Shown here: one piece after another, positions 1 to 63,246 of the stretch | Numbering within the stretch: the first letter of the stretch is position 1 | Layout of the letters: each line of letters begins with the position of its first letter | Source: Patescibacteria group bacterium | GTDB taxonomy: Bacteria; Patescibacteriota; Dojkabacteria; JAKAPS01 | NCBI GenBank assembly: GCA_025450075.1 | Contig: JANWIC010000006.1 | Coordinates: forward strand, 1-63,246 | Length of the DNA: 63,246 bases | Direction: 5' to 3' | Made by a program: the position numbers and the translations under genes | The notes under the pieces: model-generated | Seen by the model: only the letters and a program-made list of their open reading frames with translations | Database searches by the model: none | Told to the model about the DNA's origin: nothing

Positions 1-760
1 ATTGACATGCTCCAGTCATATTGATAGCAACACTACCAGGAGTACATGTCCAGGTCATATTGTTTACAAGAGCTGTGTTCGTGTATCCATGCTGTGTACA
101 ATATTGATACAAATCTAACCCTCCTAGAACGGTTTGAGTAGGTGTTGGACTTACTGTTGGTGTTACAGAAATTGTTGGAGTTGGTGTTGAAGTTGGCGCC
201 GGTGTTGGAGTAGGAGTAATTTGCTGAGCTTGAGTCAAACTGAAATTATCTGTATATAATGTCCCGTTTGTATGTAATAGATGAAAAATTGAAACTTGTG
301 TTGCGTTACTTGGTGTTGAGAATGTTTGTTGCATTTGAATCCATGTTGCGCTTGCAGGAAGAGTTGCAAGAAATCCATATTGTAATCCACTTGCAGTTGT
401 ATACTGAATATCAACATCTGTTGGGATTGTCGATTGGTAATAGTCAGAGAAAGTATAGCTTGTGTTTGGTGATATACTTACAGGGGTGAAATACCATTTT
501 GCATCACCATTGAAATAATTTGTTACTTGCAGTTCAAGGCTATGTGTCCCATCTTCAGCTGACGGGGAATAAGTAAATGTTGCCGTGTTACTTCCCCATC
601 CTCCCTGGAGCCAGCCTGTAGGTTGTCCATTTATTGCTGTTTCTACAGAAGGATTTTGAATGAGATTCGAATTTGTTGCATACGCATATACGCTTATTAG
701 ATCTTGCTGAAATGCTACGACAAAGACGATGAGCGCCCATAGAGAAAGTATTTTTTTCAT
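1..760 (-). CDS. secreted carbohydrate-binding-module-like surface protein with Pro/Thr linker (C-terminus lies beyond window start)
   Basis: Absent from the ORF track because it is open at the window edge. Reverse-strand ATG at 760-758, frame stop-free down to position 2 (253 codons). MKKILSLWALIVFVVAFQQDLISVYA looks like a signal peptide. NLIQNPSVETAINGQPTGW...GDAKWYF...GTLYTDNFSL fits the usual CBM4/9-type pattern. A PT linker and a Cys-containing C-terminal part follow. Confidence 0.6.
   Translation of the reverse strand, partial: MKKILSLWALIVFVVAFQQDLISVYAYATNSNLIQNPSVETAINGQPTGWLQGGWGSNTATFTYSPSAEDGTHSLELQVTNYFNGDAKWYFTPVSISPNTSYTFSDYYQSTIPTDVDIQYTTASGLQYGFLATLPASATWIQMQQTFSTPSNATQVSIFHLLHTNGTLYTDNFSLTQAQQITPTPTPAPTSTPTPTISVTPTVSPTPTQTVLGGLDLYQYCTQHGYTNTALVNNMTWTCTPGSVAINMTGACQ
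134..220 (-). repeat. low-complexity tract encoding a Pro/Thr linker (ITPTPTPAPTSTPTPTISVTPTVSPTPT)
   Basis: Plus strand shows an imperfect ggtgttgg/agttgg periodicity. It corresponds to residues 181-209 of the 1-760 protein. Confidence 0.7.
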
Positions 761-935
761 ATTCTCACAGATAATTTAGCGGGTGGTTAGTGAAAACAAC
801 TATGGGATTATACTCTGGATTTGGTTTAAATGCAAGGAAAAATCCTGGTTTTTAAATATGAGGGAGATAATATGGTATAACGATACATGGGAGAAGAGAT
901 TTGGTAAAATAGAGTATGAAAATTTAGAAAAAAAT

Positions 936-2216
936 ATGGCAAAATCTACAAAGACAGCGATGGAAATGAATGAGCAGGTAAAAACTGCTCTAGAAATGAT
1001 GGAATATACGAGCAATAATCTTTTTATTACTGGAAGGGCGGGAACTGGAAAATCAACTCTTCTTGAATACTTTCGGGATACTACAAAAAAGAATGTAGTT
1101 GTACTAGCTCCAACCGGTGTGGCGGCTATTAATGTTCATGGCCAAACAATACATTCTTTTTTTAAATTCGGAATAAATGTACGTCCGGATGGTATAACCA
1201 GAAGGAGAGATAAGGAAGGAATGTTTCAAAAGATTGATACTATCATCATTGATGAAATATCCATGGTAAGAGCTGATCTTTTGGATTGCATTGACATTTT
1301 TATGAAGCTTCATGGGAAGGAACCTTCATTACCATTTGGTGGAGTCCAGGTTATTTGCATAGGAGATCTCTATCAGCTTCCTCCTGTTATTACGCATGAA
1401 GAAGCCCCTATTTTTTTTGAAGAGTATACCAGTCCCTATTTCTTTGACAGCAAAGTCTTTTCACATATGCAATGCATGCGGATTGAATTGCAAACCATCT
1501 ATCGGCAAAAAGATGCAGAATTTATTGAGCTTCTCAATGCTGTTCGACAAGGAAATATTAGCGAGGAACTGCTTGCAAAGATAAACAGCAGGACATTCCA
1601 GCCAAATTCGGCTACTCTACATGATACCTATATATATTTAACCACAACGAATGCAAAGGCAGACCAGATAAACAAACAGAAACTTGGACAAATCAGATCG
1701 ACTAGTTTTTGCTATACAGGAGAGATAGATGGTGAATTTAATGAAAAAGAATTGCCCGTTGAAAAAGAGCTGCAATTAAAAAAGGGAAGCCAGGTAATGA
1801 TGCTAGTTAATGACCAACAAGGTAGATGGGTAAACGGAACTGTTTGCACAATAGATACATTAAGAAGTGATGAAATAGTGATCAAAATGGCGGACGGGAA
1901 AAAACATAAGATAGATCCATATACTTGGGAAAAACATAGATATTTCTATGATGAAGCAACTAAAAAGGTTTCAAGTGAAATTGTTGGAGAATATACACAA
2001 TATCCGCTCAAACTTGCATGGGCAATGACTATACATAAAAGCCAGGGAAAAACATTTGACCAGGTCATAATTGATTTGGGAAGAGGAGCATTTGCCCATG
2101 GTCAGGTATATGTCGCATTAAGCAGATGTAGAAGCCTAGATGGTATCATGCTTACTACTGCGATAAGAAAAGCTGATATCCTTATTGAAGAGCGGATTCA
2201 TGATTTTCTGGGATAG
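936..2216 (+). CDS. pif1: PIF1/RecD-family (SF1B) ATP-dependent DNA helicase
   Basis: Track ORF is 783-2216 (GTG). The region before ATG 936 (MAKSTK...) has no helicase character; ATG 858 is also possible. Walker A GRAGTGKST, Walker B IIIDEISMV, QLPPV, TIHKSQGKTFD and VALSRCRS motifs. Confidence 0.85.
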   Translation: MAKSTKTAMEMNEQVKTALEMMEYTSNNLFITGRAGTGKSTLLEYFRDTTKKNVVVLAPTGVAAINVHGQTIHSFFKFGINVRPDGITRRRDKEGMFQKIDTIIIDEISMVRADLLDCIDIFMKLHGKEPSLPFGGVQVICIGDLYQLPPVITHEEAPIFFEEYTSPYFFDSKVFSHMQCMRIELQTIYRQKDAEFIELLNAVRQGNISEELLAKINSRTFQPNSATLHDTYIYLTTTNAKADQINKQKLGQIRSTSFCYTGEIDGEFNEKELPVEKELQLKKGSQVMMLVNDQQGRWVNGTVCTIDTLRSDEIVIKMADGKKHKIDPYTWEKHRYFYDEATKKVSSEIVGEYTQYPLKLAWAMTIHKSQGKTFDQVIIDLGRGAFAHGQVYVALSRCRSLDGIMLTTAIRKADILIEERIHDFLG

Positions 2217-2961
2217 CTGGTCTTGCTCCAAATCGTCTTTGCCTCCTAGCAAAGCTAAGGATCGCATCAATAATATCTTCAGTCGTTACATCGGGAAAAT
2301 ACTTATCAATAAAAAAAAGCTCCGTTCCTGCATTATTTAACCACCCAATATCCGAAGTCCGGTGTTCCCCGGCTGTTCTAATGAGTAGGTCAGCTGGCGG
2401 TATTTTCCCTTCTCCATCCCGTAAAGACCATACTGTTTCTTCAGTGATTTCTGTCCCTTTTGGTAAATTCCGAGCCTTTTCAAGCATCCGTCGGATTTGG
2501 TCTTCTCCTCCAAAATCGATGGCAATACAGACCGTTTGTCCGGGATTTTTTTCTGATTCCTTTTCCATGTGTTCAATTTCATCTTTCAGACTTTGTGGAA
2601 TTCTATCTTTTCTTCCTAAATGGAATAATTTGGCATGTTTTTGTTGCAATATGGAATAAAGGGAATTGAGAGAATGATGAATCACATCAAATAGCCCGTT
2701 GATTTCTTCCATACTTCTTTTCCAATTATCTGAAGAAAATCCCCAGATCGTAACGATCCGGATTTCCTGGAGTTCTGAAAGATCAAGAAGAATTTGTTTT
2801 GCTGCATCTGCACCCTTTTTATGTCCCCAGGTAATGGGAAAATGGGATTGTTGAGCCCAACGTCCGTTTCCATCAGGAATGATAAGCACATGATGCGGAA
2901 ATTGTTCTTTTGTAAGGGTTTGTAATTGAGGAAACCTCTGAATTATCGACAAATTTTTCAT
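2182..2961 (-). CDS. uppS: di-trans,poly-cis-undecaprenyl-diphosphate synthase
   Basis: HHVLIIPDGNGRWA, WGFSSDNWKR and LIRTAGEHRTSD motifs of cis-prenyltransferases. 259 aa. Its 3' end overlaps the helicase 3' end by 35 nt. Confidence 0.9.
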   Translation of the reverse strand: MKNLSIIQRFPQLQTLTKEQFPHHVLIIPDGNGRWAQQSHFPITWGHKKGADAAKQILLDLSELQEIRIVTIWGFSSDNWKRSMEEINGLFDVIHHSLNSLYSILQQKHAKLFHLGRKDRIPQSLKDEIEHMEKESEKNPGQTVCIAIDFGGEDQIRRMLEKARNLPKGTEITEETVWSLRDGEGKIPPADLLIRTAGEHRTSDIGWLNNAGTELFFIDKYFPDVTTEDIIDAILSFARRQRRFGARPAIPENHESALQ

Positions 2962-3006
2962 AATATGGATATATCATTTCCATTGATTGAATGCAAGTTC
3001 GTTTGA

Positions 3007-3028
3007 GGCTGCATGAATTCATGCAGCC
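3007..3028. repeat. perfect 22-bp palindrome GGCTGCATGAATTCATGCAGCC (candidate operator or RNA hairpin)
   Basis: Read directly from the sequence and self-complementary over all 22 nt. It lies in the divergent uppS/gltX intergenic region and is GC-richer than its surroundings. No flanking T-tract, so it is not an intrinsic terminator. Confidence 0.6.
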
Positions 3029-3053
3029 CCGAAATGCTAGCAACTCCTGTCCT

Positions 3054-3090
3054 TTATTTATTAATAAATTGATTCATACCATCACCTCCT
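3054..3090 (-). promoter_or_regulatory. canonical Shine-Dalgarno (AGGAGGTGAT) plus 7-codon mini-ORF MNQFINK upstream of uppS
   Basis: The reverse strand reads AAAGGAGGTGATGGT ATG AAT CAA TTT ATT AAT AAA TAA (ATG 3077-3075, TAA 3056-3054). There are 7 nt between GGAGG and ATG. The palindrome follows about 25 nt downstream and the uppS ATG about 90 nt downstream. On the plus strand the same bases read like the 16S 3' tail (ATCACCTCCTTT). Confidence 0.3.
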
Positions 3091-3178
3091 TTTTTTCTAT
3101 CCCAAGTATATCTCTCATTCATGATAAGTGGATGATATCTCTTCATCTTTACATCTTGTCGTAAATACAATAGAATTC

Positions 3179-4867
3179 ATGCATAAGCAAATTATGGAAA
3201 ACGAAGAAAACAAAAAAATTGCAGAATTACTGTTTCCGGACATTCATGAAACACTTGAAGATCTGGAAGCTGCTTATCCTCCAAGAAATCTTCCTGAAGG
3301 CGCAACTGTAACCCGCTTCGCTCCAAGTCCGACAGGATTTCTCCATATCGGGACTATTGCAAATGCATTAATAGCTGAACGTGTTGCACATACCTCTCAA
3401 GGGATTTTTATTTTACGAATTGAGGATACCGATAAAAAGCGTGAAATCAAAGGTGGAATTGATGAGATCATACATAATATTGAATCGTTCAATATTTCTC
3501 CTGATGAGGGAGTTATGAGTGAAGAAGTGCAAAAAGGTGCATATGGACCATATCTGCAAAGTCAACGTTTGAAAATATATGCTATTGCAGCAAAATATCT
3601 CGTTTCGCAAGGTCTAGCCTATCCATGTTTTTGTACAGATGAAGACCTCAAAGAAATTCGAAATGTACAGATAAGTCAAAAAGTAAAGCCGGGATATTAT
3701 GGTCAATTTGCAAAACATAGAGATATCTCACTTATTCAAATTCAGCAGGAATTTTCTCAAGGAAAACCTTTTGCTATCCGTATAAAATCAGATGCAAAAG
3801 TAAATGAAAAAATTCAGTTTAAAGATATGGTAAAAGGATCTCTTACCATGGCTGCAAATGATGTGGACTTTGTACTTCTCAAATCAGATGGATATGCAAC
3901 CTATCATTTTGCCCATCCGATTGATGATCATTTTATGCATATTACCCATATCTTACGCGCAGATGAGTGGCTTCCTTCAACTCCACTTCATTTGCAAATT
4001 TTCAGATATTTTGGTTGGAACGCTCCATATTATGCCCATGTATCACCAGTATTAAAAATGGATGGGTTATCAAAAAGAAAGTTAAGTAAACGAAAAGATC
4101 CTGAAGCAGGTGTAAAGTATTATACCCAGGAGGGATATTCATCGGAAAGCGTGATTACGTACCTGCTTAATCTGGCAAATTCAAATTTTGAGGATTGGAG
4201 AAGAACTCATCCAGATCTTCCCTACTCTGATTTTCCATTTCGGATTGAGAAGATAAATAACAGTGGGGCGTTGTTTGATTTACGAAAGATGCAAGATATT
4301 AGTAAGCAAGTGATGGCACAAATGTCTTCCCAACAAATGTATGATATGTATTTAACATGGGCCGAAAAATATGATCCGGAATTTGCAGAATTAATCAAAA
4401 AACAAAAAGAATATACATTGCAGATATTTTCAATTGAAAAGGACCAGCAAGCTCGAAGAAAAGATATTTATGCATGGAATCAGATGCATGAGTATATAGG
4501 CTGTTTTTATGATGAACTTTTTGAAAAATTACCATTCAATAAACAACTATTTCCAGAATTCCTTTCAGGAGAGGAGATAAAAGATATTATTAATGCGTAT
4601 TTGCAAGTAATTGATTTGAAAAAACCATCAGATCAATGGTTTAATGATCTTAAAGCAATTGCTGCGAAATTCAATATAGCACCTGATACAAAAACATTTA
4701 AAGAATCGCCAGCCGGAACATACAAGGGATATGTTGGGGATATCGCCTCAATTCTTCGAGTAGCGATCACAAAACGAAAGAACACACCTGATCTATATGA
4801 GATCATGAAAGTAATGGGAATAGAACGGGTAGTAAAACGACTTCAGGAAACCAAAGACCTCCTATAG
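3179..4867 (+). CDS. gltX: glutamate--tRNA ligase (bacterial type)
   Basis: RFAPSPTGFLHIGT (HIGH-type motif) and KLSKRK (KMSKS-type motif). Track ORF starts at GTG 3128; the first in-frame ATGs are at 3179 and 3194. Confidence 0.9.
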   Translation: MHKQIMENEENKKIAELLFPDIHETLEDLEAAYPPRNLPEGATVTRFAPSPTGFLHIGTIANALIAERVAHTSQGIFILRIEDTDKKREIKGGIDEIIHNIESFNISPDEGVMSEEVQKGAYGPYLQSQRLKIYAIAAKYLVSQGLAYPCFCTDEDLKEIRNVQISQKVKPGYYGQFAKHRDISLIQIQQEFSQGKPFAIRIKSDAKVNEKIQFKDMVKGSLTMAANDVDFVLLKSDGYATYHFAHPIDDHFMHITHILRADEWLPSTPLHLQIFRYFGWNAPYYAHVSPVLKMDGLSKRKLSKRKDPEAGVKYYTQEGYSSESVITYLLNLANSNFEDWRRTHPDLPYSDFPFRIEKINNSGALFDLRKMQDISKQVMAQMSSQQMYDMYLTWAEKYDPEFAELIKKQKEYTLQIFSIEKDQQARRKDIYAWNQMHEYIGCFYDELFEKLPFNKQLFPEFLSGEEIKDIINAYLQVIDLKKPSDQWFNDLKAIAAKFNIAPDTKTFKESPAGTYKGYVGDIASILRVAITKRKNTPDLYEIMKVMGIERVVKRLQETKDLL

Positions 4868-4947
4868 TTTATTTTTGGTGTTGAGCTATAATCGCCTCTA
4901 TGGGAAAAGTTTTTCTTCAATAGATAGATTAAACGATTTGTTAGCAT

Positions 4948-5331
4948 GTGAGCCTGGTACACCGAGGCAGTTGGATCAACAAGGAATTTGGTGAAGAAGT
5001 TATTTTTGCAGCTTTTGATACTCTTAGAGCAAGAATTGATCGCGCATTTGTATCTGATCCAGAACTATTAGAAGAGTTATCTTCGGCAATTTCAGAGGCA
5101 AAACGATCTGGGGCACATAGAATAATATCGTCACTATTCACTCCAACCGGAAATTCACAAGTTCAACTTTATAGAGATAGTAGAGAAGTGCCTGAAATTA
5201 TGAGGGAAGTATATACAATTGAACAAGCTTATGGTCTATATGAAATTGGAATGAGAAGGGTGATGAATAGCTTATTCATTACAAACAACAAAAAATCTAT
5301 TAGTAGAAACAGCTCTACAACTTGGATTTGA
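4948..5331 (+). CDS. hypothetical protein (weak call, GTG start)
   Basis: 127-codon ORF with a plausible helical composition (DPELLEELSSAISEAKRSG) and no recognisable motif. Protein-like translation continues downstream in other frames (see rejected list). Confidence 0.3.
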   Translation: MSLVHRGSWINKEFGEEVIFAAFDTLRARIDRAFVSDPELLEELSSAISEAKRSGAHRIISSLFTPTGNSQVQLYRDSREVPEIMREVYTIEQAYGLYEIGMRRVMNSLFITNNKKSISRNSSTTWI

Positions 5332-5503
5332 TCAGGAAGAAAAACAAAATTCCTCTTTATATTACTAGAATTAACGCTTTTGCAAAGCAAGGAAAAGAAT
5401 TTAGATCTTTTAATTTCCATGACTATTTTGCTGGACTACTAAGCAAATACCGGTATTAAAACGCAGTCAATAGATTCGAAGAATTACGAAATATATATCG
5501 TAA

Positions 5504-6412
5504 TTAAATCGTTGAGTTAAACTGTTGCGATGAAGTTGCATTAATTAGTCCTGATTCTGCTTTTGTTATATCTGTTTTAGCCTGGGTGATCGGGATAGCA
5601 AACCCGATTCCTTGGGCATTTTGTGCTACCGCTGTATTAATACCGATCACCTGGCCAGCAATATTTAATAATGGTCCACCAGAATTTCCCGAGTTTATTT
5701 GTGCATCGGTTTGGATAATGCCCTTGAGTGTTTCTGATGATGTTCCGTTTTGATCACCTGCTGTAACTGTTCTATTTAATCCTGATACCACCCCCACATC
5801 CACAGTATTTTGATACTGTCCTAATGCATTACCTATTGCAATCACACTTTCTCCTAGTTGTAATGAGGATGTATCAGCAAGAGGAAGTGCTGTCAGGTTT
5901 GTTGCATTAATTTTTAAAATAGCAATATCGTTATTTGGATCATGGTAAAGGATATGTGCTTGATAAGTTTTTCCGTCAGCAAATGTTACAGTGTATGTAT
6001 ATGAAGTATCTGGTGCAACATGCTTATTTGTAAGGATATACCCGTCACTTCTAATTACAAATCCTGATCCTTTTGCTACAGGAACTATTTGGTTTCCTTG
6101 ATTAAAAAATGGAGGAAGAGAGGATGTATTTTGTGATACAGTTATACTCACAACCGCTGGATTTGCAGATTGTACTGCTGTTGTAACAGCAGATTCTTGG
6201 CTTACAGTCTTAACATTTGTCGTTTCAGATGAAGTATATATTGTTCGTGGCACATATGAAGAAGAAATATGCGCATTGATAATAATGCTAGTAATAATCC
6301 CTGTCGTAATTGAAAGCAAGACACTTGCAATTGAAACAAGTACCATGAATTTCACAAATGGAATTCTATTTGGTACAGGTTGTGAGTTAGATACTTCTTG
6401 AACAGTTTCCAT
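5504..6412 (-). CDS. membrane-anchored trypsin-like serine protease, HtrA/S1C family, without PDZ domain
   Basis: N-terminal TM helix. Catalytic contexts TNKHV (His), DIAILKI (Asp) and GNSGGPLLN (Ser). The protein ends about 50 aa after the Ser. Confidence 0.85.
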   Translation of the reverse strand: METVQEVSNSQPVPNRIPFVKFMVLVSIASVLLSITTGIITSIIINAHISSSYVPRTIYTSSETTNVKTVSQESAVTTAVQSANPAVVSITVSQNTSSLPPFFNQGNQIVPVAKGSGFVIRSDGYILTNKHVAPDTSYTYTVTFADGKTYQAHILYHDPNNDIAILKINATNLTALPLADTSSLQLGESVIAIGNALGQYQNTVDVGVVSGLNRTVTAGDQNGTSSETLKGIIQTDAQINSGNSGGPLLNIAGQVIGINTAVAQNAQGIGFAIPITQAKTDITKAESGLINATSSQQFNSTI

Positions 6413-6483
6413 ATCTTTTAATATAATATATCACTCCAATTCCATCATAGATCATGAAGATGAATTTTAGATGAAAGCTCAAA

Positions 6484-7287
6484 TCATGTATTTAAATACA
6501 TATTTTGGATTCGAGCGAATATATATAAAAGGAAAGCTATTGATGCTATAAAAAAGCTTACCGGCCAAGATATATAGTATGCAAAAAAGATACCAATCCA
6601 TACTTCAAACAAAGCAATTAAAATTGCGATTGCAATAGTATGAAGGGGTTTCGATGTCAGATACTGCGCTGTTGCTGCAGGGGCAAGGATAAGGGTAAAT
6701 ATGAGAAGAATTCCTACTACTTGAACAGCAATTGATATTGCAACTGCAAGGGTAATAAAGAAGATAATAGAAAGAAGTTTTGTTGGTATTCCTTTAGCTT
6801 GTGCAACAATTGGATCAATAGAATAAAAAAGAAGTTGCTTATATATAAGTATAATGACAATGATACAAACAAGTGCTAAAACAAATGTTTGTACGATATC
6901 CTGCCTGTTTACCCCTACAATTGTACCAAACAGAATGGAAAATACCTGTGTTGCATATTTAGTATAAAGACTTAAAAAAAGTGCGCCAAGTCCAAGGGCA
7001 AAAGATAGTACAATTCCTATTGATACATCTCGACCTCTCACCTTTTCCCCAAGATATCCCATGATAACGCCTGCAACAATGGTAAATGCTAATAGTCCAA
7101 ATATCGGGTTAAAACCGACAAGAACAGCTCCTGTTGCACCAGCAAACCCAATATGGGTAAGTGCTTCAGCAGCAAATGAAAGACCCCGTAAAACGACAAA
7201 ATATCCTACAATTGCTGAAAGGATAGCAACAATGGATCCTATGATAAGTGCATTCCGCATAAATTCAAAATGAAAGAGATCAAACAT
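6484..7287 (-). CDS. metal (Zn/Mn) ABC transporter permease, ABC-3 family
   Basis: 267 aa, 8-9 TM helices, typical ZnuB/MntB-like sequence. Last gene of a three-gene operon with the ATPase and the SBP. TGA stop. Confidence 0.85.
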   Translation of the reverse strand: MFDLFHFEFMRNALIIGSIVAILSAIVGYFVVLRGLSFAAEALTHIGFAGATGAVLVGFNPIFGLLAFTIVAGVIMGYLGEKVRGRDVSIGIVLSFALGLGALFLSLYTKYATQVFSILFGTIVGVNRQDIVQTFVLALVCIIVIILIYKQLLFYSIDPIVAQAKGIPTKLLSIIFFITLAVAISIAVQVVGILLIFTLILAPAATAQYLTSKPLHTIAIAILIALFEVWIGIFFAYYISWPVSFFIASIAFLLYIFARIQNMYLNT

Positions 7288-7295
7288 ATTTCTAA

Positions 7296-8075
7296 TTAAT
7301 GTATTATTCCATCAAAAGCAGCAACAAATATCCTTCCTTCAACATCAAATACTTTTACCGGTACTCCATATAGATTGCTTAATGTTTCTTCTGTGATTAC
7401 ATCTTTAGGTGAACCGATTGTCGCATGGGTATTTGCTAAATATATTACCCTGTTAATATATGGAAGGAGTGGATTTACATCATGTGCAACAATAAGGATG
7501 GTATGGTTATGGTTTTTATGATAATCTGAAAGCCTTTTAAGAATTTCTGCCTGATATGAAATATCAAGGTTAGCAAGTGGTTCATCTAATAATAACAAGT
7601 GAGGATCACTAATTAAACTTTGCGCAAGAGAAATACGTTGCTGTTCTCCTCCAGACATTCTCCCGATTTTTTTCTTTGCAAGGGAAATGGCATCAAATTC
7701 CTCTAAAGATTTCATAACTTTTTCTTTTTGTTTTTTTGAGGAGAATGAAAATGAAACATTTTGATCAATAAGTCCAAGCCGTACATAATCTTCTCCCGTA
7801 ATTGGTAGGTCGGGATCAAAAGGTTTAGCCTGTGGTGAATATCCGATATCTGAATTACCGGTTCCAACCGATTTTCCCATTACAGTGATTGTACCCGATT
7901 CTGGCTTTTCGAGACCTAGAATTGCTTTTAAGAGTGTCGATTTTCCTGATCCGTTCGGTCCAAGAATTGCAATAAACTCTCCCTTATACAAAGATAAATT
8001 AAGGTCGTGAAGAATTGTCTTTTCCCCCTGCTTAATGGTTACTTGTTGGAATTGTATTATCGCGTCCTTATCCAT
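7296..8075 (-). CDS. metal ABC transporter ATP-binding protein
   Basis: Walker A GPNGSGKST, signature MSGGEQQR, Walker B LLLLDEP. Directly abuts the SBP gene. Confidence 0.9.
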   Translation of the reverse strand: MDKDAIIQFQQVTIKQGEKTILHDLNLSLYKGEFIAILGPNGSGKSTLLKAILGLEKPESGTITVMGKSVGTGNSDIGYSPQAKPFDPDLPITGEDYVRLGLIDQNVSFSFSSKKQKEKVMKSLEEFDAISLAKKKIGRMSGGEQQRISLAQSLISDPHLLLLDEPLANLDISYQAEILKRLSDYHKNHNHTILIVAHDVNPLLPYINRVIYLANTHATIGSPKDVITEETLSNLYGVPVKVFDVEGRIFVAAFDGIIH

Positions 8076-8960
8076 TTACCCTTGTAATGCATAAAATACT
8101 GAACTTAATTCTTGTAGTATCCAATGCTGGTAATCAGTTTGTAATGGCATCGTTTCAGTTACACCAACAATTGGAATGTGGTTTTGCCGGGCGAGTGTCT
8201 CCATTTGCTGCGTTATTTGAGATACTGTCTGTTTATTATATACTAACACGTCAGCCTGTCTCATGCGAAGTATCTGCTGGAAATAGTCAACATCAGCTAC
8301 GGCAGGATCATTCCCCTCTTCTATTGCTTTTTGGAATGCATTCGGAATAATTTTCAATCCACAATTATGCAACATGTCATTTGCTACTCGTTCAGTAGCT
8401 ATGACAGGTGCGTTTGCATATGAAGTCTTAATTTCTTCACACAGATTTTCTATTGGTTGAAGAGAATTAATAAATTTTGCATAATTCGATTCATATGCAA
8501 TGCTGTTATGTGGATCCTGATTTTGCAAATCGACTTTTAAAGTATTTGCAATTTGTTCAACGAGAGGGAGATCATACCAAATATGTGGATTATCTCCTTC
8601 TTTCCTATTAGCTATATAACCTGCATTAATAATTGTTTTTCCGTTTGTCGTAGAAAGAATCTTTTGCATGAACATATCATATCCTAATCCACTTACTAAA
8701 ATAATGTTTGCTTGAGAAATATTTCGTGCATCTGATGTTGTAGAATCGTATTGGTGTGGATCCTGATTGGGATCAGAAATGATACTTATGACATGTGCAT
8801 TACTTCCAGCAATTTGAGAAGCAATATTTCCCCAAAAGTTCTCTCCTGCTACTATTAAAAGGGAATCAGAATGTGTTTGCAATTGAGGATATGCAATACT
8901 TACAACAAAAAGAATGATTATGAGTATAAGTATTGGGATAAAGAAAATATATCGCTTCAT
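8076..8960 (-). CDS. metal ABC transporter substrate-binding protein (ZnuA/TroA-like)
   Basis: ATG at 8960 gives MKRYIFFIPILILIIILFV (signal/anchor); the track ORF starts at TTG 9029. DPHQYD and NPHIWYD histidine motifs typical of cluster-9 SBPs. Confidence 0.8.
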   Translation of the reverse strand: MKRYIFFIPILILIIILFVVSIAYPQLQTHSDSLLIVAGENFWGNIASQIAGSNAHVISIISDPNQDPHQYDSTTSDARNISQANIILVSGLGYDMFMQKILSTTNGKTIINAGYIANRKEGDNPHIWYDLPLVEQIANTLKVDLQNQDPHNSIAYESNYAKFINSLQPIENLCEEIKTSYANAPVIATERVANDMLHNCGLKIIPNAFQKAIEEGNDPAVADVDYFQQILRMRQADVLVYNKQTVSQITQQMETLARQNHIPIVGVTETMPLQTDYQHWILQELSSVFYALQG

Positions 8961-9074
8961 AATGAATGTTATTGCTGACATCATAGCAAAAATATTGTTA
9001 TTAGTACAATCTATAGATATAGGTTGCAATATATTTTGGATAAAGAGTATGATGCAAAATATTGATTGAAAAAT

Positions 9075-10148
9075 ATGACAAAACCATTTGCAATTAAATT
9101 GATATCGTATATCATTTTTTTCCTTTTATTATTTCTTGTATTTGTACGATATGGAGATGGCATAGGTAATGGCGGAATTGTTGAAGGAATATCTTCAACT
9201 CAAACAACATCTGATTTTACACAAAGAATTTTGCAGGTGAAAGTTATATCCGGAAATTATTCTGGAAAAGAATTTGCAATTACGGATATTGCAAATGCAA
9301 ATACAAAAGATATTTACAAAATCGGAGATAAAGTTATGCTTACATTTGATTCTTCAAATGGGTCTACTCATGCATATATTGCTGATTGGGATAGAAGGCG
9401 TATTCTTATCTGGTTGACAATGCTCTTTATAATTTTAATCTCACTTATTGCCGGACGTCAGGGAATTCTTTCGATTCTAGGATTATTATTTTCACTTTCA
9501 ATAATTCTTCTATTTATCATTCCCCGAATCCTTAATGGAAACGACCCTTTCAGCTTATCTCTTCTAGCTTCACTTGCTATAATTCCGGTTACGTATCTTT
9601 TAAGTCATGGATTGTATAAAAAAACATGGGTAGCGATTGTATCTTCTATTGCCATTGTAGGCTTCATTGCGCTGATTTCTGATATCTTTATGAGTATTGC
9701 TAGGTTATCAAATATTGTACCAAGTGATGCATTGCAGGCGGTGAGTCTGCAACATGGATCATTGGATTTAAAAAGCATATTTCTTGCCGGCATTGTCATT
9801 GGTGGGATTGCAGTATTAAATGATATTACCATTTCACAAGCATCTGTTGTAGCAACACTTGTGGATGCAAATCCACAAATGAATAGAAAATCACTTTTTT
9901 CTCATGGGATGAGAGTAGGAAAAGACCATATTGCTTCTATGGTTAACACCTTAGTACTTGTATATATTGGTGCTTCTTTGACATCATTCCTACTCGTATT
10001 TCAGCCTAGTCAGCCATTTATCATAAATTTCAATTCACCAGTCATCGCTATGGAAATGGTAAGAACATTATGTGTGAGTATGGGTATCGTTTTAGCTGTA
10101 CCAATTACCACACTATTTGCCGCATTTGTTATGCAAAGGAAAAACTAA
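9075..10148 (+). CDS. YibE/F-family integral membrane protein
   Basis: N-terminal TM, then a soluble beta-rich segment, then about 7 TM helices. The LNDITISQASVVATL region matches my recollection of YibE/F. First ATG at 9075 (track: TTG 9066). Confidence 0.6.
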   Translation: MTKPFAIKLISYIIFFLLLFLVFVRYGDGIGNGGIVEGISSTQTTSDFTQRILQVKVISGNYSGKEFAITDIANANTKDIYKIGDKVMLTFDSSNGSTHAYIADWDRRRILIWLTMLFIILISLIAGRQGILSILGLLFSLSIILLFIIPRILNGNDPFSLSLLASLAIIPVTYLLSHGLYKKTWVAIVSSIAIVGFIALISDIFMSIARLSNIVPSDALQAVSLQHGSLDLKSIFLAGIVIGGIAVLNDITISQASVVATLVDANPQMNRKSLFSHGMRVGKDHIASMVNTLVLVYIGASLTSFLLVFQPSQPFIINFNSPVIAMEMVRTLCVSMGIVLAVPITTLFAAFVMQRKN

Positions 10149-10151
10149 TTC

Positions 10152-10181
10152 TTGTTGTCTATGACAAAATAAGCGTATAAT
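10152..10181 (+). promoter_or_regulatory. sigma70-like promoter candidate TTGTTG-18 nt-TATAAT
   Basis: -35 at 10152-10157 and -10 at 10176-10181, 20 nt upstream of the PAP2 ATG. Sequence inspection only. Confidence 0.3.
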
Positions 10182-10201
10182 GTGGTCCATAACACATCAA
10201 T

Positions 10202-10855
10202 ATGAAAACATTACAAAAATATATACCTCAAATTTCCCTACCTAAAATTTTTTCATTTACGAGTCCATATGTCTGGTTTATAGGATTGACATTTGTTCTT
10301 CTGGTGTATGTATTGCTTGGAAATAATAACGAGAAGATTTTTTTAAGTATTTTTAATCTCACGGGTTCAAATGGCTTACTTGATAAGACAATGATATTTG
10401 CAGCTGCATATATGTATTATGAAATTCTATTTCTTGTAGCAGTATTCATTTGGAAGCAAAGGAAAAGCGGGTATATGAAATATATTGTCGGATTTATATG
10501 TATGGGTGTTATCTCCTATATCTTATCCAAAATTGGAGCTCATTTTATCCATGATACGAGGCCGTATATACAATATAAACTGACACCGCTCATGCATGTT
10601 GCAACTGATAATGGTTTCCCTTCTGATCATACACTTCTTGTGATGTGTTCTGCAGTATTTGTATCATTTTTTGCAAAAAAAACTGGATGGTTTTTGTTTG
10701 TTCTCGCAATTCTAGTTGGATTTGCTAGAGTGTATGTTGCTGCTCACCATCCGCTAGATGTCATTGGAAGCATGGCAATTGTACTGATTGCATCCCTTCT
10801 ATTTATTGCAATAAGTAGCATTATTCATTCTCAAAGTAATCCAGAAACTGCATGA
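10202..10855 (+). CDS. PAP2-superfamily phosphatase (BcrC-like undecaprenyl-diphosphatase candidate)
   Basis: PAP2 motifs K..(9)..RP (KIGAHFIHDTRP), PSDH and ARVYVAAHHPLD. Multi-TM. Confidence 0.8.
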   Translation: MKTLQKYIPQISLPKIFSFTSPYVWFIGLTFVLLVYVLLGNNNEKIFLSIFNLTGSNGLLDKTMIFAAAYMYYEILFLVAVFIWKQRKSGYMKYIVGFICMGVISYILSKIGAHFIHDTRPYIQYKLTPLMHVATDNGFPSDHTLLVMCSAVFVSFFAKKTGWFLFVLAILVGFARVYVAAHHPLDVIGSMAIVLIASLLFIAISSIIHSQSNPETA

Positions 10856-12309
10856 CAAAGAAGAAAATAGTCTCTATTGCCTGCCTTGTACTGCTCTTTA
10901 TTATTATCAAGCTTCCCTCAGTTATAGAACCTGTATGGGTATTTGATGAGGGTATCTATAGCGCAATAGGACATTTTCTTCTTGTCCATGGAAATATTTT
11001 ATATGCCAATGCATGGGATAACAAACCGCCAAGCATATATTATCTCTTTATGGTTTCACGAATGTTTTGGGGATATAGCATAGTTCCGTTACGTATCTTT
11101 TTGCTACTTCTTGAAGCAGGTGAATGTGCGTTGGTATATAAACTTGTACGTTTCTGGTTTCCTGTTTCCTCATGGGTATATGCTGCAACGTCAGTTGGTA
11201 TCTTACTACTCTTTTTCTTCTTTGATGGAAATATCGTAAACGGTGAAGTACTATTTATGTTTTTTTCAATCGCATCTTTGTATATATCAAGAAAATTTGA
11301 ACACACTTCCCTATTTCTCATGTTACTTGCAGGATTATGTATGGGTATTGGGATAAGCATAAAAATAACGGCTGCATGTGATATGGCAGCATTTATTGCG
11401 GCTTTTCTTATGATTGCCCAAACTAAAGCATTGAATAAAATCGTCTTTTATATAAGCGGTATTATTACGCCACTTCTTTTGTATGGATTATATTTTCTTA
11501 TTCAGAACCATTTTGGTGATTATTTGAATGCATTACTTTATTCAAACAAAGATTATGTTGCAGCATATAACACAACTTCCCTTATTCATATCAACTCTTT
11601 TTATATTCATATATTTTTCCTATTTGTATCATTAGCTATACTGTATGTAATCAGAAAGAAATTTCATCCAGTAATGTTGTTTTTAATTATATGGATAATT
11701 TTTGCATGTTTTTCTACACTCATTTCGGCACGTCCGTATTTCCATTATTTAATGCAATTGGCACTGCCAGTAAGCTTACTTAGTGTAGTATTATGGATGA
11801 AAATAAAATGGAAAACTTTCCTTTTTGTGTTCTTTCTTTTTTTGTTTTCCTTGTATTTTTACAGGAATGGAGCATACTTTTTTACCTATGCATCTATGCA
11901 GCAAAAGGTTGCATCTTATTGGAATACATATAGTTATCTAGTAGGAAAACAGACTGAAAATCAATATGTATCATCCTTCAGCATTGCTCAAAGTATTTCA
12001 ACATATGACCTGTTAAGCATAACGGCATATATAAATAGTCTCAAAAAACAATCAATTTTTATCTGGGGAGATGTACCATGGCTATATGCTACAGTTAAAG
12101 CTGATCCGCAATGCACATTTACAAGCCGTTATTATATTGATTCCTCACTTCTTCCACAAACAACCGAGTGTATCATAAAACACAAGCCTCAGATCATTGT
12201 CGATCAGGATGGAAAGAATTATGCCTTTCTCTCTTCTAATGATGAAAGGTATTATATGCTAAGTAAAAATTTCCCCCATTTGCATTTGAGCATATATATA
12301 AGAAGATAA
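10852..12309 (+). CDS. GT-C fold glycosyltransferase (ArnT/PMT, GT39/GT83-like)
   Basis: About 12 TM helices, acidic DEGIY motif in the first loop, WDNKPP, and a C-terminal soluble domain. ATGA start/stop overlap with the PAP2 gene. Confidence 0.6.
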   Translation: MTKKKIVSIACLVLLFIIIKLPSVIEPVWVFDEGIYSAIGHFLLVHGNILYANAWDNKPPSIYYLFMVSRMFWGYSIVPLRIFLLLLEAGECALVYKLVRFWFPVSSWVYAATSVGILLLFFFFDGNIVNGEVLFMFFSIASLYISRKFEHTSLFLMLLAGLCMGIGISIKITAACDMAAFIAAFLMIAQTKALNKIVFYISGIITPLLLYGLYFLIQNHFGDYLNALLYSNKDYVAAYNTTSLIHINSFYIHIFFLFVSLAILYVIRKKFHPVMLFLIIWIIFACFSTLISARPYFHYLMQLALPVSLLSVVLWMKIKWKTFLFVFFLFLFSLYFYRNGAYFFTYASMQQKVASYWNTYSYLVGKQTENQYVSSFSIAQSISTYDLLSITAYINSLKKQSIFIWGDVPWLYATVKADPQCTFTSRYYIDSSLLPQTTECIIKHKPQIIVDQDGKNYAFLSSNDERYYMLSKNFPHLHLSIYIRR

Positions 12310-12335
12310 TGCATTCGTAGGGTATTTAGTATATA

Positions 12336-13622
12336 ATGCGGCAAACCAAAACTATGGCAGATTACATTGAATCTGGTGCTGTGGTCCCACCTGTGGAAAC
12401 AACACATAGAGAGTCATTTGATGAAATGATAGCACAACGGATGTTATCTACACTCAATACTATGATTTCTCTTATTACTGAAGGAAGATTTCCTTTTCAA
12501 ATATCTTTGGATGCCAATTCCCGTCTTCAATATTATATCCATCAGATATATAAAAAAGATATCTCTCCAAATATTCCTGAGGTATCGGTAACAGTAAAAA
12601 CATATCATAAAACTGAATTTAATGAGGATAGTTTGGGGGGATATCGTAAAGGGTATCCTGGAGAGAGAGCAATGAATCAAACTCCATCCCATTTAAAAAA
12701 TGAAACGTCATTGACTGGTGGGGTGCTCTATGTCCACAGTGAAGTAATTAGCCCTGAAGATCATTCACAGGGGTATTTGATAAACCTTTTACACAAGCAT
12801 TGGCTATACTTACAAACAAGGGCTAGTTCAGATGTGGTAGATCCGCTTGATAGATTACTTCTGGATGTGGGACCAGAAAAATTCGCAAGAAGTATGAAAA
12901 CATTCACAACTATGCATGCAAAGTATGGTAATGACTATGCAAATCGATATACATCTAGTCCTTATGAATTGCACTTGTATAATGAAAGACACGATGAAAC
13001 CTTACATGAAATTATAATGAAATTTGATATGCAAGGAAGATTAGTCAGAGCAGTTGTGATAAGAGAAATGCGTGAAGAAGAAAATAGATTCCTGCTGCAT
13101 ACAATGTTGGTTTTTAGAAATCAAGAACTAGTCTATTTCATGCAGCAGGAACCAGACGGAACATTTTTCCAAAGGAATGGAATATATCTTATTCCACCTT
13201 GGATATATGAGGCATATACTGATTATCTTGTTGGCAATCGTATTGAACCATGTAATATTCAAGATAGCGACGTATTACGATGGTGTTTTGAAAGAGCTCG
13301 AAGGGGAAGGCTATATGCACCTATTGCTAAGATACATGTTTATCGACTACCGCATAGAAGTATAAACAATTATTCAAGATATACTCCTAATGATCTTGCT
13401 TTCAGGAGACAAATTGACGAAAAGAAATTAAGAATTCTTCTTGCAACACGTACAAAGAAGGAGAAAATTCAGGGATTTAGATGGAGAAAAGGAAGAAAGC
13501 CATATGTCGGCAACTCTTCTATTTTTAGAGATAATGGATCAATCTATTTAATAGATAATAGAAATAAAAGAATGTTAACAGAAGATGAAGGGAAGCGATT
13601 GCTGTGGGAATGGGGAATGTAA
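12336..13622 (+). CDS. hypothetical protein (orphan, 428 aa, basic C-terminus)
   Basis: Long ORF with no motif I recognise. The ATG at 12336 overlaps a TATAAT (12332-12337), so ATG 12354 (MADYIESG) is an alternative start. Confidence 0.7.
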   Translation: MRQTKTMADYIESGAVVPPVETTHRESFDEMIAQRMLSTLNTMISLITEGRFPFQISLDANSRLQYYIHQIYKKDISPNIPEVSVTVKTYHKTEFNEDSLGGYRKGYPGERAMNQTPSHLKNETSLTGGVLYVHSEVISPEDHSQGYLINLLHKHWLYLQTRASSDVVDPLDRLLLDVGPEKFARSMKTFTTMHAKYGNDYANRYTSSPYELHLYNERHDETLHEIIMKFDMQGRLVRAVVIREMREEENRFLLHTMLVFRNQELVYFMQQEPDGTFFQRNGIYLIPPWIYEAYTDYLVGNRIEPCNIQDSDVLRWCFERARRGRLYAPIAKIHVYRLPHRSINNYSRYTPNDLAFRRQIDEKKLRILLATRTKKEKIQGFRWRKGRKPYVGNSSIFRDNGSIYLIDNRNKRMLTEDEGKRLLWEWGM

Positions 13623-13626
13623 AGTT

Positions 13627-13654
13627 TTGCAAATAAATTAAAGTACTATATAAT
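13627..13654 (+). promoter_or_regulatory. sigma70-like promoter candidate TTGCAA-16 nt-TATAAT
   Basis: -35 at 13627-13632 and -10 at 13649-13654. The ATG of the deaminase gene is only 11 nt downstream, implying a very short leader or none. Confidence 0.3.
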
Positions 13655-13665
13655 ATCTATATTAC

Positions 13666-14145
13666 ATGTTGAGTATGAAAAGTGATGAAGAAATAATGCA
13701 GGAGTTGGTCAAATATGCACATTTAAAGATAGTAAAAAATAATGCATATCCATTTTGTACCTTTATTGTAAAAAACGGGGTTATTCTTGCAAAGGGATAT
13801 AATATCAGAGTGAATGCGTATGGGGATAAAACAATGCATGGTGAGATGGAAGCAATGAGACGAGCAACGACTGCACTGGCGAATAATCTCGACTTGTCAG
13901 GTTGTACTCTCTACTCTACATGCGAACCATGTCTTGCATGCTTCGAAAGTGCATTATGGACGAAGACCAAAAGGTTTGTAATAGGTATTACTCATGATGA
14001 TTTTCCTGAATATTTTCATGACCATCCCTATACTATTGAAGATTATGAAATAGACAATCCGGGAGATATTGAAGTTGTAAGGAACGTATGTCATGAACAA
14101 AATATTAATCTTTTTCAATTAGCAAAAGAAATTTATGGATGGTAG
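13666..14145 (+). CDS. CDA-fold zinc deaminase, GuaD/TadA-like (guanine deaminase-like)
   Basis: H-x-E (MHGEMEA, nt 13837-13845) and PCxxC (EPCLAC, nt 13927-13941) zinc/catalytic motifs. Length and C-terminal region resemble B. subtilis GuaD. Confidence 0.8.
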   Translation: MLSMKSDEEIMQELVKYAHLKIVKNNAYPFCTFIVKNGVILAKGYNIRVNAYGDKTMHGEMEAMRRATTALANNLDLSGCTLYSTCEPCLACFESALWTKTKRFVIGITHDDFPEYFHDHPYTIEDYEIDNPGDIEVVRNVCHEQNINLFQLAKEIYGW

Positions 14146-14608
14146 TCACGAAGAAATAGTAAGAGAACTAATTTCATTTGGTAGAAAAATTGCTACTGAC
14201 ATGAAAATGTTTCCATATGTCTCTTTTTTAGTAAAGGATGGTGTTATCGTTGCAAGAGGAAATAACGAAAATTTAGATGGGGATATCTCTTTACAAGATA
14301 TGGTTGTTACAATTCGCAGAGCACAAGATGCAATAGAATCAGGTGACTTAACCGGATATGTCATGTATTCATTTTTTGAGCCGACCCTTACAGGTTTTGA
14401 TGTTGCTTTATGGGCAGGTGTAAAAGATTTTGTCTGGGCTGTCCCATCAACACTCTATCCACAACTCTATTCTAGAATAAAGTATAGGCCATCAGATTAT
14501 GCGAAAGCTCATCCTGATACTATTCGCTTAGTTGAAGGGGTACTTCAAAATGAAGCAGTTGCATTTCTTGATGAGATAAAAGAAAAGGGATATTGGGCTA
14601 CAGTTTAA
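14135..14608 (+). CDS. catalytically dead paralogue of the upstream deaminase
   Basis: Aligns by eye with the upstream protein (PFCTFIVKNGVILAKG / PYVSFLVKDGVIVARG; MRRA / IRRA; ALW / ALW). However, HGE is replaced by QDM and EPCLAC by EPTLTG, so all Zn ligands and the catalytic Glu are lost. 11-nt overlap with the upstream gene. Confidence 0.7.
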   Translation: MDGSHEEIVRELISFGRKIATDMKMFPYVSFLVKDGVIVARGNNENLDGDISLQDMVVTIRRAQDAIESGDLTGYVMYSFFEPTLTGFDVALWAGVKDFVWAVPSTLYPQLYSRIKYRPSDYAKAHPDTIRLVEGVLQNEAVAFLDEIKEKGYWATV

Positions 14609-14754
14609 TCTGCAATAAATGAAAATTCCTTAATATTTATATTCTCAATATCGATAGAAAATAAATCTTTTCTGATAGATGTATCTGCTCCAATTATGTT
14701 CTCCCCAAGTAAAGTATTTATGGAGATTAACCAAAATTTTGCTATACTTACCAT

Positions 14755-15606
14755 ATGAATGAAAATAGAACCGTTAATTTATCTGACAAAAGAAAACTTG
14801 GATTTGCTGAATATGGAGATCTTCATGGTTTTCCCCTCTTCTTTTTCCATGGATGGCCATCTTCCCGACTTCAAGCAAGTATTTTTGATAGTAGGGCAAA
14901 AAAGTTAGGTATACATGTTATTTCAGTAGATAGGCCTGGATATGGATTATCTGATCTTAAGAAGAATAGACAACTACTTGATTGGCCTGATGATGTAAGT
15001 GAGCTTGCAGACCAGCTTAAAATTGGGAAGTTCTCTATTCTTGGTAATTCGGGTGGTGGCCCTTATTCAGCTGTGTGTGCATATAAAATTCAAAATCGAA
15101 TTGTGAAGGCTGGGATAAGTGTTGGGCTCGCACCTGTGTATATTAAAAATATACTGGATGAATTACCACTTATGGGAAAAATTGGTTGGGCAAATTATGC
15201 GCAAGTTCCGCTTTTGCCATATATTAGTTCGGAGATACTTGCAATTGAATCAAAATATTTTTCTTGGCTTACAACTTATGCATATGCAGCTAAGGTTGAT
15301 AGATTAGTGTGGAAAAATTTAAAAGGATATGATCGGTTAAGGAATAACAAAGAAGCATTTAGGCAAGGAGTTATGGGTGCGGTAGAGGATCTTAAAATAT
15401 ATTCCCATGAGTGGGGATTTGATATGACCAGAATTTCATGTTCAGTAGATTTATGGTATGGAGAAAAGGATAAGAATGTGCCACTATCTATGGGAGAATA
15501 TTATCATTCACATATTCCCAATTCTCATTTAATAATTTATCCAAATGAAGGACATACATTGGTTGTCAATCATCTGGATGAGATCTTGACGGCTTTAAAG
15601 GAGTAG
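14755..15606 (+). CDS. alpha/beta-fold hydrolase
   Basis: FFHGWPSS oxyanion motif, nucleophile elbow GNSGGG and a C-terminal EGH His. Confidence 0.8.
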   Translation: MNENRTVNLSDKRKLGFAEYGDLHGFPLFFFHGWPSSRLQASIFDSRAKKLGIHVISVDRPGYGLSDLKKNRQLLDWPDDVSELADQLKIGKFSILGNSGGGPYSAVCAYKIQNRIVKAGISVGLAPVYIKNILDELPLMGKIGWANYAQVPLLPYISSEILAIESKYFSWLTTYAYAAKVDRLVWKNLKGYDRLRNNKEAFRQGVMGAVEDLKIYSHEWGFDMTRISCSVDLWYGEKDKNVPLSMGEYYHSHIPNSHLIIYPNEGHTLVVNHLDEILTALKE

Positions 15607-15663
15607 TAGTCCTTTAAAGGGTTTGTTTAACGTGCTACAATCAAATTATTATATATCCAAAAT

Positions 15664-17043
15664 ATGCTTACACTAACCTCTTACGATCCTGCAAAGAATT
15701 TTCTCCCTATTGGAGATGTAGCAGTTTCAACTGATGAAGAAATTATTGAAAAAGTGGTACTTGCAAGAAATGCACAAAAGGAATGGAGAAATATAGGAAT
15801 TGAAAGACGAATTGAACTTCTTCGTGAAGTATATAACGCATTATTTGAAAGGAAAGAAGAAATTGGAACAATTGCAACAAGGGAAATGGGTTTTCCAAAA
15901 AAGCAACAAAGTGATTTTGATTTAGGAGATGGCTTTAACTATTTCAATTGGTATTTGGATAACGCAAAAAAGATATTAACGCCGGAAGTTACATTTGAGA
16001 GTGAAGTAGAATTACATACCGTGTTTTATGAACCGATAGGTGTTGCAGCCATAATCCAGCCTTGGAACTTTCCGTTCTGTCAATGGTCATGGTCAGTTGT
16101 CCCCAATTTAGTTGTAGGAAATACGGTCGTCTTCAAGCATTCCGAAGAATGTCCGCTAACAGGAAAACTTATAGAAGAAATTATTCAGAGCACAAATCTA
16201 CCAAAAGGAGTATTTAATGAAGTTTATGGCGGGGCTGAAGTTGGACAATCGCTAGTAGAGCAGGATATTAACCTGGTTTGCTTTACTGGAAGTGTAAAAT
16301 CAGGCCAGAAAGTTTATGAAGCAGCATCAAGAAAATTCGTGAAAGCAATTTTAGAACTAGGTGGATCAGCTCCTTGTATTGTATGTGAAGATGTAGATAT
16401 GGACGAAATTGCGCCAATCATATATGTGCAACGATTTACAAACAATGGGCAAATATGCGATGGATTAAAGCGTCTCATTGTTCATGAATCACGTTTTGAT
16501 GAATTAGTACGAGCAATAAAGGATATAATAGAAGAGAAAAAAGTTGGTGATCCTTTGCTTGAAGAAACTGAATTCGGTCCTTTAAGTGCAAAACGACAAT
16601 TAGATTTATTAAATGAACAAGTAGAGGATGCTGTAATGAAAGGTGCAACCGTCATAACCGGTGGTAAGAGAGTGGAAAACTTGGATGGAGCATACTATTA
16701 CCCCACTCTCTTAACCAATGTTACACCAAACATGCGAGTATGGAATGAAGAAGTATTTGGACCTGTGCTTCCTGTAATGTCTTACAAAACAGAAGAAGAA
16801 GCTTTATCAAATGCCAATGATACCAGTTTTGGATTGGGAGGCTATATATACAGTAGAGATATTGAACGAGCTGAAAGAATTGCTTCAAAACTTGAAACAG
16901 GAATGGTAAGTATTAATGGAATTAATTATGTTTGTCCATTTAATCCTTTTGGAGGAGTAAAGAGTTCAGGCTTTGGAAGAGAGCATGGAAAATTTGGTCT
17001 TCATGATTTAACACAACTTAAATTAGTAGTGAGGAATAAATAA
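15664..17043 (+). CDS. NAD(P)-dependent aldehyde dehydrogenase
   Basis: ELGGSAP and catalytic Cys context NNGQICDG, FTGS, EEVFGPV motifs. Confidence 0.9.
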   Translation: MLTLTSYDPAKNFLPIGDVAVSTDEEIIEKVVLARNAQKEWRNIGIERRIELLREVYNALFERKEEIGTIATREMGFPKKQQSDFDLGDGFNYFNWYLDNAKKILTPEVTFESEVELHTVFYEPIGVAAIIQPWNFPFCQWSWSVVPNLVVGNTVVFKHSEECPLTGKLIEEIIQSTNLPKGVFNEVYGGAEVGQSLVEQDINLVCFTGSVKSGQKVYEAASRKFVKAILELGGSAPCIVCEDVDMDEIAPIIYVQRFTNNGQICDGLKRLIVHESRFDELVRAIKDIIEEKKVGDPLLEETEFGPLSAKRQLDLLNEQVEDAVMKGATVITGGKRVENLDGAYYYPTLLTNVTPNMRVWNEEVFGPVLPVMSYKTEEEALSNANDTSFGLGGYIYSRDIERAERIASKLETGMVSINGINYVCPFNPFGGVKSSGFGREHGKFGLHDLTQLKLVVRNK

Positions 17044-17558
17044 TGGGAAAAGCATTATTTGTTATAGATCTTGAAAATGAATGGATCAATGAACAATCAG
17101 AATACTATATCGGTGATATGACTCAGCTTGTAGAAAATGTAAACAGGTTGATTGAGTTTGAGAGAAATAATGGAACGAAAATTCTTTTTATCCGGCATGT
17201 AGAAAAAGATTCTACTGAAGCATTTGCAGAAAACTCACCAAATACTGAGCTTATTGGATCATTGCAAAGGAATGATACAGATACCATCATTACCAAATAC
17301 AAAATTAATCCATTTTATATGACTGATCTTGAAAAAGCGCTAGAAGGAATTGATGAAATAATTCTATGTGGTGTGCTGACAAATTTATGTGTCAGGATGA
17401 GTGCAGAAGAAGCATATGATCGAGATTATGGAGTAACGATATTAGCAGATTGCTGTATGAGCTATGATGCTATTACCCATACATTTACACTTGATGATTT
17501 GGTAACTACCAGACCTGAAATAGTGATAACTGAACTTTCGGAGTATATTCAACAATAA
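17043..17558 (+). CDS. isochorismatase-family cysteine hydrolase (nicotinamidase-like)
   Basis: LCGVLTNLCVRMSAEEA catalytic Cys motif. TAATG stop/start overlap with the aldehyde dehydrogenase gene. Confidence 0.8.
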   Translation: MGKALFVIDLENEWINEQSEYYIGDMTQLVENVNRLIEFERNNGTKILFIRHVEKDSTEAFAENSPNTELIGSLQRNDTDTIITKYKINPFYMTDLEKALEGIDEIILCGVLTNLCVRMSAEEAYDRDYGVTILADCCMSYDAITHTFTLDDLVTTRPEIVITELSEYIQQ

Positions 17559-17575
17559 TATATTTTTACATACCT

Positions 17576-18070
17576 ATGGTATACAAAAATCTCATTACCT
17601 CATGTGCCAGAAGTTGGAATTTTGTCCGAAGTGAAACATTAAACATTTTACAATCACTTGATGATGATAAACTCCAGTACAAACCTGAAGGAGAAAAATG
17701 GCAACCGCTCTTTTGGGAGTTTGGATGTATAGGAAGTACGCAATTAGTATATGCAGATGCAATTAAATCTGGACAAATGAATTTTTCTTTATTCCAATCT
17801 GATATAATTCCAGATAAAAATGCATATAAAACAAAGAAAGAAATACTTTCATTTCTTGAAGAATCGGATCATACATGGATTGAAGCAATCAGATCCAGAA
17901 GAAGAGAAGAAGATTACTTTGTTAAATGGCCTGGTTTTAGCCAACCCCTTCCTGTCCATATTACTTCTCTCGTCTCACATGAAAGATTACATCATGGAGA
18001 ATTTATCTCATATTTCACGTTAGCGGGATTTGAAATGCCAAAGGAATTTAAAATGAATTGGGCGTTATAA
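17576..18070 (+). CDS. DinB-superfamily (DinB_2-like) protein
   Basis: Four-helix-bundle size. C-terminal SHERLHHGEF resembles the DinB His triad region. Confidence 0.5.
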   Translation: MVYKNLITSCARSWNFVRSETLNILQSLDDDKLQYKPEGEKWQPLFWEFGCIGSTQLVYADAIKSGQMNFSLFQSDIIPDKNAYKTKKEILSFLEESDHTWIEAIRSRRREEDYFVKWPGFSQPLPVHITSLVSHERLHHGEFISYFTLAGFEMPKEFKMNWAL

Positions 18071-18093
18071 ATAGTATTACAACTTATATTATA

Positions 18094-19632
18094 TCAATGT
18101 AGAGGTCTGTTTCCCAGTAATTGGTCTAAAGTCCCTCTTCGTATATGTTCTACCATTTGATTAAGTGTAAAACCTCCTTCAGGATGATAATGATTTAAAA
18201 TTTGATCATGAATATAAGCAAGTATATCAGTTGTAATACCAGATAGACGGACAATTTTGATTTCTAATGGAACAGGCAATACTTGATACATTGAAGATTC
18301 TCTCAATTGTAGAATTTCACCAACTACCTGTAATTCTGGATGAGTTCTTTTAAATGCTTCTACTAAATAATTATGGGTTTGATCATCATCAGGAATTACA
18401 ATTGTAACTTGTGCGGGTTTAGATGAATTAAAAAATCTTGTTTCACGGAGTCCTGATAATGCAACAATATCTGCTATCATACTTAATCTCCCAGGGGGAT
18501 TATATGTGGTATCCATAAATGATATAGGGAGCATAAATCCTGTTACTCGAGGTGATTTATTATTTTCCATTACCAGACATATTGGCATTCTTTTTATTAA
18601 TCCAGATGGAAGGGACCCCTCACTATCTTCATGATTTCGAAAAATTGAACGTAAAATATCCCATGACTGATTATCAGAGGTAAATGGATATCCACCACTC
18701 CATGCAGACGAATTAATCATTACCAGATGGTCAAATATTATTCGTGGAACTTGAGTATCAAACTTTTCTATTAATGTTTTAACTTTCATTCTTGAAGCAA
18801 TTCTAATTAAATCGTTATATACTTGTGCGAAAAATTCTTGAACAAACTTTTGTTGATCTTCAATATGAAGAGGATTACTTAATCTGCTACGAGCATTATA
18901 ATAAGCTTCTGCAATGCATCGTTGTAGTATTAATTCTTGTTGATGCGTAAGAAATAATCTTGGCAATTCTAATCCACTTTGCTGTTCAATGTATGCAACT
19001 CTTCGATCAATTTCCTGAGGATCAACTTCTAGTGTATATGCATCAAATTGAATTCCATGTCTTTTATGTTCACGAGCTAAACTTACACTACTACTTCCTG
19101 TTATTAGCTTTATGGTAAAGGTTTCAGAAAATAGTTCCGGATATTTAGCGCGAAGTGTTTGTAAGCCTTTAAGTTGTGAGTCTAATGTATCGAGATCTAC
19201 ATGCTCTTGAAAAATGTAAATTTCATTTATAAGAGATTCATTTTTATGAAAAACAAATGAAAAATAAGGTATAAGGCCATCTGTAAATGGAGTTTTAAGT
19301 ATTGTCTCGGATTGATCTCCAGGGCCTCCTAAAACTCTACAAATTCTAGAACTTGCTAGTGGAGAAACAACTCTTCCTGTTAAGGTATTCTCTAATCTAT
19401 TGAGCATATAATTAGCAAATACTTGTGCCCTTATATCTACCATACAAGCTGTATCTGTCCTTAGATTTCTAGAAGTTCCCTCATAACCTCTGATTCGGTT
19501 CCAAAGATTTTCCCATTGATACAAACCGAATTCTTCTACCAGGGGATTTTCTGATTCAGAATATGTTGGATCGGAATTTGATCCATCTTCCTTAAGAATT
19601 CTTGCTAGAGTATATTCATTTAATATCTCCAT
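18094..19632 (-). CDS. hypothetical protein (orphan, 512 aa)
   Basis: Uninterrupted 512-codon ORF with balanced composition, no TM or signal peptide and no recognisable motif. Confidence 0.75.
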   Translation of the reverse strand: MEILNEYTLARILKEDGSNSDPTYSESENPLVEEFGLYQWENLWNRIRGYEGTSRNLRTDTACMVDIRAQVFANYMLNRLENTLTGRVVSPLASSRICRVLGGPGDQSETILKTPFTDGLIPYFSFVFHKNESLINEIYIFQEHVDLDTLDSQLKGLQTLRAKYPELFSETFTIKLITGSSSVSLAREHKRHGIQFDAYTLEVDPQEIDRRVAYIEQQSGLELPRLFLTHQQELILQRCIAEAYYNARSRLSNPLHIEDQQKFVQEFFAQVYNDLIRIASRMKVKTLIEKFDTQVPRIIFDHLVMINSSAWSGGYPFTSDNQSWDILRSIFRNHEDSEGSLPSGLIKRMPICLVMENNKSPRVTGFMLPISFMDTTYNPPGRLSMIADIVALSGLRETRFFNSSKPAQVTIVIPDDDQTHNYLVEAFKRTHPELQVVGEILQLRESSMYQVLPVPLEIKIVRLSGITTDILAYIHDQILNHYHPEGGFTLNQMVEHIRRGTLDQLLGNRPLH

Positions 19633-19727
19633 AAATAATAAAAGATGAGGTCATTATACAACTCTCGTATTAAAATGATAAATAAGTCTAAAAGAACACT
19701 TGAAATCAATAAACTCAGCCAATCATT

Positions 19728-20228
19728 TCATTGGACTACCTTATAATGGAGTTGAATAGAATCATTTGAAAGTTTTGTAAAATTGAGAAGTTCTAATCGA
19801 AGTGATATTGTAGAATCATGGAAAAATGGAATACCACTTCCATATAGAAACGGTTCAATATCGATTACTACCTCATCGACTAATTCCTTTTCTAAAAGCA
19901 TTGTATTTATTTCCTTCCCTCCAGCAATGTTCACTGCTTCATGACCTTGGTTTTCAAGATATGCAATTGCTTCAGAAAGTGAGGTAAATGGTAATGCAAA
20001 ATCTTCCTCAATTGGTCTATGGGTAATGACGGCAATTGTCGCATGTAATGAATCAAATACCCCATCCTGGAGCATAATGTCATATGTGGTTCTTCCAATA
20101 ATTAATGCTTTTACTTCATTAATTCTTCTTTTATACTCTTCCCATTCCTCATCACTCCATTCCGTCGAGTTATCATTTTTTGCAATATATCCATTAACTG
20201 ATGATGCTAAATAAAGGATTTTTTTCAT
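19728..20228 (-). CDS. dihydrofolate-reductase-like / RibD C-terminal domain protein
   Basis: MKKILYLASSVNGYIAKND...LIIGRTTYD...NIAGG pattern of the RibD_C/DHFR-like family. Confidence 0.65.
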   Translation of the reverse strand: MKKILYLASSVNGYIAKNDNSTEWSDEEWEEYKRRINEVKALIIGRTTYDIMLQDGVFDSLHATIAVITHRPIEEDFALPFTSLSEAIAYLENQGHEAVNIAGGKEINTMLLEKELVDEVVIDIEPFLYGSGIPFFHDSTISLRLELLNFTKLSNDSIQLHYKVVQ

Positions 20229-20350
20229 TATACAAATGGGTGAAGTAAAGATTGTAATTTTGAGATGAATGAATCGGCCTCTTCTTTTGTATTATCAAAG
20301 GAAGTAACAAATCGGACTTCATTTGATTCATGTAATATATCCGTTATACC
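20228..20350 (-). pseudogene. C-terminal relic (40 codons) of a PLP-dependent enzyme (threonine-aldolase/aminotransferase-like)
   Basis: The reverse frame reads GITDILHESNEVRFVTSFDNTKEEADSFISKLQSLLHPFV*. In-frame TAG just upstream (20354-20356) and no start codon. Its TAA shares a base with the downstream ATG (TAATG at 20226-20230). VRFVTS.D...EE.D matches the C-terminal pattern of threonine aldolases as I recall it. Confidence 0.35.
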
Positions 20351-20375
20351 ATACTATGTTTTTCTGAGCAACTCA

Positions 20376-21332
20376 TTATTTTTTATATCGAGGTTTTTTT
20401 AAAAGAAGAAAGATAAGTATGAATGGAACTCTTAATGGAAATCTACCAGAATATGCAAGATACTGATCTTGTAATATATCGGGTTTGTATTTCATCTTAA
20501 ATGAATTTAGTCCCGAGAATGTATAGAACTTAGGGATACCCGTCCGATAAATTAATGAAAAGAGTAATCGTGCAACTGGATGTTTAATATATTTTATCGA
20601 ATCCAAAAGAGGAGCAATTCCTAAATTAACCCCATATCCTTCATTTAAAAGAGTCAGCATAGATGATATTAGTATAAAATCAACTCCTTCAGGAAAATAG
20701 GTATGGTGATCACATCTTCCGAATAACTTAATGTTCCATTGCGTGTTTAACTGTGTTTTGTAATACAACACATAACTGATGATATCGTTATTATGTTTTG
20801 CAACAAATAGCCGTTTTGAAAAATTATCACAGGTATGGCTATCTAGAACAAAATGGAGAGATTTATCATGCGGAAGCCGATTCATCGTTTCATTAATATC
20901 TTTAGTTATCTCTTCAATTATCAATCCGTGATTCTTCCCTATATGTAAAGATCTCCTAAGTGATTTTCTTTTCCCCTCAGTTAAGTCAAGTTTTTTTGTA
21001 AGAATGGCATCATATCCGATGAAAAAGAAATGGTAATTTTCTTTTTTAAGAATTTTTCTCATATCATTATCGATGCATAAAAAATATATATGCATTTTCT
21101 TTCCTGCAAAGCAGGCAAAAAATTCATGCAATACCTCTTCATAGTTAACAGGTTTTGCATGCGGGTTTCCAATTACGATCAATTGCTTCCCCACTTTGTA
21201 ATATTGGATATATCCGTGTGAGGCGGAAAAATAATACATGAATGAATTGCATGCAGTATAAAAGTAGGGGTTTGATGAATCGGTACTGATTCTTTCTACG
21301 TCAGTTTTGGAAAGGCATTGTATTATATTCAC
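20376..21332 (-). CDS. stand-alone MprF C-terminal-like (DUF2156 / aminoacyl-phosphatidylglycerol synthase catalytic domain) transferase
   Basis: By-eye alignment with S. aureus MprF C-terminus: IVIGNPHAK~LIMGEPAGD; LTEGKRKSLRRSL~LKGNKYKPFRNAL; PEGVDFILISSML..GYGVNLGIAPL~PNGVMDFLFLSLF..GYHYFDLGMAPL; FYTFSGLNSFKMKYKP~FYSFNGLHKYKKKFTP. No N-terminal TM/flippase domain. GTG start, GTGA overlap with the upstream gene. Confidence 0.7.
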   Translation of the reverse strand: MNIIQCLSKTDVERISTDSSNPYFYTACNSFMYYFSASHGYIQYYKVGKQLIVIGNPHAKPVNYEEVLHEFFACFAGKKMHIYFLCIDNDMRKILKKENYHFFFIGYDAILTKKLDLTEGKRKSLRRSLHIGKNHGLIIEEITKDINETMNRLPHDKSLHFVLDSHTCDNFSKRLFVAKHNNDIISYVLYYKTQLNTQWNIKLFGRCDHHTYFPEGVDFILISSMLTLLNEGYGVNLGIAPLLDSIKYIKHPVARLLFSLIYRTGIPKFYTFSGLNSFKMKYKPDILQDQYLAYSGRFPLRVPFILIFLLLKKPRYKK

Positions 21333-22483
21333 GGATGGATTATTGATAAGTAATAAGGAAGTAAGAGAAACTGGGTTATGAAAAAACCAAAAATGTAATT
21401 TAGCCGGAGAAATATCATCCAGACATTTCTTGCCTTTTTTTCATCTGAGTTGAAAGAAAGTCTTGCAACATTAATTGGATATGCAATAAGAACGATACCA
21501 AGAAGCATTGTGAGAGCTGATCGTGAAAGGATAAGAAAAATGATTGCAATACTATAACAAATGGTTGCATAATATGCAGTAATTCTTGCTCCCATAACTG
21601 TTGCGACACTCTTCATTCCAGCTTGTCTGTCGGAAGAAATGTCTTGAATAGCACCCATGGATTGGGAAGCCATCCCCCACATGAAGAAAGAAAATAGTAC
21701 CTCAAACGGTAAATTTCTTATCCCTATTGCAAAAAGCATAGCAAGAAGTGGAAGAACAAAATGAAAACTTGAATTTATCGAATCAAGAAATGGTATCTCT
21801 TTAATCCTGAATGGTTTTGCACTATATGTAATCGCAAAAAATATCAATGCAAGGAAAATTGGAATAAGTTTGGAACTGAAGAAAAGAAAATATAAAAGGA
21901 ATGGAATATGTGAACCTAGAAAGAATAAAATCATTTGTGTAAATGACTGGTCTACTTTCGCTCCATCCAACTTTCCTTTGCGTGTATTAACCGCATCAGA
22001 TTCCTTATCGAAATAATCATTGATTCCATAAACACAAAAATTGTATGGAATTATGGTATAACCTAATAAGATAATGATCGATGGGGTTAAGATTGTGTGA
22101 TAAATAAGAAGCGCCCAAATACCAGGAACAAATGTATTCGGCCATAATGTAGGACGGGATATGATGAAATATCGCTTTAAATTTTTGATACTTACATGGT
22201 AATCTGTTTCATATAAAATTGCAGGAAGGTATGCAAGACAAAATCCATAGAGCAGGTCTTCGATTGGCATATAAGGGATACGAATATTTAATGTATGAGC
22301 GATAAAGTGGAACCGGAATACCCCTGCTATGTTTAAAATATTATCAAAAATGAATGTGAATAAAAGGAATATTCCTTCATATATCCAGAATACTTTCTTA
22401 GTGGAGACTTTCGCGCCTGATATAATATCTATGAAAAAAAGTATGCTTCCAATTATGAGAGCGAAAAATAAAAAGTTATCCAT
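21329..22483 (-). CDS. fusion of lycopene-cyclase-domain subunit and UbiA-family lycopene elongase (CrtYf-CrtEb / LbtBC-like)
   Basis: The N-terminal ~100 aa form a 3-TM cyclase-type domain with MPIEDLLY. The remainder is a UbiA prenyltransferase with Asp boxes NDYFDKESD and DISSDRQAG. ATG 22483 (MDNFLFF) preferred over 22516 and gives an 8-nt overlap with the upstream gene. Confidence 0.75.
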   Translation of the reverse strand: MDNFLFFALIIGSILFFIDIISGAKVSTKKVFWIYEGIFLLFTFIFDNILNIAGVFRFHFIAHTLNIRIPYMPIEDLLYGFCLAYLPAILYETDYHVSIKNLKRYFIISRPTLWPNTFVPGIWALLIYHTILTPSIIILLGYTIIPYNFCVYGINDYFDKESDAVNTRKGKLDGAKVDQSFTQMILFFLGSHIPFLLYFLFFSSKLIPIFLALIFFAITYSAKPFRIKEIPFLDSINSSFHFVLPLLAMLFAIGIRNLPFEVLFSFFMWGMASQSMGAIQDISSDRQAGMKSVATVMGARITAYYATICYSIAIIFLILSRSALTMLLGIVLIAYPINVARLSFNSDEKKARNVWMIFLRLNYIFGFFITQFLLLPYYLSIIHP

Positions 22484-22784
22484 GTTTTTGTAAAAATGAA
22501 TAGAGTGATAAAGCAAATGTTGTTGAACTTGCTAAAAAGAATAGCTCTTCTATCGGATATTGATAAAAAAGAAATAATCCGGATAATTTATCAGGATTAG
22601 AGAACCATATTGATTGTGAAATTCCCCATATATCCCATAGGGTAAAAAAACAAATATTTAAACCCACTATTATTACTATTCGCATAAATTTTTGCTTTTG
22701 AACACTAAGCAGATAAAAGGATAGCCCAATTAGCATGGTACAAACAGATACAATGTAAAGCCAATGATGTAGTAGGTTTTGCAT
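22476..22784 (-). CDS. small lycopene-cyclase-domain protein (heterodimeric carotenoid cyclase subunit, CrtYe/CrtYc-like)
   Basis: 102 aa, 3 TM, YPIEELFF motif characteristic of the lycopene cyclase domain. Confidence 0.7.
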   Translation of the reverse strand: MQNLLHHWLYIVSVCTMLIGLSFYLLSVQKQKFMRIVIIVGLNICFFTLWDIWGISQSIWFSNPDKLSGLFLFYQYPIEELFFLASSTTFALSLYSFLQKHG

Positions 22785-22871
22785 AGATTTGATTATCGGA
22801 ATGATTGTATCATCATATTTATGGAAAACAAAAGTCTGAGGTATAGTATAATCAATTGATTGCTAATTATT

Positions 22872-24347
22872 ATGAAAAAAGTCATTGTAGTCGGTGGAGG
22901 ATTAGGCGGTATTGCAACTGCGCTTCGTCTTCAATCGCAAGGGTTTAATACAACAATTATTGAGAAAAATAATACATTAGGGGGTAGATTAAATACTTTA
23001 CAAGAAAACGGATACCGTTTCGACCTTGGACCTTCCCTTATTGAATGGGTAGAAGTATTTAATGAGCTGTTTTCCTACGTTGGAAAAGATATGCAATCAT
23101 TTCTTGATTTTCATCGTCTACCTATTGCCTACAAAATATATTTCAAAGATGGGGACAGTATTACAGTTTATGCAGATATGCAAAAACTTGGGAAAGAATT
23201 AGAAAAATATGAAAAAGATGCGAGTAAGAAACTCGAAGCTTTTCTGGAAGAAAATAGGAAAAAATTTGAAATGCTCATGAACCTGGTGTTAACAAAAGAA
23301 GCAACGTTGCAAATGTTTTTGAATCCTAAGTTGTTGTTTATAGCGGTAAGATTCGGACTACTATGTTCATATACTCATGATATAAAGAAGTATTTTTCAA
23401 ATCCAAAAATTATTGATCTATTATCATTCCAGAATATATATTTCGGAACCGATCCGGATAAAGATCCTGCAATTTATACCATCCTTCCCTATGGTGAAAT
23501 TGCTCTTGGAGTATATTACCTCCAAGGTGGAATATACAGGATTGTTGAGACTCTTGAAACAATTGCGATAAAGATGGGAATTTCAATATTAAAAAATACG
23601 GAAGTGACGAAAATCAATATAAAGAATGGAATAATTACAGGAATACTGACAAAATCAGGAGAGAATATAAAGAGTGATATTGTTGTCGTAAATGAAAATA
23701 TAGCGAGTGCATCACATGATCTGATCGAAGAGAACTATCAGGATTATTCAGATTCATATTTTAAAAAAGCATCATTTTCTTCCTCAGTGATAACAATTTA
23801 TTTAGGGTTGAAAAAGACATTTCCAAATGCACAACACCATATGTTTTTTGTTGCAAAAACAGTCAAAGAATCAATACATGATATGCAACATAAACAAACA
23901 AGTACCTGGGATCCTTCTTTCTATATTAATATCCCAAGCATAACTGATCCAACATGTGCTCAAAAAGGACATAGTGCAGCATTTGTATTAATTCCTGTTC
24001 CAAATATTCAATATATGAAGGAATGGGATATATCTTCTTTGAAAAAGATCGTGTATGATCATATTGAAAATGACTTAAAACTATCCGGATTTATCAATTC
24101 AATTGAGTTTGAATCGATTATGACTCCACGAGATTGGAAAAGAAAATTTAATCTTTATCATGGAAGCACATTTGGGATGTCTCTACAATTAAATCAATTA
24201 GGGCCATTCAGGCCAGCTTGTAAATCAAAAAAGGTAGACGGATTATATTTTGTTGGTGCAGATATGCATCCCGGATCAGGACTCCCTCCTGTTCTTTTAA
24301 GTGCTCGTATTACATCGGATAAGATTCTACATGAAACAAAAAGATAA
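22872..24347 (+). CDS. crtI: phytoene desaturase
   Basis: VIVVGGGLGGIATALRL FAD fold and C-terminal YFVGADMHPGSGLPPVLLSA. First ATG at 22872 (track: TTG 22860). Confidence 0.9.
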   Translation: MKKVIVVGGGLGGIATALRLQSQGFNTTIIEKNNTLGGRLNTLQENGYRFDLGPSLIEWVEVFNELFSYVGKDMQSFLDFHRLPIAYKIYFKDGDSITVYADMQKLGKELEKYEKDASKKLEAFLEENRKKFEMLMNLVLTKEATLQMFLNPKLLFIAVRFGLLCSYTHDIKKYFSNPKIIDLLSFQNIYFGTDPDKDPAIYTILPYGEIALGVYYLQGGIYRIVETLETIAIKMGISILKNTEVTKINIKNGIITGILTKSGENIKSDIVVVNENIASASHDLIEENYQDYSDSYFKKASFSSSVITIYLGLKKTFPNAQHHMFFVAKTVKESIHDMQHKQTSTWDPSFYINIPSITDPTCAQKGHSAAFVLIPVPNIQYMKEWDISSLKKIVYDHIENDLKLSGFINSIEFESIMTPRDWKRKFNLYHGSTFGMSLQLNQLGPFRPACKSKKVDGLYFVGADMHPGSGLPPVLLSARITSDKILHETKR

Positions 24348-25281
24348 GCTAGAACTAGGAAAAAGACTTTTGCGTATGCATGGAAGAACATACAGCATTG
24401 CCAGTTTTTTCTTTCCACAAAAAACAAGAGAAAATGTTTATGCTTTGTATGCTTTTGTTCGAACCCTTGATGATAAGGTTGATGAAAAACATGAAGATGA
24501 TGCTGAAATCAAAAAATATTTCGATGAAAAGCGAAATGAAATTATGGCGCATCAAAGCAATGATGATGCAATAATGCCTTTTATTACAATGTGTAAATTA
24601 CTACATATACAAGAAATTTATCCTATGACATTTATCAATGCTATGGAAAATGATTTATACGTGATCCGATATGATTCGTTTTCCACACTTGAAGAATATA
24701 TGTATGGGTCAGCGTATGTGATTGGAATAATGCTTGGCAATATCATGAGGGTACCAAAAAAATATATTCCGAATGCAGGGCTTCTTGGAAATGCGATGCA
24801 ATTGACTAACTTTTTGCGAGATATTGGTGAAGATCTTGACCGCGGACGGATATACATTCCGCAAGAATATTTAAAGATGTTTGGAGTATCAGAGACTATG
24901 CTTCAAAAAAGAATGGTAAACAAATCTTTTATTGAGTTATATGCTTTCTTAATAAAGAAAAATAGAGAAATGTATATGGAAGCAAATAAAGGAATTAAGT
25001 CTATCCCATCTTTCCGCTCAAGAATTGCAGTCAGTCTTGCTTCTCTTTTATATGAAAAAATTCTGGATAAGATAGAAGCAAAACAATACAAGATTTTTAA
25101 TGAGCGTGTATATATAACCACTTGGGATAAAGTCTTGAGTGTATTGTATGTGGTTGTTTTGGAATCTTTTCGATTGCCTTTTCTATTTCTTCAAAGAAAT
25201 AAATATTGGGGAATATTTACAGACGCAATCCATAAAACGATAGCTTTCATTTGCGCAGGATTTTGTAATCAAAGTGCTTAA
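24331..25281 (+). CDS. crtB: phytoene synthase
   Basis: Asp-rich boxes YAFVRTLDDKVDE and NFLRDIGEDLDRGRIYIP. ATG 24331 overlaps the crtI end by 17 nt (track: GTG 24301). Confidence 0.9.
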   Translation: MKQKDKLELGKRLLRMHGRTYSIASFFFPQKTRENVYALYAFVRTLDDKVDEKHEDDAEIKKYFDEKRNEIMAHQSNDDAIMPFITMCKLLHIQEIYPMTFINAMENDLYVIRYDSFSTLEEYMYGSAYVIGIMLGNIMRVPKKYIPNAGLLGNAMQLTNFLRDIGEDLDRGRIYIPQEYLKMFGVSETMLQKRMVNKSFIELYAFLIKKNREMYMEANKGIKSIPSFRSRIAVSLASLLYEKILDKIEAKQYKIFNERVYITTWDKVLSVLYVVVLESFRLPFLFLQRNKYWGIFTDAIHKTIAFICAGFCNQSA

Positions 25282-25283
25282 TT

Positions 25284-26600
25284 TTAACTGTTTGAAGATA
25301 ATATTCTTTTTGTCTCAACCTTATACGACTCAACATTCGGCTGATCAAACGTATTGACATGGAGTAATTTGCCAAGATACATCATTTCTATCATTTTAAA
25401 TTGCATAAATTGACCAATTGAAAACAATGAAAGTGATTCAAGGTCAACTGATATAAATGGAAGATTTTTATGCTCATATGTTACCATGACACCTTCTAAG
25501 ATCGCATGGAGAATATCAGAAGTTGATTTAGATGCGATGTTATCAACAAGTCCTTCCATTGTTATTTCTTGTGGAAGAGAAAGAGACTCATCTGAGTTAA
25601 AAGCAAATACAAATTCTGTCATTTTGTCTTTCGGACCTCCAAGATATAACTGGCCAACAGAGTGCAAGTCAGTAGATCCAATAGATAAGTTTGGAGTAAT
25701 TCCAGTATTTACTATATTTCCATCAAGATCTTGTTCTTTGCCGATACTTTCTCCCATGAGCTGCCTGTACCATTTTCCAATTGATTCAAAATTTGATTGG
25801 AAGATAAAAGTATCATGAATAGTTTTACCTTGTTTAAGCTGGTTGAATTGTGCAATTGCAGATATAGCTGCTGGATTTTGTAATATGTTATGTGATAAGC
25901 AAGTATTTCTCATATCCAATGCACCTTGCAATATTTCCTTTGTATTTATCCCTGCTGCTTCAAGAGGAAAAATCCCCACAGGAGAAAATACACTAAATCT
26001 TCCTCCAACCGGTTTTGGAATTGGGAGACATGCAATACCCATCTCATGAGCTTTGTTCCATAAATGAGAATCTTCATCCGTTATAGCTATAACATTACGA
26101 AGTTCTTGTGCAAATATTTGAGAAGCATACGTATGTAACAGTTCAAAGTTTGCTACAGTCTCGGTTGTACCGCCTGATTTTGAAATAAGGACAATGAGAA
26201 CTTCTTCAGGTGTTATTCCCTGAGATTGTAATGAGGAACAGGTTCGTTTCATTTGTTCATTATTTACTGTATCCAAAAAAAGCATTTTAGGGTATCGATG
26301 TGGCTCAATCATGTCAAAAAAGCCATAGAATGCATCATAGATAGCCTTGGTTCCAAGGTTCGACCCTCCTATCCCGATATCAATGATATATTTAATTTTA
26401 GAGAGATCAAAATTATTTGCTAATGAACGTGACTTCTCATACAAATCATTATCACCCGGCATTAATATTGAAGATTCATACACTTCATACTCATGTCCAT
26501 CTACAACTTGTTGAAGTATATCAATGTATGGATGAAGAGATTCACCAGTCTGGATAAACGTATCTTCGGATACTTTAGAATGAGAAAAGTTTAATTTCAT
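25284..26600 (-). CDS. pgi: glucose-6-phosphate isomerase (short type)
   Basis: IGIGGSNLG, SKSGGTTET and GGRFSV motifs. ATG at 26600 (the track start at 26609 is TTG). One nt separates it from the transaldolase stop. Confidence 0.85.
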   Translation of the reverse strand: MKLNFSHSKVSEDTFIQTGESLHPYIDILQQVVDGHEYEVYESSILMPGDNDLYEKSRSLANNFDLSKIKYIIDIGIGGSNLGTKAIYDAFYGFFDMIEPHRYPKMLFLDTVNNEQMKRTCSSLQSQGITPEEVLIVLISKSGGTTETVANFELLHTYASQIFAQELRNVIAITDEDSHLWNKAHEMGIACLPIPKPVGGRFSVFSPVGIFPLEAAGINTKEILQGALDMRNTCLSHNILQNPAAISAIAQFNQLKQGKTIHDTFIFQSNFESIGKWYRQLMGESIGKEQDLDGNIVNTGITPNLSIGSTDLHSVGQLYLGGPKDKMTEFVFAFNSDESLSLPQEITMEGLVDNIASKSTSDILHAILEGVMVTYEHKNLPFISVDLESLSLFSIGQFMQFKMIEMMYLGKLLHVNTFDQPNVESYKVETKRILSSNS

Positions 26601-26601
26601 A

Positions 26602-27462
26602 TTATGCAAATAATGTATTTATATCCTGCATGAATTTCTCAACCCCTTTTGTTGTCAGTTCATGTTGAATATCGAATTCGGTATATGGCAATTGAAGATT
26701 AAGATCTTTATATGGAATATCTTGTAGTGAAGGAGTGTTATAGGAGAATTGTTCATCAGGAACAGGCATCCCTTGTTTGGCCCAATCATCTATTACTGAA
26801 AATGGAATTGTTATGATGTCTGAATGCAATGCCAGTGCTGCCATCAATTGGTTAACATTGCGGATACTTGCTGCAAGTACCTCTACATGATGGTCAGAGT
26901 TATTAAACATTTGTAAAATATTTCGTACAACTGATATACCGTTTTGTCCAATATCATCAAGCCGTCCAATAAAAGGAGATACAAAAGTACTTCCCCTTTG
27001 TGCTCCATTTGTTGAGCTATATACAGCTGCTGCCTGGTTTTGTGAGAAACATAATGTCATATTTACCCGGTTTCCATCCTGGGAAAACTTTTGTGCTGCT
27101 GCAAGACCTGCAGGAATAATAGGGAATTTAATATGTGCATTTGGAATCCACGAATACATTTCATATGCCTGATGAAGCATATCGTCAGTAGTTGTTGAAT
27201 AATCTGCAAAAACCTCGATTGAAACAGATCCGTCAGGAATGAGTGAAGATATGTTTTGTACAATCCCTTTATATAAAGGAAAAATATTTTCTCGAGTAAC
27301 TTGACCATTTGCTTTCATCTCCCCTATTTCCGGCACTTTCACAAGAAGTGTGGGATTAGTTGTTTGACCATCAAGAAAACCAAGGACATCTATGGCTTTT
27401 TTTGTTTCTGCCGGATCACCGCTATCTAAAAAAATCTTTGAGGACAGGTGTATGGGTCTCAT
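26602..27462 (-). CDS. tal: transaldolase-family protein
   Basis: FLDSGDP...GQTTNPTL and HIKFPI (Schiff-base Lys context). Confidence 0.8.
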   Translation of the reverse strand: MRPIHLSSKIFLDSGDPAETKKAIDVLGFLDGQTTNPTLLVKVPEIGEMKANGQVTRENIFPLYKGIVQNISSLIPDGSVSIEVFADYSTTTDDMLHQAYEMYSWIPNAHIKFPIIPAGLAAAQKFSQDGNRVNMTLCFSQNQAAAVYSSTNGAQRGSTFVSPFIGRLDDIGQNGISVVRNILQMFNNSDHHVEVLAASIRNVNQLMAALALHSDIITIPFSVIDDWAKQGMPVPDEQFSYNTPSLQDIPYKDLNLQLPYTEFDIQHELTTKGVEKFMQDINTLFA

Positions 27463-27525
27463 ATGCTTGTAAAATATACTTCTTACAATATATATGATTT
27501 CTCATCATTTTACAAAAAACATTAC

Positions 27526-27925
27526 TTATCTGTCGTCGATTTGATTCCTCCGGTTGTGTCTTTGATTTGAAACATGAAAACGAAGTGCTTTATTTGTGTT
27601 TTCATGAATATGCAGAGCTTTTAACACAAGTAATAGACTTGATAACATAACTGCTGTTGGTATAAATTCTTCTATTGAAACTTGGTGATTTTCCGCGATA
27701 TCATTTATTGATGATATAAAATAGCCGGAACTTAGAAATGCCACTGAAAATCCAAAAATAAAAATTTTTTCCAGCATTTATTCTGTCATTATCAATTTGT
27801 TCTCTCACCATTTCCCATCTTGCATCAAGTTCATCTAAATATCTTTGTCTTTCTACCTCAGTTGTAGCATTTTCAATTTTTCCAACTATAGCAGTATAAT
27901 GAGTTTCTTGCTGGGTATCTGGCAT
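27526..27925 (-). pseudogene. small 2-TM protein, paralogue of 27993-28382, split by a frameshift in an A6 run
   Basis: Track ORFs 27701-27925 and 27526-27777 overlap in different frames. Removing one A from GGAAAAAATT (plus-strand T6 at 27765-27770) gives one ~132-aa protein ...DNDRINAGKIFIFGFSVAFLSSGYF.... That protein has the same architecture as its 129-aa neighbour. This may be an assembly homopolymer error. Confidence 0.5.
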
Positions 27926-27992
27926 AGGTAGAAAAAAATATATTAAAATTCTTGTATTATATTAGAGATGCTGCAAGGTTCATACCATGATA

Positions 27993-28382
27993 TTAACAAA
28001 TGTGCCGATTGTTACGATTTTCTTTTGCTTCTTTATACAACGTAGCTGCTTTTAGTACATTATCACTTGTTCTTTTTGCGTAAAGGAATATTGAAATTCC
28101 AATAGGAAATGAAGCAAATACAACATATTGCTGATCCAAAACAGGATTCCTATCACGCAAGTAGCCAATTAGGATAGGGGGTGCATACAGTAATGAAAAA
28201 GAAATTGCAGCTATTGCAATTATCTTTAACTTAACTGCTAATTCACGATCTCTTTCAAGTTGTTTTACATATAATTCCCAATTATCATATAGAACATGTA
28301 AAGCCTCTTCTCTAAGAGAATCGTCATTAGATTGTTCAATAATCTTTTGATAAGGAGGTAAATTTAATTCTGTTTGCTCCAT
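27993..28382 (-). CDS. small membrane protein (N-terminal helical region, 2 TM, basic C-terminus)
   Basis: 129 aa. ...ERDRELAVKLKIIAIAAISFSLLY... matches the architecture of the split neighbour. Confidence 0.6.
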   Translation of the reverse strand: MEQTELNLPPYQKIIEQSNDDSLREEALHVLYDNWELYVKQLERDRELAVKLKIIAIAAISFSLLYAPPILIGYLRDRNPVLDQQYVVFASFPIGISIFLYAKRTSDNVLKAATLYKEAKENRNNRHIC

Positions 28383-28582
28383 GAAGATAAAATCATAGCC
28401 TGAATTATACCAAAGAAGTGGCTTAGAAATAAAGACTATGAGATTTTTATGGTTGCATTTTAGTCTGAATTAAATGCATTATTTCTCATGAAGAAGTAAA
28501 ATATAATAAAAATGGCCTTTATGATAGCAATGGTTAGAAGATGATGAATATACTAATACCATCCATATTATTGTTTTTGTTT

Positions 28583-29551
28583 CTATTCCATCCGTGAAAG
28601 AAAACTAATAATCTGATTGTTTATTGCATTCCTGTCTTGCATATTGAGCCCTGCAAATTCATGTCCTCCGGGGAAAAGAATGTATTGCATGGGAATATGA
28701 TAAGATGCAAGTTTTCGTTTTAATTCATCAGATTGATCTTTTGGAACTAATATATCTGCATTTCCTTGAATGATTAATACCGGACTAGTTTTTGAAGAAA
28801 TATGACTTACTGGAGATGCGTCTGCATATAGAGTCGGGGCATGTGTTGGATCCTGGTTATTTGCAAGAGCGGATACGATTGGAGATGCAATAGAAAGGTC
28901 TTCATAGTAAAGTCTACTTAAGTCAGTTGGACCGAATTCATCAATTGCACAATTTGTTTTCGGTGAAACTTTTGGGTAAATGTTTTGCGTATCTCCCTGA
29001 TGGATTATCGACATCTCATCTAAAAGAAGTGACAGCTGACCTCCAGCAGAATCTCCCATAGAACAAATCGAATTCGGATTTATATGCAGAGTTGTACTAT
29101 GCGCTCGTATGTATCGAACTGCAAGTTGTGCATCATTAATTTGAGCTGGCCAAGGAGATTGCAATGCCAGTCTATAATCAATATTTGCAACAACAAATCC
29201 ATTTGATGCTAAGAAATTACAATAATCACTAAAAACTGATTTATCACCACTTACCCATCCTCCTCCATGGATATATATAACACCAGAGCGATTTGTATTT
29301 GCATTTTCAGGAATACATTCATCTAAAATCTGTTTGGAGTCATTTCCGTAATGGATATTTGTTATTTGATTGACGGGATAATGTCTATCAACATTACTGA
29401 TGGTCGGAATGGTAATTTCGGTTTTTGGTTTTGATATTGAAGTTATTGAAGATGCATGCAGCGCATCAACTCCAGAAATGATACATAAAAATATACTGCA
29501 AATCATGAGAAATGCCAGGTTTTTTGTATGAGAATATTTTTTCTTTTTCAT
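28583..29551 (-). CDS. secreted alpha/beta hydrolase (HSL-type esterase/lipase)
   Basis: Signal peptide MKKKKYSHTKNLAFLMICSIFLCIISG, HGGGW oxyanion motif, GDSAGG nucleophile elbow and a C-terminal GGHEF His. Confidence 0.8.
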   Translation of the reverse strand: MKKKKYSHTKNLAFLMICSIFLCIISGVDALHASSITSISKPKTEITIPTISNVDRHYPVNQITNIHYGNDSKQILDECIPENANTNRSGVIYIHGGGWVSGDKSVFSDYCNFLASNGFVVANIDYRLALQSPWPAQINDAQLAVRYIRAHSTTLHINPNSICSMGDSAGGQLSLLLDEMSIIHQGDTQNIYPKVSPKTNCAIDEFGPTDLSRLYYEDLSIASPIVSALANNQDPTHAPTLYADASPVSHISSKTSPVLIIQGNADILVPKDQSDELKRKLASYHIPMQYILFPGGHEFAGLNMQDRNAINNQIISFLSRME

Positions 29552-29616
29552 AAAAATTTGTTTGTTTATTATATGAAAAAGAAATTGAAAAGTATAACAC
29601 AGGTGTAAATAAAGAA

Positions 29617-30549
29617 TTAGGAATGAGAAGAATTTTGAAGTCCAAATAATAACATTAATAGATCTTTTTGAATTGCTTGTGCTATTGCGATATTAAAAAT
29701 ATTACGAGTATGAGAATCATAAAAAAGATCCATAGCGGTCGCTGGTTTTCCCGCATCCGATCCAATATTATTTAAAATTGCCCGGACATTCGGAAGAGCA
29801 GTAAAATCAAATCGGCTCAGAAGTGTAGTATGAAGTATTTCTGAATTTGGATCAGTATCATGAGTATCCATCCATCGTAAAATTAATCTCCGGGCTGCCA
29901 AAATTTGAAATGTATCATTATTGCTATACTGAAGAATTACTGCAAGAAGGTAGTCGGTTAATTGCTTATTAATTTCTGGTTTAAGAATAAGAATTTGTTC
30001 ATGAATATCTACATCATTTTTATATATGCTTTTATAATATCCTAAAATAATGCTTCTGATAAATTGATTGGCTGTGTTTTTTGTGTTTTGAATCCCACCA
30101 TAATTAGCATTGGTGATCTTTTTAATTTCATCTTCTGAGAGATCAAGTAAATTAATAAAAGCTGCCATTACCATTTGTCTTTGTTGTAGAACATCCAAAA
30201 TACGGGGTCTTCTAGCAAATTGATAAATTAAACTACTTGGAATAAAATTGAGATTTGGATCTTCTTGAAATCTTCTATATATATTTGCCGCTTCTTCAAG
30301 AGCTCTGAGATTAATTTCACGGGAATCTTTTTCAATTTTTTTTATCTCATTTTGAGTACTTAATAAAAATTCACGAGTTAAAGCAAAAAGATATAATCCT
30401 GATGCTTCTAATACCTCAGAGGGTATTTGATTCACATCAATACCAAATATTTCAATCATGAAAAATTCTCCAGGAATATATCTTTCAGGAATTTGAAAAG
30501 TTTCTGGCGGCATTGCAATTCCTGCAATTCTACTATCAATATCTGTCAT
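29617..30549 (-). CDS. hypothetical protein (orphan, 310 aa, helical)
   Basis: Uninterrupted ORF with no recognisable motif. Confidence 0.7.
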   Translation of the reverse strand: MTDIDSRIAGIAMPPETFQIPERYIPGEFFMIEIFGIDVNQIPSEVLEASGLYLFALTREFLLSTQNEIKKIEKDSREINLRALEEAANIYRRFQEDPNLNFIPSSLIYQFARRPRILDVLQQRQMVMAAFINLLDLSEDEIKKITNANYGGIQNTKNTANQFIRSIILGYYKSIYKNDVDIHEQILILKPEINKQLTDYLLAVILQYSNNDTFQILAARRLILRWMDTHDTDPNSEILHTTLLSRFDFTALPNVRAILNNIGSDAGKPATAMDLFYDSHTRNIFNIAIAQAIQKDLLMLLFGLQNSSHS

Positions 30550-30804
30550 ATTTATTTTCTATTTATCTTCTGGTAAAGAATTATCTATTTAGTATTTTTG
30601 GAGTATATGAAATTCCTCATCAGCCGAACAGAATTTATATTAAATGCTAATATAATATTAGCTTATAGAATGAATTATATCTGAAACTTTAGGGAATGAA
30701 AAGGCTTTGATTTTCCTTATACATTAAATATCAATCCAACTTGCACCTGAATTTATAATAGTGTATAAAAGTTGATGCAGGAAATTACTTAATTGAAAGA
30801 GTTC

Positions 30805-31566
30805 ATGGTTATCCCACAATATATTTATAAAAAGGTTCCTGAGGTTACGAAACTATTCTGGCTGATAAAATTACTAACTACAGCAATGGGAGAAGCACTT
30901 GCTGATTATTTAGTTTTCCATTTCAATCCATATATTTCAGTCATTGCTGGATTTATTTTCTTTCTTTTGTCGCTTTTACTTCAATTTTCAGTAAAAAAAT
31001 ATATTCCTGCAATTTATTGGATTACCGCTGCAATGGTTGCAACTTTTGGTACAATGGCGGCAGATGTTGTACATGTCGTATTACATATTCCCTATATCGT
31101 TTCTGCACTTATTTTCCTGGTTATATTAATAAGCAATTTTGTCCTATGGTACAGAATTGAAAAAAGTCTTTCTATACATACTATTACAACTTTTCGAAAA
31201 GAAATTTTCTATTGGATAGCAGTTGTAGCTACATTTGCCCTTGGAACCGCAACTGGTGATTTAACAGCTATAATTTTTGGATTAGGATATTTTCTTTCAG
31301 GGATTCTTTTTTCCTTTCTTATCCTGATCCCTTTGATACTGTATCTGAAGTTCCATCTGCGGGAAGTCTGGGCTTTTTGGATCGCATATATTTTAACACG
31401 TCCATTAGGTGCCTCTTTTGCCGATTGGATCGGGAAAGAAAAAAGTGCAGGCGGGTTAGGTATAGGAACTGGTATATTGAGCCTTATACTTATACTGCTC
31501 ATTTTCCTTTGCGTACTATATATTACCTATTCTGCAAGTGAAAGAAAAGAGGAATTAGGAAATTAA
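30805..31566 (+). CDS. integral membrane protein with repeated T..G....AD motifs (COG4705-like)
   Basis: 8 TM helices. TTAMGEALADY, GTMAADVV, GTATGDLTA and RPLGASFADW repeats. First ATG at 30805 (track: TTG 30793). Confidence 0.5.
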   Translation: MVIPQYIYKKVPEVTKLFWLIKLLTTAMGEALADYLVFHFNPYISVIAGFIFFLLSLLLQFSVKKYIPAIYWITAAMVATFGTMAADVVHVVLHIPYIVSALIFLVILISNFVLWYRIEKSLSIHTITTFRKEIFYWIAVVATFALGTATGDLTAIIFGLGYFLSGILFSFLILIPLILYLKFHLREVWAFWIAYILTRPLGASFADWIGKEKSAGGLGIGTGILSLILILLIFLCVLYITYSASERKEELGN

Positions 31567-32318
31567 GTTGTCATATTTTTTAATGAACGTACTGCAATCC
31601 AGGAAAAAAGGATAATGAATACAATCATTACAGCAAAACCTTCCAGAACGACTCTGTCTCCATAATGCCCTAAAAACAAAGATCTTGTTGCTTCAACTGC
31701 ATAGTAAAATGGGTTAATATGTGCAAGTTTTTTTAACCAGTCAGGGGCTAATGAAATAGGAAGTAATATGCCAGACAAAAGCATAACAGGTAAATAAATA
31801 GTGTTAACAATTGTTGCAAGACCTGTTTCATTCTTTGTCCCTATGGAAATGACATACGAAAGTGCAGACATAGATGCGCCAATAAGGAGAATAAGGATAA
31901 ATGTTAAAGCTAATCCTAAAAATGTTACACGCAGTCCAAGGATGAATGCTATGAAAGTAAGTACAATCGCCTGCATTCCAAACGAAACTAACTGGTTGAG
32001 AATGAGGGATGCCATAATAGCTGTTCTGCTTACTGGTGATACAAGAAGCCTTGCAATATACCCAGTACGTATTTCAGGAATGAATCCAAAACCTGCAAAA
32101 AGGTTAGATATCCCCATAATTACCAGCATACCCGGTACAAATATTTGTGCAATTTGTGCAATACTTAAAGCTGCTGTACCTCCAATATTTTTTAAAAGCG
32201 GCATGTACAAAAGTAAGTATAATATTGGTTGAGCAAGTCCAATCATCCACCAGGGTGATTTAAAGGTTTTTTTAAGGTTTCTAATAAAAAGGATTTGTAT
32301 ATCTTGTATATTTTTCAT
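31563..32318 (-). CDS. ABC-2 type exporter permease
   Basis: 251 aa, 6 TM, downstream of and adjacent to the ABC ATPase. 4-nt overlap with the convergent 30805-31566 gene end. Confidence 0.8.
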   Translation of the reverse strand: MKNIQDIQILFIRNLKKTFKSPWWMIGLAQPILYLLLYMPLLKNIGGTAALSIAQIAQIFVPGMLVIMGISNLFAGFGFIPEIRTGYIARLLVSPVSRTAIMASLILNQLVSFGMQAIVLTFIAFILGLRVTFLGLALTFILILLIGASMSALSYVISIGTKNETGLATIVNTIYLPVMLLSGILLPISLAPDWLKKLAHINPFYYAVEATRSLFLGHYGDRVVLEGFAVMIVFIILFSWIAVRSLKNMTT

Positions 32319-32320
32319 AA

Positions 32321-33304
32321 TTATTTTTCTTTTCCTTCTCGTAAAGATCGCCCTGTTTTTTGTAAAAAGACATCATCAAGTGATGGTTTTGCAAGAGCAA
32401 TAGTTTGAAGAGTAAAATTCTCTTTATCCAAGATTTGCAATATTTCAAAAAGATGTTTTTCAGCTTCTTCAAGATATAGTACAAGAGATAAATTATCAAC
32501 ATACTGATCATTTACGTAAGCAAATTTTCCAAGAAGATCCTTTGCTTTTTGAATATCAGTTATGCTTTCCATCCCGATAATTATACTTTCCCTACCAATT
32601 TCCTTTTTTAAGGCGTCATTTGTTCCGGTTGCTACTATTTCCCCATGATCAATAATGGATAACCGATCACAAAGTTGATCGGCTTCTTCTAAATAATGGG
32701 TTGTAAGAAATATTGTCATACCTTCTTTGTTTATTTTTTTGATTTCATCCCAAAAATATGCCCTGCTTTGTGGATCTAATCCTGTTGTTGGTTCATCCAA
32801 AAATACAATATCTGGATTATGGATAATACCAAGTGCTAAATCGAGTCTTCTTTTCTGTCCTCCAGAGTATGATGAAGCAAGTCGAAGCGCAAATTCTTTC
32901 ATTTGAAATCTTTCTATCAGTTCATCAGCCCTATTTGCCGCTTCCACTTTACTGACTCCAAAAAGTCGGGCTTGCATAACAAGATTTTCAAATGCATTTG
33001 CAGAAACGTCTGATCCCCCTGCTTGTGAAACATATCCGATGTGATGCCGAATCTGCTTTGCATCCTTAAGAAGATCTAAACCAACTACTTTTGCATCTCC
33101 TTCAGTTGGCTGAGTAAGGGTTGTCAGCATATTTAAAGTTGTCGTTTTCCCTGCTCCGTTAGGCCCAAGAAAACCGAATATTTCCCCTTTAAATACCTCC
33201 AGGTTAACACCTTTTACAGCTTCAACAATAATTTTGCTTTTTTGCTTCTTTGTGATAAACGTCTTTTTAAGGTTTTTTGTTTGAAGAATCAAGTTCTTAC
33301 TCAT
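32321..33304 (-). CDS. ABC transporter ATP-binding protein (DrrA/CcmA-like)
   Basis: GPNGAGKTTT, YSGGQKRRLDLA and VFLDEPTTGLD motifs. Confidence 0.9.
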   Translation of the reverse strand: MSKNLILQTKNLKKTFITKKQKSKIIVEAVKGVNLEVFKGEIFGFLGPNGAGKTTTLNMLTTLTQPTEGDAKVVGLDLLKDAKQIRHHIGYVSQAGGSDVSANAFENLVMQARLFGVSKVEAANRADELIERFQMKEFALRLASSYSGGQKRRLDLALGIIHNPDIVFLDEPTTGLDPQSRAYFWDEIKKINKEGMTIFLTTHYLEEADQLCDRLSIIDHGEIVATGTNDALKKEIGRESIIIGMESITDIQKAKDLLGKFAYVNDQYVDNLSLVLYLEEAEKHLFEILQILDKENFTLQTIALAKPSLDDVFLQKTGRSLREGKEK

Positions 33305-33416
33305 GTGTTTATTCTAAACTTACGTATTGTAGTTGCTTTATTCCCTTTCGTCAAGGCAAAATCGTGAGTTGTATTGAAAATGAAGAGTATATATAATCAA
33401 CTTATTATGAAAAGTT

Positions 33417-34082
33417 ATGGATATTTCCCAAATATATAGTAAATATAAGTTGTTGCCAAACCTTCAAGCTCATCAAAAGCGGGTTGCAAGTGTAGGAAAA
33501 ATAATAGCAGATCATTTAACTGAAGAAACTGATACTGAGAATGTTGTAAAGGCATTGCTTCTGCATGATATGGGAAATATCCTTAAGTTTAACTTAGATC
33601 TTTTCCCAGATCTCTTAGAACCGGAAGGAAAAATATATTGGGAAAGTGTAAAAGAAGAATATAGAGAAAAATATGGAGATGATGAACATTTAGCAACTGA
33701 ACAGATTGCAAGAGAAATTTGTGTAAATGATAGAATTATGGAATTGATTCATTCGGTTGGATTTTCCAAAACTGAAGAAAACAGAAATACTACTGATGTT
33801 GCAAAGAAGATCTGTTGTTATGCCGACCAGAGAGTAGCAATTTATGGAGTTACTGACCTTGGTACACGTCTTAACGAGGGAAGAAAAAGATATGTATTAA
33901 ACAAAGGATTAGTAAAAGATGAAATTTTTGAGCAAGGAGCAGCAAACTTACTAGAAATTGAGAAACAGATATTTTCAAAATCTACTATTCTTCCGACAGA
34001 TGTCACTGATACTTTAGTATCGACAATTATCTCCTCAGGATATTTTGAAACCTTTATCTTTCATCAAAAATCACCTTATTAA
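33417..34082 (+). CDS. HD-domain phosphohydrolase
   Basis: H...(~30 aa)...HD pattern: QAHQKRVASVG ... ALLLHDMGN. Confidence 0.65.
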   Translation: MDISQIYSKYKLLPNLQAHQKRVASVGKIIADHLTEETDTENVVKALLLHDMGNILKFNLDLFPDLLEPEGKIYWESVKEEYREKYGDDEHLATEQIAREICVNDRIMELIHSVGFSKTEENRNTTDVAKKICCYADQRVAIYGVTDLGTRLNEGRKRYVLNKGLVKDEIFEQGAANLLEIEKQIFSKSTILPTDVTDTLVSTIISSGYFETFIFHQKSPY

Positions 34083-34221
34083 AATTTAGAGAAATTATTC
34101 AACTTAGAAGTTATTTTTAAAGTTATATTCTCTAGTTGTGCTACAGTACTATTTTATAGTGTGTTGTCATGACTAATCCATTGTGATATATTTTCATGGT
34201 CATACTTCATGCCCAAATTTT

Positions 34222-34644
34222 ATGTCTGTTTCTTTTACTGAATATTCTCATGAAGAACCATCAACTGAAGTTCCTACTGGAATAGATGCCGTTAATTTAC
34301 TTACTCAGTGGTTAGATGATGAACAATTGCAAGCCTCAGATCCACAAGGAATTAGCGTGGAAATATATAATAACGCTCTTTCTCATTTGATAGTTTTATC
34401 GGAAATTGGAATCAGAGGATTAAATGATCTCTATCATTTACCTAATGTACTCCCCTCTCACCAAATTATAGGTGTATATCTTTTCACTGATGGAACATTT
34501 GGGATTGAACATCGTTCTCGAACCGGTCATACCTATTTTGTTCCTATAAACGGGTATTTGGTAAGAATTGATGAAGATAATTTCTTGTATTCACAACTTT
34601 CGCCAAGACCAGTTAGGGGATATACAGGTTCAATGCACAGTTAA
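34222..34644 (+). CDS. hypothetical protein
   Basis: Track ORF starts at GTG 34183; the first in-frame ATG is at 34222 (MSVSFTEY). No recognisable motif. Confidence 0.5.
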   Translation: MSVSFTEYSHEEPSTEVPTGIDAVNLLTQWLDDEQLQASDPQGISVEIYNNALSHLIVLSEIGIRGLNDLYHLPNVLPSHQIIGVYLFTDGTFGIEHRSRTGHTYFVPINGYLVRIDEDNFLYSQLSPRPVRGYTGSMHS

Positions 34645-34650
34645 GATAGT

Positions 34651-35076
34651 TTATTGAAGGAATTTCTCGCGAAATTTCTTCAATGCATTTTTGTTATTCT
34701 CATACTTAAAAAGAGAAATTGCTTCTTCAGCTAAACACCACCGATATATTTCGTGTTCTGTTGGATTAAGAGAAATTTCCTGATCTTTATTCACTTCTGC
34801 AGCAAAAACAAATTCCAGGTACATTTCATCTTTGTATTCCCAGTGGAAATGCCAAACATCATCAATCAGTTTTTCAACTTTTGTTATTCCTGTCTCTTCT
34901 TGAAGTTCTCGAAAAAGCGATTGTTCTAAACTTTCATTTTTTTGCATATGTCCAATAACAGGCTGCCACCATCCGCCATCTTCTTCTGTCCTTTTTAAAC
35001 ACAAAAATTCATACTTCTTTTCAACTATTCTGTAGACTAAGCACTCAATCATGATTGGAAGATCGTTTGGTTCCAT
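34651..35076 (-). CDS. NUDIX hydrolase
   Basis: Nudix box GHMQKNESLEQSLFRELQEETGI (G-x5-E-x7-REUxEExGU). Confidence 0.85.
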   Translation of the reverse strand: MEPNDLPIMIECLVYRIVEKKYEFLCLKRTEEDGGWWQPVIGHMQKNESLEQSLFRELQEETGITKVEKLIDDVWHFHWEYKDEMYLEFVFAAEVNKDQEISLNPTEHEIYRWCLAEEAISLFKYENNKNALKKFREKFLQ

Positions 35077-35093
35077 AAATTTTGTATAAAATA

Positions 35094-35720
35094 TTAATGG
35101 ATGCTGTTTAAGCTGTCACCTAAAAAGCAAACTATAAAAAGAAGAATAATAAGCAATACGCGTCCAACTGAAAGCCATACATACGCAAGTTTCAAATTAC
35201 TGCTTATATGGGGTTTATTAGATATATTTGGAATTCTTTTCCTTCCTTTTTTCTGTTCAGGTTTTTCATCTATGATAGCAATAGTGTTTGAATTCATATC
35301 ATAAAAGCTCTGATGGTGAAAATTATGGAAGGCAAAAAACCATCCGCAAGGTACTAACATATACAGGCTGCGAAACAAGACCTCTTTGCTGTTGATTCTT
35401 CTATATTCCTGGGATGAAATCACCTTTACCTGGATTGCAAACTGTCCTAATGTCTTACCAAATATAATCATAGAGGCACTTTGATAAGTTAATTTAAGTA
35501 AAAGATATGAAGCAAGAAGAGCAAAAAAGGTATATGAGAAAACACTATTTGAATATCGTGTATTATGTGTTTTAAATACCAATATTCCCATTATAATTGT
35601 TGGGATCCAGATTACTAGAGTATCAATAGTCCCAGAGAGGAGCCGTTGGCGGTGAGTCGGGACATGAATCAAAAGCTTCTTTTTCCCTGATTGGATTGTG
35701 AATGTATCTGTTGAGCTCAT
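35094..35720 (-). CDS. RDD-family-like membrane protein
   Basis: 3-4 TM helices with the TLGQFAIQVKVIS motif typical of RDD domains. ATG at 35720 (the track start at 35750 is TTG). Confidence 0.4.
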   Translation of the reverse strand: MSSTDTFTIQSGKKKLLIHVPTHRQRLLSGTIDTLVIWIPTIIMGILVFKTHNTRYSNSVFSYTFFALLASYLLLKLTYQSASMIIFGKTLGQFAIQVKVISSQEYRRINSKEVLFRSLYMLVPCGWFFAFHNFHHQSFYDMNSNTIAIIDEKPEQKKGRKRIPNISNKPHISSNLKLAYVWLSVGRVLLIILLFIVCFLGDSLNSIH

Positions 35721-35767
35721 AATCGTACTATATAACAAATTGCGAAACAAATAAAGGCTTATGGGGG

Positions 35768-35929
35768 TTATCCGGAATATTGAAATATATAACTGTGAGA
35801 GGAATATAATATATCAAGGATTAAAAGAATTAGGACAATAAAGAAAAAAATGAAGGTTATAGCAAAAAACACATGAATAATGCGCTTAATGATAGGAGAT
35901 CCCTCACTCTTTTCTATTGTAGTATCCAT
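35768..35929 (-). CDS. candidate 53-aa single-TM small protein
   Basis: Below the track threshold. The ATG at 35929 opens MDTTIEKSEGSPIIKRIIHVFFAITFIFFFIVLILLILDILYSSHSYIFQYSG*. It lies in an otherwise empty 297-nt gap. Confidence 0.3.
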   Translation of the reverse strand: MDTTIEKSEGSPIIKRIIHVFFAITFIFFFIVLILLILDILYSSHSYIFQYSG

Positions 35930-36047
35930 ATATGTGGATTCTCTATTGACACTATAGATAAAAGGGAATGAAATGTAAAGTGAAAGGCTGGGTATTAAAC
36001 ATTAAGCAATTAATATACAGACTTTAGTAGTAAAATGAAAATTTGTA

Positions 36048-36776
36048 CTATTTATTAATAAAACCATGTATTATAGTATATAGAAAATTCGAAAGGTTAT
36101 TCATTGCTAAAGCGAAATTGGTTATATAATCGCTTGCAACAGAATCATCTGCCATCTTTTGTTCATCTATTAATCCTGTAATGCTCTTTAATATGATGAC
36201 TGGCTTTTTATATTGAAGTATTTCAACTGTTTGCATTACTCCAGCAGCTTCCATATCAATAACCGATACATTATTTTGTTTCAAATTATCCCATTGATTT
36301 TCCGATGTAGTAAAAGATTCTGAACTTGAAATCGTACCATGTATATATTTCCCTTCTATTAAAGGCATACATTCATTATTACTTACAGGTATTTTTCTTA
36401 ATCCGTATTCTCTATATCCTTCTAATGGAATATCAATATCATGATTTGTAACAAAATCTCCCAAGACAACATCCCCTACTGCAATTCCTTTTGATTCAAC
36501 TCCTGCTGCAGTGCCAGCATTAATGAGAATATCAGGATGATATGTATTTAAAAGAAGAGTCGATATAATTCCTGCTGTTACTTTTCCAGGTCTTCCAATT
36601 GGCATGTTTTGTTCATCAGAATAATCTTTATTGATTCCTCCTGTCATCATAATGATAGTATGAGTGTGGTTCATATATGTATGAAAAATATTCTGATCTA
36701 TATGAATTGTAAGACCTAGCTTCCGGGCAATAATATCAGCTTCATCTTTAATTGCAACAAAGATACCAATAACCAT
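36048..36776 (-). CDS. PNP_UDP_1-family nucleosidase, MTA/SAH-nucleosidase-like but divergent
   Basis: By-eye alignment to E. coli Pfs: PDILINAGTAAG~PDVIINTGSAGG, VGDVVLGD~VGDIVVSD, IDMEAAGV~VEMEATAI. A ~13-aa insertion precedes GKVTAG. The R-A-I-S-D general-acid position reads K-S-I-T-G. Confidence 0.7.
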   Translation of the reverse strand: MVIGIFVAIKDEADIIARKLGLTIHIDQNIFHTYMNHTHTIIMMTGGINKDYSDEQNMPIGRPGKVTAGIISTLLLNTYHPDILINAGTAAGVESKGIAVGDVVLGDFVTNHDIDIPLEGYREYGLRKIPVSNNECMPLIEGKYIHGTISSSESFTTSENQWDNLKQNNVSVIDMEAAGVMQTVEILQYKKPVIILKSITGLIDEQKMADDSVASDYITNFALAMNNLSNFLYTIIHGFINK

Positions 36777-36824
36777 AGAAATATTATATCTTAAATAATT
36801 GATAAGTAGTTAATTGATTTTTTA

Positions 36825-37817
36825 TCATTCGATTGTAGGTAATAATAATTGAGTAAGAAGGTTTGCAATATCCCTCATATTTTTTATGATATCAGGATTA
36901 GTTGTTGAGGGTATTCCATACAAATTGTAATCATCCAAGCCACTTCTTACCATAACGAGGAAACGTACAAACGGTATTGCATAGCCTCCATATGAATAAT
37001 GCTCTCTGGAAAATGTAAATACATTTCCATCTCTTAACATTATTTCTTCATTTGCCATTCTTGAACCTCCTTTAAATACCATTTTGCTTGAATAACTGTG
37101 ATCACTGGTAATATTTTGAACAAATAATGATATTTTTAATTCATTGTTAAAGGCAATAAGAATGTGAAATTCCTTTAATTTTAACAGCTGTTCTGCAATA
37201 AGTGATGCCTTCGCTATTCCTTCAATACTAATAAAAGGAGATAAGGTCAGATTCGATCTTTCTTGTAACATCATCAATACTTCTGCGATTCTCTCACAGT
37301 CTACATTTACAGTTGATTGATCTAATCCATCTTTTAGAGGAACAAATATGCACATATTATTTACGGCTCTTTCTCTTTGAAGGGAGTCCGCAATTCTACT
37401 TTCAATTTGTGTGGATCCATTATCATCACTTACTGAAAGTAAAAAAGGATAAAATTTGTTGTTTATAAAACCAACAAATATTTGTTTTCCCGTAAAACCA
37501 CTTCCCCATCTGTATTCTTCTCCCAGACCAAATCTTCTTGACCAGCCGGCATTAAACTGAGAGATTGGATGAAAAAGATCATTGAATATCCTTTCCATAA
37601 GTTTATTAAATTCCACTTCTGAAAGTTGAGTCGGATTCAGTGAATAGTGTTGATATGGCCTGGGATATTTGCCAATATTGATTTCCCATAAAGTTTGAAT
37701 TAATTCATCCCAATTCATTGGAACTCCATCATATCCTTGTAGTAGAGTGATTTTATCAGGGTTCAAACTATCAAGAGTAAATAATTTTTCATCACTCCAT
37801 TCTACAGCTTCTGACAT
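36825..37817 (-). CDS. hypothetical protein (orphan, 330 aa)
   Basis: Uninterrupted ORF, 48 nt upstream of the nucleosidase gene on the same strand. A TATAAT-like box lies 9 nt upstream of the ATG. Confidence 0.7.
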   Translation of the reverse strand: MSEAVEWSDEKLFTLDSLNPDKITLLQGYDGVPMNWDELIQTLWEINIGKYPRPYQHYSLNPTQLSEVEFNKLMERIFNDLFHPISQFNAGWSRRFGLGEEYRWGSGFTGKQIFVGFINNKFYPFLLSVSDDNGSTQIESRIADSLQRERAVNNMCIFVPLKDGLDQSTVNVDCERIAEVLMMLQERSNLTLSPFISIEGIAKASLIAEQLLKLKEFHILIAFNNELKISLFVQNITSDHSYSSKMVFKGGSRMANEEIMLRDGNVFTFSREHYSYGGYAIPFVRFLVMVRSGLDDYNLYGIPSTTNPDIIKNMRDIANLLTQLLLPTIE

Positions 37818-37989
37818 AAGGGTATGATTATAATTGAGATTATATCAAATTTCATGATGTAATAAATGAATTCATAAGTCATAACAGGCTTGCTCTAGAT
37901 TTTTATGCTGGTAATCTAATGAATATTATTTGGATAGTTGTTGAGTTGTTTTAGATATGATATATTAGCCATATTATTATATCGTCCTT

Positions 37990-38451
37990 ATGGAACCATT
38001 TACAGTTCTTCTTGCCCAAAGTTCTGATACATTTACTTCCACCACTCCGACAATAGATCCATCTGCTGCTACAGGCATTGTAGTAGCATTTTTAATCTTT
38101 GAACTCATTTTCTTTATTGCAGGATTTGTATTGTTTATCTTCCATATGATTTCTTTATATAGCTGGGGAACTACAGATGCAAAGTACTTTGTAAATGGTA
38201 AAACATCTAAATCAAACTGGTTTTGGGTTTTGAACTTAGTCCCATTTGGATCAACTGTATATTTTTTTAAGACTAGAAAACAAGTTGCAGCTGCTGAACG
38301 AGCTGACAGACAAAATAGCCAGGGATACGCAAATAATCAAGGATATTCACAGCCTCCTATGTATAATCAGCAACCAAATCCATATAACCAGCCTCCACAA
38401 GCACCTCAACCACCACAAGGATATCCTCAAACTCCTAATCAGGGAATGTAG
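37990..38451 (+). CDS. 2-TM membrane protein with Pro/Gln/Asn-rich C-terminal tail
   Basis: TM helices at ~27-55 and ~75-93. Tail QGYANNQGYSQPPMYNQQPNPYNQPPQAPQPPQGYPQTPNQGM (nt 38311-38448). Confidence 0.6.
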   Translation: MEPFTVLLAQSSDTFTSTTPTIDPSAATGIVVAFLIFELIFFIAGFVLFIFHMISLYSWGTTDAKYFVNGKTSKSNWFWVLNLVPFGSTVYFFKTRKQVAAAERADRQNSQGYANNQGYSQPPMYNQQPNPYNQPPQAPQPPQGYPQTPNQGM

Positions 38452-38653
38452 GATTGGTTATTTGTGCGAAGAAAGATAGCAATATTATATATATCGATTA
38501 GAAATAGCTAATTCAATTCATTATCGTTTTATCTATTATACCTCTAACTTTGTATTAAAGGAGATACACAATCTGAAACTGGAAAGTTGACTTGAATACC
38601 AATGTAGTCGGGGAAACGACTTCAATGTGACACTGTGTTTTGCATAAAGTATA

Positions 38654-39559
38654 ATGCTGGATATGCGAAAAGACTCAACAAACAATCAGGAATATGGATT
38701 GCTTCCAATGCCGGATTCATCTCACAAAGTACGTCAGTATAAGGTGAAGGTAAAGCAAGCCTTATACGTACCAACGCAAAAAATTGCAAAATTGTTTAAA
38801 AAATCAACATTTGATTCTCATATTTGGGTAACAAGTGATATAGATCTCCTCCTTCAGGCAATATCTCATTATGGAAAGATAGGACCACGAAAAGCTGAAG
38901 GAAAATACAAAGGACTCGAGGGTGATCCAACAAGACAACAAATCATTTTGTATACGTTAGTCCTTGATAAAGATTTAGAACACATCCTTTTCTATACCCG
39001 TTCATCACCTCAAAGTGTATCTTCTTCTCAAATTAACCTTCTTGGTGATAAAAGATTGCAAGGAAAGGGATCAATTGGTTTTGGTGGCCACATCGAACAT
39101 ATCGACCAATTTCAGTGGAAAGTACTTGCACTTCTCATTCCTGGATTTTATGAACAAATTAGAAAAACATTATCTTTAGAAATTGCTAGAATTCGAGAGT
39201 TTGAGGAAGAATTAGGTATAAATGGCACAGATCTTGCGCATTTCTTCCTTGCTACTGCGTTTCGTCAGGTATATACAAAAGAAGAATTACAAGAAGATAT
39301 ACCGGTAGGTGCCGTCCATACATGTATCTGTGCTGTTGCAATACTTGATACACAAAAACTGTTGGCTGAAAATCGTTCACTTATTTTCCAGAAATCAGAA
39401 ATAGCTTCATTGGAATGGATCAAGGTAAAAGAATTGAAAAAATTATTAGAACGATTTGAAAATGATGGAGGAGAAATTGAAGAATGGTCTCAAATCCTCA
39501 TTCACCTTTTTCCTGATATTTTACAAGAAGCAAAAAGAATGGTAAAGAATAAAAGATAA
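38654..39559 (+). CDS. long NUDIX-like protein with an interrupted Nudix box
   Basis: GSIGFGGHIEH ... (~30-aa insertion) ... IARIREFEEELGI resembles a split G-x5-E-x7-REUxEExGU motif. TATAAT (38650-38655) overlaps the first ATG, so ATG 38663 may be the real (leaderless) start. Confidence 0.5.
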   Translation: MLDMRKDSTNNQEYGLLPMPDSSHKVRQYKVKVKQALYVPTQKIAKLFKKSTFDSHIWVTSDIDLLLQAISHYGKIGPRKAEGKYKGLEGDPTRQQIILYTLVLDKDLEHILFYTRSSPQSVSSSQINLLGDKRLQGKGSIGFGGHIEHIDQFQWKVLALLIPGFYEQIRKTLSLEIARIREFEEELGINGTDLAHFFLATAFRQVYTKEELQEDIPVGAVHTCICAVAILDTQKLLAENRSLIFQKSEIASLEWIKVKELKKLLERFENDGGEIEEWSQILIHLFPDILQEAKRMVKNKR

Positions 39560-39590
39560 TAATTCTTTTCCATTCTTTTTTTGAAACTCA

Positions 39591-40067
39591 TTATTGTAAT
39601 AATTTTGAATTAAATTTTAGAATACTTCGCATGCTATACCATTGTCCTGCATCTACAACTATGAGGCCTAAAAAGATAATGAAATAAATGATATGCTCAT
39701 CTAAGAATGGATTTTGCTGAGGCGGAAATACTGCTAGCCACATGAGTGTGATGAATAATAATCCGCAAATACTTGCAAACCTGACAGTAACTCCTAGAAG
39801 TAGCGATAACCCTATCCCACCTAATCCCAACATAAAAAGCCAGTCAACAAGAGGATTCCCTGCAAATGGATGAAAGAGGGTACTAAAAGGTCCTGTTATT
39901 CCTTTATTTAAAAAATGTGCAGTAGGAGAAATCCCATGAGACCATGAAGCAGCAGCTTTAGTACTAAATCCCAATCCAAATACTTTATCGATAAATGCCC
40001 AGAAAAAAGTCCATCCAAGGGATAGACGAAGGAGAGTCCAAATAAGTTGTTCTGATTTCGATTTCAT
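39591..40067 (-). CDS. DoxX-family membrane protein
   Basis: 158 aa, 4 TM. LLRLSLGWTFFWAFIDKVFG N-terminal pattern typical of DoxX/DoxD. Confidence 0.6.
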   Translation of the reverse strand: MKSKSEQLIWTLLRLSLGWTFFWAFIDKVFGLGFSTKAAASWSHGISPTAHFLNKGITGPFSTLFHPFAGNPLVDWLFMLGLGGIGLSLLLGVTVRFASICGLLFITLMWLAVFPPQQNPFLDEHIIYFIIFLGLIVVDAGQWYSMRSILKFNSKLLQ

Positions 40068-40130
40068 AAAAAACAGATGAGATAATACTTCTATACTAGA
40101 GACTGGAAATGAAATATACAGTGACCAGTG

Positions 40131-40511
40131 TCACAATGTGGCAATTATTCGAGAAATAATCTCTGGACGAAGATCAATACTTGCTAATTGTGATAATGGG
40201 AGCCATTCAAGATCATAAGTATTGGATGGAGATTTCTTTTTAAAATCATCTGCTTGTGGAAGTCCTATAAAATCAGTGATGAGAAAGTAAATTTCAGGAT
40301 TTTCTTTATCTTCAATTATATAAAATTCCTGCAAACGGTTTACCTGCAAAGTTGTTTCTTCTTTAATTTCCCGAATACAGGCATTTTCTGGAGTCTCCCC
40401 TTCTTTGACACCTCCACCAGGTAATACATAAAATAGTTCACCGTTTTTATTTCTTTTAATGAGAAGAATATTCCTCCCTTTTATTATGATGCCAACAGAT
40501 CTTGTTCTCAA
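40131..40511 (-). CDS. NUDIX hydrolase (MutT-like)
   Basis: Nudix box GGGVKEGETPENACIREIKEETTL. TTG start 2 nt after the upstream TAA. Confidence 0.85.
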   Translation of the reverse strand: MRTRSVGIIIKGRNILLIKRNKNGELFYVLPGGGVKEGETPENACIREIKEETTLQVNRLQEFYIIEDKENPEIYFLITDFIGLPQADDFKKKSPSNTYDLEWLPLSQLASIDLRPEIISRIIATL

Positions 40512-40513
40512 TT

Positions 40514-41527
40514 TTATTGATTGGTGAGATAAGGCAAAATACTTTTTAATTTTTGGACTAGACCTCTTTTAAATTCAGTTTCAGCCCATTTTCGCTTAAG
40601 TCTATCCATGACTTCCTCAACAAAGTTTTTTGATCCTGGAATTGGTTCACCATACTCATCTAAATTTTTCGGAAGTGGAATAGGTACTATCCTCGTATAT
40701 CCGAATGTTATGACATCACCATTTGGATTGATAATTGCACCAATAACCAAATGGCTAAAATGAGGAGGATAACCTTCATTTACTAACCTTCGGTTATCCC
40801 AAGTTGGAGGAACAATTCCGATTTTTTCAATTACTGTAAATCCACGGGGAAGAATTCTTCCATTTTGCAAATTCGGGAATATGCCAATTGCGTACGAATT
40901 ATTATTTCTCATAGCATTGAACATGATTTGGTGATATTGATACAATAAGTTTTCAGATTCATTTACTCGTTGTATAAATCCGGCAAAATATTTAACTAGA
41001 TCATACAGGGTTGCTGTATTCCCTCCTTCTGAAAGAAGCATTCCATGGTTTAGTGAAGAAGGAAGAAGAGTTGTAGATGGCATCCATTCTTGGACTCTCC
41101 TTTGCATTTCATCAAATCCTATGAGTTGAATGAGGTATTCTCTTGCATCCCTAAATGCTATTTCAGAAGAGGTATGAAGTGCTAATTGGCAAAATTCATT
41201 AAAACTTAACTTTACCTCCCCTTCTTGATAAGAAGGATTCCACAATCCTCTTGTTTCGTTTCTAAATGCCTCAAAATTAGCAATTGGAATAATTGGAGTT
41301 TGTGGATCGATGTTCATTTTTGCCAATTCTGTTGCTAGCATCTCAGCTATAGGGACTTTTACCGTGCATGCCATTGGAATTGGAATAGCATCTTCTTTAG
41401 TTGAAGATATAGGATTTCCATTTAGAAAGGCTTCAAATCCTTCATGAAATGGAGTAAATTGATCTTGTAAAGATTCACCATTTCTATCTGCATTTTGCTG
41501 GTATTGACTTAAAGTTTCCCTAGCCAA
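40514..41527 (-). CDS. hypothetical protein (orphan, 337 aa, TTG start)
   Basis: Uninterrupted ORF with no recognisable motif, tightly coupled to the downstream NUDIX gene. Confidence 0.7.
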   Translation of the reverse strand: MARETLSQYQQNADRNGESLQDQFTPFHEGFEAFLNGNPISSTKEDAIPIPMACTVKVPIAEMLATELAKMNIDPQTPIIPIANFEAFRNETRGLWNPSYQEGEVKLSFNEFCQLALHTSSEIAFRDAREYLIQLIGFDEMQRRVQEWMPSTTLLPSSLNHGMLLSEGGNTATLYDLVKYFAGFIQRVNESENLLYQYHQIMFNAMRNNNSYAIGIFPNLQNGRILPRGFTVIEKIGIVPPTWDNRRLVNEGYPPHFSHLVIGAIINPNGDVITFGYTRIVPIPLPKNLDEYGEPIPGSKNFVEEVMDRLKRKWAETEFKRGLVQKLKSILPYLTNQ

Positions 41528-41646
41528 TCGTTCTATATTTATATCGCCATGCTTTTCAATTGGATATTATAGGCTATATGCATATTATATTAACATAAGG
41601 ATATAAATGCAAATAGGATTGGATAAAAATTTCACCTAAACATATA

Positions 41647-42297
41647 TTATCCTTCTACCTCAACAGCTTCAGGAATTTTAATTATTGAATATAGTTCAAG
41701 AAATTGGAGGATGTTATTAAATAATATTGTATGTCCTTCATCATTTGGATGTACTACATCAACTAACATATCAACATAATTGGATTGAGAAAGGTCATCG
41801 AAAAGTTCGAGCTTTGGTACTTCTTTTGCTTTACATACTTCAGTAATATACCCATCATATTTTCTAACTTCCTCATTAGTAAAAAGTAATTTCTTTGATT
41901 TAATTGGTTTAACAGGAGTTAAACCTATTACACCTATGTTACAACCTTTCTGTTTTGCAATATCAATCATTTTTTCAAAAGCTTCTTTGTATAATTGTTC
42001 GGGAGTTTGCATTTGGGTCATCCAGTTATTCGGACAGCTATCATTAATACCAACTGCTATTATTACAGAATATGTAGTATCATCTTGAGTAAGTCTGATA
42101 GATATTTCATTTTCGAATCTTGTGACTTGATGTATTGCAACTTCTCCTGGTATTCCAAGGTTATATACTTGATAATTACCTCCTTTACCAATATTGTAAT
42201 TGGTATCGATATGTTTTCTTAATCTGTAAACCCAACCACCTTCACTATCCCATTTTCCATACGCTATACTATCTCCAATAACAATAATTTTCCCCAT
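41647..42297 (-). CDS. SGNH/GDSL-family hydrolase
   Basis: Block I VIGDSIAYG, block III GINDS and block V DVVHPN. Confidence 0.8.
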   Translation of the reverse strand: MGKIIVIGDSIAYGKWDSEGGWVYRLRKHIDTNYNIGKGGNYQVYNLGIPGEVAIHQVTRFENEISIRLTQDDTTYSVIIAVGINDSCPNNWMTQMQTPEQLYKEAFEKMIDIAKQKGCNIGVIGLTPVKPIKSKKLLFTNEEVRKYDGYITEVCKAKEVPKLELFDDLSQSNYVDMLVDVVHPNDEGHTILFNNILQFLELYSIIKIPEAVEVEG

Positions 42298-42398
42298 TCT
42301 TTTTAAGTAATATATAGATTAACGGAATTTATGAGTATTTTTCCTTGAAGAATCAATTGCATATTGTTTTCCTTTTTTATCTTTGGTATTGTTCATCA

Positions 42399-43121
42399 TT
42401 ATTCTTGTAGTTGATTAATGAGATCTAATCTCTTTACATTAACCTTCTTATTTCTCGTCAGCATAAATATAATAGCCTCGACTGATTCTTGAGGATCAAA
42501 CATCCAAAGTTCATGTTTTTCATAATCAATCCCTGATTTTTTAAATAGATCGGTTTCCATTCCGCCAGGATAATATCCCATGACTCTCATATTCCTGTTG
42601 TCAAATTCTTTTGCTAATGCTTCAGTGAATCCCTGCAATCCGAATTTTACTCCAGAATAGATAGTGTGAAAATATCCTGCAGGTATTTCAACTCCTGCTA
42701 TACTTGCGATATTCACAATTTGGCCAAATTCAGATTTAAAAAGATTTGGAAGAAGTATACGTGTTATTAACATAGGTGCTAGCAGATTTACATGAGTTTG
42801 CTCAATTATTTTTTCAGGGGTTGTATCTATGGTATCTCCTTCAAGCCATACTCCTGCATTATTGATAAGAATATCAAGAGAGCCTGATATTGTTGAAAAT
42901 ACTTCTTGTATTGCTTGTGAGTTAATTAGATCGCATACAATTGGTTTTTCACTTATGGAGAGATTTTGTTCTTTTAGGATTTGTACTAAAGATGCAACTT
43001 TTTCCTCATTTCTTCCGTGTAATATTACATTAGCTCCTCTTTTTAGCATTGCAATTGCAAGCAGTTTTCCTAATCCATCAGTCGATCCAGTAACGAGTAC
43101 TCGTTTGTTTTTTAGTTCCAT
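42399..43121 (-). CDS. short-chain dehydrogenase/reductase
   Basis: VLVTGSTDGLGK cofactor motif, NNAG, and catalytic YSGVK. Confidence 0.9.
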   Translation of the reverse strand: MELKNKRVLVTGSTDGLGKLLAIAMLKRGANVILHGRNEEKVASLVQILKEQNLSISEKPIVCDLINSQAIQEVFSTISGSLDILINNAGVWLEGDTIDTTPEKIIEQTHVNLLAPMLITRILLPNLFKSEFGQIVNIASIAGVEIPAGYFHTIYSGVKFGLQGFTEALAKEFDNRNMRVMGYYPGGMETDLFKKSGIDYEKHELWMFDPQESVEAIIFMLTRNKKVNVKRLDLINQLQE

Positions 43122-43136
43122 AAATGTATTGATAAA

Positions 43137-43667
43137 TTATAATGTTATTTTCCAGACGGGGGCATGATGGCCTACTCCATAATAACCATATGCTATTGTA
43201 ATTGGTTCGCCAATTGTCTTTTTATAAAAACCCCATCCGGTTATTTCATATCGAGGACCACTGTTAAGAATTATTTCAGTAAAACCTAAATCTTTTGCGC
43301 GTTTTTTGATTGAATCCAAAAGAGCACGTCCGACACCTTTACTATCTGCATGTTGAGATCGAAAAGCATTTACCAGTTCAGCCGAGTTAGCATCGGGGGT
43401 TGCAAATTCAATCATTTTATCTTCAGGTTTTCGTATTCCCATCACTCCGATGGCAATTCCATTTGTATTTCGTGCCACAAGATAGGTATAACCGTTATTA
43501 TGCATGCTCCCTTCCATACGCATTCGTATTTCCTCAAGTTCTTCCAGCTTGTCCATATTTTCATCAGGAATCCAGGATCCAATTATTTCCAGTAAGAAGT
43601 CAATATCTCTTAATTCCAGCTCGTCTACTGTGAATTGTTGTGGTTCAACACTGTGTGTTTCACTCAT
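43137..43667 (-). CDS. GNAT-family N-acetyltransferase
   Basis: Acetyl-CoA motif A context SKGVGRALLDSIKKRAKDLGF. Confidence 0.7.
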   Translation of the reverse strand: MSETHSVEPQQFTVDELELRDIDFLLEIIGSWIPDENMDKLEELEEIRMRMEGSMHNNGYTYLVARNTNGIAIGVMGIRKPEDKMIEFATPDANSAELVNAFRSQHADSKGVGRALLDSIKKRAKDLGFTEIILNSGPRYEITGWGFYKKTIGEPITIAYGYYGVGHHAPVWKITL

Positions 43668-44077
43668 TCTTGTGGCTGTAAAGTACCCATAAATTGCCAG
43701 GCATTTCCTTCCGGATCTAAAAATGTTGAAACATAAGTGGGATTTTCGTCAGTTGCAAAGGGAGTCAGAACGGGAGGAGTTAAAATTTCACATCCAGCAT
43801 TCCGTACTTTTTCATACCAGTTTTGTACATCATCGGTATATAGGTTATGCATGATACGAAGCGGATCTTTACTCTTCCCTTTTACTTTAGAATGTTTCCC
43901 AATCCATACTTGCATGGTAGGAGTTAGTTGGAACTCATAGCCAAAATCTGCCATTCTTCCATTTCGCTCAGGGATATCTATCTTTTCGTTAAGAGGAAGC
44001 TGTAACACATCCCGATAGAATTTCATTAACTCATCAGGTTGTTCTGACCAGATAAGAATATATGTATTTTTAAACAT
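43664..44077 (-). CDS. VOC/glyoxalase-bleomycin-resistance-family protein
   Basis: 137 aa. FYRDVLQLPL near the N-terminus and DPEGNAWQF near the C-terminus, typical of VOC folds. ATGA overlap with the GNAT gene. Confidence 0.5.
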   Translation of the reverse strand: MFKNTYILIWSEQPDELMKFYRDVLQLPLNEKIDIPERNGRMADFGYEFQLTPTMQVWIGKHSKVKGKSKDPLRIMHNLYTDDVQNWYEKVRNAGCEILTPPVLTPFATDENPTYVSTFLDPEGNAWQFMGTLQPQE

Positions 44078-44162
44078 TGCAGTAAAGATTATATGCGGAT
44101 TATATCTTAAAATTTTTGTTAAGTGTAGAGCTACATATAGCTAAACATTACCCATCTATTAA

Positions 44163-44831
44163 TTAGATTAAAGTAAAAAAGATGATAACAAGAAGTGCCG
44201 GTAGAAGATTCGTCACCTTAATCTTTTTTATATCAAGCAAGCCTAACGCAACTGCAAGAACAAGTATTCCTCCTGTTGCTGTTATTTGTGTGATCAGAAG
44301 TGGTGAAAATACATTATGGAAATATAATGCAAGTACTGTAATGCCTCCCTGAAAAAGAAATAGCGGAATAACTGAAAATATCACTCCAATCCCGTATGTT
44401 GATGCTAGTGCGATTGATGAAAATCCGTCAAGGGTCGCTTTGGTCAGAAGAAGCGTATGGTCTGATCGAAGGCCTTCATTTAATGATCCAACTATTGTCA
44501 TAGATCCTATACAAAAAAGAAGAAAAGCGGTAATCAATCCTTCAGCAAAAATATTATCTGTCTCTTTTTTTTGAAAAAAGGCGATAAGTTTATTGAGTTT
44601 TTTATCAAGATCAATTGCCTCCCCTATTATTCCTCCGATCAAAACTGCAAATATCAGTGTTAAAAGATTTGTAACTTTTAGTGTCATTTGCATACCTATT
44701 ACAAATGTGCAAAGCCCAAGTCCTTGGAAAATAATGTTCTTTATCTTATCCGGAAACCGATTATGAAGAATTAAACCGATTGTACTTCCACATAAGATGG
44801 TTATGACATTTACAATTGTTCCGAGTGGCAT
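44163..44831 (-). CDS. DUF554-family membrane protein
   Basis: MPLGTIVNVITILCGSTIGLIL start typical of DUF554 (YdfK/YqgA-like). ATG 44831 preferred over 44861. Confidence 0.65.
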   Translation of the reverse strand: MPLGTIVNVITILCGSTIGLILHNRFPDKIKNIIFQGLGLCTFVIGMQMTLKVTNLLTLIFAVLIGGIIGEAIDLDKKLNKLIAFFQKKETDNIFAEGLITAFLLFCIGSMTIVGSLNEGLRSDHTLLLTKATLDGFSSIALASTYGIGVIFSVIPLFLFQGGITVLALYFHNVFSPLLITQITATGGILVLAVALGLLDIKKIKVTNLLPALLVIIFFTLI

Positions 44832-45187
44832 GAGTTGTTGCATAAAATAAAATCCCTTCATTTGAAGGGTATCGAGAAGTTTTTACAAGACAATTAGGAT
44901 TACCCTTTGAAAATGGAGGATTGCCAATAAGTATTTGTGAATATTAAAATTATTTTCATTACTGTGAATAATTTGAATATTGTATCATATTGACAGTCAA
45001 ATTAAAATAATTGAGGAAATTATTTTTTCACTTTTCAGTTAAGCTAATATTGGTTAATTAGTTTATATGGCAATTAAAAACAAATACACTTTAATATAAG
45101 TTCGGATATATTTGGTAGTCGGTAATACAGTACTGTCTCATATCAGAAGTGTTAAGAAAATAAATCAAGGAAAATAATCCATTGCAA

Positions 45188-45910
45188 TTATGCAGCATCA
45201 ATATCAGGATATTCCCGTAAGACTTGTAAGCCTTGTCGAATCAGTTCTTGATCATGGTAAGCAAACCCGTCTCCCACTGCCCTTACAAAGATGAGAAGAC
45301 TATCTATTACATGTGTAATTTCTTCTATTCCTATTATTTCCGCTTCAGCAATAAGAAATTGAAATTGAGGATCCAGAAATATCTCCTCAAGTGATCGATG
45401 TAAATTTATTGTTCTTAAAGATGTAGCGAGAGGAAGCAAATTAATGATAATCTCCACTTGTAAGAAATCGAGTAAATCTTCAAAACTTATTGCTTCATCT
45501 ACTGAATCATGATCTAATGCCATAGCAAAACTTCCTGCAATGATAATATTGCATTCTTTGTCGCTTGTATCATTAGGACGACATTTTTGTGCTAAAACCT
45601 CTTCTGCAAAATTTGTATGATAAAGATGTGCAAACGATGCGGTAGAATGCATTGCCCTCACCTCAAGTAAGTCATCATGGTATCTTTGCATTGTTTCATT
45701 AGATACTACACCTTCTCCATGTGGAATATTAAGTAAAGTAATAGGAATTGAGGTATATTTTTGATTCGGTTCATTTTCCTGAAATACAGTTGATGAATAC
45801 ATTAATACTGCAAAGTGCGTTCTTCCAAGAATATATTGTAATAAGAATGCTTCTTGAGGAGATAACCCAATTGTATCCATTATCTTGCATTCCTGGTGAC
45901 CTGCATACAT
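45188..45910 (-). CDS. hypothetical protein (orphan family with a decayed paralogue at 49756-50060)
   Basis: 240-aa ORF. The same frame stays open upstream through a single TGA (45965-45967) to an ATG at 46021. Confidence 0.6.
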   Translation of the reverse strand: MYAGHQECKIMDTIGLSPQEAFLLQYILGRTHFAVLMYSSTVFQENEPNQKYTSIPITLLNIPHGEGVVSNETMQRYHDDLLEVRAMHSTASFAHLYHTNFAEEVLAQKCRPNDTSDKECNIIIAGSFAMALDHDSVDEAISFEDLLDFLQVEIIINLLPLATSLRTINLHRSLEEIFLDPQFQFLIAEAEIIGIEEITHVIDSLLIFVRAVGDGFAYHDQELIRQGLQVLREYPDIDAA

Positions 45911-46407
45911 GATAGTAAGGGCGTGAAGATGTGCATATTGCTTATAGGTGTCGTGAGAATATGGTCATTGTATATTTCTAACATCTGGTAAGATATCATG
46001 CCAAATTGGTTCGGATTCCATGAATTGTAAATAGATTAAAGCAATTATAGCTATTTTGCTTAAAAAAGCAATAAATCATAATATAACAAGAGATGCTAGC
46101 GTTGACGAAATTACGAATGCTGCAAGACGAAAAGATTGTAAAAATTAGCTTAATTCTCATTTTATCTCCAATGCTCTTTGCATATTTCTTTCACCTTTAT
46201 CATCCCAATCAAAGTATTTTTTGTATTCTGTGGGTGTATATATTTAATCTCTGTAACAACTCCATCTGTATTTCAAAATTCTGCAATCATTCTTCAAGTT
46301 AATCAATGCTGCTCAAATTTATTACATCAGGCTAGGATTGGATAAGTATAAAATGGATGCTTAACAAAGATATTGCGTAACTATTGTACGAATGATATGA
46401 TGCTGGT

Positions 46408-47460
46408 ATGGCAGAGCAGGATACAGGACAAGACGGACAATATTTTCATCCTGATGGAGCATTCTCATCTCCAATGACCATAAATCCGCAATCTGTCGCT
46501 GAAATTCTTTCAGCGGTAGAAAGGATTAATTATGGTGATAATGCGAGGAGGGTAACTCCTGAAGCTATTGCAGATCCAGGAAAGTTGGTACATCCTGAAA
46601 CTGCTCATGGATTTGAATTAGCTTCAAAAGCGGCTGCTGCTGCTCCTATCATCGCCTCAGAAGCACTCTCTCAAGAAGATAAAACTATTTATCCTTTAAC
46701 TTTAGGACATAGAGAAGTTTATGAAATTTATCCAGTTGTAGAAGGTATATCAAAATTTCTTCATGCGGTATGGAATCCATTGGGCAATCTATTTGATAAG
46801 GTTGTTGACCGTTTTACCTCACCATTTACTTCGAATTTACATTATCTTGGTCTAAGCATATGGAAACTTACAGAACGGTTTAAGAAATCAAAAAATCCCC
46901 GTGAAGATTTTGTAAATGAATTAAAAAATTTATATGAAATAATGAATGGAGAACATGAAGTAAACAAAAGCCCTAAAAAGAATGTCGCTAAAATTATTCG
47001 GGATTTTGCAAGAATTCGGCTTAATCCCCAAAATGTTATAAATAGTAGGACCCGAGAAAATTTCCCTATCTTATCAGAAATACTGCCATACTTTCTATCA
47101 CCTACCGGGAAAGTATTTAAAGGAAAGAACTCCATACCGCAAGCCACTCCGGAGATTCTTAGGGGATTACATGCATTTCTGCTAAAACAAGGTATCAATA
47201 ATTTACCTCCAATCAGTGAAGTTCAAGAAGACTGGATTAGGAGATTAATAATGAGAATACCTGCTATCCAAGGAAAACTTGAAAGAGTTGAGACTGAGCT
47301 TCCTAATATTCTCGAAGCTATTTATGAGCTTACTCCTTCAAATGGAAAAGAGTTTGAAGAAGCTTTGATGGGTCTTGCAAGAACCATTTATCAAAGAAAG
47401 ACTAACGGTATAAAAGGGATACAGATATTTGATGGACTTAATCCATTTAGAAGGCATTAA
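46408..47460 (+). CDS. hypothetical protein (orphan, 350 aa)
   Basis: Uninterrupted ORF with no recognisable motif. Confidence 0.7.
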   Translation: MAEQDTGQDGQYFHPDGAFSSPMTINPQSVAEILSAVERINYGDNARRVTPEAIADPGKLVHPETAHGFELASKAAAAAPIIASEALSQEDKTIYPLTLGHREVYEIYPVVEGISKFLHAVWNPLGNLFDKVVDRFTSPFTSNLHYLGLSIWKLTERFKKSKNPREDFVNELKNLYEIMNGEHEVNKSPKKNVAKIIRDFARIRLNPQNVINSRTRENFPILSEILPYFLSPTGKVFKGKNSIPQATPEILRGLHAFLLKQGINNLPPISEVQEDWIRRLIMRIPAIQGKLERVETELPNILEAIYELTPSNGKEFEEALMGLARTIYQRKTNGIKGIQIFDGLNPFRRH

Positions 47461-47543
47461 AATTTACCTAAAGATTTTTCCTGTTATTCAATATCCCTAA
47501 CTTTTATCCTGTTTGACTCAGTCATATATATTTGTCATGATGT

Positions 47544-48482
47544 ATGAAGAATAATATGAGTAATACCCATTATCATGCAATTAGAGACAAATGGATTGCC
47601 CGACATGACGAGGCAAAAAACCTCTTGCTTGAAAATCATGCACGAGCATATGAAAAAGCAAAAAAGGGTCTGACACCTCAAAAAATTCTTGCCGGATCAT
47701 TAGGAAGCCTTGCACTTTTAAATGCTTCTTCTGCTGCAGCTATTCCTTTTACCCAAAACACTGTTGTACTAGCCAGTTCTGCTAATCTTCCACAATTTGA
47801 GACAATTTCTGACACTATAAATACTAAACCTGATTTTTCTGAACAGACACTTATCAAAGACTTAACCCCATCACTTCCATCAACTGTGTATGATGGATTA
47901 AATGATTCTCAAAATACGAAACTTATACAAACACTTTCTCAGTATTTCAACGTTCAAGTAAAATCTGAAATTAACGGGATAAGTTTGAATACTAATTATG
48001 GAATAATTGGACAGGAACAGCATTTAGCTCTCTATCCGGGAGATTCTATTCAAACTCATTTTCAAACACTCTCAGATAATGAAAGTTTTAATTCTTATGG
48101 TATTGCACCAGGACGAGGAGCATGGGGATATTTTGCATCTTCAAAAGAAGCACTTACGCAACAAGATATTGATCGCGAGAAATATTATATCGCTGTACAG
48201 ACATTTCTATCTCCTGGATACATCCAGAATTCACAAAAATATTATGATTTTTTTAAATACAGAAAAGTTTTAGTAGTGAATCCTTCGAATGGGAAAGCTA
48301 TAGTTGCAGATATTGGAGATGCTGGACCATCACCATTTACCGGAAAACAACTGGGGGGTTCTCCAGAAGTGATGAGATATCTCCAGCGTGTAGATGGAAG
48401 ACAAAGAGGACCAGTACTCTTTTATTTTATTGATGATACTGATAATACTATCCCACTTGGTCCAATTAATATTGTAAAATAA
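47544..48482 (+). CDS. membrane-anchored exported protein with RlpA-like double-psi beta-barrel (DPBB) C-terminal domain
   Basis: Anchor ILAGSLGSLALLNASSAAAIPF. C-terminal GRGAWGYF ... YYIAVQTF ... RKVLVVNPSNGKAIVADIGDAGP...GKQLGGSPEVMRYL follows the RlpA/DPBB pattern (G.aSwYG ... V.N..NGrs..v.i.DrGP ... DLS..a...L). Confidence 0.45.
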   Translation: MKNNMSNTHYHAIRDKWIARHDEAKNLLLENHARAYEKAKKGLTPQKILAGSLGSLALLNASSAAAIPFTQNTVVLASSANLPQFETISDTINTKPDFSEQTLIKDLTPSLPSTVYDGLNDSQNTKLIQTLSQYFNVQVKSEINGISLNTNYGIIGQEQHLALYPGDSIQTHFQTLSDNESFNSYGIAPGRGAWGYFASSKEALTQQDIDREKYYIAVQTFLSPGYIQNSQKYYDFFKYRKVLVVNPSNGKAIVADIGDAGPSPFTGKQLGGSPEVMRYLQRVDGRQRGPVLFYFIDDTDNTIPLGPINIVK

Positions 48483-48486
48483 TGAT

Positions 48487-48810
48487 ATGATGAATCATTT
48501 TTATTCAGATTTAGTAAAATTAGAAAAAATTATAGAAGTATTAGAAACTTTTGATCTTTCTTTAGAAGAAAAAGAAGAACTATTACATATAGCGCATGAA
48601 ACAACACATCATGCGATTCTTGATATGATTTTATCTGAACTTCCTGAAGAAGATAAGACAACGTTTCTTATCTATATCTCAGATGAGGATCATGAAATGG
48701 TATGGAGTCATCTACGGGATAATATTGAAGATATTGAAAATAAGATTATTGCTGTGTCAAAAAAGGTTGAGGAAACACTTTTGGATGATATAAAAGAAAT
48801 TATTGAATGA
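48487..48810 (+). CDS. small acidic hypothetical protein
   Basis: 107 aa, starts 4 nt after the previous stop, Glu/Asp-rich and helical. Confidence 0.6.
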   Translation: MMNHFYSDLVKLEKIIEVLETFDLSLEEKEELLHIAHETTHHAILDMILSELPEEDKTTFLIYISDEDHEMVWSHLRDNIEDIENKIIAVSKKVEETLLDDIKEIIE

Positions 48811-48859
48811 GTTTGCATTCTTTCAATTCGAATACCTTAAGAAAGGACATTGATAACTG

Positions 48860-49657
48860 TTATTGATCATCACTTACAAGATATTTTTTAACTTCTTCCC
48901 ATGTCTCTTCAGACATTAGTCCGCGCAACCCTTTTAAACTTCTTTCAGTTACAATTAATCTCGAAAAACGAAGACCAGGAATGTATTGATTTATAATATA
49001 ATTGCGTAATAACATCTGATATTGAGGGTCAGAAACAGGTTTTCGATCATCTTCTTGTGTATCCGGCATGTTTACAATATGTACTTGATACAGAAGAATA
49101 TCTTTTAACAATTGGTTGAATGAACTCATATCAATTTTTTTAAATTTTCTTTCATCGTTTCTCTTAACTAGTTCATTGAATACTTCCACTGACTGATGTA
49201 TTCCGAATCGTCTTGCAATTATCATCATCATTGGGAAATATGACTTATACGTGAGTTGAGAAAATTCATATGGGATTGCGTCAGCAACAAGCATAGCTAG
49301 TTTTACATCATCAGTAGTAATGTATTGTTCTTCTCTCGATATCAATGCACTTGCAATACATCTTAGTAAATAGGCTTTAGGTAAGGGATGTAATAATACT
49401 GCCTCAGGTCTTTTCGGATCCTCATTTTTTATGATCATATTTATAAATGCTATAACTGAATTAGAACCTTCCTCTCTTTCTTGTTCATCGATCACACATG
49501 TCATTGCTTCAGCAATAATCTCATTATTATCTACATCATATTTTAGATCAGTTAAATTCCCTATGTTATTGTAATTTTTAAGTTCTTCTAGAAGAAGATT
49601 ATAAAATTCCTCTTTAGGCCTTTGTACTTCTAAACCTGTATTATTATCACCTTCCAT
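48860..49657 (-). CDS. hypothetical protein (orphan, 265 aa)
   Basis: Uninterrupted ORF with no recognisable motif. Confidence 0.7.
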   Translation of the reverse strand: MEGDNNTGLEVQRPKEEFYNLLLEELKNYNNIGNLTDLKYDVDNNEIIAEAMTCVIDEQEREEGSNSVIAFINMIIKNEDPKRPEAVLLHPLPKAYLLRCIASALISREEQYITTDDVKLAMLVADAIPYEFSQLTYKSYFPMMMIIARRFGIHQSVEVFNELVKRNDERKFKKIDMSSFNQLLKDILLYQVHIVNMPDTQEDDRKPVSDPQYQMLLRNYIINQYIPGLRFSRLIVTERSLKGLRGLMSEETWEEVKKYLVSDDQ

Positions 49658-49755
49658 AAATGCATTTTAAGATATCCTTGTGATTGTACTATATACAGCT
49701 GAATAGATAAATATTAAGAAGGATTGTTCTTATATAAGGAAAAGATAGATTAACT

Positions 49756-50060
49756 TTATACAGCATCAATTCCAGGATAACCTTGTAAGATTTTTAATCC
49801 CTTCCTAATTTTTCCTTGATCATGAGTTTCAAAACCTTCACCAATTGCTTTTGCGAATATCATAAAATAGCCAATTACATGTGTTATCTCCTCCATACCA
49901 ACTGCAGCTGATTGTGCAATAAGTTCTTTAAAAAGAGGATCCTAAAAAATCTCTTCCAGTGAAATATTTAAATTCACATTTTTAGCTCATCAATAATTGG
50001 TAATGCATTAAATACAAAATCAGCTTCAATTAATCCAAGCATATTTTCATAGTTTATTCC
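49756..50060 (-). pseudogene. decayed 3' remnant of a paralogue of the 45188-45910 gene
   Basis: The reverse translation ...NLNISLEEIF*DPLFKELIAQSAAVGMEEITHVIGYFMIFAKAIGEGFETHDQGKIRKGLKILQGYPGIDAV* aligns with ...NLHRSLEEIFLDPQFQFLIAEAEIIGIEEITHVIDSLLIFVRAVGDGFAYHDQELIRQGLQVLREYPDIDAA*. In-frame TAG at 49942-49944. The upstream segment (INYENMLGLIEADFVFNALPIIDEL ~ ISFEDLLDFLQVEIIINLLPLATSL) is in another frame, and the 5' half is missing. Confidence 0.6.
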
Positions 50061-50300
50061 TATAACTATAATCTCTCTGATAATTAAGTCCTGATTACCC
50101 AATTATTAGTTACTATTTCATGATCCCCAACAAGATCCATTTCATCTTTTCTTTTATAATCTCTAAATCCGCTAATATTCCTTTTTGTCACCTTCATTTA
50201 TTTTATAAGTAATAAGATACTGTATATATTTCATTTAAAATTTGTTTCCCCTTGTAATACAGCATAAATTATTCTAAGATCTGATTAATATTATATATAC

Positions 50301-52172
50301 ATGGATCAGGATTCAGATACTACAAGACAAGGACAATTACAACCGCTAGATGAGTTATTTAGTCGAGAATCTAATCAAATGGAAGTGCCAAACGATATCT
50401 TTGTCCTCTATTTGGATTTGCTAAGAAGATTTCTTTCTGATTCACCAGCTCAACCAAATCGAGAATTGGATTCTAATACAGGATGGATAACTGCCAGTTT
50501 GATTACTCATATAGAAGAAATCGCAAGGGTATCAATACGAAACGATGCTATACTATTAATGGAAGCTGCACATGAGGCGAATTTGAGTATTAAAGAATAT
50601 GTACTAAATCAACGTATTAAATCCGGTATGCTTTGTATTAGCATAAATGGAATAACTGTAGATTGGAATGATCTGTATCAAGATGAACAAATTATGAATG
50701 GGATTCATGTTAATCTTGCCCAAAATGGACTAGTAACGGTAATAATTTCAAAAAAAACAATAGATCGAATCATAGAAAAAACAGGAGCAAAAAAGGTTGA
50801 AGATAAAAAAATTGGGGGATCTGTATCTGTTTTACCAAATGGTTGCCAAATGTTATACATCCAGGGAGAAAATATTGAGGATAATCTCAGTGTTGCCGTA
50901 CATGAAATGCATCATCGAATTTTTAATGCATTATTTGCTGGAAAGATTGACGGAGATACAGATTCAAAAGTATTTAGTGATTCATTAATAAAAGCAAATA
51001 GCGGAATGAAATTATTTATTGATGAACTGATAGCATATATGACAACAATAACAGTTGATATGAAATCAACTACAATACGTACCCATCCTGAAAGTTTTTC
51101 TCCAAATAAAATTTCTTCCTTTATCTATAAATTTATTGTTGAAGAGGATGGAGATATGTTTATCACCTCAGAAGAGCTTTTAAAAATTGGAAAGAATATT
51201 TTGTCTATGGTTTCTGCAATGTTTTATGTTGAAGATGGTAGAGCTGTAAACAGATTATCATCTGCGATGTTAAATACACTCTATAGTGTAGCAGTATTGG
51301 ATCCAGATGCATCAGATGAAGTGATTGCTAAAAGAATTTCTCGCGAGATAGCAAGGACGTTAGATACTAATGATGTTACAGGTATGCTGTTGGAGTATGC
51401 TCGGTATGGAAAAAGAAAAAACTATTTAATCGGGGGATTAAGTGAAATATTAACGCATAAGGGAATATCAGAAGAAGATGCGTTATGTCTCATTCAATAT
51501 TTATCTTGTATTGAAGAAACAGACATTAATTCTAAAAGGCAACTCATAGCAGACGTTTTATCAGGAGGGAATATATCTTCTTTGTTAGAAAGCCAGTTAC
51601 AAGAACCAAGGTTATTTTATCAAAATTTGATAAAGCTATATAGAAATATTAGTAATAATGGATTTGTTACCGAAGATGCTTTGACAGAGAAATCGTTCAG
51701 GACATTAGCTCGCATCTTAAAAGTAGATCAACGTGAAGTAATTAAAGCATTAGGAAATGAAATGTATGAGCAACCATGGTTGACATGGGATGTTGCAAAT
51801 GAATTTGTTTCACATTTTAATGATGAACAGGATATTCCTCTGAACCTAAAGAAATGTGAAAGAGAATATATTGCAAGTATATTGAACTTAGATACAGACA
51901 AAATACCAGAAGCAATTATTACATATCTTAATTGGTTAGATGAAAATAATACCCTTACTGTTGTGGATCAATATGGAAGATTCAGTTATGATAAACGAAT
52001 TAATTATATATCCAATGCAACTGATGAATCTGGTCTTCATCTGATAATATCTGAATTACATTGGAAACTTTTAGAAAAACCATTTGAAGCATTAACTGAA
52101 ACAGAAAGAGAAGAACGAAATATTATTACTAATGCATTAGGAAGTCTAATCGCTTATAATATATTAATCTAA
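50301..52172 (+). CDS. large orphan protein with HExxH zincin-like motif
   Basis: 623 aa. VAVHEMHHRIF (nt 50901-50915) followed ~35-40 aa later by FIDELIAYM (possible third-ligand Glu). No signal peptide. Confidence 0.7.
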   Translation: MDQDSDTTRQGQLQPLDELFSRESNQMEVPNDIFVLYLDLLRRFLSDSPAQPNRELDSNTGWITASLITHIEEIARVSIRNDAILLMEAAHEANLSIKEYVLNQRIKSGMLCISINGITVDWNDLYQDEQIMNGIHVNLAQNGLVTVIISKKTIDRIIEKTGAKKVEDKKIGGSVSVLPNGCQMLYIQGENIEDNLSVAVHEMHHRIFNALFAGKIDGDTDSKVFSDSLIKANSGMKLFIDELIAYMTTITVDMKSTTIRTHPESFSPNKISSFIYKFIVEEDGDMFITSEELLKIGKNILSMVSAMFYVEDGRAVNRLSSAMLNTLYSVAVLDPDASDEVIAKRISREIARTLDTNDVTGMLLEYARYGKRKNYLIGGLSEILTHKGISEEDALCLIQYLSCIEETDINSKRQLIADVLSGGNISSLLESQLQEPRLFYQNLIKLYRNISNNGFVTEDALTEKSFRTLARILKVDQREVIKALGNEMYEQPWLTWDVANEFVSHFNDEQDIPLNLKKCEREYIASILNLDTDKIPEAIITYLNWLDENNTLTVVDQYGRFSYDKRINYISNATDESGLHLIISELHWKLLEKPFEALTETEREERNIITNALGSLIAYNILI

Positions 52173-52364
52173 AGTTTCTAAATTTTAGGTTCTTTATCTT
52201 GAAATATTTTTACATTTTGATCTTCCTTTTGCAGATTCTCATCCATATGTTATGATCTATTGTCTTTCAATTTATACCTTTCCCATGTTAAATCTGATTT
52301 AATATGCCTCATACTTTAAGGATAAATATAGTAATTCATGAGTTTTAAATGATAGAAGATACTT

Positions 52365-52815
52365 ATGGATACAAAAGATTCTAAAACACACAACAAAGTC
52401 ACGAAATATATCGACTCATTTGGTAATGAGCAAACAGTAAAAGATACCCTAGTGCTAATCGAAATGATACAAAATATTAGCTCTCATGAACCGATCCTTT
52501 GGAATGTGGGTACAATTGGTTTTGATACCTATCATTATAAATATGAAAGCAGACGGGAAGGAGATGGTCATATAATTGGTTTTTATCCAAGAAAAGGGAA
52601 AATAACGATATCTGATGGATGGAACAGCAAATTACCCGAATCTATTGGCAAAGTTAGGAAAGTTTACCAATACTGGCTATTGTATACATATTAAGAGTCT
52701 TACTGATATTAATCTTAACGTACTTGAGAAGATTATTCAAAAGTCATATAAGAATATAAAATCTTTATTTTCGAAAGGAAATATAGACCGAATATTGTGG
52801 AAATTTGAAAAATAA
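52365..52815 (+). pseudogene. DUF1801 (YdhG-like) domain protein split by a frameshift
   Basis: Track ORFs 52365-52694 and 52615-52815 join as ...IIGFYPRKGKITI|YLMDGTANYPNLLAKLGKFTNTGYCIHIKSLTDINLNVLEKII. This is the usual DUF1801 pattern (..f.prk..i.lyl.......ll..lGk...Gkgc.y.k.l.di....L..li). The indel must lie within 52606-52612. Confidence 0.5.
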
Positions 52816-52834
52816 AGTTACTTTGATAGATCTT

Positions 52835-54349
52835 TTATTTTTGCTTAGTATTCTCCTGAATGTAATGTTTTTTTAATCTGATGTCATTAATTGAGAATGG
52901 CCCGTCTTGATATTTATATATTGATAAGTTTGGTTTCAAGTTATCTGGAACTGTTGGTTCTACTTCTCTGAAATCCTGATTTATTTCTTTTAGCTTAGAA
53001 AATATTCTATTTCCTAAAGAATCTTCATCCAACGGTATTGAATCTTTTCCTTCTGTCAGTTCAAGTGCGAGATTTAAATGTTTGTTATGAAGTTCATCTT
53101 CATTTGTAATAAGTGAAAAAGAGTTAATTAACGGCGCAAGTTCTGGAAGGGTAAAAATAACTTCTTCTATATCCTTAGGAGTAATTTTACACCCATAAAA
53201 TGCTACGGACATATCTGAGCGTCCAAAGTGAAACAAAAATGGTAAATCAAGCTCGAACTTTGGCAATAGTTCTTTTTTTACTTTGTTTTGCAAGGTTGGT
53301 AACCGCAGGACAAAACCTGAATCGTGGATGTTATATCTCACTTTAGGGGATAAATTAGATAATCGGCAAAGTGTTATAACCAGCTCACCTTCTTTATTTG
53401 TTTCAATATAATAATCCAGGGGATTATACTGAAAGATCATAGGTGTGCCAAGGTGTTTAAATGCGTCAGGAATAATTGCATCATAAAATTCTTGGTTACC
53501 GGTAATTAATTTTCTTAAAGCAATCGTCCCATCATTTTCTGCTCCAATATTTATTTCTAAATCGGATGCTCCATATGATCCGTATACATGTTTAAAAAAT
53601 GTAAGGAGATAATTTCTCATCCCTTCACTTATTCCTTCACCTCCAAATACTGCTGTGATATTATACTTTCCCCATTCTACATGTGCTTGGTCAAGAAGTG
53701 ATTTTAAGAATGGAGGATATCCCATGATGATATAGTTATATGAAGGACCAAAAAAGTTGAGAGTGTTTTCAATCTTTTTAATATCAGGTCCGGTTGATTT
53801 CAGGATAGAAACATCAACTAAAGACATGGAAACATTCATTCCAGTTGCCCAAGGACCGAGTGCAAAAGCATTAATAATAAATACTTTTCCTTTGCCATAT
53901 TGATAATGAAGAGATGTTTGTAATATCTTTTTGACAGCTTTCCTTTCATTTTGACCTCTTACCCAATTATTTGCAGTTCCGCTTGTCCCGGATGATTCAT
54001 CAATCATTACGCCTTTATTTCCAAGTGTTCCATGAAGGCATCGCGATTCTATCGAATATTTTTTAACATATGATTCTTTATCAGTTACAGGTATTATGGA
54101 TAAATCCGGAATCAATCCTCTTGTTTTAATTATTGGTTTGACTCCATAATTATTCAAAAATTCATGGTAAGCAGGAACATTCCTATTAGCATAATCATAC
54201 ACTTTCCATGCTTTCCACTTTCCAATAACCCAACGGAATTTCTCAAGTCGTGGAATGTATAAAAATTTATAGGTAGTCTCTGAAGTTGAAAGCAGATTTC
54301 TAAATAATTGCAAAATGCTGAGTAATGTAAATATGAAATACTTTATCAT
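52835..54349 (-). CDS. ANL-superfamily adenylate-forming enzyme (PaaK / F390-synthetase / CapK-like) with N-terminal hydrophobic helix
   Basis: IDESSGTSGT (SSGTTG-type AMP motif), FGGEGISEGM and YNIHDSG. ATGA overlap with the upstream nitroreductase gene. Confidence 0.6.
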   Translation of the reverse strand: MIKYFIFTLLSILQLFRNLLSTSETTYKFLYIPRLEKFRWVIGKWKAWKVYDYANRNVPAYHEFLNNYGVKPIIKTRGLIPDLSIIPVTDKESYVKKYSIESRCLHGTLGNKGVMIDESSGTSGTANNWVRGQNERKAVKKILQTSLHYQYGKGKVFIINAFALGPWATGMNVSMSLVDVSILKSTGPDIKKIENTLNFFGPSYNYIIMGYPPFLKSLLDQAHVEWGKYNITAVFGGEGISEGMRNYLLTFFKHVYGSYGASDLEINIGAENDGTIALRKLITGNQEFYDAIIPDAFKHLGTPMIFQYNPLDYYIETNKEGELVITLCRLSNLSPKVRYNIHDSGFVLRLPTLQNKVKKELLPKFELDLPFLFHFGRSDMSVAFYGCKITPKDIEEVIFTLPELAPLINSFSLITNEDELHNKHLNLALELTEGKDSIPLDEDSLGNRIFSKLKEINQDFREVEPTVPDNLKPNLSIYKYQDGPFSINDIRLKKHYIQENTKQK

Positions 54350-55359
54350 GATTCGACAATAATATCATTTTCCGGCAATCTGTAACTTCTTGGTGGAATA
54401 TTACTATAGCCAGTTCTAAAAAGTAACCATACTTTTGCCTTTGATTCATCTATATGTAAAGCATTCTTTATCTCTTCATGAGAATGTGGATTCGTAATTA
54501 TTGAGCCAAACGGATGTAAATATACCTCATGTGAGGTCATTGTTAACCATAGTCGAATGAGCATTTTACCAGCATTTATCCAATCTTCTGATGTTTCCCA
54601 TGATCCTTCAATCCAACCCACTGTTGTTGTTCCTCTCATTGAATAAATATACAATTTATCAATAATATCTTTAATAACTGGAAGTTCAAATAATCCTCTT
54701 TTATGGAAAAAAAGATACATTACTATACCAGGAAATTTCATACAGTAGGCAGATAGTCCATCTCTTTTCTTTTTTGCCGAACTTTGGGAATACCTGAGCC
54801 ATCTACCTACTTCCTCTTTCGTTCTTTTCTCTGACATATCGTAAAAAAGCGTTTTTTGATTAAGTTTTAATACCCAATCAATGAATGGCTTATCTGTTCG
54901 AAAATGAATTATGTGATGATAGTTTTTTGCAATTTTAATTAATTCGTTTAATATATGTTCATCAATAATTTTTCCGTTATAGGGAAGACGTGAGGTCCTT
55001 CTTTTTAAAATGAGAGAAGCGTCTAAATTTTCCTTCTCTAGAGTTTGAGTTAATGTGAGAATTGCAAAAATTTGAGAATCTGTACTCGACTCATTTAGAT
55101 CCATATTGATATATTCTTCGTGCACTTCATAACCTACTTTATGTGCAGCAATATTTAATGTTTCAATAAATATTCCTAATGCAAGTGTTTGAAAAGCATT
55201 ATTTTTGTCTTCAACTGGAAGTAATCTTTTAGGATCATAGTGAAGCTCAGCCTTTGCTTCTGAAATAATCTTAATTTTCCAGGGTTGGGTATTATGTGGG
55301 GAAGGTGCCCAAATCGCATATTCTAATATAGACTTCCATAAAGGATAATTCATCTCCAT
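54346..55359 (-). CDS. Acg/Rv3131-type nitroreductase-fold (FMN-binding) protein
   Basis: YAIWAPSPHNTQPW near the N-terminus and ~335-aa double-lobed length, as in the Acg family. Confidence 0.6.
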   Translation of the reverse strand: MEMNYPLWKSILEYAIWAPSPHNTQPWKIKIISEAKAELHYDPKRLLPVEDKNNAFQTLALGIFIETLNIAAHKVGYEVHEEYINMDLNESSTDSQIFAILTLTQTLEKENLDASLILKRRTSRLPYNGKIIDEHILNELIKIAKNYHHIIHFRTDKPFIDWVLKLNQKTLFYDMSEKRTKEEVGRWLRYSQSSAKKKRDGLSAYCMKFPGIVMYLFFHKRGLFELPVIKDIIDKLYIYSMRGTTTVGWIEGSWETSEDWINAGKMLIRLWLTMTSHEVYLHPFGSIITNPHSHEEIKNALHIDESKAKVWLLFRTGYSNIPPRSYRLPENDIIVES

Positions 55360-55443
55360 GAAAATATATTAACATAATCAATAGATGAGAGTAAAACATA
55401 TTATATTAAGGAAGTAGTTGGTTTTATTTGACGAATTTCTAGT

Positions 55444-55779
55444 TCATCTGGATTTATGTTTCCCAATAAAATCGAACCATACTGTCATAAAATCTTCTTT
55501 CAGGAGTTTTCTTATACCTCCGATTTCTGGGTCTTGTAAATAAATATAATTATCATCAATTCTTTCAAAAACAGAATAGTGTTCATCAGCAACATCTTCG
55601 TCTGTATAATCTGTTCTTCCACGATCGAACCAATTTACAATAACTGGAACATCTTTTTATACCCAATCCCCAATATCGTCATTCCCGCTATTGTTTTTAA
55701 TTATCACTTTAAACCCTAAATCTTCACTCTCATTCTTGATACCTAGATCATCTGTACCCAAATTCTTCATTAGTTTCAT
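55444..55779 (-). pseudogene. relic of a C39-like (papain-fold) peptidase C-terminal half with an in-frame stop
   Basis: The reverse frame reads MKLMKNLGTDDLGIKNESEDLGFKVIIKNNSGNDDIGDWV*KDVPVIVNWFDRGRTDYTDEDVADEHYSVFERIDDNYIYLQDPEIGGIRKLLKEDFMTVWFDFIGKHKSR*. TAA at 55657-55659. P.IV......HY.V....D..Y.Y..DP......l....F...W matches the C39_2-type His-region pattern. The Cys-bearing N-terminal part is absent. Confidence 0.35.
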
Positions 55780-55953
55780 ATAATATTGCAACTTGATTTT
55801 TAGATAATTAATGTTCGCTCATGAGAATTCTCCTCGTTATATGTTGATAATTACATCATTGTGGGGTAAAAGTTTGAAATAGTTTCGCTTTGGGATAGAA
55901 TCTTGTTGCATTTAAATTTATGTACATGCTTCCGGAAAAGTCATTTAATAAAA

Positions 55954-57576
55954 TCAGGAAAATAATTTTATAAGAATTTCTCTTCTTCTTTTACTTGTCT
56001 CTGGGGTATTTTTACCATATTTCTCTATTCCTAAGTATTCAAAAAATTCCTCCTTCGTCATGAGTGCTGTTTCTGGTGATAATTTCTCTGCTCGGGAGAG
56101 AATTAAAATGGCAAGAGGATTACTTAATGCTAAAGGCACGATTAGTATATATGCTTGAATTGCCTCAAAAATGTCTTGCATAGTCAGAGTTTTCCCACTT
56201 TCAATAAGCTCCATAAGATAATCATAACGGCGCGGATCAATTTGAAGACTTACCTCCATGTCGTTTACCATATCTTTTTGTTCCTCTTTGGAAAGTTGCT
56301 CCATTCTTTGTGAAAGTAGTTCTATAAAACCTTTAAAATCTTGTCTTAGTGAATAATCTATTATCTCATCTGTAGAAGAAGTTAGGCCGGCTTGAATAAG
56401 AGTTTTCATACCCCTTACAAGTAGGCCATATCCGCCAAGTTTTAGGAATGAATCAGGAAAGCCATTAGGGTCCCTATCAAGCAAGCCTGCTTTTGTAAAT
56501 AATTCTGCTGTTCCAAAATCTGTTAGTGCCTCGAGAACTAGTTCTTCCCATGACCCTGGATCTGGAATGCGTATTTCCTTTGTGTATGTTCCATTCGCAT
56601 GAATGGCCTCATGGATTAGTGTTGATGTGGCTCGCAATGCCTGACGTTCAACTGCTGTTATGGGTGTATTATCAGTAATTTCATTCACCTTAACGCACAA
56701 TCCGGGACAGTTTGGATCTATTACAAAACGATAATCTTGCTCAGATATACCGGCTATCCTTTCTGAACGGGGAACCATTCTTTCAAACATACCCCATGGT
56801 TGATATACTTCAACAGATCTAAAATATACAATTCCTCCATCTGGTGGAAATCGAAGTTTTATAGCACCTGGCTCATTTAGATATCCTTCAATTCTATCAA
56901 GCGGTTGCTTTATGAATTGCGCACTCTCTCTTGCAGTTTGTTCATCTCCTAGCATTTTCGTTATGATAGCTATGGTTCCATCTGGGGACAATCTTTGAGT
57001 GAGAAAATAGTCAACTATAAAATCATTATCATCAAGAGGAGACAAGTTTGAGAACAGGAAAAGATAGTATATTCGTGCAATATCTTGTTGAATGTGAGGA
57101 TCAGTAACACGTTTATATGCTTCTCTAAAAACTGCCAATATATGAAATCTATTTGTCATTACATCAGGGATTTTTAATGTAGAAATGACATTAGTTGCGC
57201 GTTTGGCAAGTTCTTGATATTCATCATCAGATAATTCATCTTGAGATCCAAGCTGCTTTCTCAGCAAAGTATCAGGTATTTTTACTTGATTATTATGCGT
57301 TTCTACTTTTTTAAGTTCCATCTTCTCAACTTCCTCATCAGAATATTTAATTTCAGGCTCGTCTCCAACATCTTGGATTCTTTCAACGTAAGCCATTTTT
57401 AATTGTAGGATTTCTCGTTTATAATTGCTATATGTGGGTGGGGTTAATTCATCAAACTTTTCAGCTAATGTTGGGTAGTTAGTTTCACGGATTTCTTCCT
57501 CTTTTCTTAGTAAAGATTGTAACATTAATTCCATTACATCTCTTTCGTTCTGAACTTCTATAGTATTTATATCCAT
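55954..57576 (-). CDS. large orphan protein with HExxH zincin-like motif
   Basis: 540 aa. TLIHEAIHANG (nt 56599-56613) followed ~20 aa later by WEELVLEALTDF (possible third-ligand Glu). No signal peptide. Confidence 0.7.
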   Translation of the reverse strand: MDINTIEVQNERDVMELMLQSLLRKEEEIRETNYPTLAEKFDELTPPTYSNYKREILQLKMAYVERIQDVGDEPEIKYSDEEVEKMELKKVETHNNQVKIPDTLLRKQLGSQDELSDDEYQELAKRATNVISTLKIPDVMTNRFHILAVFREAYKRVTDPHIQQDIARIYYLFLFSNLSPLDDNDFIVDYFLTQRLSPDGTIAIITKMLGDEQTARESAQFIKQPLDRIEGYLNEPGAIKLRFPPDGGIVYFRSVEVYQPWGMFERMVPRSERIAGISEQDYRFVIDPNCPGLCVKVNEITDNTPITAVERQALRATSTLIHEAIHANGTYTKEIRIPDPGSWEELVLEALTDFGTAELFTKAGLLDRDPNGFPDSFLKLGGYGLLVRGMKTLIQAGLTSSTDEIIDYSLRQDFKGFIELLSQRMEQLSKEEQKDMVNDMEVSLQIDPRRYDYLMELIESGKTLTMQDIFEAIQAYILIVPLALSNPLAILILSRAEKLSPETALMTKEEFFEYLGIEKYGKNTPETSKRRREILIKLFS

Positions 57577-57670
57577 TATTTAGAATCATAATTACAACAA
57601 TAATACATTACTTTGTTTGTAAATAATACTCCAGGCATGTAAGCTTAAATGATGACTATACTAAATAATA

Positions 57671-57793
57671 TCAGGCTAAAAATAATAGATCTTTTTGTTT
57701 ATTTCCATCTGAGAATGGATGAACTTTAATGACAAAATTGTGAAAATGAGCAGTCTTTTCTTCAACTGTAGAATACACTTCTTTATTATCCAT
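57671..57793 (-). pseudogene. 40-codon remnant of a Fic/DOC-family gene
   Basis: The reverse frame reads MDNKEVYSTVEEKTAHFHNFVIKVHPFSDGNKQKDLLFLA*. HPFSDGNKQK is a degenerate Fic motif (canonical HxFx[D/E]GNGRxxR). GGAGGA lies 11 nt upstream of the ATG. Confidence 0.4.
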
Positions 57794-58146
57794 ATTATGT
57801 AATTCCTCCAGAGATGATTATATCCGTCCAGAATGAATTTTACAAAGAAGTAGAACTATAACTTTAGTTAAAAATTCCATCTTGGGGTATATTGAAGTAT
57901 TGATGTAGATGGTGTCCATGCGAGTCCTAAATGGGTTGATATTTTAACAGATGGGTATATTATGTAGATGTTAAATACCTGCATTACATTTGCAAATCAA
58001 ATCAAATTTAGGGATCTGAATATATGAATTTGCCAATGTATGACATATAATTAATAAATTGATATATGTCAAAATCTGGAATGCAATGTGTAAAAATACA
58101 GATGGGGTAAATAATAAGTCAAATTTGTATATAAAATTATAACTAT

Positions 58147-58737
58147 ATGAATGAAATAAAATTTACTAGGATAAGTTGGAATAGGTTTGGTGAATTATGT
58201 GATGAATTGTATCAAAAAATCGAAACATATTTGAAGATGACAGGTAAACATATTGACCTGATAATCCCAATGATGCGGGAAGGCGGATTTGTTGCTCTTA
58301 CCTTATCGTATAAATTGAATACTTACAAAGTGTTACCGCTTCATTCTAAGCATGTATTTAAGCAGGATCATTATGAAATACTTCAGATGGCAGATTTTCC
58401 TAAAACATATTACGATATTCCCCAATCCCCTCTTATATTGCTTGTAGATGTCCTTTCTTTTTCAGGAAAGAGTGGAAACCTTGCTTATCAGAGGGTAAAG
58501 GAGAGATTTCCAAGAAGTAGCATTTTGTTTGCATATATTTTAAAAGATTATACCACTATTGAATTTGAAGGTTTTGAAAAGACATTTTCTGTCATAACTG
58601 CTGATGATCATAATATGCTTTCAGATGAAGATGCAGTAAATCAAGGAATTGATAAACATGTATATTTGTTTCCCTGGCAGAATGAAGAAGAGGAAAAAGC
58701 TTCAATACTTCAAAGAGATTACCAGTATAGCAACTGA
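58147..58737 (+). CDS. phosphoribosyltransferase-like protein (type I PRTase fold)
   Basis: N-terminal ISWNRFGELCDELYQKI...IIPMMREGGFVAL pattern of Gpt/Hpt-like PRTases. The PRPP loop ILLVDVLSFSGKSG has the second acidic residue replaced (canonical VDD..xTGxT). Confidence 0.55.
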   Translation: MNEIKFTRISWNRFGELCDELYQKIETYLKMTGKHIDLIIPMMREGGFVALTLSYKLNTYKVLPLHSKHVFKQDHYEILQMADFPKTYYDIPQSPLILLVDVLSFSGKSGNLAYQRVKERFPRSSILFAYILKDYTTIEFEGFEKTFSVITADDHNMLSDEDAVNQGIDKHVYLFPWQNEEEEKASILQRDYQYSN

Positions 58738-58859
58738 ACTTTTGCAAGAATAACTAAAATTGTTTATTAATAGTGGGCTTTTAGAAATTCCGACAAAAGA
58801 AATTGAAACATATGAAATTTCTCTGATTCTTTAAAACGTGAAAGCAACAACTCTATGTC

Positions 58860-59339
58860 TTATTCGTTTACTACATTTCCTCCAATGATTCTGTGGTAGA
58901 AATAAGGATCATTTTTGAAGATAATTTCTTCATAACCCCAGAACTCATTTATATCACCTTCTTGGGTATATGTATATTTCCATATTCCGTCAATAAATTC
59001 ATGCGGACCTCTAAAAGATATAAAACCAGGTTCTTCCGCAAAAAGTGCTTTCTTTAAAAACTCGAATGTTTCATCAGCATATGCTTCTTTTCCCTCAAAC
59101 ATCCCACCACCGTACGTGGATGACCATATTGGAGTACCATTAAATCGTACAACTTCCATACCTCGTGACCGGATGTATCCTGTATAACTATCTCTATATG
59201 ATAGTTCTCCTTCTTCATAACCAAGTTCATTAAAGCCAGGTCTTTCGCTAACTACTTCTTCTCCATTTCCTGCAAACGTTGCTCTAGCTGCGCGTTTTAT
59301 GAATTCATATAGTTCAATTGGTGATAATGGATTTAACAT
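58860..59339 (-). CDS. DUF5680-like protein (uncertain)
   Basis: ATFAGNGEEV..RPGFNELGYEEGELSYRDSYTGY...G.EVV.FNGTPIWSSTYGGG resembles DUF5680 as I recall it. Not verifiable here. Confidence 0.35.
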   Translation of the reverse strand: MLNPLSPIELYEFIKRAARATFAGNGEEVVSERPGFNELGYEEGELSYRDSYTGYIRSRGMEVVRFNGTPIWSSTYGGGMFEGKEAYADETFEFLKKALFAEEPGFISFRGPHEFIDGIWKYTYTQEGDINEFWGYEEIIFKNDPYFYHRIIGGNVVNE

Positions 59340-59433
59340 CCGAATATTATAATTGATTTATGTATTTTTTAACTAAGTTAAAGAGTTTCTATCTCTTTGG
59401 GATTCTTCAATTTTAGTGGTGTTCAAAAACGTA

Positions 59434-60339
59434 TTAAATCTGATTATGGTTTATCTTATATATAGAAACATATTTTTGAATCATTGTAAATAATTGAGGA
59501 AAAGCAATAGAAATGAGTATGAGTAATGTTCCTAATAAGGAAAATATATCAAATGATTGTTTAAAAATTAGTATACCAAAAATTATTGCAAACAATATTT
59601 CGCTTAATCCTAAAAGGGAACCAATTATTGCTTCGGTATGTTTAAACCCTTCAATAACAAAAAGCATGGCAAGAAGCATAGCTATAGTGTATGCAATCTC
59701 AGCAAAACTACCTATAGAGAATAAGCTTGTTGGAACAGGATCTTTAATAAGTACAGAAATAATAAAATTTACTAGTGCAGTGGCACCAAATATATACACA
59801 AGAATTTGATTTGAAGTATATTCTCGTGAAACTTTTTTTGTTAATGAGGTATCAAAAGCTCCTAAACTTCCAGCAAAAATGGTCCCAATAGCCCCAAGAA
59901 TGCTCGCGCCAGTTAAGGAAAACCGAAAGATAAGAAACATTCCAACGAATGCCAAAATCAATGAGATTACTTTTATATGACTTAATACTTCTTTAAAAAA
60001 TATTACTCCAAAAATATATCCAGTAATAACTAACGACGTATAGAAAAATAATGTTGCAGTTCCAATTGGCATTGTATGAAATGCGTAGAAATATGGAGCA
60101 GCACTGAATGATACAAGTGAAATAAGGAAAAACCAAATATAATCTTTCTTTTGTATCTTTTTAAAATCTTTTCTCACTATTCCGATTGGAATAATGATTG
60201 CAAGTATAAGTAAACTTCTTATCCAAGCTTGGGAAAAATTACCAAATGAAGTTGCCATTAATTTTGCCCATATGCCGTAGCTTCCAAAGAATAATGCTGA
60301 AAATGTTATGTATAATATCCCCTTAGTTTCAGTTTTCAT
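59434..60339 (-). CDS. EamA/DMT-family transporter
   Basis: 301 aa, 10 TM helices in two homologous halves. Confidence 0.75.
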   Translation of the reverse strand: MKTETKGILYITFSALFFGSYGIWAKLMATSFGNFSQAWIRSLLILAIIIPIGIVRKDFKKIQKKDYIWFFLISLVSFSAAPYFYAFHTMPIGTATLFFYTSLVITGYIFGVIFFKEVLSHIKVISLILAFVGMFLIFRFSLTGASILGAIGTIFAGSLGAFDTSLTKKVSREYTSNQILVYIFGATALVNFIISVLIKDPVPTSLFSIGSFAEIAYTIAMLLAMLFVIEGFKHTEAIIGSLLGLSEILFAIIFGILIFKQSFDIFSLLGTLLILISIAFPQLFTMIQKYVSIYKINHNQI

Positions 60340-60571
60340 CCATATGAATTGATGAGCTAATTATACTTCATAAATACCTATTTTGGTAGTTTGAAATCCC
60401 ATCAAGGGTATACAAATTTATTGATTTGAAAGAAGCTTTATATGGTTCCACATTGAAAATATAACGGATCTAATTAGTACAAGTGACAAAAAATATGAAG
60501 AAATGAAATTTCAAAATATTAATAACAAAATCATTTAAATTTCGATTTAATGATGAGATTTTAAATAAAAT

Positions 60572-61055
60572 ATGGTAAAGAACACTATTGGAGTGATATT
60601 AATGGCATATTGCTCACCTGCTACACTTAACGATATTCCTACATATCTTACAAAAATCTATAGAGGAAAAGAGTTCGATAAATCTCTTGTAAAAGAATTC
60701 CAAAGACGTTAATCACTTATTGGCGGCTCACCTTTGATTAAAATTACTCAAGAGCGAGCTAAGTCATTAGAAAATTTACTAAATAGTAATTCTTCTAATA
60801 TCAAATATATTGTAAAAGTAGGAATGCGTTTCTCTCCCCCTTTTATCCAAGAAGTGATTTTTGGATTTAGCAAAAAGTGTGGATGTACCAATTGGGATTA
60901 TTATGTCACCTCAATATTCTCACATTATTATGAAAGGATATATTGATACATTTAATAATTCATTGGAAAACGATAATGTTTTACATGGAGTTGCTACTAC
61001 TTGGCATAACAATAGATATTTTATTAATCAAAAAAATCGTAAAATTTGTGAGTAA
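60572..61055 (+). pseudogene. hemH: ferrochelatase pseudogene (nonsense + frameshift + 3' truncation)
   Basis: MVKNTIGVILMAYCSPATLNDIPTYLTKIYRGKEFDKSLVKEFQRR*SLIGGSPLIKITQERAKSLENLL aligns with B. subtilis HemH [65 protein letters not shown]. TAA at 60710-60712 replaces the conserved Tyr. Frame changes at the T5 run 60858-60862 (..VGMRFSPPFIQEVI|LDLAKSVDVPIGIIMSPQYS..). The ORF ends after ~160 codons, so the C-terminal lobe is missing. Confidence 0.75.
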
Positions 61056-61108
61056 AAAATTTCTAAGTTGAAATTCCTTCTCAAATTGTTTTTGATATAT
61101 AAGTGTCT

Positions 61109-61567
61109 TTAGTCTTTATATTCTTCAACCGGCCTATATTCATCAAGGAATTCAGGAATATACTTTTCTCTATTAACATATTCTTCCAATTTACCAATTT
61201 TTCTTCTTAATTCTTCTTCTCTTCCTAGTACAATAATTCCATCACCAGAGGCAATACCTGCATCGTTACATATCTCTAAGCCTTTAAAAATATAACATTC
61301 AATCATTGGTCCCGAATCACTCCAATTTTTCATACTATGTACCCAAATATCTGCCATTCTTTGATTTTCAAGGTTCCAGACAAAAATAATATGATATTCA
61401 CCTCGATTTATTTCGGGATGTCTTGCAAATAATTCATTTAAGTATTTTTTAATTTCTCCCTTATTTTTGAAAACATCATAAACTGGGTTTTCATCTTTTG
61501 CAGGATATATGATTAGTGAAATATTGTTGATTTTGTGTGAGAATGGAATATATTGTCTATCGGCCAT
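61109..61567 (-). CDS. hypothetical protein
   Basis: ATG at 61567 (MADRQYIPF) preferred over TTG 61612. No recognisable motif. Confidence 0.6.
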   Translation of the reverse strand: MADRQYIPFSHKINNISLIIYPAKDENPVYDVFKNKGEIKKYLNELFARHPEINRGEYHIIFVWNLENQRMADIWVHSMKNWSDSGPMIECYIFKGLEICNDAGIASGDGIIVLGREEELRRKIGKLEEYVNREKYIPEFLDEYRPVEEYKD

Positions 61568-61706
61568 AATTTTATTGTTGATATTTTGATAATAGCATAA
61601 TTCCAAATACAAGAATAGTTTGAAATCTGATTTTTGCGGTACTTATTGGGTTGGTGAAAAATAAGTTAGGTATTGATTCTAACAAAAAATCCTATCTCTG
61701 CAATGA

Positions 61707-62339
61707 TTATAGATTTATTGTACGGTCAAACCTTGCCTTTTTATTCATTAAAAAGTTTGTAATGCTTTTTGGAACAATTTGATCTGGTTTAACACCAACT
61801 TTGGTTAAATAATCTTTAATAATTTGTTTTGCGTTTTCTGAATTATTTTGTGAGGTGATAATTTCTATTTCAGTGGCTAATCCAAAATCATATATATTAT
61901 CCAAAATAACTGTCATATTAGTATCTTTAAGATAATATGACTTTCGTGTTTTTTGTAGCTTGAAAAATGGCTTAAACCCCAAAGTCTGTAAAATTGTATA
62001 AGATTCTTTAAATGATGACACTTCTGTTTCATGTTCTTCCCAAGCATTGTGATCACCAAAGGTTGTAATAACTTTGATATTTAAGTCTGTAACTTTTAAG
62101 TTTTTATTTTCTTTTTCTCTAAGTCTCAGGCTATATGTACCTACTTCATTCATTTCTATCTCTGAAAACTCTTTAACCTCATTTTTACAGAAATAAAGAT
62201 CAATTAATTTTTCTTCTCCTTTGTACTCAGCTTTACTGGCATCTAGACTTGCTAAAAGAGCCTTTGCTTGGATTTCATCTAAGATTGCTCTGATTTCGAC
62301 TTCAATATTATCTTGTGTTTTATTTGAGTCATCTTTCAT
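61707..62339 (-). CDS. CYTH-domain protein (CyaB-like class IV adenylyl cyclase / triphosphatase family)
   Basis: IEVEIRAIL start strand, LIDLYF, YSLRLRE, EHETEV, KTRKSY and LDNIYDFGLATEIEI follow the CYTH pattern (EiE.K...D.Yf...lRiR...E.E...K.R..y...lD.v..lG.f.EiE). Confidence 0.65.
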   Translation of the reverse strand: MKDDSNKTQDNIEVEIRAILDEIQAKALLASLDASKAEYKGEEKLIDLYFCKNEVKEFSEIEMNEVGTYSLRLREKENKNLKVTDLNIKVITTFGDHNAWEEHETEVSSFKESYTILQTLGFKPFFKLQKTRKSYYLKDTNMTVILDNIYDFGLATEIEIITSQNNSENAKQIIKDYLTKVGVKPDQIVPKSITNFLMNKKARFDRTINL

Positions 62340-62451
62340 ATATAAATTAGTAATGTTTATAAGTATCTTAGCCGATGAGCCTTATTATTTCAAATGGAAA
62401 AAAATTATTTTCCTTACTTTTTCAAATAAACAGTATAATCAAAACCCCACT

Positions 62452-62769
62452 ATGTATAATGAATTAATTCATTTGATAGAGCATCAGTGCAATTGTGAGA
62501 TAAAATATAAGTGGTTTAGTGAGAGTCAGTTGAAAAGTCCAGAACAAGTTTATTTTGAGGAGGCAATGCAAAGGTTAGAACCTCAGGAAAGACCGACTAA
62601 TAGGGAAGAAATGAAAGTTTTGGCTTCAAAAAATCTCATAATGGGTTCCACATGGGACACTATTCGAACCCGTGAATTCATTTTTTCAATTCTAGATACA
62701 TCAAATAAAATATACGTTGAGATGAATGTTACTGAACTTCCCCAGAAATTGTTGAGAGTGGAAGCTTAG
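62452..62769 (+). CDS. small hypothetical protein (105 aa)
   Basis: The upstream part of track ORF 62221-62769 is antisense to the CYTH gene. ATG 62452 (MYNELIHL) lies 12 nt after TATAAT (62434-62439). Confidence 0.4.
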   Translation: MYNELIHLIEHQCNCEIKYKWFSESQLKSPEQVYFEEAMQRLEPQERPTNREEMKVLASKNLIMGSTWDTIRTREFIFSILDTSNKIYVEMNVTELPQKLLRVEA

Positions 62770-63246
62770 AAAGGCCATCATTTACTACCCACACATTATC
62801 TCCCACAAAAGCAATGCTTTTTGTGTTATCAGACATAAGGAGGTTATTACTATTTAAAACATACCATTTATTACTAGTTGGGTTATATACACCAATACCA
62901 TTGTATTGACTACTTAACCAAAGCAGACTATCAAAACTGATCAAGCTACTCGGATAAACCCCATTACCTTGCTGTAAAAGAGATTGTGGAACATTTATTT
63001 GAGTTTGGGTTCCTGAATTAGTATTTTTTTGCGTAACCTGTGTTATATAAAGAGATCGCTCATTATCTTGTATATTCCCATTTAGCTGCCATGAATAGCT
63101 AGAATTCCGTGTAGGGCCAGTACATGCTTGAGGTGTTAGAGTTTGTTGAAATTCGTTATTACTTAAGTTGTAAGAATAAGCAATATTGCATTTTGCATAA
63201 TTCCCAAAATCATTTGGTTGATAAGTTACATTGCTTGTTGTGAAGG
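62729..63246 (-). CDS. C-terminal part of an exported-looking Asn/Ser/Thr/Gln-rich protein (N-terminus beyond window end)
   Basis: The reverse frame is stop-free from 63244 down to the stop at 62729-62731. The 71-aa track ORF (TTG start) is therefore only the tail. Translation: ...NVTYQPNDFGNYAKCNIAYSYNLSNNEFQQTLTPQACTGPT...SIAFVGDNVWVVNDGLSKL (beta-propeller-blade-like). Confidence 0.55.
   Translation of the reverse strand, partial: FTTSNVTYQPNDFGNYAKCNIAYSYNLSNNEFQQTLTPQACTGPTRNSSYSWQLNGNIQDNERSLYITQVTQKNTNSGTQTQINVPQSLLQQGNGVYPSSLISFDSLLWLSSQYNGIGVYNPTSNKWYVLNSNNLLMSDNTKSIAFVGDNVWVVNDGLSKLPLSTISGEVQ

Follow-up and report, generated by a model that had tools for sequence, protein, structure and literature searches.

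The 63,246-nucleotide stretch of DNA analyzed here (the window) carries an intact five-gene pigment cluster whose most likely product, judged from its sequence, is a cyclic C50 carotenoid; we put the probability of this reading at roughly 0.65. Genes crtI and crtB lie on the plus strand, and diverging from them on the minus strand are a small cyclase gene, a fusion of a second cyclase domain to a UbiA-type prenyltransferase, and a DUF2156 gene (Table 1). The five ORFs lie where a preliminary description of this DNA had placed them, in agreement with the ORF listing, and the motifs quoted there (YPIEELFF, MPIEDLLY, NDYFDKESD and DISSDRQAG) are each present. Profile searches recover CrtI, CrtB, the 102-aa cyclase subunit, the cyclase::UbiA fusion and DUF2156.

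Organization of the Cluster

Table 1. Coordinates of the pigment cluster features in the window
Feature	Position	Strand	Description
crtI	22872..24347	+	Phytoene desaturase family, 491 aa from ATG (MKKVIVVGGG...); TIGR02734, PF01593
crtB	24331..25281	+	Squalene/phytoene synthase family, 316 aa; alternative start 24301; PF00494
Divergent intergenic region	22785..22871	.	87 bp between small cyclase gene and crtI; presumed bidirectional promoter
Small lycopene-cyclase-domain subunit	22476..22784	-	102 aa; predicted first-position type (CrtYe/LbtA-like)
Cyclase::elongase fusion	21329..22483	-	384 aa; predicted second-position cyclase subunit plus CrtEb-type lycopene elongase
Fusion, N-terminal cyclase domain	22208..22471	-	CrtYf/LbtB-like; second-position HMM
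Fusion, UbiA-superfamily prenyltransferase domain	21359..22186	-	NF009608, PF01040; NDYFDKESD and DISSD
DUF2156 / LPG_synthase_C	20376..21332	-	Stand-alone, 318 aa; PF09924

The overlap of crtI with crtB, noted earlier, amounts to 17 nt. On the minus strand, the stop of the small cyclase gene overlaps the ATG of the fusion gene by 8 nt (ATGGATAA), and the TGA stop of the fusion gene overlaps the GTG start of DUF2156 as GTGA. These overlapping start and stop codons connect the three minus-strand genes, a point in favor of cyclic C50 synthesis. The fusion is one uninterrupted reading frame, 384 aa long from the ATG at 22483 (the start of the protein on record) and 395 aa from a TTG at 22516. Translation of crtI could also begin at an in-frame TTG (22860), though the ATG at 22872 is the likelier start. 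The intergenic region contains a TATAAT 19 nt upstream of this ATG; TATAAT boxes ending 6–25 nt before start codons are general across the window. A perfect palindrome, AATCAATTGATT, lies at 22850–22861, and its frequency is not above chance for this window.

The UbiA Domain and Lycopene Elongases

The UbiA domain scores 90.3 bits on PF01040 and 218.3 bits on NF009608 (PRK13105), borderline against the cutoff of 217; the homologue at the CrtEb position in Corynebacterium reaches 474 bits on NF009608, and other actinobacterial and Saccharibacteria members reach 325–449. On other models the domain scores 143 bits (NF010119) and 128 bits (NF009516; cutoff 205), and it scores 41 bits or less on models of quinone, heme and chlorophyll prenyltransferases (ChlG, UbiA, MenA). 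We compared 139 UbiA domains in a neighbor-joining tree (a distance method only), taking UbiA, MenA and CyoE of E. coli as outgroups. In 193 of 200 bootstraps the CrtEb-type clade includes the window domain, which has a long branch. The three E. coli proteins fall outside this clade, as does the NF009516 family, a sister family in the tree that we take to represent the LyeJ side and whose model is the best one for proteins P0048, P0051 and P0054. This phylogeny, proposed as a check in the preliminary description, bears out the suggestion of a UbiA-type elongase, and a quinone or heme prenyltransferase is ruled out by the model scores and the tree together. Both Asp-rich motifs of UbiA prenyltransferases (NDxxDxxxD and DxxxD) are present, as NDYFDKESD and DISSD, and are covered by the 88 columns that are invariant in an alignment of six fusion proteins, the window's included. 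Among 5.8 billion sequences, none exceeds 41% identity to the elongase. We classify the UbiA part, on sequence grounds, as a CrtEb-type lycopene elongase.

Two Cyclase Subunits and the Ring Question

The claim of two small cyclase subunits was examined with position-specific HMMs built from the cyclases of 78 related loci, which assign one domain to each type. The small protein scores 43.2 bits on the first-position model versus 13.8 on the second, and the fusion's N-terminal domain 32.5 bits (E 9e-12) on the second-position model versus 5.7 on the first. With general lycopene-cyclase-domain models the outcome is mixed: the small protein passes TIGR03462 (44.2 bits, cutoff 39.4) and narrowly misses PF18916 (26.1 bits, cutoff 27), whereas the fusion's domain stays under both curated cutoffs (PF18916, 22 bits; TIGR03462, 28 bits). 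The two domains contain WD...PIEE and FDN...PIED motifs, respectively, so that the cyclase PxE(E/D) motif is retained in both. In 78 of 82 related loci the elongase is immediately preceded by two cyclase-domain ORFs, and the window has the same co-oriented order of cyclase 1, cyclase 2 and elongase. The two small membrane domains are thus assigned by sequence as one of each cyclase paralog, in canonical order. The C50 cyclases share their domain superfamily with the C40 CrtYc/Yd cyclases, and the sole argument that this cyclase would act on a C50 rather than a C40 substrate is its linkage to the elongase.

These subunits also bear on a rival reading, in which the product is not cyclic but a hydrated, acyclic C50 carotenoid like bacterioruberin. 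Published work on Patescibacteria already describes lycopene elongases and reads them as bacterioruberin genes (PMC9948471), and the top NCBIfam match of CrtI is NF058655, a bifunctional desaturase/3,4-desaturase model (388 bits, missing the cutoff of 640). However, the scan of the window's ORFs gave a single CrtI-family gene and no hit for a CrtD-type second desaturase or for a CruF-type hydratase; its UbiA domain scores far lower on NF009516 than on NF009608 (128 versus 218 bits); and the two cyclase subunits are intact and of conserved paralog types. We regard a bacterioruberin-type product as very unlikely.

Spread and Origin of the Fusion

The cyclase::elongase fusion is not rare, occurring in 17 of the 82 related loci examined; proteins P0003, P0011, P0017, P0022 and P0029 share the architecture. 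The Dietzia fusion (lbtBC) to which the preliminary description pointed does exist in the literature (PMC6393565). The window's UbiA domain is 33%–39% identical to those of the actinobacterial fusions, which themselves split into at least two separate clades. Its nearest neighbor is the Saccharibacteria UbiA::GT2 clade (41%–42% identity), its sister in 120 of 200 bootstraps, and in none of the 200 bootstraps of the neighbor-joining tree does it group with the fusions from actinobacteria. The window fusion therefore probably arose independently of them, and would be LbtBC-like in its working but separate in descent. An independent origin would mean that the fusion has arisen more than once, which suggests a benefit from the physical coupling of elongation and cyclization. 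One likely route is that two overlapping genes lost the stop codon that separated them.

The Carotenoid Backbone

CrtI scores 380 bits on TIGR02734 and 99 bits on PF01593. Its closest homologue among 5.8 billion proteins is 36% identical and sits in a crtI-crtB-P450-lycopene cyclase cluster; within the elongase loci, its best match is from Saccharibacteria locus L032 (32%). CrtB scores 194 bits on PF00494, and no NCBIfam equivalog cutoff is reached by it.

The best solved relatives of CrtB are C30 CrtM dehydrosqualene synthases. This, with the missing equivalog match and the lack of a GGPP synthase in the window, could point to a backbone of C30 length, built from FPP by a synthase like CrtM, or to an otherwise non-canonical one; the elongase and cyclase would then yield C35/C40-type products from a diapocarotenoid. 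To our knowledge, however, bona fide C40 CrtB structures are few or absent in the PDB, which biases the structural ranking; moreover, the nearest CrtI and CrtB relatives are in C40-type clusters with a P450 and a lycopene cyclase, and a GGPP synthase may be encoded elsewhere in the genome. Where the CrtM of 8is6 has a Phe (SKAF), presumably a chain-length limiter, CrtB carries Ser, as does HpnC; C40 and C30 are not settled by the sequence. On balance a C30 or non-canonical backbone seems improbable to us.

The DUF2156 Gene

The fifth protein scores 73.7 bits on PF09924 (cutoff 27.5). Its residues 32–311 align with the catalytic domain of B. licheniformis Lys-PG synthase (4v36; E 2.8e-15); it also aligns with 5vrv and 6lv0 and keeps the C-terminal FSGLxSFKxKYKP motif. 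It thus shares the tRNA-dependent catalytic domain of MprF and other aminoacyl-PG synthases over its full length. Bifunctional MprF has, in addition, an N-terminal integral-membrane flippase domain, which is absent here: no hydrophobic segment in the 318-aa protein is at or above 1.6 (Kyte-Doolittle, KD-19), and the score on the MprF equivalog NF033480 is 70.7 bits against a cutoff of 600. By sequence, it is an aminoacyl-phosphatidylglycerol-synthase-like catalytic domain without the flippase part. The nearest relative among 1.84 billion representative proteins is 24%–28% identical.

From the gene overlap only, we infer that this protein may belong to the pathway. Being translationally coupled, its gene is most likely co-expressed with the elongase gene, and the enzyme would act either on a membrane lipid, aminoacylating it in the manner of aminoacyl-PG synthases, or on the pigment, as a tailoring enzyme. 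The odds seem to us slightly better than even that it has nothing to do with the carotenoid and is an ordinary flippase-less aminoacyl-PG synthase that lies downstream by chance. The full-length alignment with the Lys-PG synthase domain fits this, as does the finding that none of 81 related elongase loci has a DUF2156 homologue in its flanks; against it, the GTGA overlap argues for co-translation, and the gene occupies the slot where the sister Saccharibacteria clade has an elongase-fused glycosyltransferase domain. An unrelated DUF2156 gene would touch the fifth gene only and is compatible with a cyclic C50 product.

VlmA of valanimycin synthesis, a relative of the DUF2156 fold, aminoacylates small molecules. 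It is conceivable, but we think it doubtful, that the DUF2156 protein uses aminoacyl-tRNA to esterify the terminal hydroxyls of the C50 carotenoid, replacing the Saccharibacteria glycosyltransferase. The basis for this idea is positional (the GTGA overlap and the GT2-domain slot). If true, the pigment would be aminoacylated and charged, and we know of no such carotenoid described so far.

Genomic Background

The window is AT-rich, as first described (33.5% GC), and orphan-rich in a rough sense: 18 of 60 scanned ORFs, drawn from the 63 of at least 120 aa, have no Pfam hit. The impression of a decaying genome did not hold up. The stretch is compact and intact, with 86% of it covered by ORFs of at least 100 aa (code 11), and stop-codon recoding lengthens no ORF, as expected for the standard code. 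Cluster GC and GC3 are those of the window, and the cluster is therefore resident DNA rather than a recent import or the product of a chimeric assembly. No Shine-Dalgarno sites were found in the window, which makes an Actinomycetota or Bacillota host unlikely, and its GltX is nearest to Clostridia-labelled proteins; together with the GC content, these observations agree with a non-actinobacterial background. That background is less unexpected than had been claimed, as complete two-cyclase plus elongase clusters occur in Candidatus Saccharibacteria, another Patescibacteria metagenome-assembled genome (MAG) and a Chloroflexi MAG, alongside the published Patescibacteria elongases (PMC9948471).

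The reported absence of crtE, carotenoid oxygenase and rhodopsin from the window was confirmed: the 60 scanned ORFs include no GGPP synthase (PF00348, polyprenyl synthase) and no member of the other two families. The only prenyl-chain synthase seen is a cis-prenyltransferase, UppS (2182–2961). The missing crtE, the strong divergence of the proteins and the borderline curated scores of the elongase and N-terminal cyclase domain might suggest a horizontally acquired relic whose pigment is no longer made. We give this little credence, given that the five genes have unbroken reading frames and overlapping start and stop codons, that both Asp-rich motifs, the other residues invariant in the six fusion proteins and the cyclase PxE(E/D) motifs are kept, that GC3 is fully host-adapted, and that ORFs of at least 100 aa fill 86% of the window.

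Proposed Pathway

In the cyclic C50 pathway that we favor, CrtB would condense two GGPP to phytoene, which CrtI would desaturate to lycopene. The fusion's UbiA domain would add a DMAPP-derived C5 unit at each lycopene end (the CrtEb/LbtC reaction), and a heterodimeric cyclase, made up of the 102-aa subunit and the fusion's N-terminal domain, would form rings from the elongated ends. The end product would be a dihydroxylated, membrane-located cyclic C50 carotenoid. We infer the substrates, product, ring type, GGPP source and any DUF2156 role; the sequence does not distinguish epsilon, gamma and beta rings. Several observations count against the pathway: the window has no GGPP synthase, whereas L032 has one between crtI and crtB; the elongase is barely over its curated cutoff and on a long branch; the N-terminal cyclase domain reaches neither the Pfam nor the NCBIfam cutoff; and CrtB has no equivalog match and C30 CrtM as its best solved relatives. 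None of the five proteins has a homologue of more than 41% identity, which makes extrapolation of function riskier than usual.

Significance

Actinomycetota and haloarchaea are the classical producers of C50 carotenoids. An active cluster would extend cyclic C50 synthesis to a very poorly sampled, AT-rich bacterial lineage lacking Shine-Dalgarno sites. Current understanding is not overturned: the enzyme fusion itself is already known, and the unusual part is the host lineage and the coupled lipid-aminoacylation-type gene. The divergent enzymes would be a useful start for C50 and C60 carotenoid engineering, and the aminoacyl-transferase-like gene offers a lead to a possible new carotenoid decoration.

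Comparison with Known Systems

The bacterioruberin pathway (LyeJ/CrtD/CruF; haloarchaea and Arthrobacter) has a related UbiA-type lycopene elongase and likewise draws its lycopene from CrtB and CrtI. The window differs from it in failing NF009516, in lacking CruF and a second desaturase, and in having cyclase subunits.

With the decaprenoxanthin genes of C. glutamicum (crtYe/crtYf/crtEb) and the sarcinaxanthin genes of M. luteus (crtE2/crtYg/crtYh), the window has its modules in common, namely two cyclase subunits of ~100 aa and a CrtEb-type UbiA elongase (NF009608). Corynebacterium loci L051 and L070 have the order cyclase 1, cyclase 2, elongase. In Corynebacterium and Micrococcus these are three separate proteins, whereas here cyclase 2 is fused to the elongase.

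Saccharibacteria clusters such as L032 (crtI-crtE-crtB diverging from cyc1-cyc2-UbiA::GT2) have the divergent two-operon layout of the window. In Saccharibacteria, however, the second cyclase is separate and the elongase is fused C-terminally to a family-2 glycosyltransferase, neither of which is the case here; the clusters also hold a GGPP synthase, which the window lacks, and the DUF2156 gene stands where the GT2 domain would be.

The Dietzia type differs from the window in that crtI and crtB lie upstream of the cyclase and elongase genes (crtB-crtI-small cyclase-fusion in actinobacterial locus L001), whereas here the two sets are divergent. The window also has no nearby crtE or MMPL gene, has DUF2156 coupled downstream, and is 33% GC where the actinobacterial examples exceed 60%. 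In lbtA/lbtBC of Dietzia sp. CQ4, which makes the beta-cyclic C50 carotenoid C.p.450, the small cyclase gene overlaps the start of the second-cyclase::elongase gene, and the fusion has been shown by experiment to be a functional C50 beta-cyclase and elongase (PMC6393565). With this pair the window shares the gene overlap, the in-frame fusion, the domain order and the paralog assignment.

Cluster Layout and Family Assignment

All five genes of the cluster were recovered in the ORF listing of the window at the positions and on the strands of the preliminary description. An 87-bp spacer separates the divergent plus- and minus-strand genes, and the three minus-strand genes are linked in a chain by overlaps: the TAA of the small cyclase gene overlaps the ATG of the fusion (ATGGATAA), and the fusion TGA and the DUF2156 GTG share GTGA (4 nt). 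The GC content of the cluster (30%–34%; GC3 21%–29%) is the same as that of the window overall (33.5% GC), so it is resident DNA, neither chimeric nor newly acquired from a donor of high GC. It is also unlikely that the cluster is a dead relic, as its frames are intact, its catalytic columns are conserved, and its codon composition is host-like.

Features of the window, with scores from Pfam and NCBIfam profile searches
Feature	Position	Strand	Description	Profile matches
crtI	22872–24347	+	ATG start, reads MKKVIVVGGG	TIGR02734, 380 bits
crtB	24331–25281	+	17-nt overlap with crtI	PF00494, 194 bits; reaches no equivalog cutoff
Small cyclase-domain ORF	22476–22784	-	102 aa	TIGR03462 (lycopene-cyclase domain), 44.2 bits (cutoff 39.4); PF18916, 26.1 bits (cutoff 27)
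Fusion ORF	21329–22483	-	384 aa (395 aa from upstream TTG)	UbiA part: PF01040, 90.3 bits; NF009608, 218.3 bits (cutoff 217). N-terminal part: cyclase domain, 22–28 bits, sub-threshold
DUF2156 ORF	20376–21332	-	318 aa	PF09924 (LPG_synthase_C, former DUF2156), 73.7 bits
Palindrome	22850–22861		Perfect, 12 bp; crtI/cyclase intergenic region
pgi	25284–26609	-
tal	26602–27462	-	8-nt overlap with pgi
PIF1-family helicase	783–2216	+
gltX	3128–4867	+	Glutamyl-tRNA synthetase (GluRS), roughly 553-aa type
Large ORFs	18094–19632, 12336–13622, 46408–48482, 50301–57576		312–623 aa	No Pfam or PHROG match

Two features of the surrounding sequence may be mentioned here. The palindrome (AATCAATTGATT) adjoins a TATAAT box and could act as an operator; its frequency is at chance level for so AT-rich a window, and a promoter and terminator scan of the cluster returned fewer sites than shuffled sequence did. 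The overlapping pgi/tal pair (25284–27462) runs toward crtB, the stop codons of pgi and crtB being separated by only 2 nt; the arrangement is reminiscent of bifunctional TAL-PGI enzymes.

The score of the UbiA domain on NF009608, the model for CrtEb-type lycopene elongases, is best read against the scores of its relatives. A Corynebacterium protein in the crtEb position reaches 474 bits, proteins from Arthrobacter, Kocuria, and other actinobacteria 438–449 bits, and Saccharibacteria-type proteins 325–355 bits; a separate group of related proteins (P0048, P0051, and P0054) is assigned to the sister family NF009516 instead. On models for quinone, heme, and chlorophyll prenyltransferases the window's domain scores at most 41 bits. 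Judged by its sequence, it does belong to the CrtEb-type family, though as a highly divergent member. Searching the PDB with the fusion sequence returned nothing, and an AlphaFold2 model built from a six-sequence alignment was discarded for its mean pLDDT of 56.

The preliminary description had proposed two small lycopene-cyclase domains; the 102-aa protein passes TIGR03462, and the N-terminal domain of the fusion stays below the curated cutoffs. HMMs built from the 78 first-position (CrtYe/LbtA-like) and 78 second-position (CrtYf/LbtB-like) cyclases of related loci separate the two domains: the first-position model gives the small protein 43.2 bits and the second-position model 13.8, and the fusion N-domain obtains 32.5 bits from the second-position model versus 5.7 from the first. 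Each keeps the motif of its type (WD...PIEE in the small protein, FDN...PIED in the fusion). With one domain of each paralog type, the window would thus encode a complete heterodimer.

Relatives and Origin of the Fusion

The best match to the fusion among 5.8 billion proteins is 41%–42% identical over the UbiA part. Its relatives show three architectures: stand-alone elongases (~285 aa), cyclase::elongase fusions (~396 aa), and elongase::glycosyltransferase-2 (GT2) fusions (~671 aa). Two of the 671-aa clusters include proteins that NCBI names as Candidatus Saccharibacteria. When GTDB species representatives were scanned, 80 elongase loci were retrieved, most of them from Actinomycetota, with ten from Saccharibacteria or other Patescibacteria and one from Chloroflexi; the genome of the window itself is not represented in this set. 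Together with two loci reached through related proteins P0011 and P0003, 82 were examined. In 78 of these the elongase is immediately preceded by two cyclase-domain ORFs, and in 17 the second cyclase is in frame with the elongase, including loci from Kocuria, Paenarthrobacter, Arthrobacter, Leucobacter, and an Actinomycetaceae genome. Cyclase::elongase fusion is fairly common among actinobacteria. The Dietzia fusion named in the preliminary description has been published: the lbtA and lbtBC genes overlap, the C50 beta-cyclase consists of LbtA and LbtB, and LbtC acts as the elongase (PMC6393565).

In a neighbor-joining tree of 139 UbiA domains (284 trimmed columns, 200 bootstraps, with Escherichia coli UbiA, MenA, and CyoE as outgroups), a distance method in which the window's domain sits on a long branch, this domain falls inside the CrtEb-type clade in 193/200 bootstraps rather than with non-carotenoid prenyltransferases, in agreement with the elongase assignment of the preliminary description. 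Its sister group is the Saccharibacteria elongase::GT2 clade in 120/200 bootstraps; it is basal to all other CrtEb-type members in 44–45/200, and in none of the 200 does it join the actinobacterial cyclase fusions in a small clade. The actinobacterial fusions themselves fall in at least two separate clades. Alignment shows that unfused cyclase and elongase genes overlap at the junction, such that losing the stop codon would yield a fusion of equal length, which makes recurrent independent fusion plausible. From the tree, the window's fusion probably arose independently of the actinobacterial ones.

Lycopene elongases have been reported in Patescibacteria, and bacterioruberin has been proposed there (PMC9948471). 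Loci of Saccharibacteria and other Patescibacteria (L002, L007, L008, L011, L027, L032:248–6378, L033, L073, and L077) have two cyclase-subunit genes immediately before that of the elongase, and in one clade of them the elongase is fused to a GT2 glycosyltransferase. As sequences, these loci suggest cyclic, possibly glycosylated, C50 carotenoids instead of bacterioruberin. For the window, too, a product of the bacterioruberin type is unlikely, given that cyclase subunits are present in the cluster and that neither CruF nor a second desaturase was found in the window.

The nearest relatives of CrtI (36%) and CrtB (34%) lie on metagenome contigs in crtI-crtB-P450-lycopene cyclase clusters, so the lycopene and C50 modules of the window may have different histories. 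Three CrtI-like proteins from Patescibacteria and Clostridia MAGs (P0218, P0219, and P0232) were dropped as comparators because they are paired with ABC1 kinases, not with carotenoid genes. At the loci L087:10001–12696, L088:10001–12690, and L093:10001–12777 (Falkowbacteria, Paceibacterota, and a Clostridia MAG), the gene after a CrtI-family oxidoreductase encodes an ABC1-family kinase in every case, and no other carotenoid gene is near the pair; this is a conserved gene pair distinct from carotenogenesis. The window's PIF1-family helicase shares 42% identity with proteins from Aurantimicrobium and from a Microbacteriaceae MAG that sit ~7 kb from C50 clusters of their own (L013, L020, and L064). 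No other non-carotenoid gene is common to the window and freshwater actinobacterial loci at that level, and the match is probably a coincidence.

Genomic Background

The genome had been described as decaying, an impression that does not hold: genetic code 11 fits best, which rules out an alternative code as its cause, and under it ORFs of at least 100 aa cover 86% of the window. Of 63 ORFs of at least 120 aa, 60 were scanned against Pfam; 18 have no match, and the others are ordinary cellular genes (gltX, uppS, znuABC, pgi, tal, aldehyde dehydrogenase, and ABC transporters). A run of three large ORFs with neither Pfam nor PHROG match (623, 504, and 540 aa) lies at 50–58 kb, interrupted only by a nitroreductase-like gene. 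A viral or phage origin of the contig was rejected: a search of viral contigs came back empty, and ten orphan proteins lacked any PHROG match. No tRNA, rRNA, or other Rfam match was found in the window.

Shine-Dalgarno (SD) motifs precede the start codon in just 4/63 ORFs, versus a background of 9.5%, and G makes up 5%–14% of bases at positions −16 to −1 of the same starts. There is an approximately six-fold enrichment of TATAAT immediately before starts, with 15 of 18 matches ending 6–25 nt ahead of the start codon, which implies that leaders are very short or lacking. Possibly the anti-SD mechanism has been lost in this host, and these SD-less starts argue against Bacillota and Actinomycetota as the host group. 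The best match to GltX among 5.8 billion proteins is 57% identical; named matches are almost all from Clostridia/Bacillota MAGs at ~50%, plus one Sericytochromatia. A Clostridia-like GltX is at odds with SD-less starts, so that either gltX was transferred or the lineage is deep-branching. By a crude measure, the start-codon context of the window resembles that of one Falkowbacteria locus and that of L082, the contig that carries the closest relative of GltX; L082 has nothing else in common with the window.

Predicted Pathway and Comparison with Known Systems

We put the probability at roughly 0.65 that the cluster makes a cyclic, dihydroxylated C50 carotenoid by way of lycopene; the fusion polypeptide, which joins the elongase to one cyclase subunit, would pair with the small subunit. 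The main points that hold this estimate back are the lack of a GGPP synthase in the 63-kb window, in line with the preliminary description (none among the scanned ORFs); the borderline curated scores of the elongase and the N-terminal cyclase domain; and the identity of the synthase CrtB, which may be of the C40 or the C30 type. At the position of the size-determining Phe in CrtM (8is6), CrtB of the window has Ser, like HpnC.

Residues 32–311 of the DUF2156 protein align to the catalytic domain of the Bacillus licheniformis lysyl-PG synthase (4v36, E 2.8e-15); the protein also aligns to LpiA-type proteins and keeps the FSGLxSFKxKYKP motif. Unlike MprF it has no flippase half, and no strongly hydrophobic segment was found in it. 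When all 1.84 billion representatives were searched with HMMER, the closest relatives were 24%–28% identical (E 9e-12), and no gene of this kind flanks the elongase in any of 81 related loci. We infer its membership in the pathway from the 4-nt overlap and gene position. That it aminoacylates the pigment itself is improbable; if true, this would be of high interest.

In kind, the system is already known, as an LbtA/LbtBC-type C50 cluster with related clusters in Saccharibacteria. What is new is the extreme divergence of all five proteins, an SD-less host for a C50 cluster, a fusion that is probably independent, and the coupled aminoacyl-transferase-like gene. The uncultured Saccharibacteria locus L032, which has the best crtI match (32%) among the elongase loci of the GTDB scan, shares the divergent layout, one strand carrying crtI-crtE-crtB and the opposite strand cyc1-cyc2-UbiA::GT2. 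However, its cluster includes a GGPP synthase, which the window's cluster lacks, and it has a GT2 domain where the window has the separate DUF2156 gene. Its second cyclase is a separate gene, whereas in the window, as in Dietzia LbtBC, that same subunit is fused to the elongase.

Follow-up and report, generated by a model that had tools for sequence, protein, structure and literature searches.

A freestanding DUF2156 transferase gene coupled to a carotenoid elongase gene in a Patescibacteria group bacterium: a tentative candidate for carotenoid tailoring

Background

To our knowledge, the aminoacylation of lipids by way of tRNA was long believed to be confined to bacterial glycerolipids. The decoration of ergosterol, an isoprenoid alcohol, by the fungal DUF2156 enzymes ErdS and freestanding ErgS, which form its esters (PMC7334510, PMC8913301), gives this family an acceptor range wider than its name implies. 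On a 63,246-nucleotide contig of a Patescibacteria group bacterium (the whole stretch is called the window below), a DUF2156 gene is coupled to a carotenoid elongase gene and is hence a lead to a third acceptor class. Does this gene encode a functional transferase of the family, does it belong to the carotenoid cluster, and might a carotenoid be its acceptor?

Results and discussion

A complete and soluble DUF2156 protein

The gene (Table 1) encodes a soluble and complete member of the DUF2156 family of tandem-GNAT transferases, the family of the catalytic domain of aminoacyl-phosphatidylglycerol synthases. Pfam profile PF09924 (LPG_synthase_C) matches the protein with 73.7 bits (cut-off 27.5; E = 1.7e-20), and a phmmer alignment to the L-PGS of B. 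licheniformis (PDB 4v36) covers residues 32-311 (E = 2.8e-15). The NCBIfam MprF profile (NF033480) matches only at its C-terminal end, profile positions 707-838 of 841, and the 70.7 bits fall far short of the cut-off of 600. The AF2 model (pLDDT 84.4, pTM 0.83) resembles MprF catalytic domains: the top Foldseek matches are 5vrv, 4v36, 4v34 and 6lv0, with 7f47 also found (E from 1e-17 to 1e-19, TM 0.70-0.77), and Sbb17/Sba18 are among the remote fold matches. No transmembrane segment is seen in the 318 residues, the maximum 19-residue Kyte-Doolittle mean being 1.46, and the N-terminal multi-pass flippase domain of bifunctional MprF is absent. The net charge is about +16. The initial description of an MprF-C-terminal-like transferase lacking flippase and membrane domains is thus confirmed by Pfam, phmmer, AF2, Foldseek and the hydropathy profile.

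The protein shares with MprF the full-length tandem-GNAT fold, a basic helix with Arg between the GNAT units and the motif F-K-x-K-F/Y-x-P, and its I110, also hydrophobic, takes the place of Leu645 in the GNAT-I tunnel. However, it is only 20-23% identical to the MprF catalytic domains (4v36, 4v34, 5vrv, 6lv0), and its gene lies in a carotenoid operon, not beside the gene of an aminoacyl-lipid hydrolase.

Table 1. Features of the DUF2156 gene and the adjoining carotenoid cluster, in positions of the window
Feature	Position	Strand	Details	Basis
Stand-alone DUF2156 / aaPGS-type tandem-GNAT transferase gene	20376..21332	-	318 aa, GTG start, TAA stop	PF09924, PDB 4v36, AF2, Foldseek
F-K-x-K-F/Y-x-P donor-site motif	20481..20501	-	codons 278-284 (F-K-M-K-Y-K-P)	alignment with relatives
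Strand matching I-D-L-M-R motif	20715..20732	-	codons 201-206 (I-K-L-F-G-R)	three independent alignments
Basic alpha(+) helix between GNAT I and GNAT II	20931..20975	-	codons 120-134 (GKRKSLRRSLHIGKN)	AF2 helix H120-134
GTGA overlap	21329..21332	-	cyclase-elongase TGA and DUF2156 GTG	sequence read directly
Lycopene-cyclase-domain / UbiA lycopene-elongase fusion (lbtBC-like)	21329..22516	-		PF01040, PF18916, NF009608, homologues of like architecture
Small lycopene-cyclase-domain subunit (lbtA / crtYe-like)	22476..22784	-	102 aa, first minus-strand operon gene	TIGR03462, PF18916
Phytoene desaturase CrtI	22860..24347	+	divergently transcribed	TIGR02734 crtI_fam, 379.8 bits (cut-off 238)
Phytoene synthase CrtB	24301..25281	+		PF00494 SQS_PSY, E 4.6e-57

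The gene overlaps the elongase gene and may not be the last of the operon

The GTG start was indeed found to overlap the TGA of the cyclase-elongase gene, as first annotated. At the minus-strand junction (...cat ccg TGA / GTG aat ata...) the GTG lies at 21332-21330, and the upstream ORF of 395 aa ends with its TGA at 21331-21329. This GTG is the earliest possible start within the stop-to-stop frame, and Met32 is the sole later in-frame start; initiation at Met32 would cut off residues that align with homologues, the alignment beginning at about residue 18-23. Among the 44 same-strand neighbour pairs of the window there are nine overlaps, four of them of exactly 4 nt, and the GTGA is one of these four.

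That this is the last gene of the carotenoid operon is not established, as a same-strand gene follows 147 bp downstream with no terminator-like site between them. Nor was such a site seen between the elongase and DUF2156 genes or directly after the latter, and consensus matches to internal promoters and terminators around the gene stay at chance level (24 promoter-like sites versus 34 expected). The downstream ORF of 512 aa has no match in Pfam, NCBIfam, PDB or PADLOC, and Rfam gives no RNA genes in the window. The base composition of the DUF2156 gene is the same as that of its neighbours, indicating that it is no recent insertion.

Two other readings of the junction were considered and rejected. 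A fused elongase-DUF2156 polypeptide is unnecessary, because the alignment of the elongase with its homologues runs as far as its stop codon and the GTGA is a standard coupling overlap. An alternative code with TGA as Gly is not needed either: 13 of the 64 ORFs end in TGA and have reasonable lengths, and reading past the TGA of the elongase gene would lengthen the frame by just two codons.

A C50-type carotenoid cluster

The genes upstream of the overlap form a carotenoid cluster in which crtB, crtI, heterodimeric cyclase-domain proteins and a UbiA lycopene elongase are encoded together, the combination expected of C50 carotenoid synthesis. The UbiA part of the fusion, which we take to be lbtBC-like after lbtBC of Dietzia, is matched by PF01040 (E = 1.6e-25) and by NF009608 (218 bits, cut-off 217), while its N-terminal cyclase-like domain stays below threshold (PF18916, 22 bits versus 27, E = 2.4e-4; TIGR03462, 28 versus 39). 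By tblastn the fusion aligns collinearly, from residue 10 to residue 391, with actinobacterial fusions of 396 aa and like architecture; the database gene call of 384 aa suggests that its true start is probably 11 codons further in. The small cyclase subunit is matched by TIGR03462 with 44.2 bits (cut-off 39.4) and by PF18916 with 26.1 bits. A GGPP synthase gene beside the cluster was not found in the window. The 4-nt overlap and these profile matches support the original proposal of translational coupling to the cyclase-elongase of a C50-type cluster, and we regard it as very probable that the gene encodes a genuine DUF2156 transferase and is expressed together with the carotenoid genes.

The arrangement is similar to the lbtA-lbtBC cluster of the Dietzia type and to actinobacterial crtYe/Yf-crtEb clusters, which likewise have crtB, crtI, a small cyclase subunit and a fusion of about 395 aa. 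In the actinobacterial C50 clusters examined, however, an MMPL transporter gene follows the fusion, where the DUF2156 gene is found here. The best CrtI matches are in the Saccharibacteria/Patescibacteria loci L008 and L007, and the closest elongases (40-41% identity; loci L004, L007, L008, L009 and L053, from Patescibacteria/Saccharibacteria MAGs) carry a GT2 glycosyltransferase fused at the C-terminus, whereas here a separate DUF2156 gene follows the elongase.

Putative tRNA-binding features are kept, but the predicted donor pocket is altered

The helix of residues 120-134 (GKRKSLRRSLHIGKN) contains six Lys/Arg, and at its R126 position 97% of 155 relatives likewise have Arg. In the DUF2156 family the alpha(+) helix binds the tRNA acceptor arm (PMC7334510, PMC8913301, PMC6103681) and in ErgS it is essential (PMC8913301); by family likeness, in sequence and in the model, the helix described here is a putative acceptor-arm binding helix. 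The donor-site motif is also well conserved among the 155 relatives (Lys at K279 in 99%, K281 in 83%, P284 in 90%), and F278 aligns with Phe824 of AfMprF, the MprF of Agrobacterium, in which the F824A mutant is inactive (bioRxiv 10.64898/2026.04.24.720753).

The strand corresponding to I-D-L-M-R is different. Three independent alignments place Lys202 at the Asp position and Gly205 at the Arg position, with R206 one residue later, a spacing shared with the stand-alone subgroup having 'W-L-I-E-Q-I-I-R'. Compared with AfMprF, Asp750 is thus replaced by Lys202, Met752 by Phe204 and Arg753 by Gly205, and the next loop is three residues longer. In AfMprF, Asp750 adjoins the bound lysinamide, and both D750A and R753A are inactive (bioRxiv 10.64898/2026.04.24.720753); the DUF2156 protein has neither the acidic residue nor the Arg at these two positions of the strand. 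In the residue-202 column of the 155 relatives, D occurs in 109, E in 26 and K in none, although about 10% of family members likewise have no acidic residue there. It is therefore unsafe to assume the usual donor pocket for Lys/Ala-tRNA, and with K202 and G205 at these places the activity of the protein is not assured. Conserved positions are also altered at the start of GNAT II (W150M, E158S and G164D), together with the 3-residue extension of the active-site loop. Of 61 well-conserved family positions, 42 are kept or similar and 19 differ, and the most invariant ones (P57, G106, R126, G238, P241, K279 and P284) are all kept. The donor and acceptor of DUF2156 proteins cannot be predicted from sequence (PMC8913301).

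The pairing is a single instance

The protein seems to stand far from any relative. In a word-index search of 5.8e9 proteins the sole match was the protein itself, the best relatives in an exhaustive HMMER search of 1.84e9 representatives had E = 9e-12 and 24-28% identity, and a profile search added seven distant proteins and no more. As judged from these searches, the DUF2156 protein is an orphan without an ortholog.

Co-occurrence of DUF2156 genes with carotenoid elongases, put forward in the first-pass annotation as a check, revealed no conserved synteny. We collected 166 elongase loci (80 from GTDB species, 80 from metagenomes and six others) with flanks of up to 10 kb, 2.3 Mb in all, and hmmsearch found no DUF2156 ORF in any of them. 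Carotenoid genes were likewise found near none of the seven stand-alone DUF2156 relatives, several of which lie on very short contigs, and the neighbourhoods of the relatives are heterogeneous. The pairing is hence a single instance in one genome. The synteny test is weak, because the protein has no ortholog (24-28% identity at best), and yet the lack of conservation lowers the probability of a carotenoid acceptor.

Possible acylation of a carotenoid hydroxyl

We tentatively propose that the transferase acylates a carotenoid hydroxyl, a lead from a singleton to which we give clearly less than an even chance. In this proposal the membrane-embedded cyclase-elongase would make a hydroxylated cyclic C50 carotenoid, and the co-transcribed, GTGA-coupled DUF2156 gene would supply a tailoring enzyme of the carotenoid pathway. 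This enzyme may bind the 3' end of a charged tRNA by means of the basic inter-GNAT helix and the F-K-x-K motif, and may transfer the acyl (aminoacyl) group to the primary hydroxyl of the C5 extension newly added by the elongase. As it lacks a membrane anchor, it would probably dock on the elongase, much as the transmembrane domain positions the catalytic domain of MprF. Since Lys202 replaces the Asp/Glu that normally pairs with the alpha-amino group, no donor can be predicted, and it may be other than Lys- or Ala-tRNA. The full scheme, in which the docked protein esterifies the terminal hydroxyl of a C50 carotenoid from charged tRNA and the Lys202 pocket selects an unusual donor, yielding the first aminoacyl- or tRNA-derived acyl-carotenoid, is, taken as a whole, rather unlikely; the literature searched contained no aminoacyl-carotenoid. 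If the scheme is true, carotenoids would join glycerolipids and sterols as acceptors in tRNA-dependent lipid aminoacylation, in a Patescibacteria-related lineage, and there would be a new class of pigments, charged or zwitterionic, with a membrane placement unlike that of neutral carotenoids.

The operon coupling, the retained donor-side motifs and the precedent of VlmA/PacB are in favour of the proposal, and the lack of a membrane anchor, the GT2 parallel and the precedent of ErdS/ErgS give the carotenoid acceptor some extra indirect support. The GT2 fused to the C-terminus of the closest elongases provides a parallel for a hydroxyl-decorating enzyme at exactly the position of the DUF2156 protein. 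ErdS and ErgS are DUF2156 proteins that form esters from aminoacyl-tRNA and the hydroxyl group of an isoprenoid-derived lipid, and ErgS is freestanding like the 318-aa protein (PMC7334510, PMC8913301); they differ, however, in being fungal, in the fusion of ErdS to AspRS and in the sterol 3-beta-OH as acceptor, and the likeness is drawn from their published descriptions. VlmA, PacB, DhpH/K, FzmI and Orf11/Sbb17 are GNAT-fold aminoacyl-tRNA transferases encoded in biosynthetic clusters whose product they decorate (PMC6103681), a position parallel to the one seen here, but they are from Streptomyces and modify amine or hydroxylamine groups in water-soluble antibiotics, and none is linked to carotenoids. 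The single instance and the K202/G205 substitutions lower the probability of a carotenoid acceptor. So does the frequency of stand-alone PF09924 proteins, which are common, with acceptors mostly of unknown kind, so that the absence of a flippase is nothing special.

An ordinary glycerolipid aminoacylase and other explanations

Nearly as likely as carotenoid acylation is that the protein is an ordinary membrane-glycerolipid aminoacylase (an aminoacyl-PG, -DAG or -glycolipid synthase) which is only co-transcribed with the carotenoid genes, in a shared 'membrane adaptation' unit and without pigment chemistry. Operons in compact genomes can mix functions, and since membrane properties are tuned by carotenoids as well as by aminoacyl-lipids, co-regulation is possible without a chemical link. 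All characterised bacterial DUF2156 enzymes use glycerolipids or glycolipids (PMC6103681, PMC8913301), the fold and donor-side motifs of the protein are those of MprF, and the unconserved synteny with carotenoid genes (0/166 loci) and the heterogeneous neighbourhoods of the relatives are also in favour. Nevertheless, the 4-nt coupling to the elongase is tighter than mere co-regulation needs. The absence of a transmembrane or flippase domain argues in the same direction, as isolated MprF catalytic domains make no aminoacyl-PG in vivo, the lipid being out of reach without the membrane domain (PMC8131360), and the unconserved D750 and R753 pocket residues speak against standard Lys/Ala-PG chemistry.

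It is rather unlikely, though conceivable, that the transferase has been neofunctionalised and that its substrate is not a carotenoid: it may have taken up another donor (for example an acidic or N-blocked aminoacyl-tRNA, or a donor of acyl-CoA/ACP type), another acceptor (for example a small molecule or a different lipid), or both. This would agree with the Lys in place of Asp/Glu at position 202, seen in 0/155 relatives, with W150M, E158S, G164D and the 3-residue insertion in the active-site loop, and with the extreme divergence of the protein, which has no relative above 28% identity among the 1.84e9 representatives. The superfamily, as represented by the Foldseek matches, holds both CoA-dependent tandem GNATs and aminoacyl-tRNA peptide synthases. 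However, the basic tRNA-binding helix and the motif of the invariant Lys279 are kept, and the position in the operon still favours the carotenoid pathway. The Lys-for-Asp change in the aminoacyl pocket of the protein offers a natural probe of the role of that residue. Should the carotenoid reading prove false, a highly divergent stand-alone DUF2156 member is still documented.

A catalytically dead or decaying MprF-type remnant, which may persist for a structural role beside the elongase or be in the course of loss, is improbable: the protein is an orphan, differs at 19/61 well-conserved positions and has substitutions at the two positions where a change to alanine deprives AfMprF of Lys-PG synthesis, but about 10% of the family also have no acidic residue at position 202, the 318-aa frame is intact with a confidently predicted full-length fold, and the 42/61 positions that are kept or similar include P57, G106, R126, G238, P241, K279 and P284.

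A DUF2156 transferase coupled to a carotenoid elongase

The 318-aa protein encoded next to the cyclase-elongase fusion (hereafter the elongase) is a complete DUF2156 transferase with a probably functional fold, co-expressed with this C50 carotenoid enzyme. It matches PF09924 in Pfam (LPG_synthase_C, DUF2156; 73.7 bits, E = 1.7e-20) and only the final 130 positions of the NCBIfam MprF model, and phmmer against PDB sequences aligns its residues 32-311 to the Lys-PG synthase domain of B. licheniformis (4v36; E = 2.8e-15), with further alignments to Agrobacterium 5vrv and Rhizobium 6lv0. No transmembrane segment was found in the protein, whose net charge is about +16; the first-pass annotation of a stand-alone MprF-C-terminal-like protein lacking a flippase domain is therefore borne out. 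The structure prediction it proposed agrees: the AlphaFold2 model is confident (pLDDT 84.4, pTM 0.83; input alignment of 27 sequences) and MprF synthase domains account for all of its top structural matches (E 1e-17 to 1e-19, TM 0.70-0.77), FemX and aminoacyl-tRNA-dependent peptide synthases matching more distantly.

The proposed overlap with the elongase can be read directly on the minus strand ("...atc cat ccG TGA ata..."), where GTG (21332-21330) and the TGA of the 395-aa upstream ORF (21331-21329) share 4 bases. This GTG is the first start codon of the open frame; the single other in-frame start is Met32, from which residues aligning with homologues from about position 18-23 would be lost. 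Same-strand neighbours overlap in 9 of 44 pairs in the window, by exactly 4 nt in 4 of these, and the overlap is operon-type coupling usual for the host genome. No terminator-like hairpin was found between the two genes or in the 147 bp to the next same-strand ORF, promoter-like matches around the DUF2156 gene are fewer than expected by chance, and it is plausibly the last gene of the operon. Its GC (0.32) and GC3 (0.29) equal those of neighbour genes. The next same-strand genes downstream are a RibD_C/DHFR-like one and an ORF of 512 aa, which has unusually low GC3 (0.16) and no match in Pfam, NCBIfam, PDB or PADLOC.

Coordinates of features in the window and at compared elongase loci (L numbers; positions within each locus)
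Feature	Position	Strand	Remark
UppS	2182-2961		cis-prenyltransferase
512-aa ORF	18094-19632	-
RibD_C/DHFR-like gene	19728-20228	-	166 aa
DUF2156 gene	20376-21332	-	318 aa, GTG start
Elongase	21329-22516	-	cyclase domain/UbiA fusion
Cyclase-domain subunit	22476-22784	-	102 aa
crtI and crtB	22860-25281	+	listed starts TTG 22860, GTG 24301
PGI-family isomerase and transaldolase	25284-27462	-
Alpha/beta hydrolase	28583-29551	-
Large ORFs	46408-57576		350, 312, 623, 504, 540 aa
Other orphan ORFs	12336-13622; 29617-30549; 36825-37817; 38654-39559; 40514-41527
TATAAT-like hexamers (examples)	upstream of 13666, 36776, 37817, 43121, 44077, 50301, 58147, 59339
MMPL/RND-type transporter gene	L001 4857-7187; L002 6536-8791
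UbiA lycopene-elongase/GT2 fusion ORFs	L004 10001-12034; L007, L008, L009, L053		670-688 aa

The carotenoid cluster

The elongase is a UbiA prenyltransferase (E = 1.6e-25; NF009608, 218 bits, above cut-off) with a lycopene-cyclase-like N-terminal domain of sub-threshold score, and its residues 10-391 are collinear with 396-aa cyclase-elongase fusions of Actinobacteria. It is preceded by the cyclase-domain subunit, with crtI and crtB divergent, a layout which we take to be of the lbtA/lbtBC type that makes cyclic, hydroxylated C50 carotenoids. The elongase and CrtI are closest to Patescibacteria/Saccharibacteria MAGs and Actinobacteria (33-41% identity), and C50 carotenoid genes have already been reported from Patescibacteria (PMC9948471).

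Neither the surroundings of the crt genes nor the ORFs scanned across the window (1-63246) yielded a GGPP synthase (polyprenyl_synt), UppS being the sole prenyl-chain enzyme seen; in the related clusters L002, L004 and L005 a GGPP synthase adjoins crtB. Both crtI and crtB probably begin later than listed: an ATG preceded by TATAAT lies four codons into crtI, and crtB as listed overlaps crtI by 47 nt and has later Met codons available. Similarly, the database call of the elongase has 384 aa, the ORF read from its first TTG 395 aa. A sugar-phosphate pair abuts the pigment cluster at crtB, convergent with it on the opposite strand; its members, a short PGI-family glucose-6-phosphate isomerase and a transaldolase, have genes that overlap by 8 nt.

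Possible roles of the DUF2156 protein

We tentatively regard it as possible that the DUF2156 protein is a tailoring enzyme, for which charged tRNA would be the donor and the terminal hydroxyl of a C50 carotenoid the group esterified. This is suggested by the tight coupling to the elongase, by the lack of a membrane anchor (on their own, MprF catalytic domains do not work in vivo because PG is out of their reach; PMC8131360), by the GT2 domain that the nearest elongases carry as a fusion at this very position, and by the sterol precedent for DUF2156 (PMC7334510; PMC8913301). The five closest elongases (L004, L007, L008, L009 and L053, from Patescibacteria/Saccharibacteria MAGs) carry this glycosyltransferase as a C-terminal fusion, and about 20 such 670-aa UbiA/GT2 proteins occur among the elongase homologues, which implies that C50 carotenoid glycosides may be made by a single polypeptide in these lineages. 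In actinobacterial lbtBC-type clusters, an MMPL/RND-type transporter gene follows the fusion in both examined, overlapping its stop; the transporter may help to export or flip the carotenoid.

Only slightly less favoured, and likewise possible, is a membrane-glycerolipid aminoacylase merely co-transcribed with the carotenoid genes. Stand-alone DUF2156 proteins are common. Conserved synteny with carotenoid genes, set beforehand as a test of the tailoring role, was absent: the family HMM found no DUF2156 gene in any six-frame ORF of 2.3 Mb of elongase loci (80 GTDB species genomes, 80 metagenomes and 6 more), and none of 7 stand-alone DUF2156 relatives has carotenoid genes nearby, their unrelated neighbours including LysE, a CLC channel, UxaE, a sulfotransferase and an SLH protein. 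As far as testable, the association is not conserved. A word-index search of 5.8 billion proteins returned only the protein itself, and HMMER, run exhaustively over 1.84 billion representatives, gave a best relative at E = 9e-12 (24-28% identity), so that by sequence the protein is an orphan. The missing synteny lowers the tailoring hypothesis but does not kill it, since the protein lacks orthologs that might have shown such conservation. Neither a DUF2156/MprF-type enzyme tied to carotenoids nor any aminoacyl-carotenoid was found in the literature searched.

An alpha/beta hydrolase (BD-FAE, E = 1.6e-48; Abhydrolase_3 PF07859, E = 1.6e-23) is encoded some 7 kb away from the DUF2156 gene. The fungal ErdH, which hydrolyses Erg-Asp as the partner of ErdS, belongs to PF07859, and aminoacyl-lipid synthases often occur with a hydrolase; the link is weak because unrelated genes stand between.

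Active-site anatomy

Among 61 well-conserved positions scored from 155 relatives aligned to the family HMM, 30 are identical in the DUF2156 protein, 12 similar and 19 different, and the most invariant are retained (P57, G106, R126, G238, P241, K279, P284). On the tRNA side the protein looks intact. Between its two GNAT halves it keeps the basic helix 120-134, the element that binds the acceptor arm of tRNA and is indispensable in ErgS (PMC8913301; PMC6103681). F278 aligns to Phe824 of Agrobacterium MprF (AfMprF), where F824A is inactive (bioRxiv 10.64898/2026.04.24.720753), and the hydrophobic I110 to the GNAT-I tunnel residue Leu645.

The aminoacyl-holding pocket is, judging from the alignments, remodelled. 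The I-D-L-M-R strand of the family reads I-K-L-F-G-R here. In AfMprF, Asp750 and Arg753 lie beside the site of lysinamide, and changing either to alanine abolishes Lys-PG formation, M752L being likewise inactive (bioRxiv 10.64898/2026.04.24.720753). Lys202 falls on the Asp position in all three independent alignments, a column that is D in 109 relatives, E in 26 and never K; Gly205 stands at the Arg position, with Arg206 right after. The same W-x-I-[acid]-x-x-x-R spacing occurs in a subgroup of stand-alone proteins whose pattern is "GWLIEQIIR". Other substitutions are concentrated where GNAT II begins (W150M, E158S, G164D), and three residues are inserted ahead of the P-x-G loop. Neofunctionalisation towards a different donor or acceptor, which such a pocket could reflect, is unlikely given the intact tRNA side, and neither substrate is predictable from sequence in this family (PMC8913301). 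Inactivity, compatible with the pocket substitutions, is improbable beside the retained invariant residues and confident fold. What is new here is the carotenoid context together with the Lys202 pocket, a lead from a single genome.

Features of the host genome

The window has a GC content of 33.5% and contains no rRNA or tRNA genes. Many of its ORFs lack a Pfam family, including the large ORFs of 46408-57576, of which those of 623, 504 and 540 aa also have no PADLOC match; such runs of orphan ORFs point to a poorly sampled lineage. Stop codons are TAA (44), TGA (13) and TAG (7). Shine-Dalgarno motifs are all but missing from its ORFs, and at many of them a TATAAT-like hexamer ends about 6-12 nt ahead of the start codon, suggesting that leaderless or very short-leader mRNAs may be widespread.
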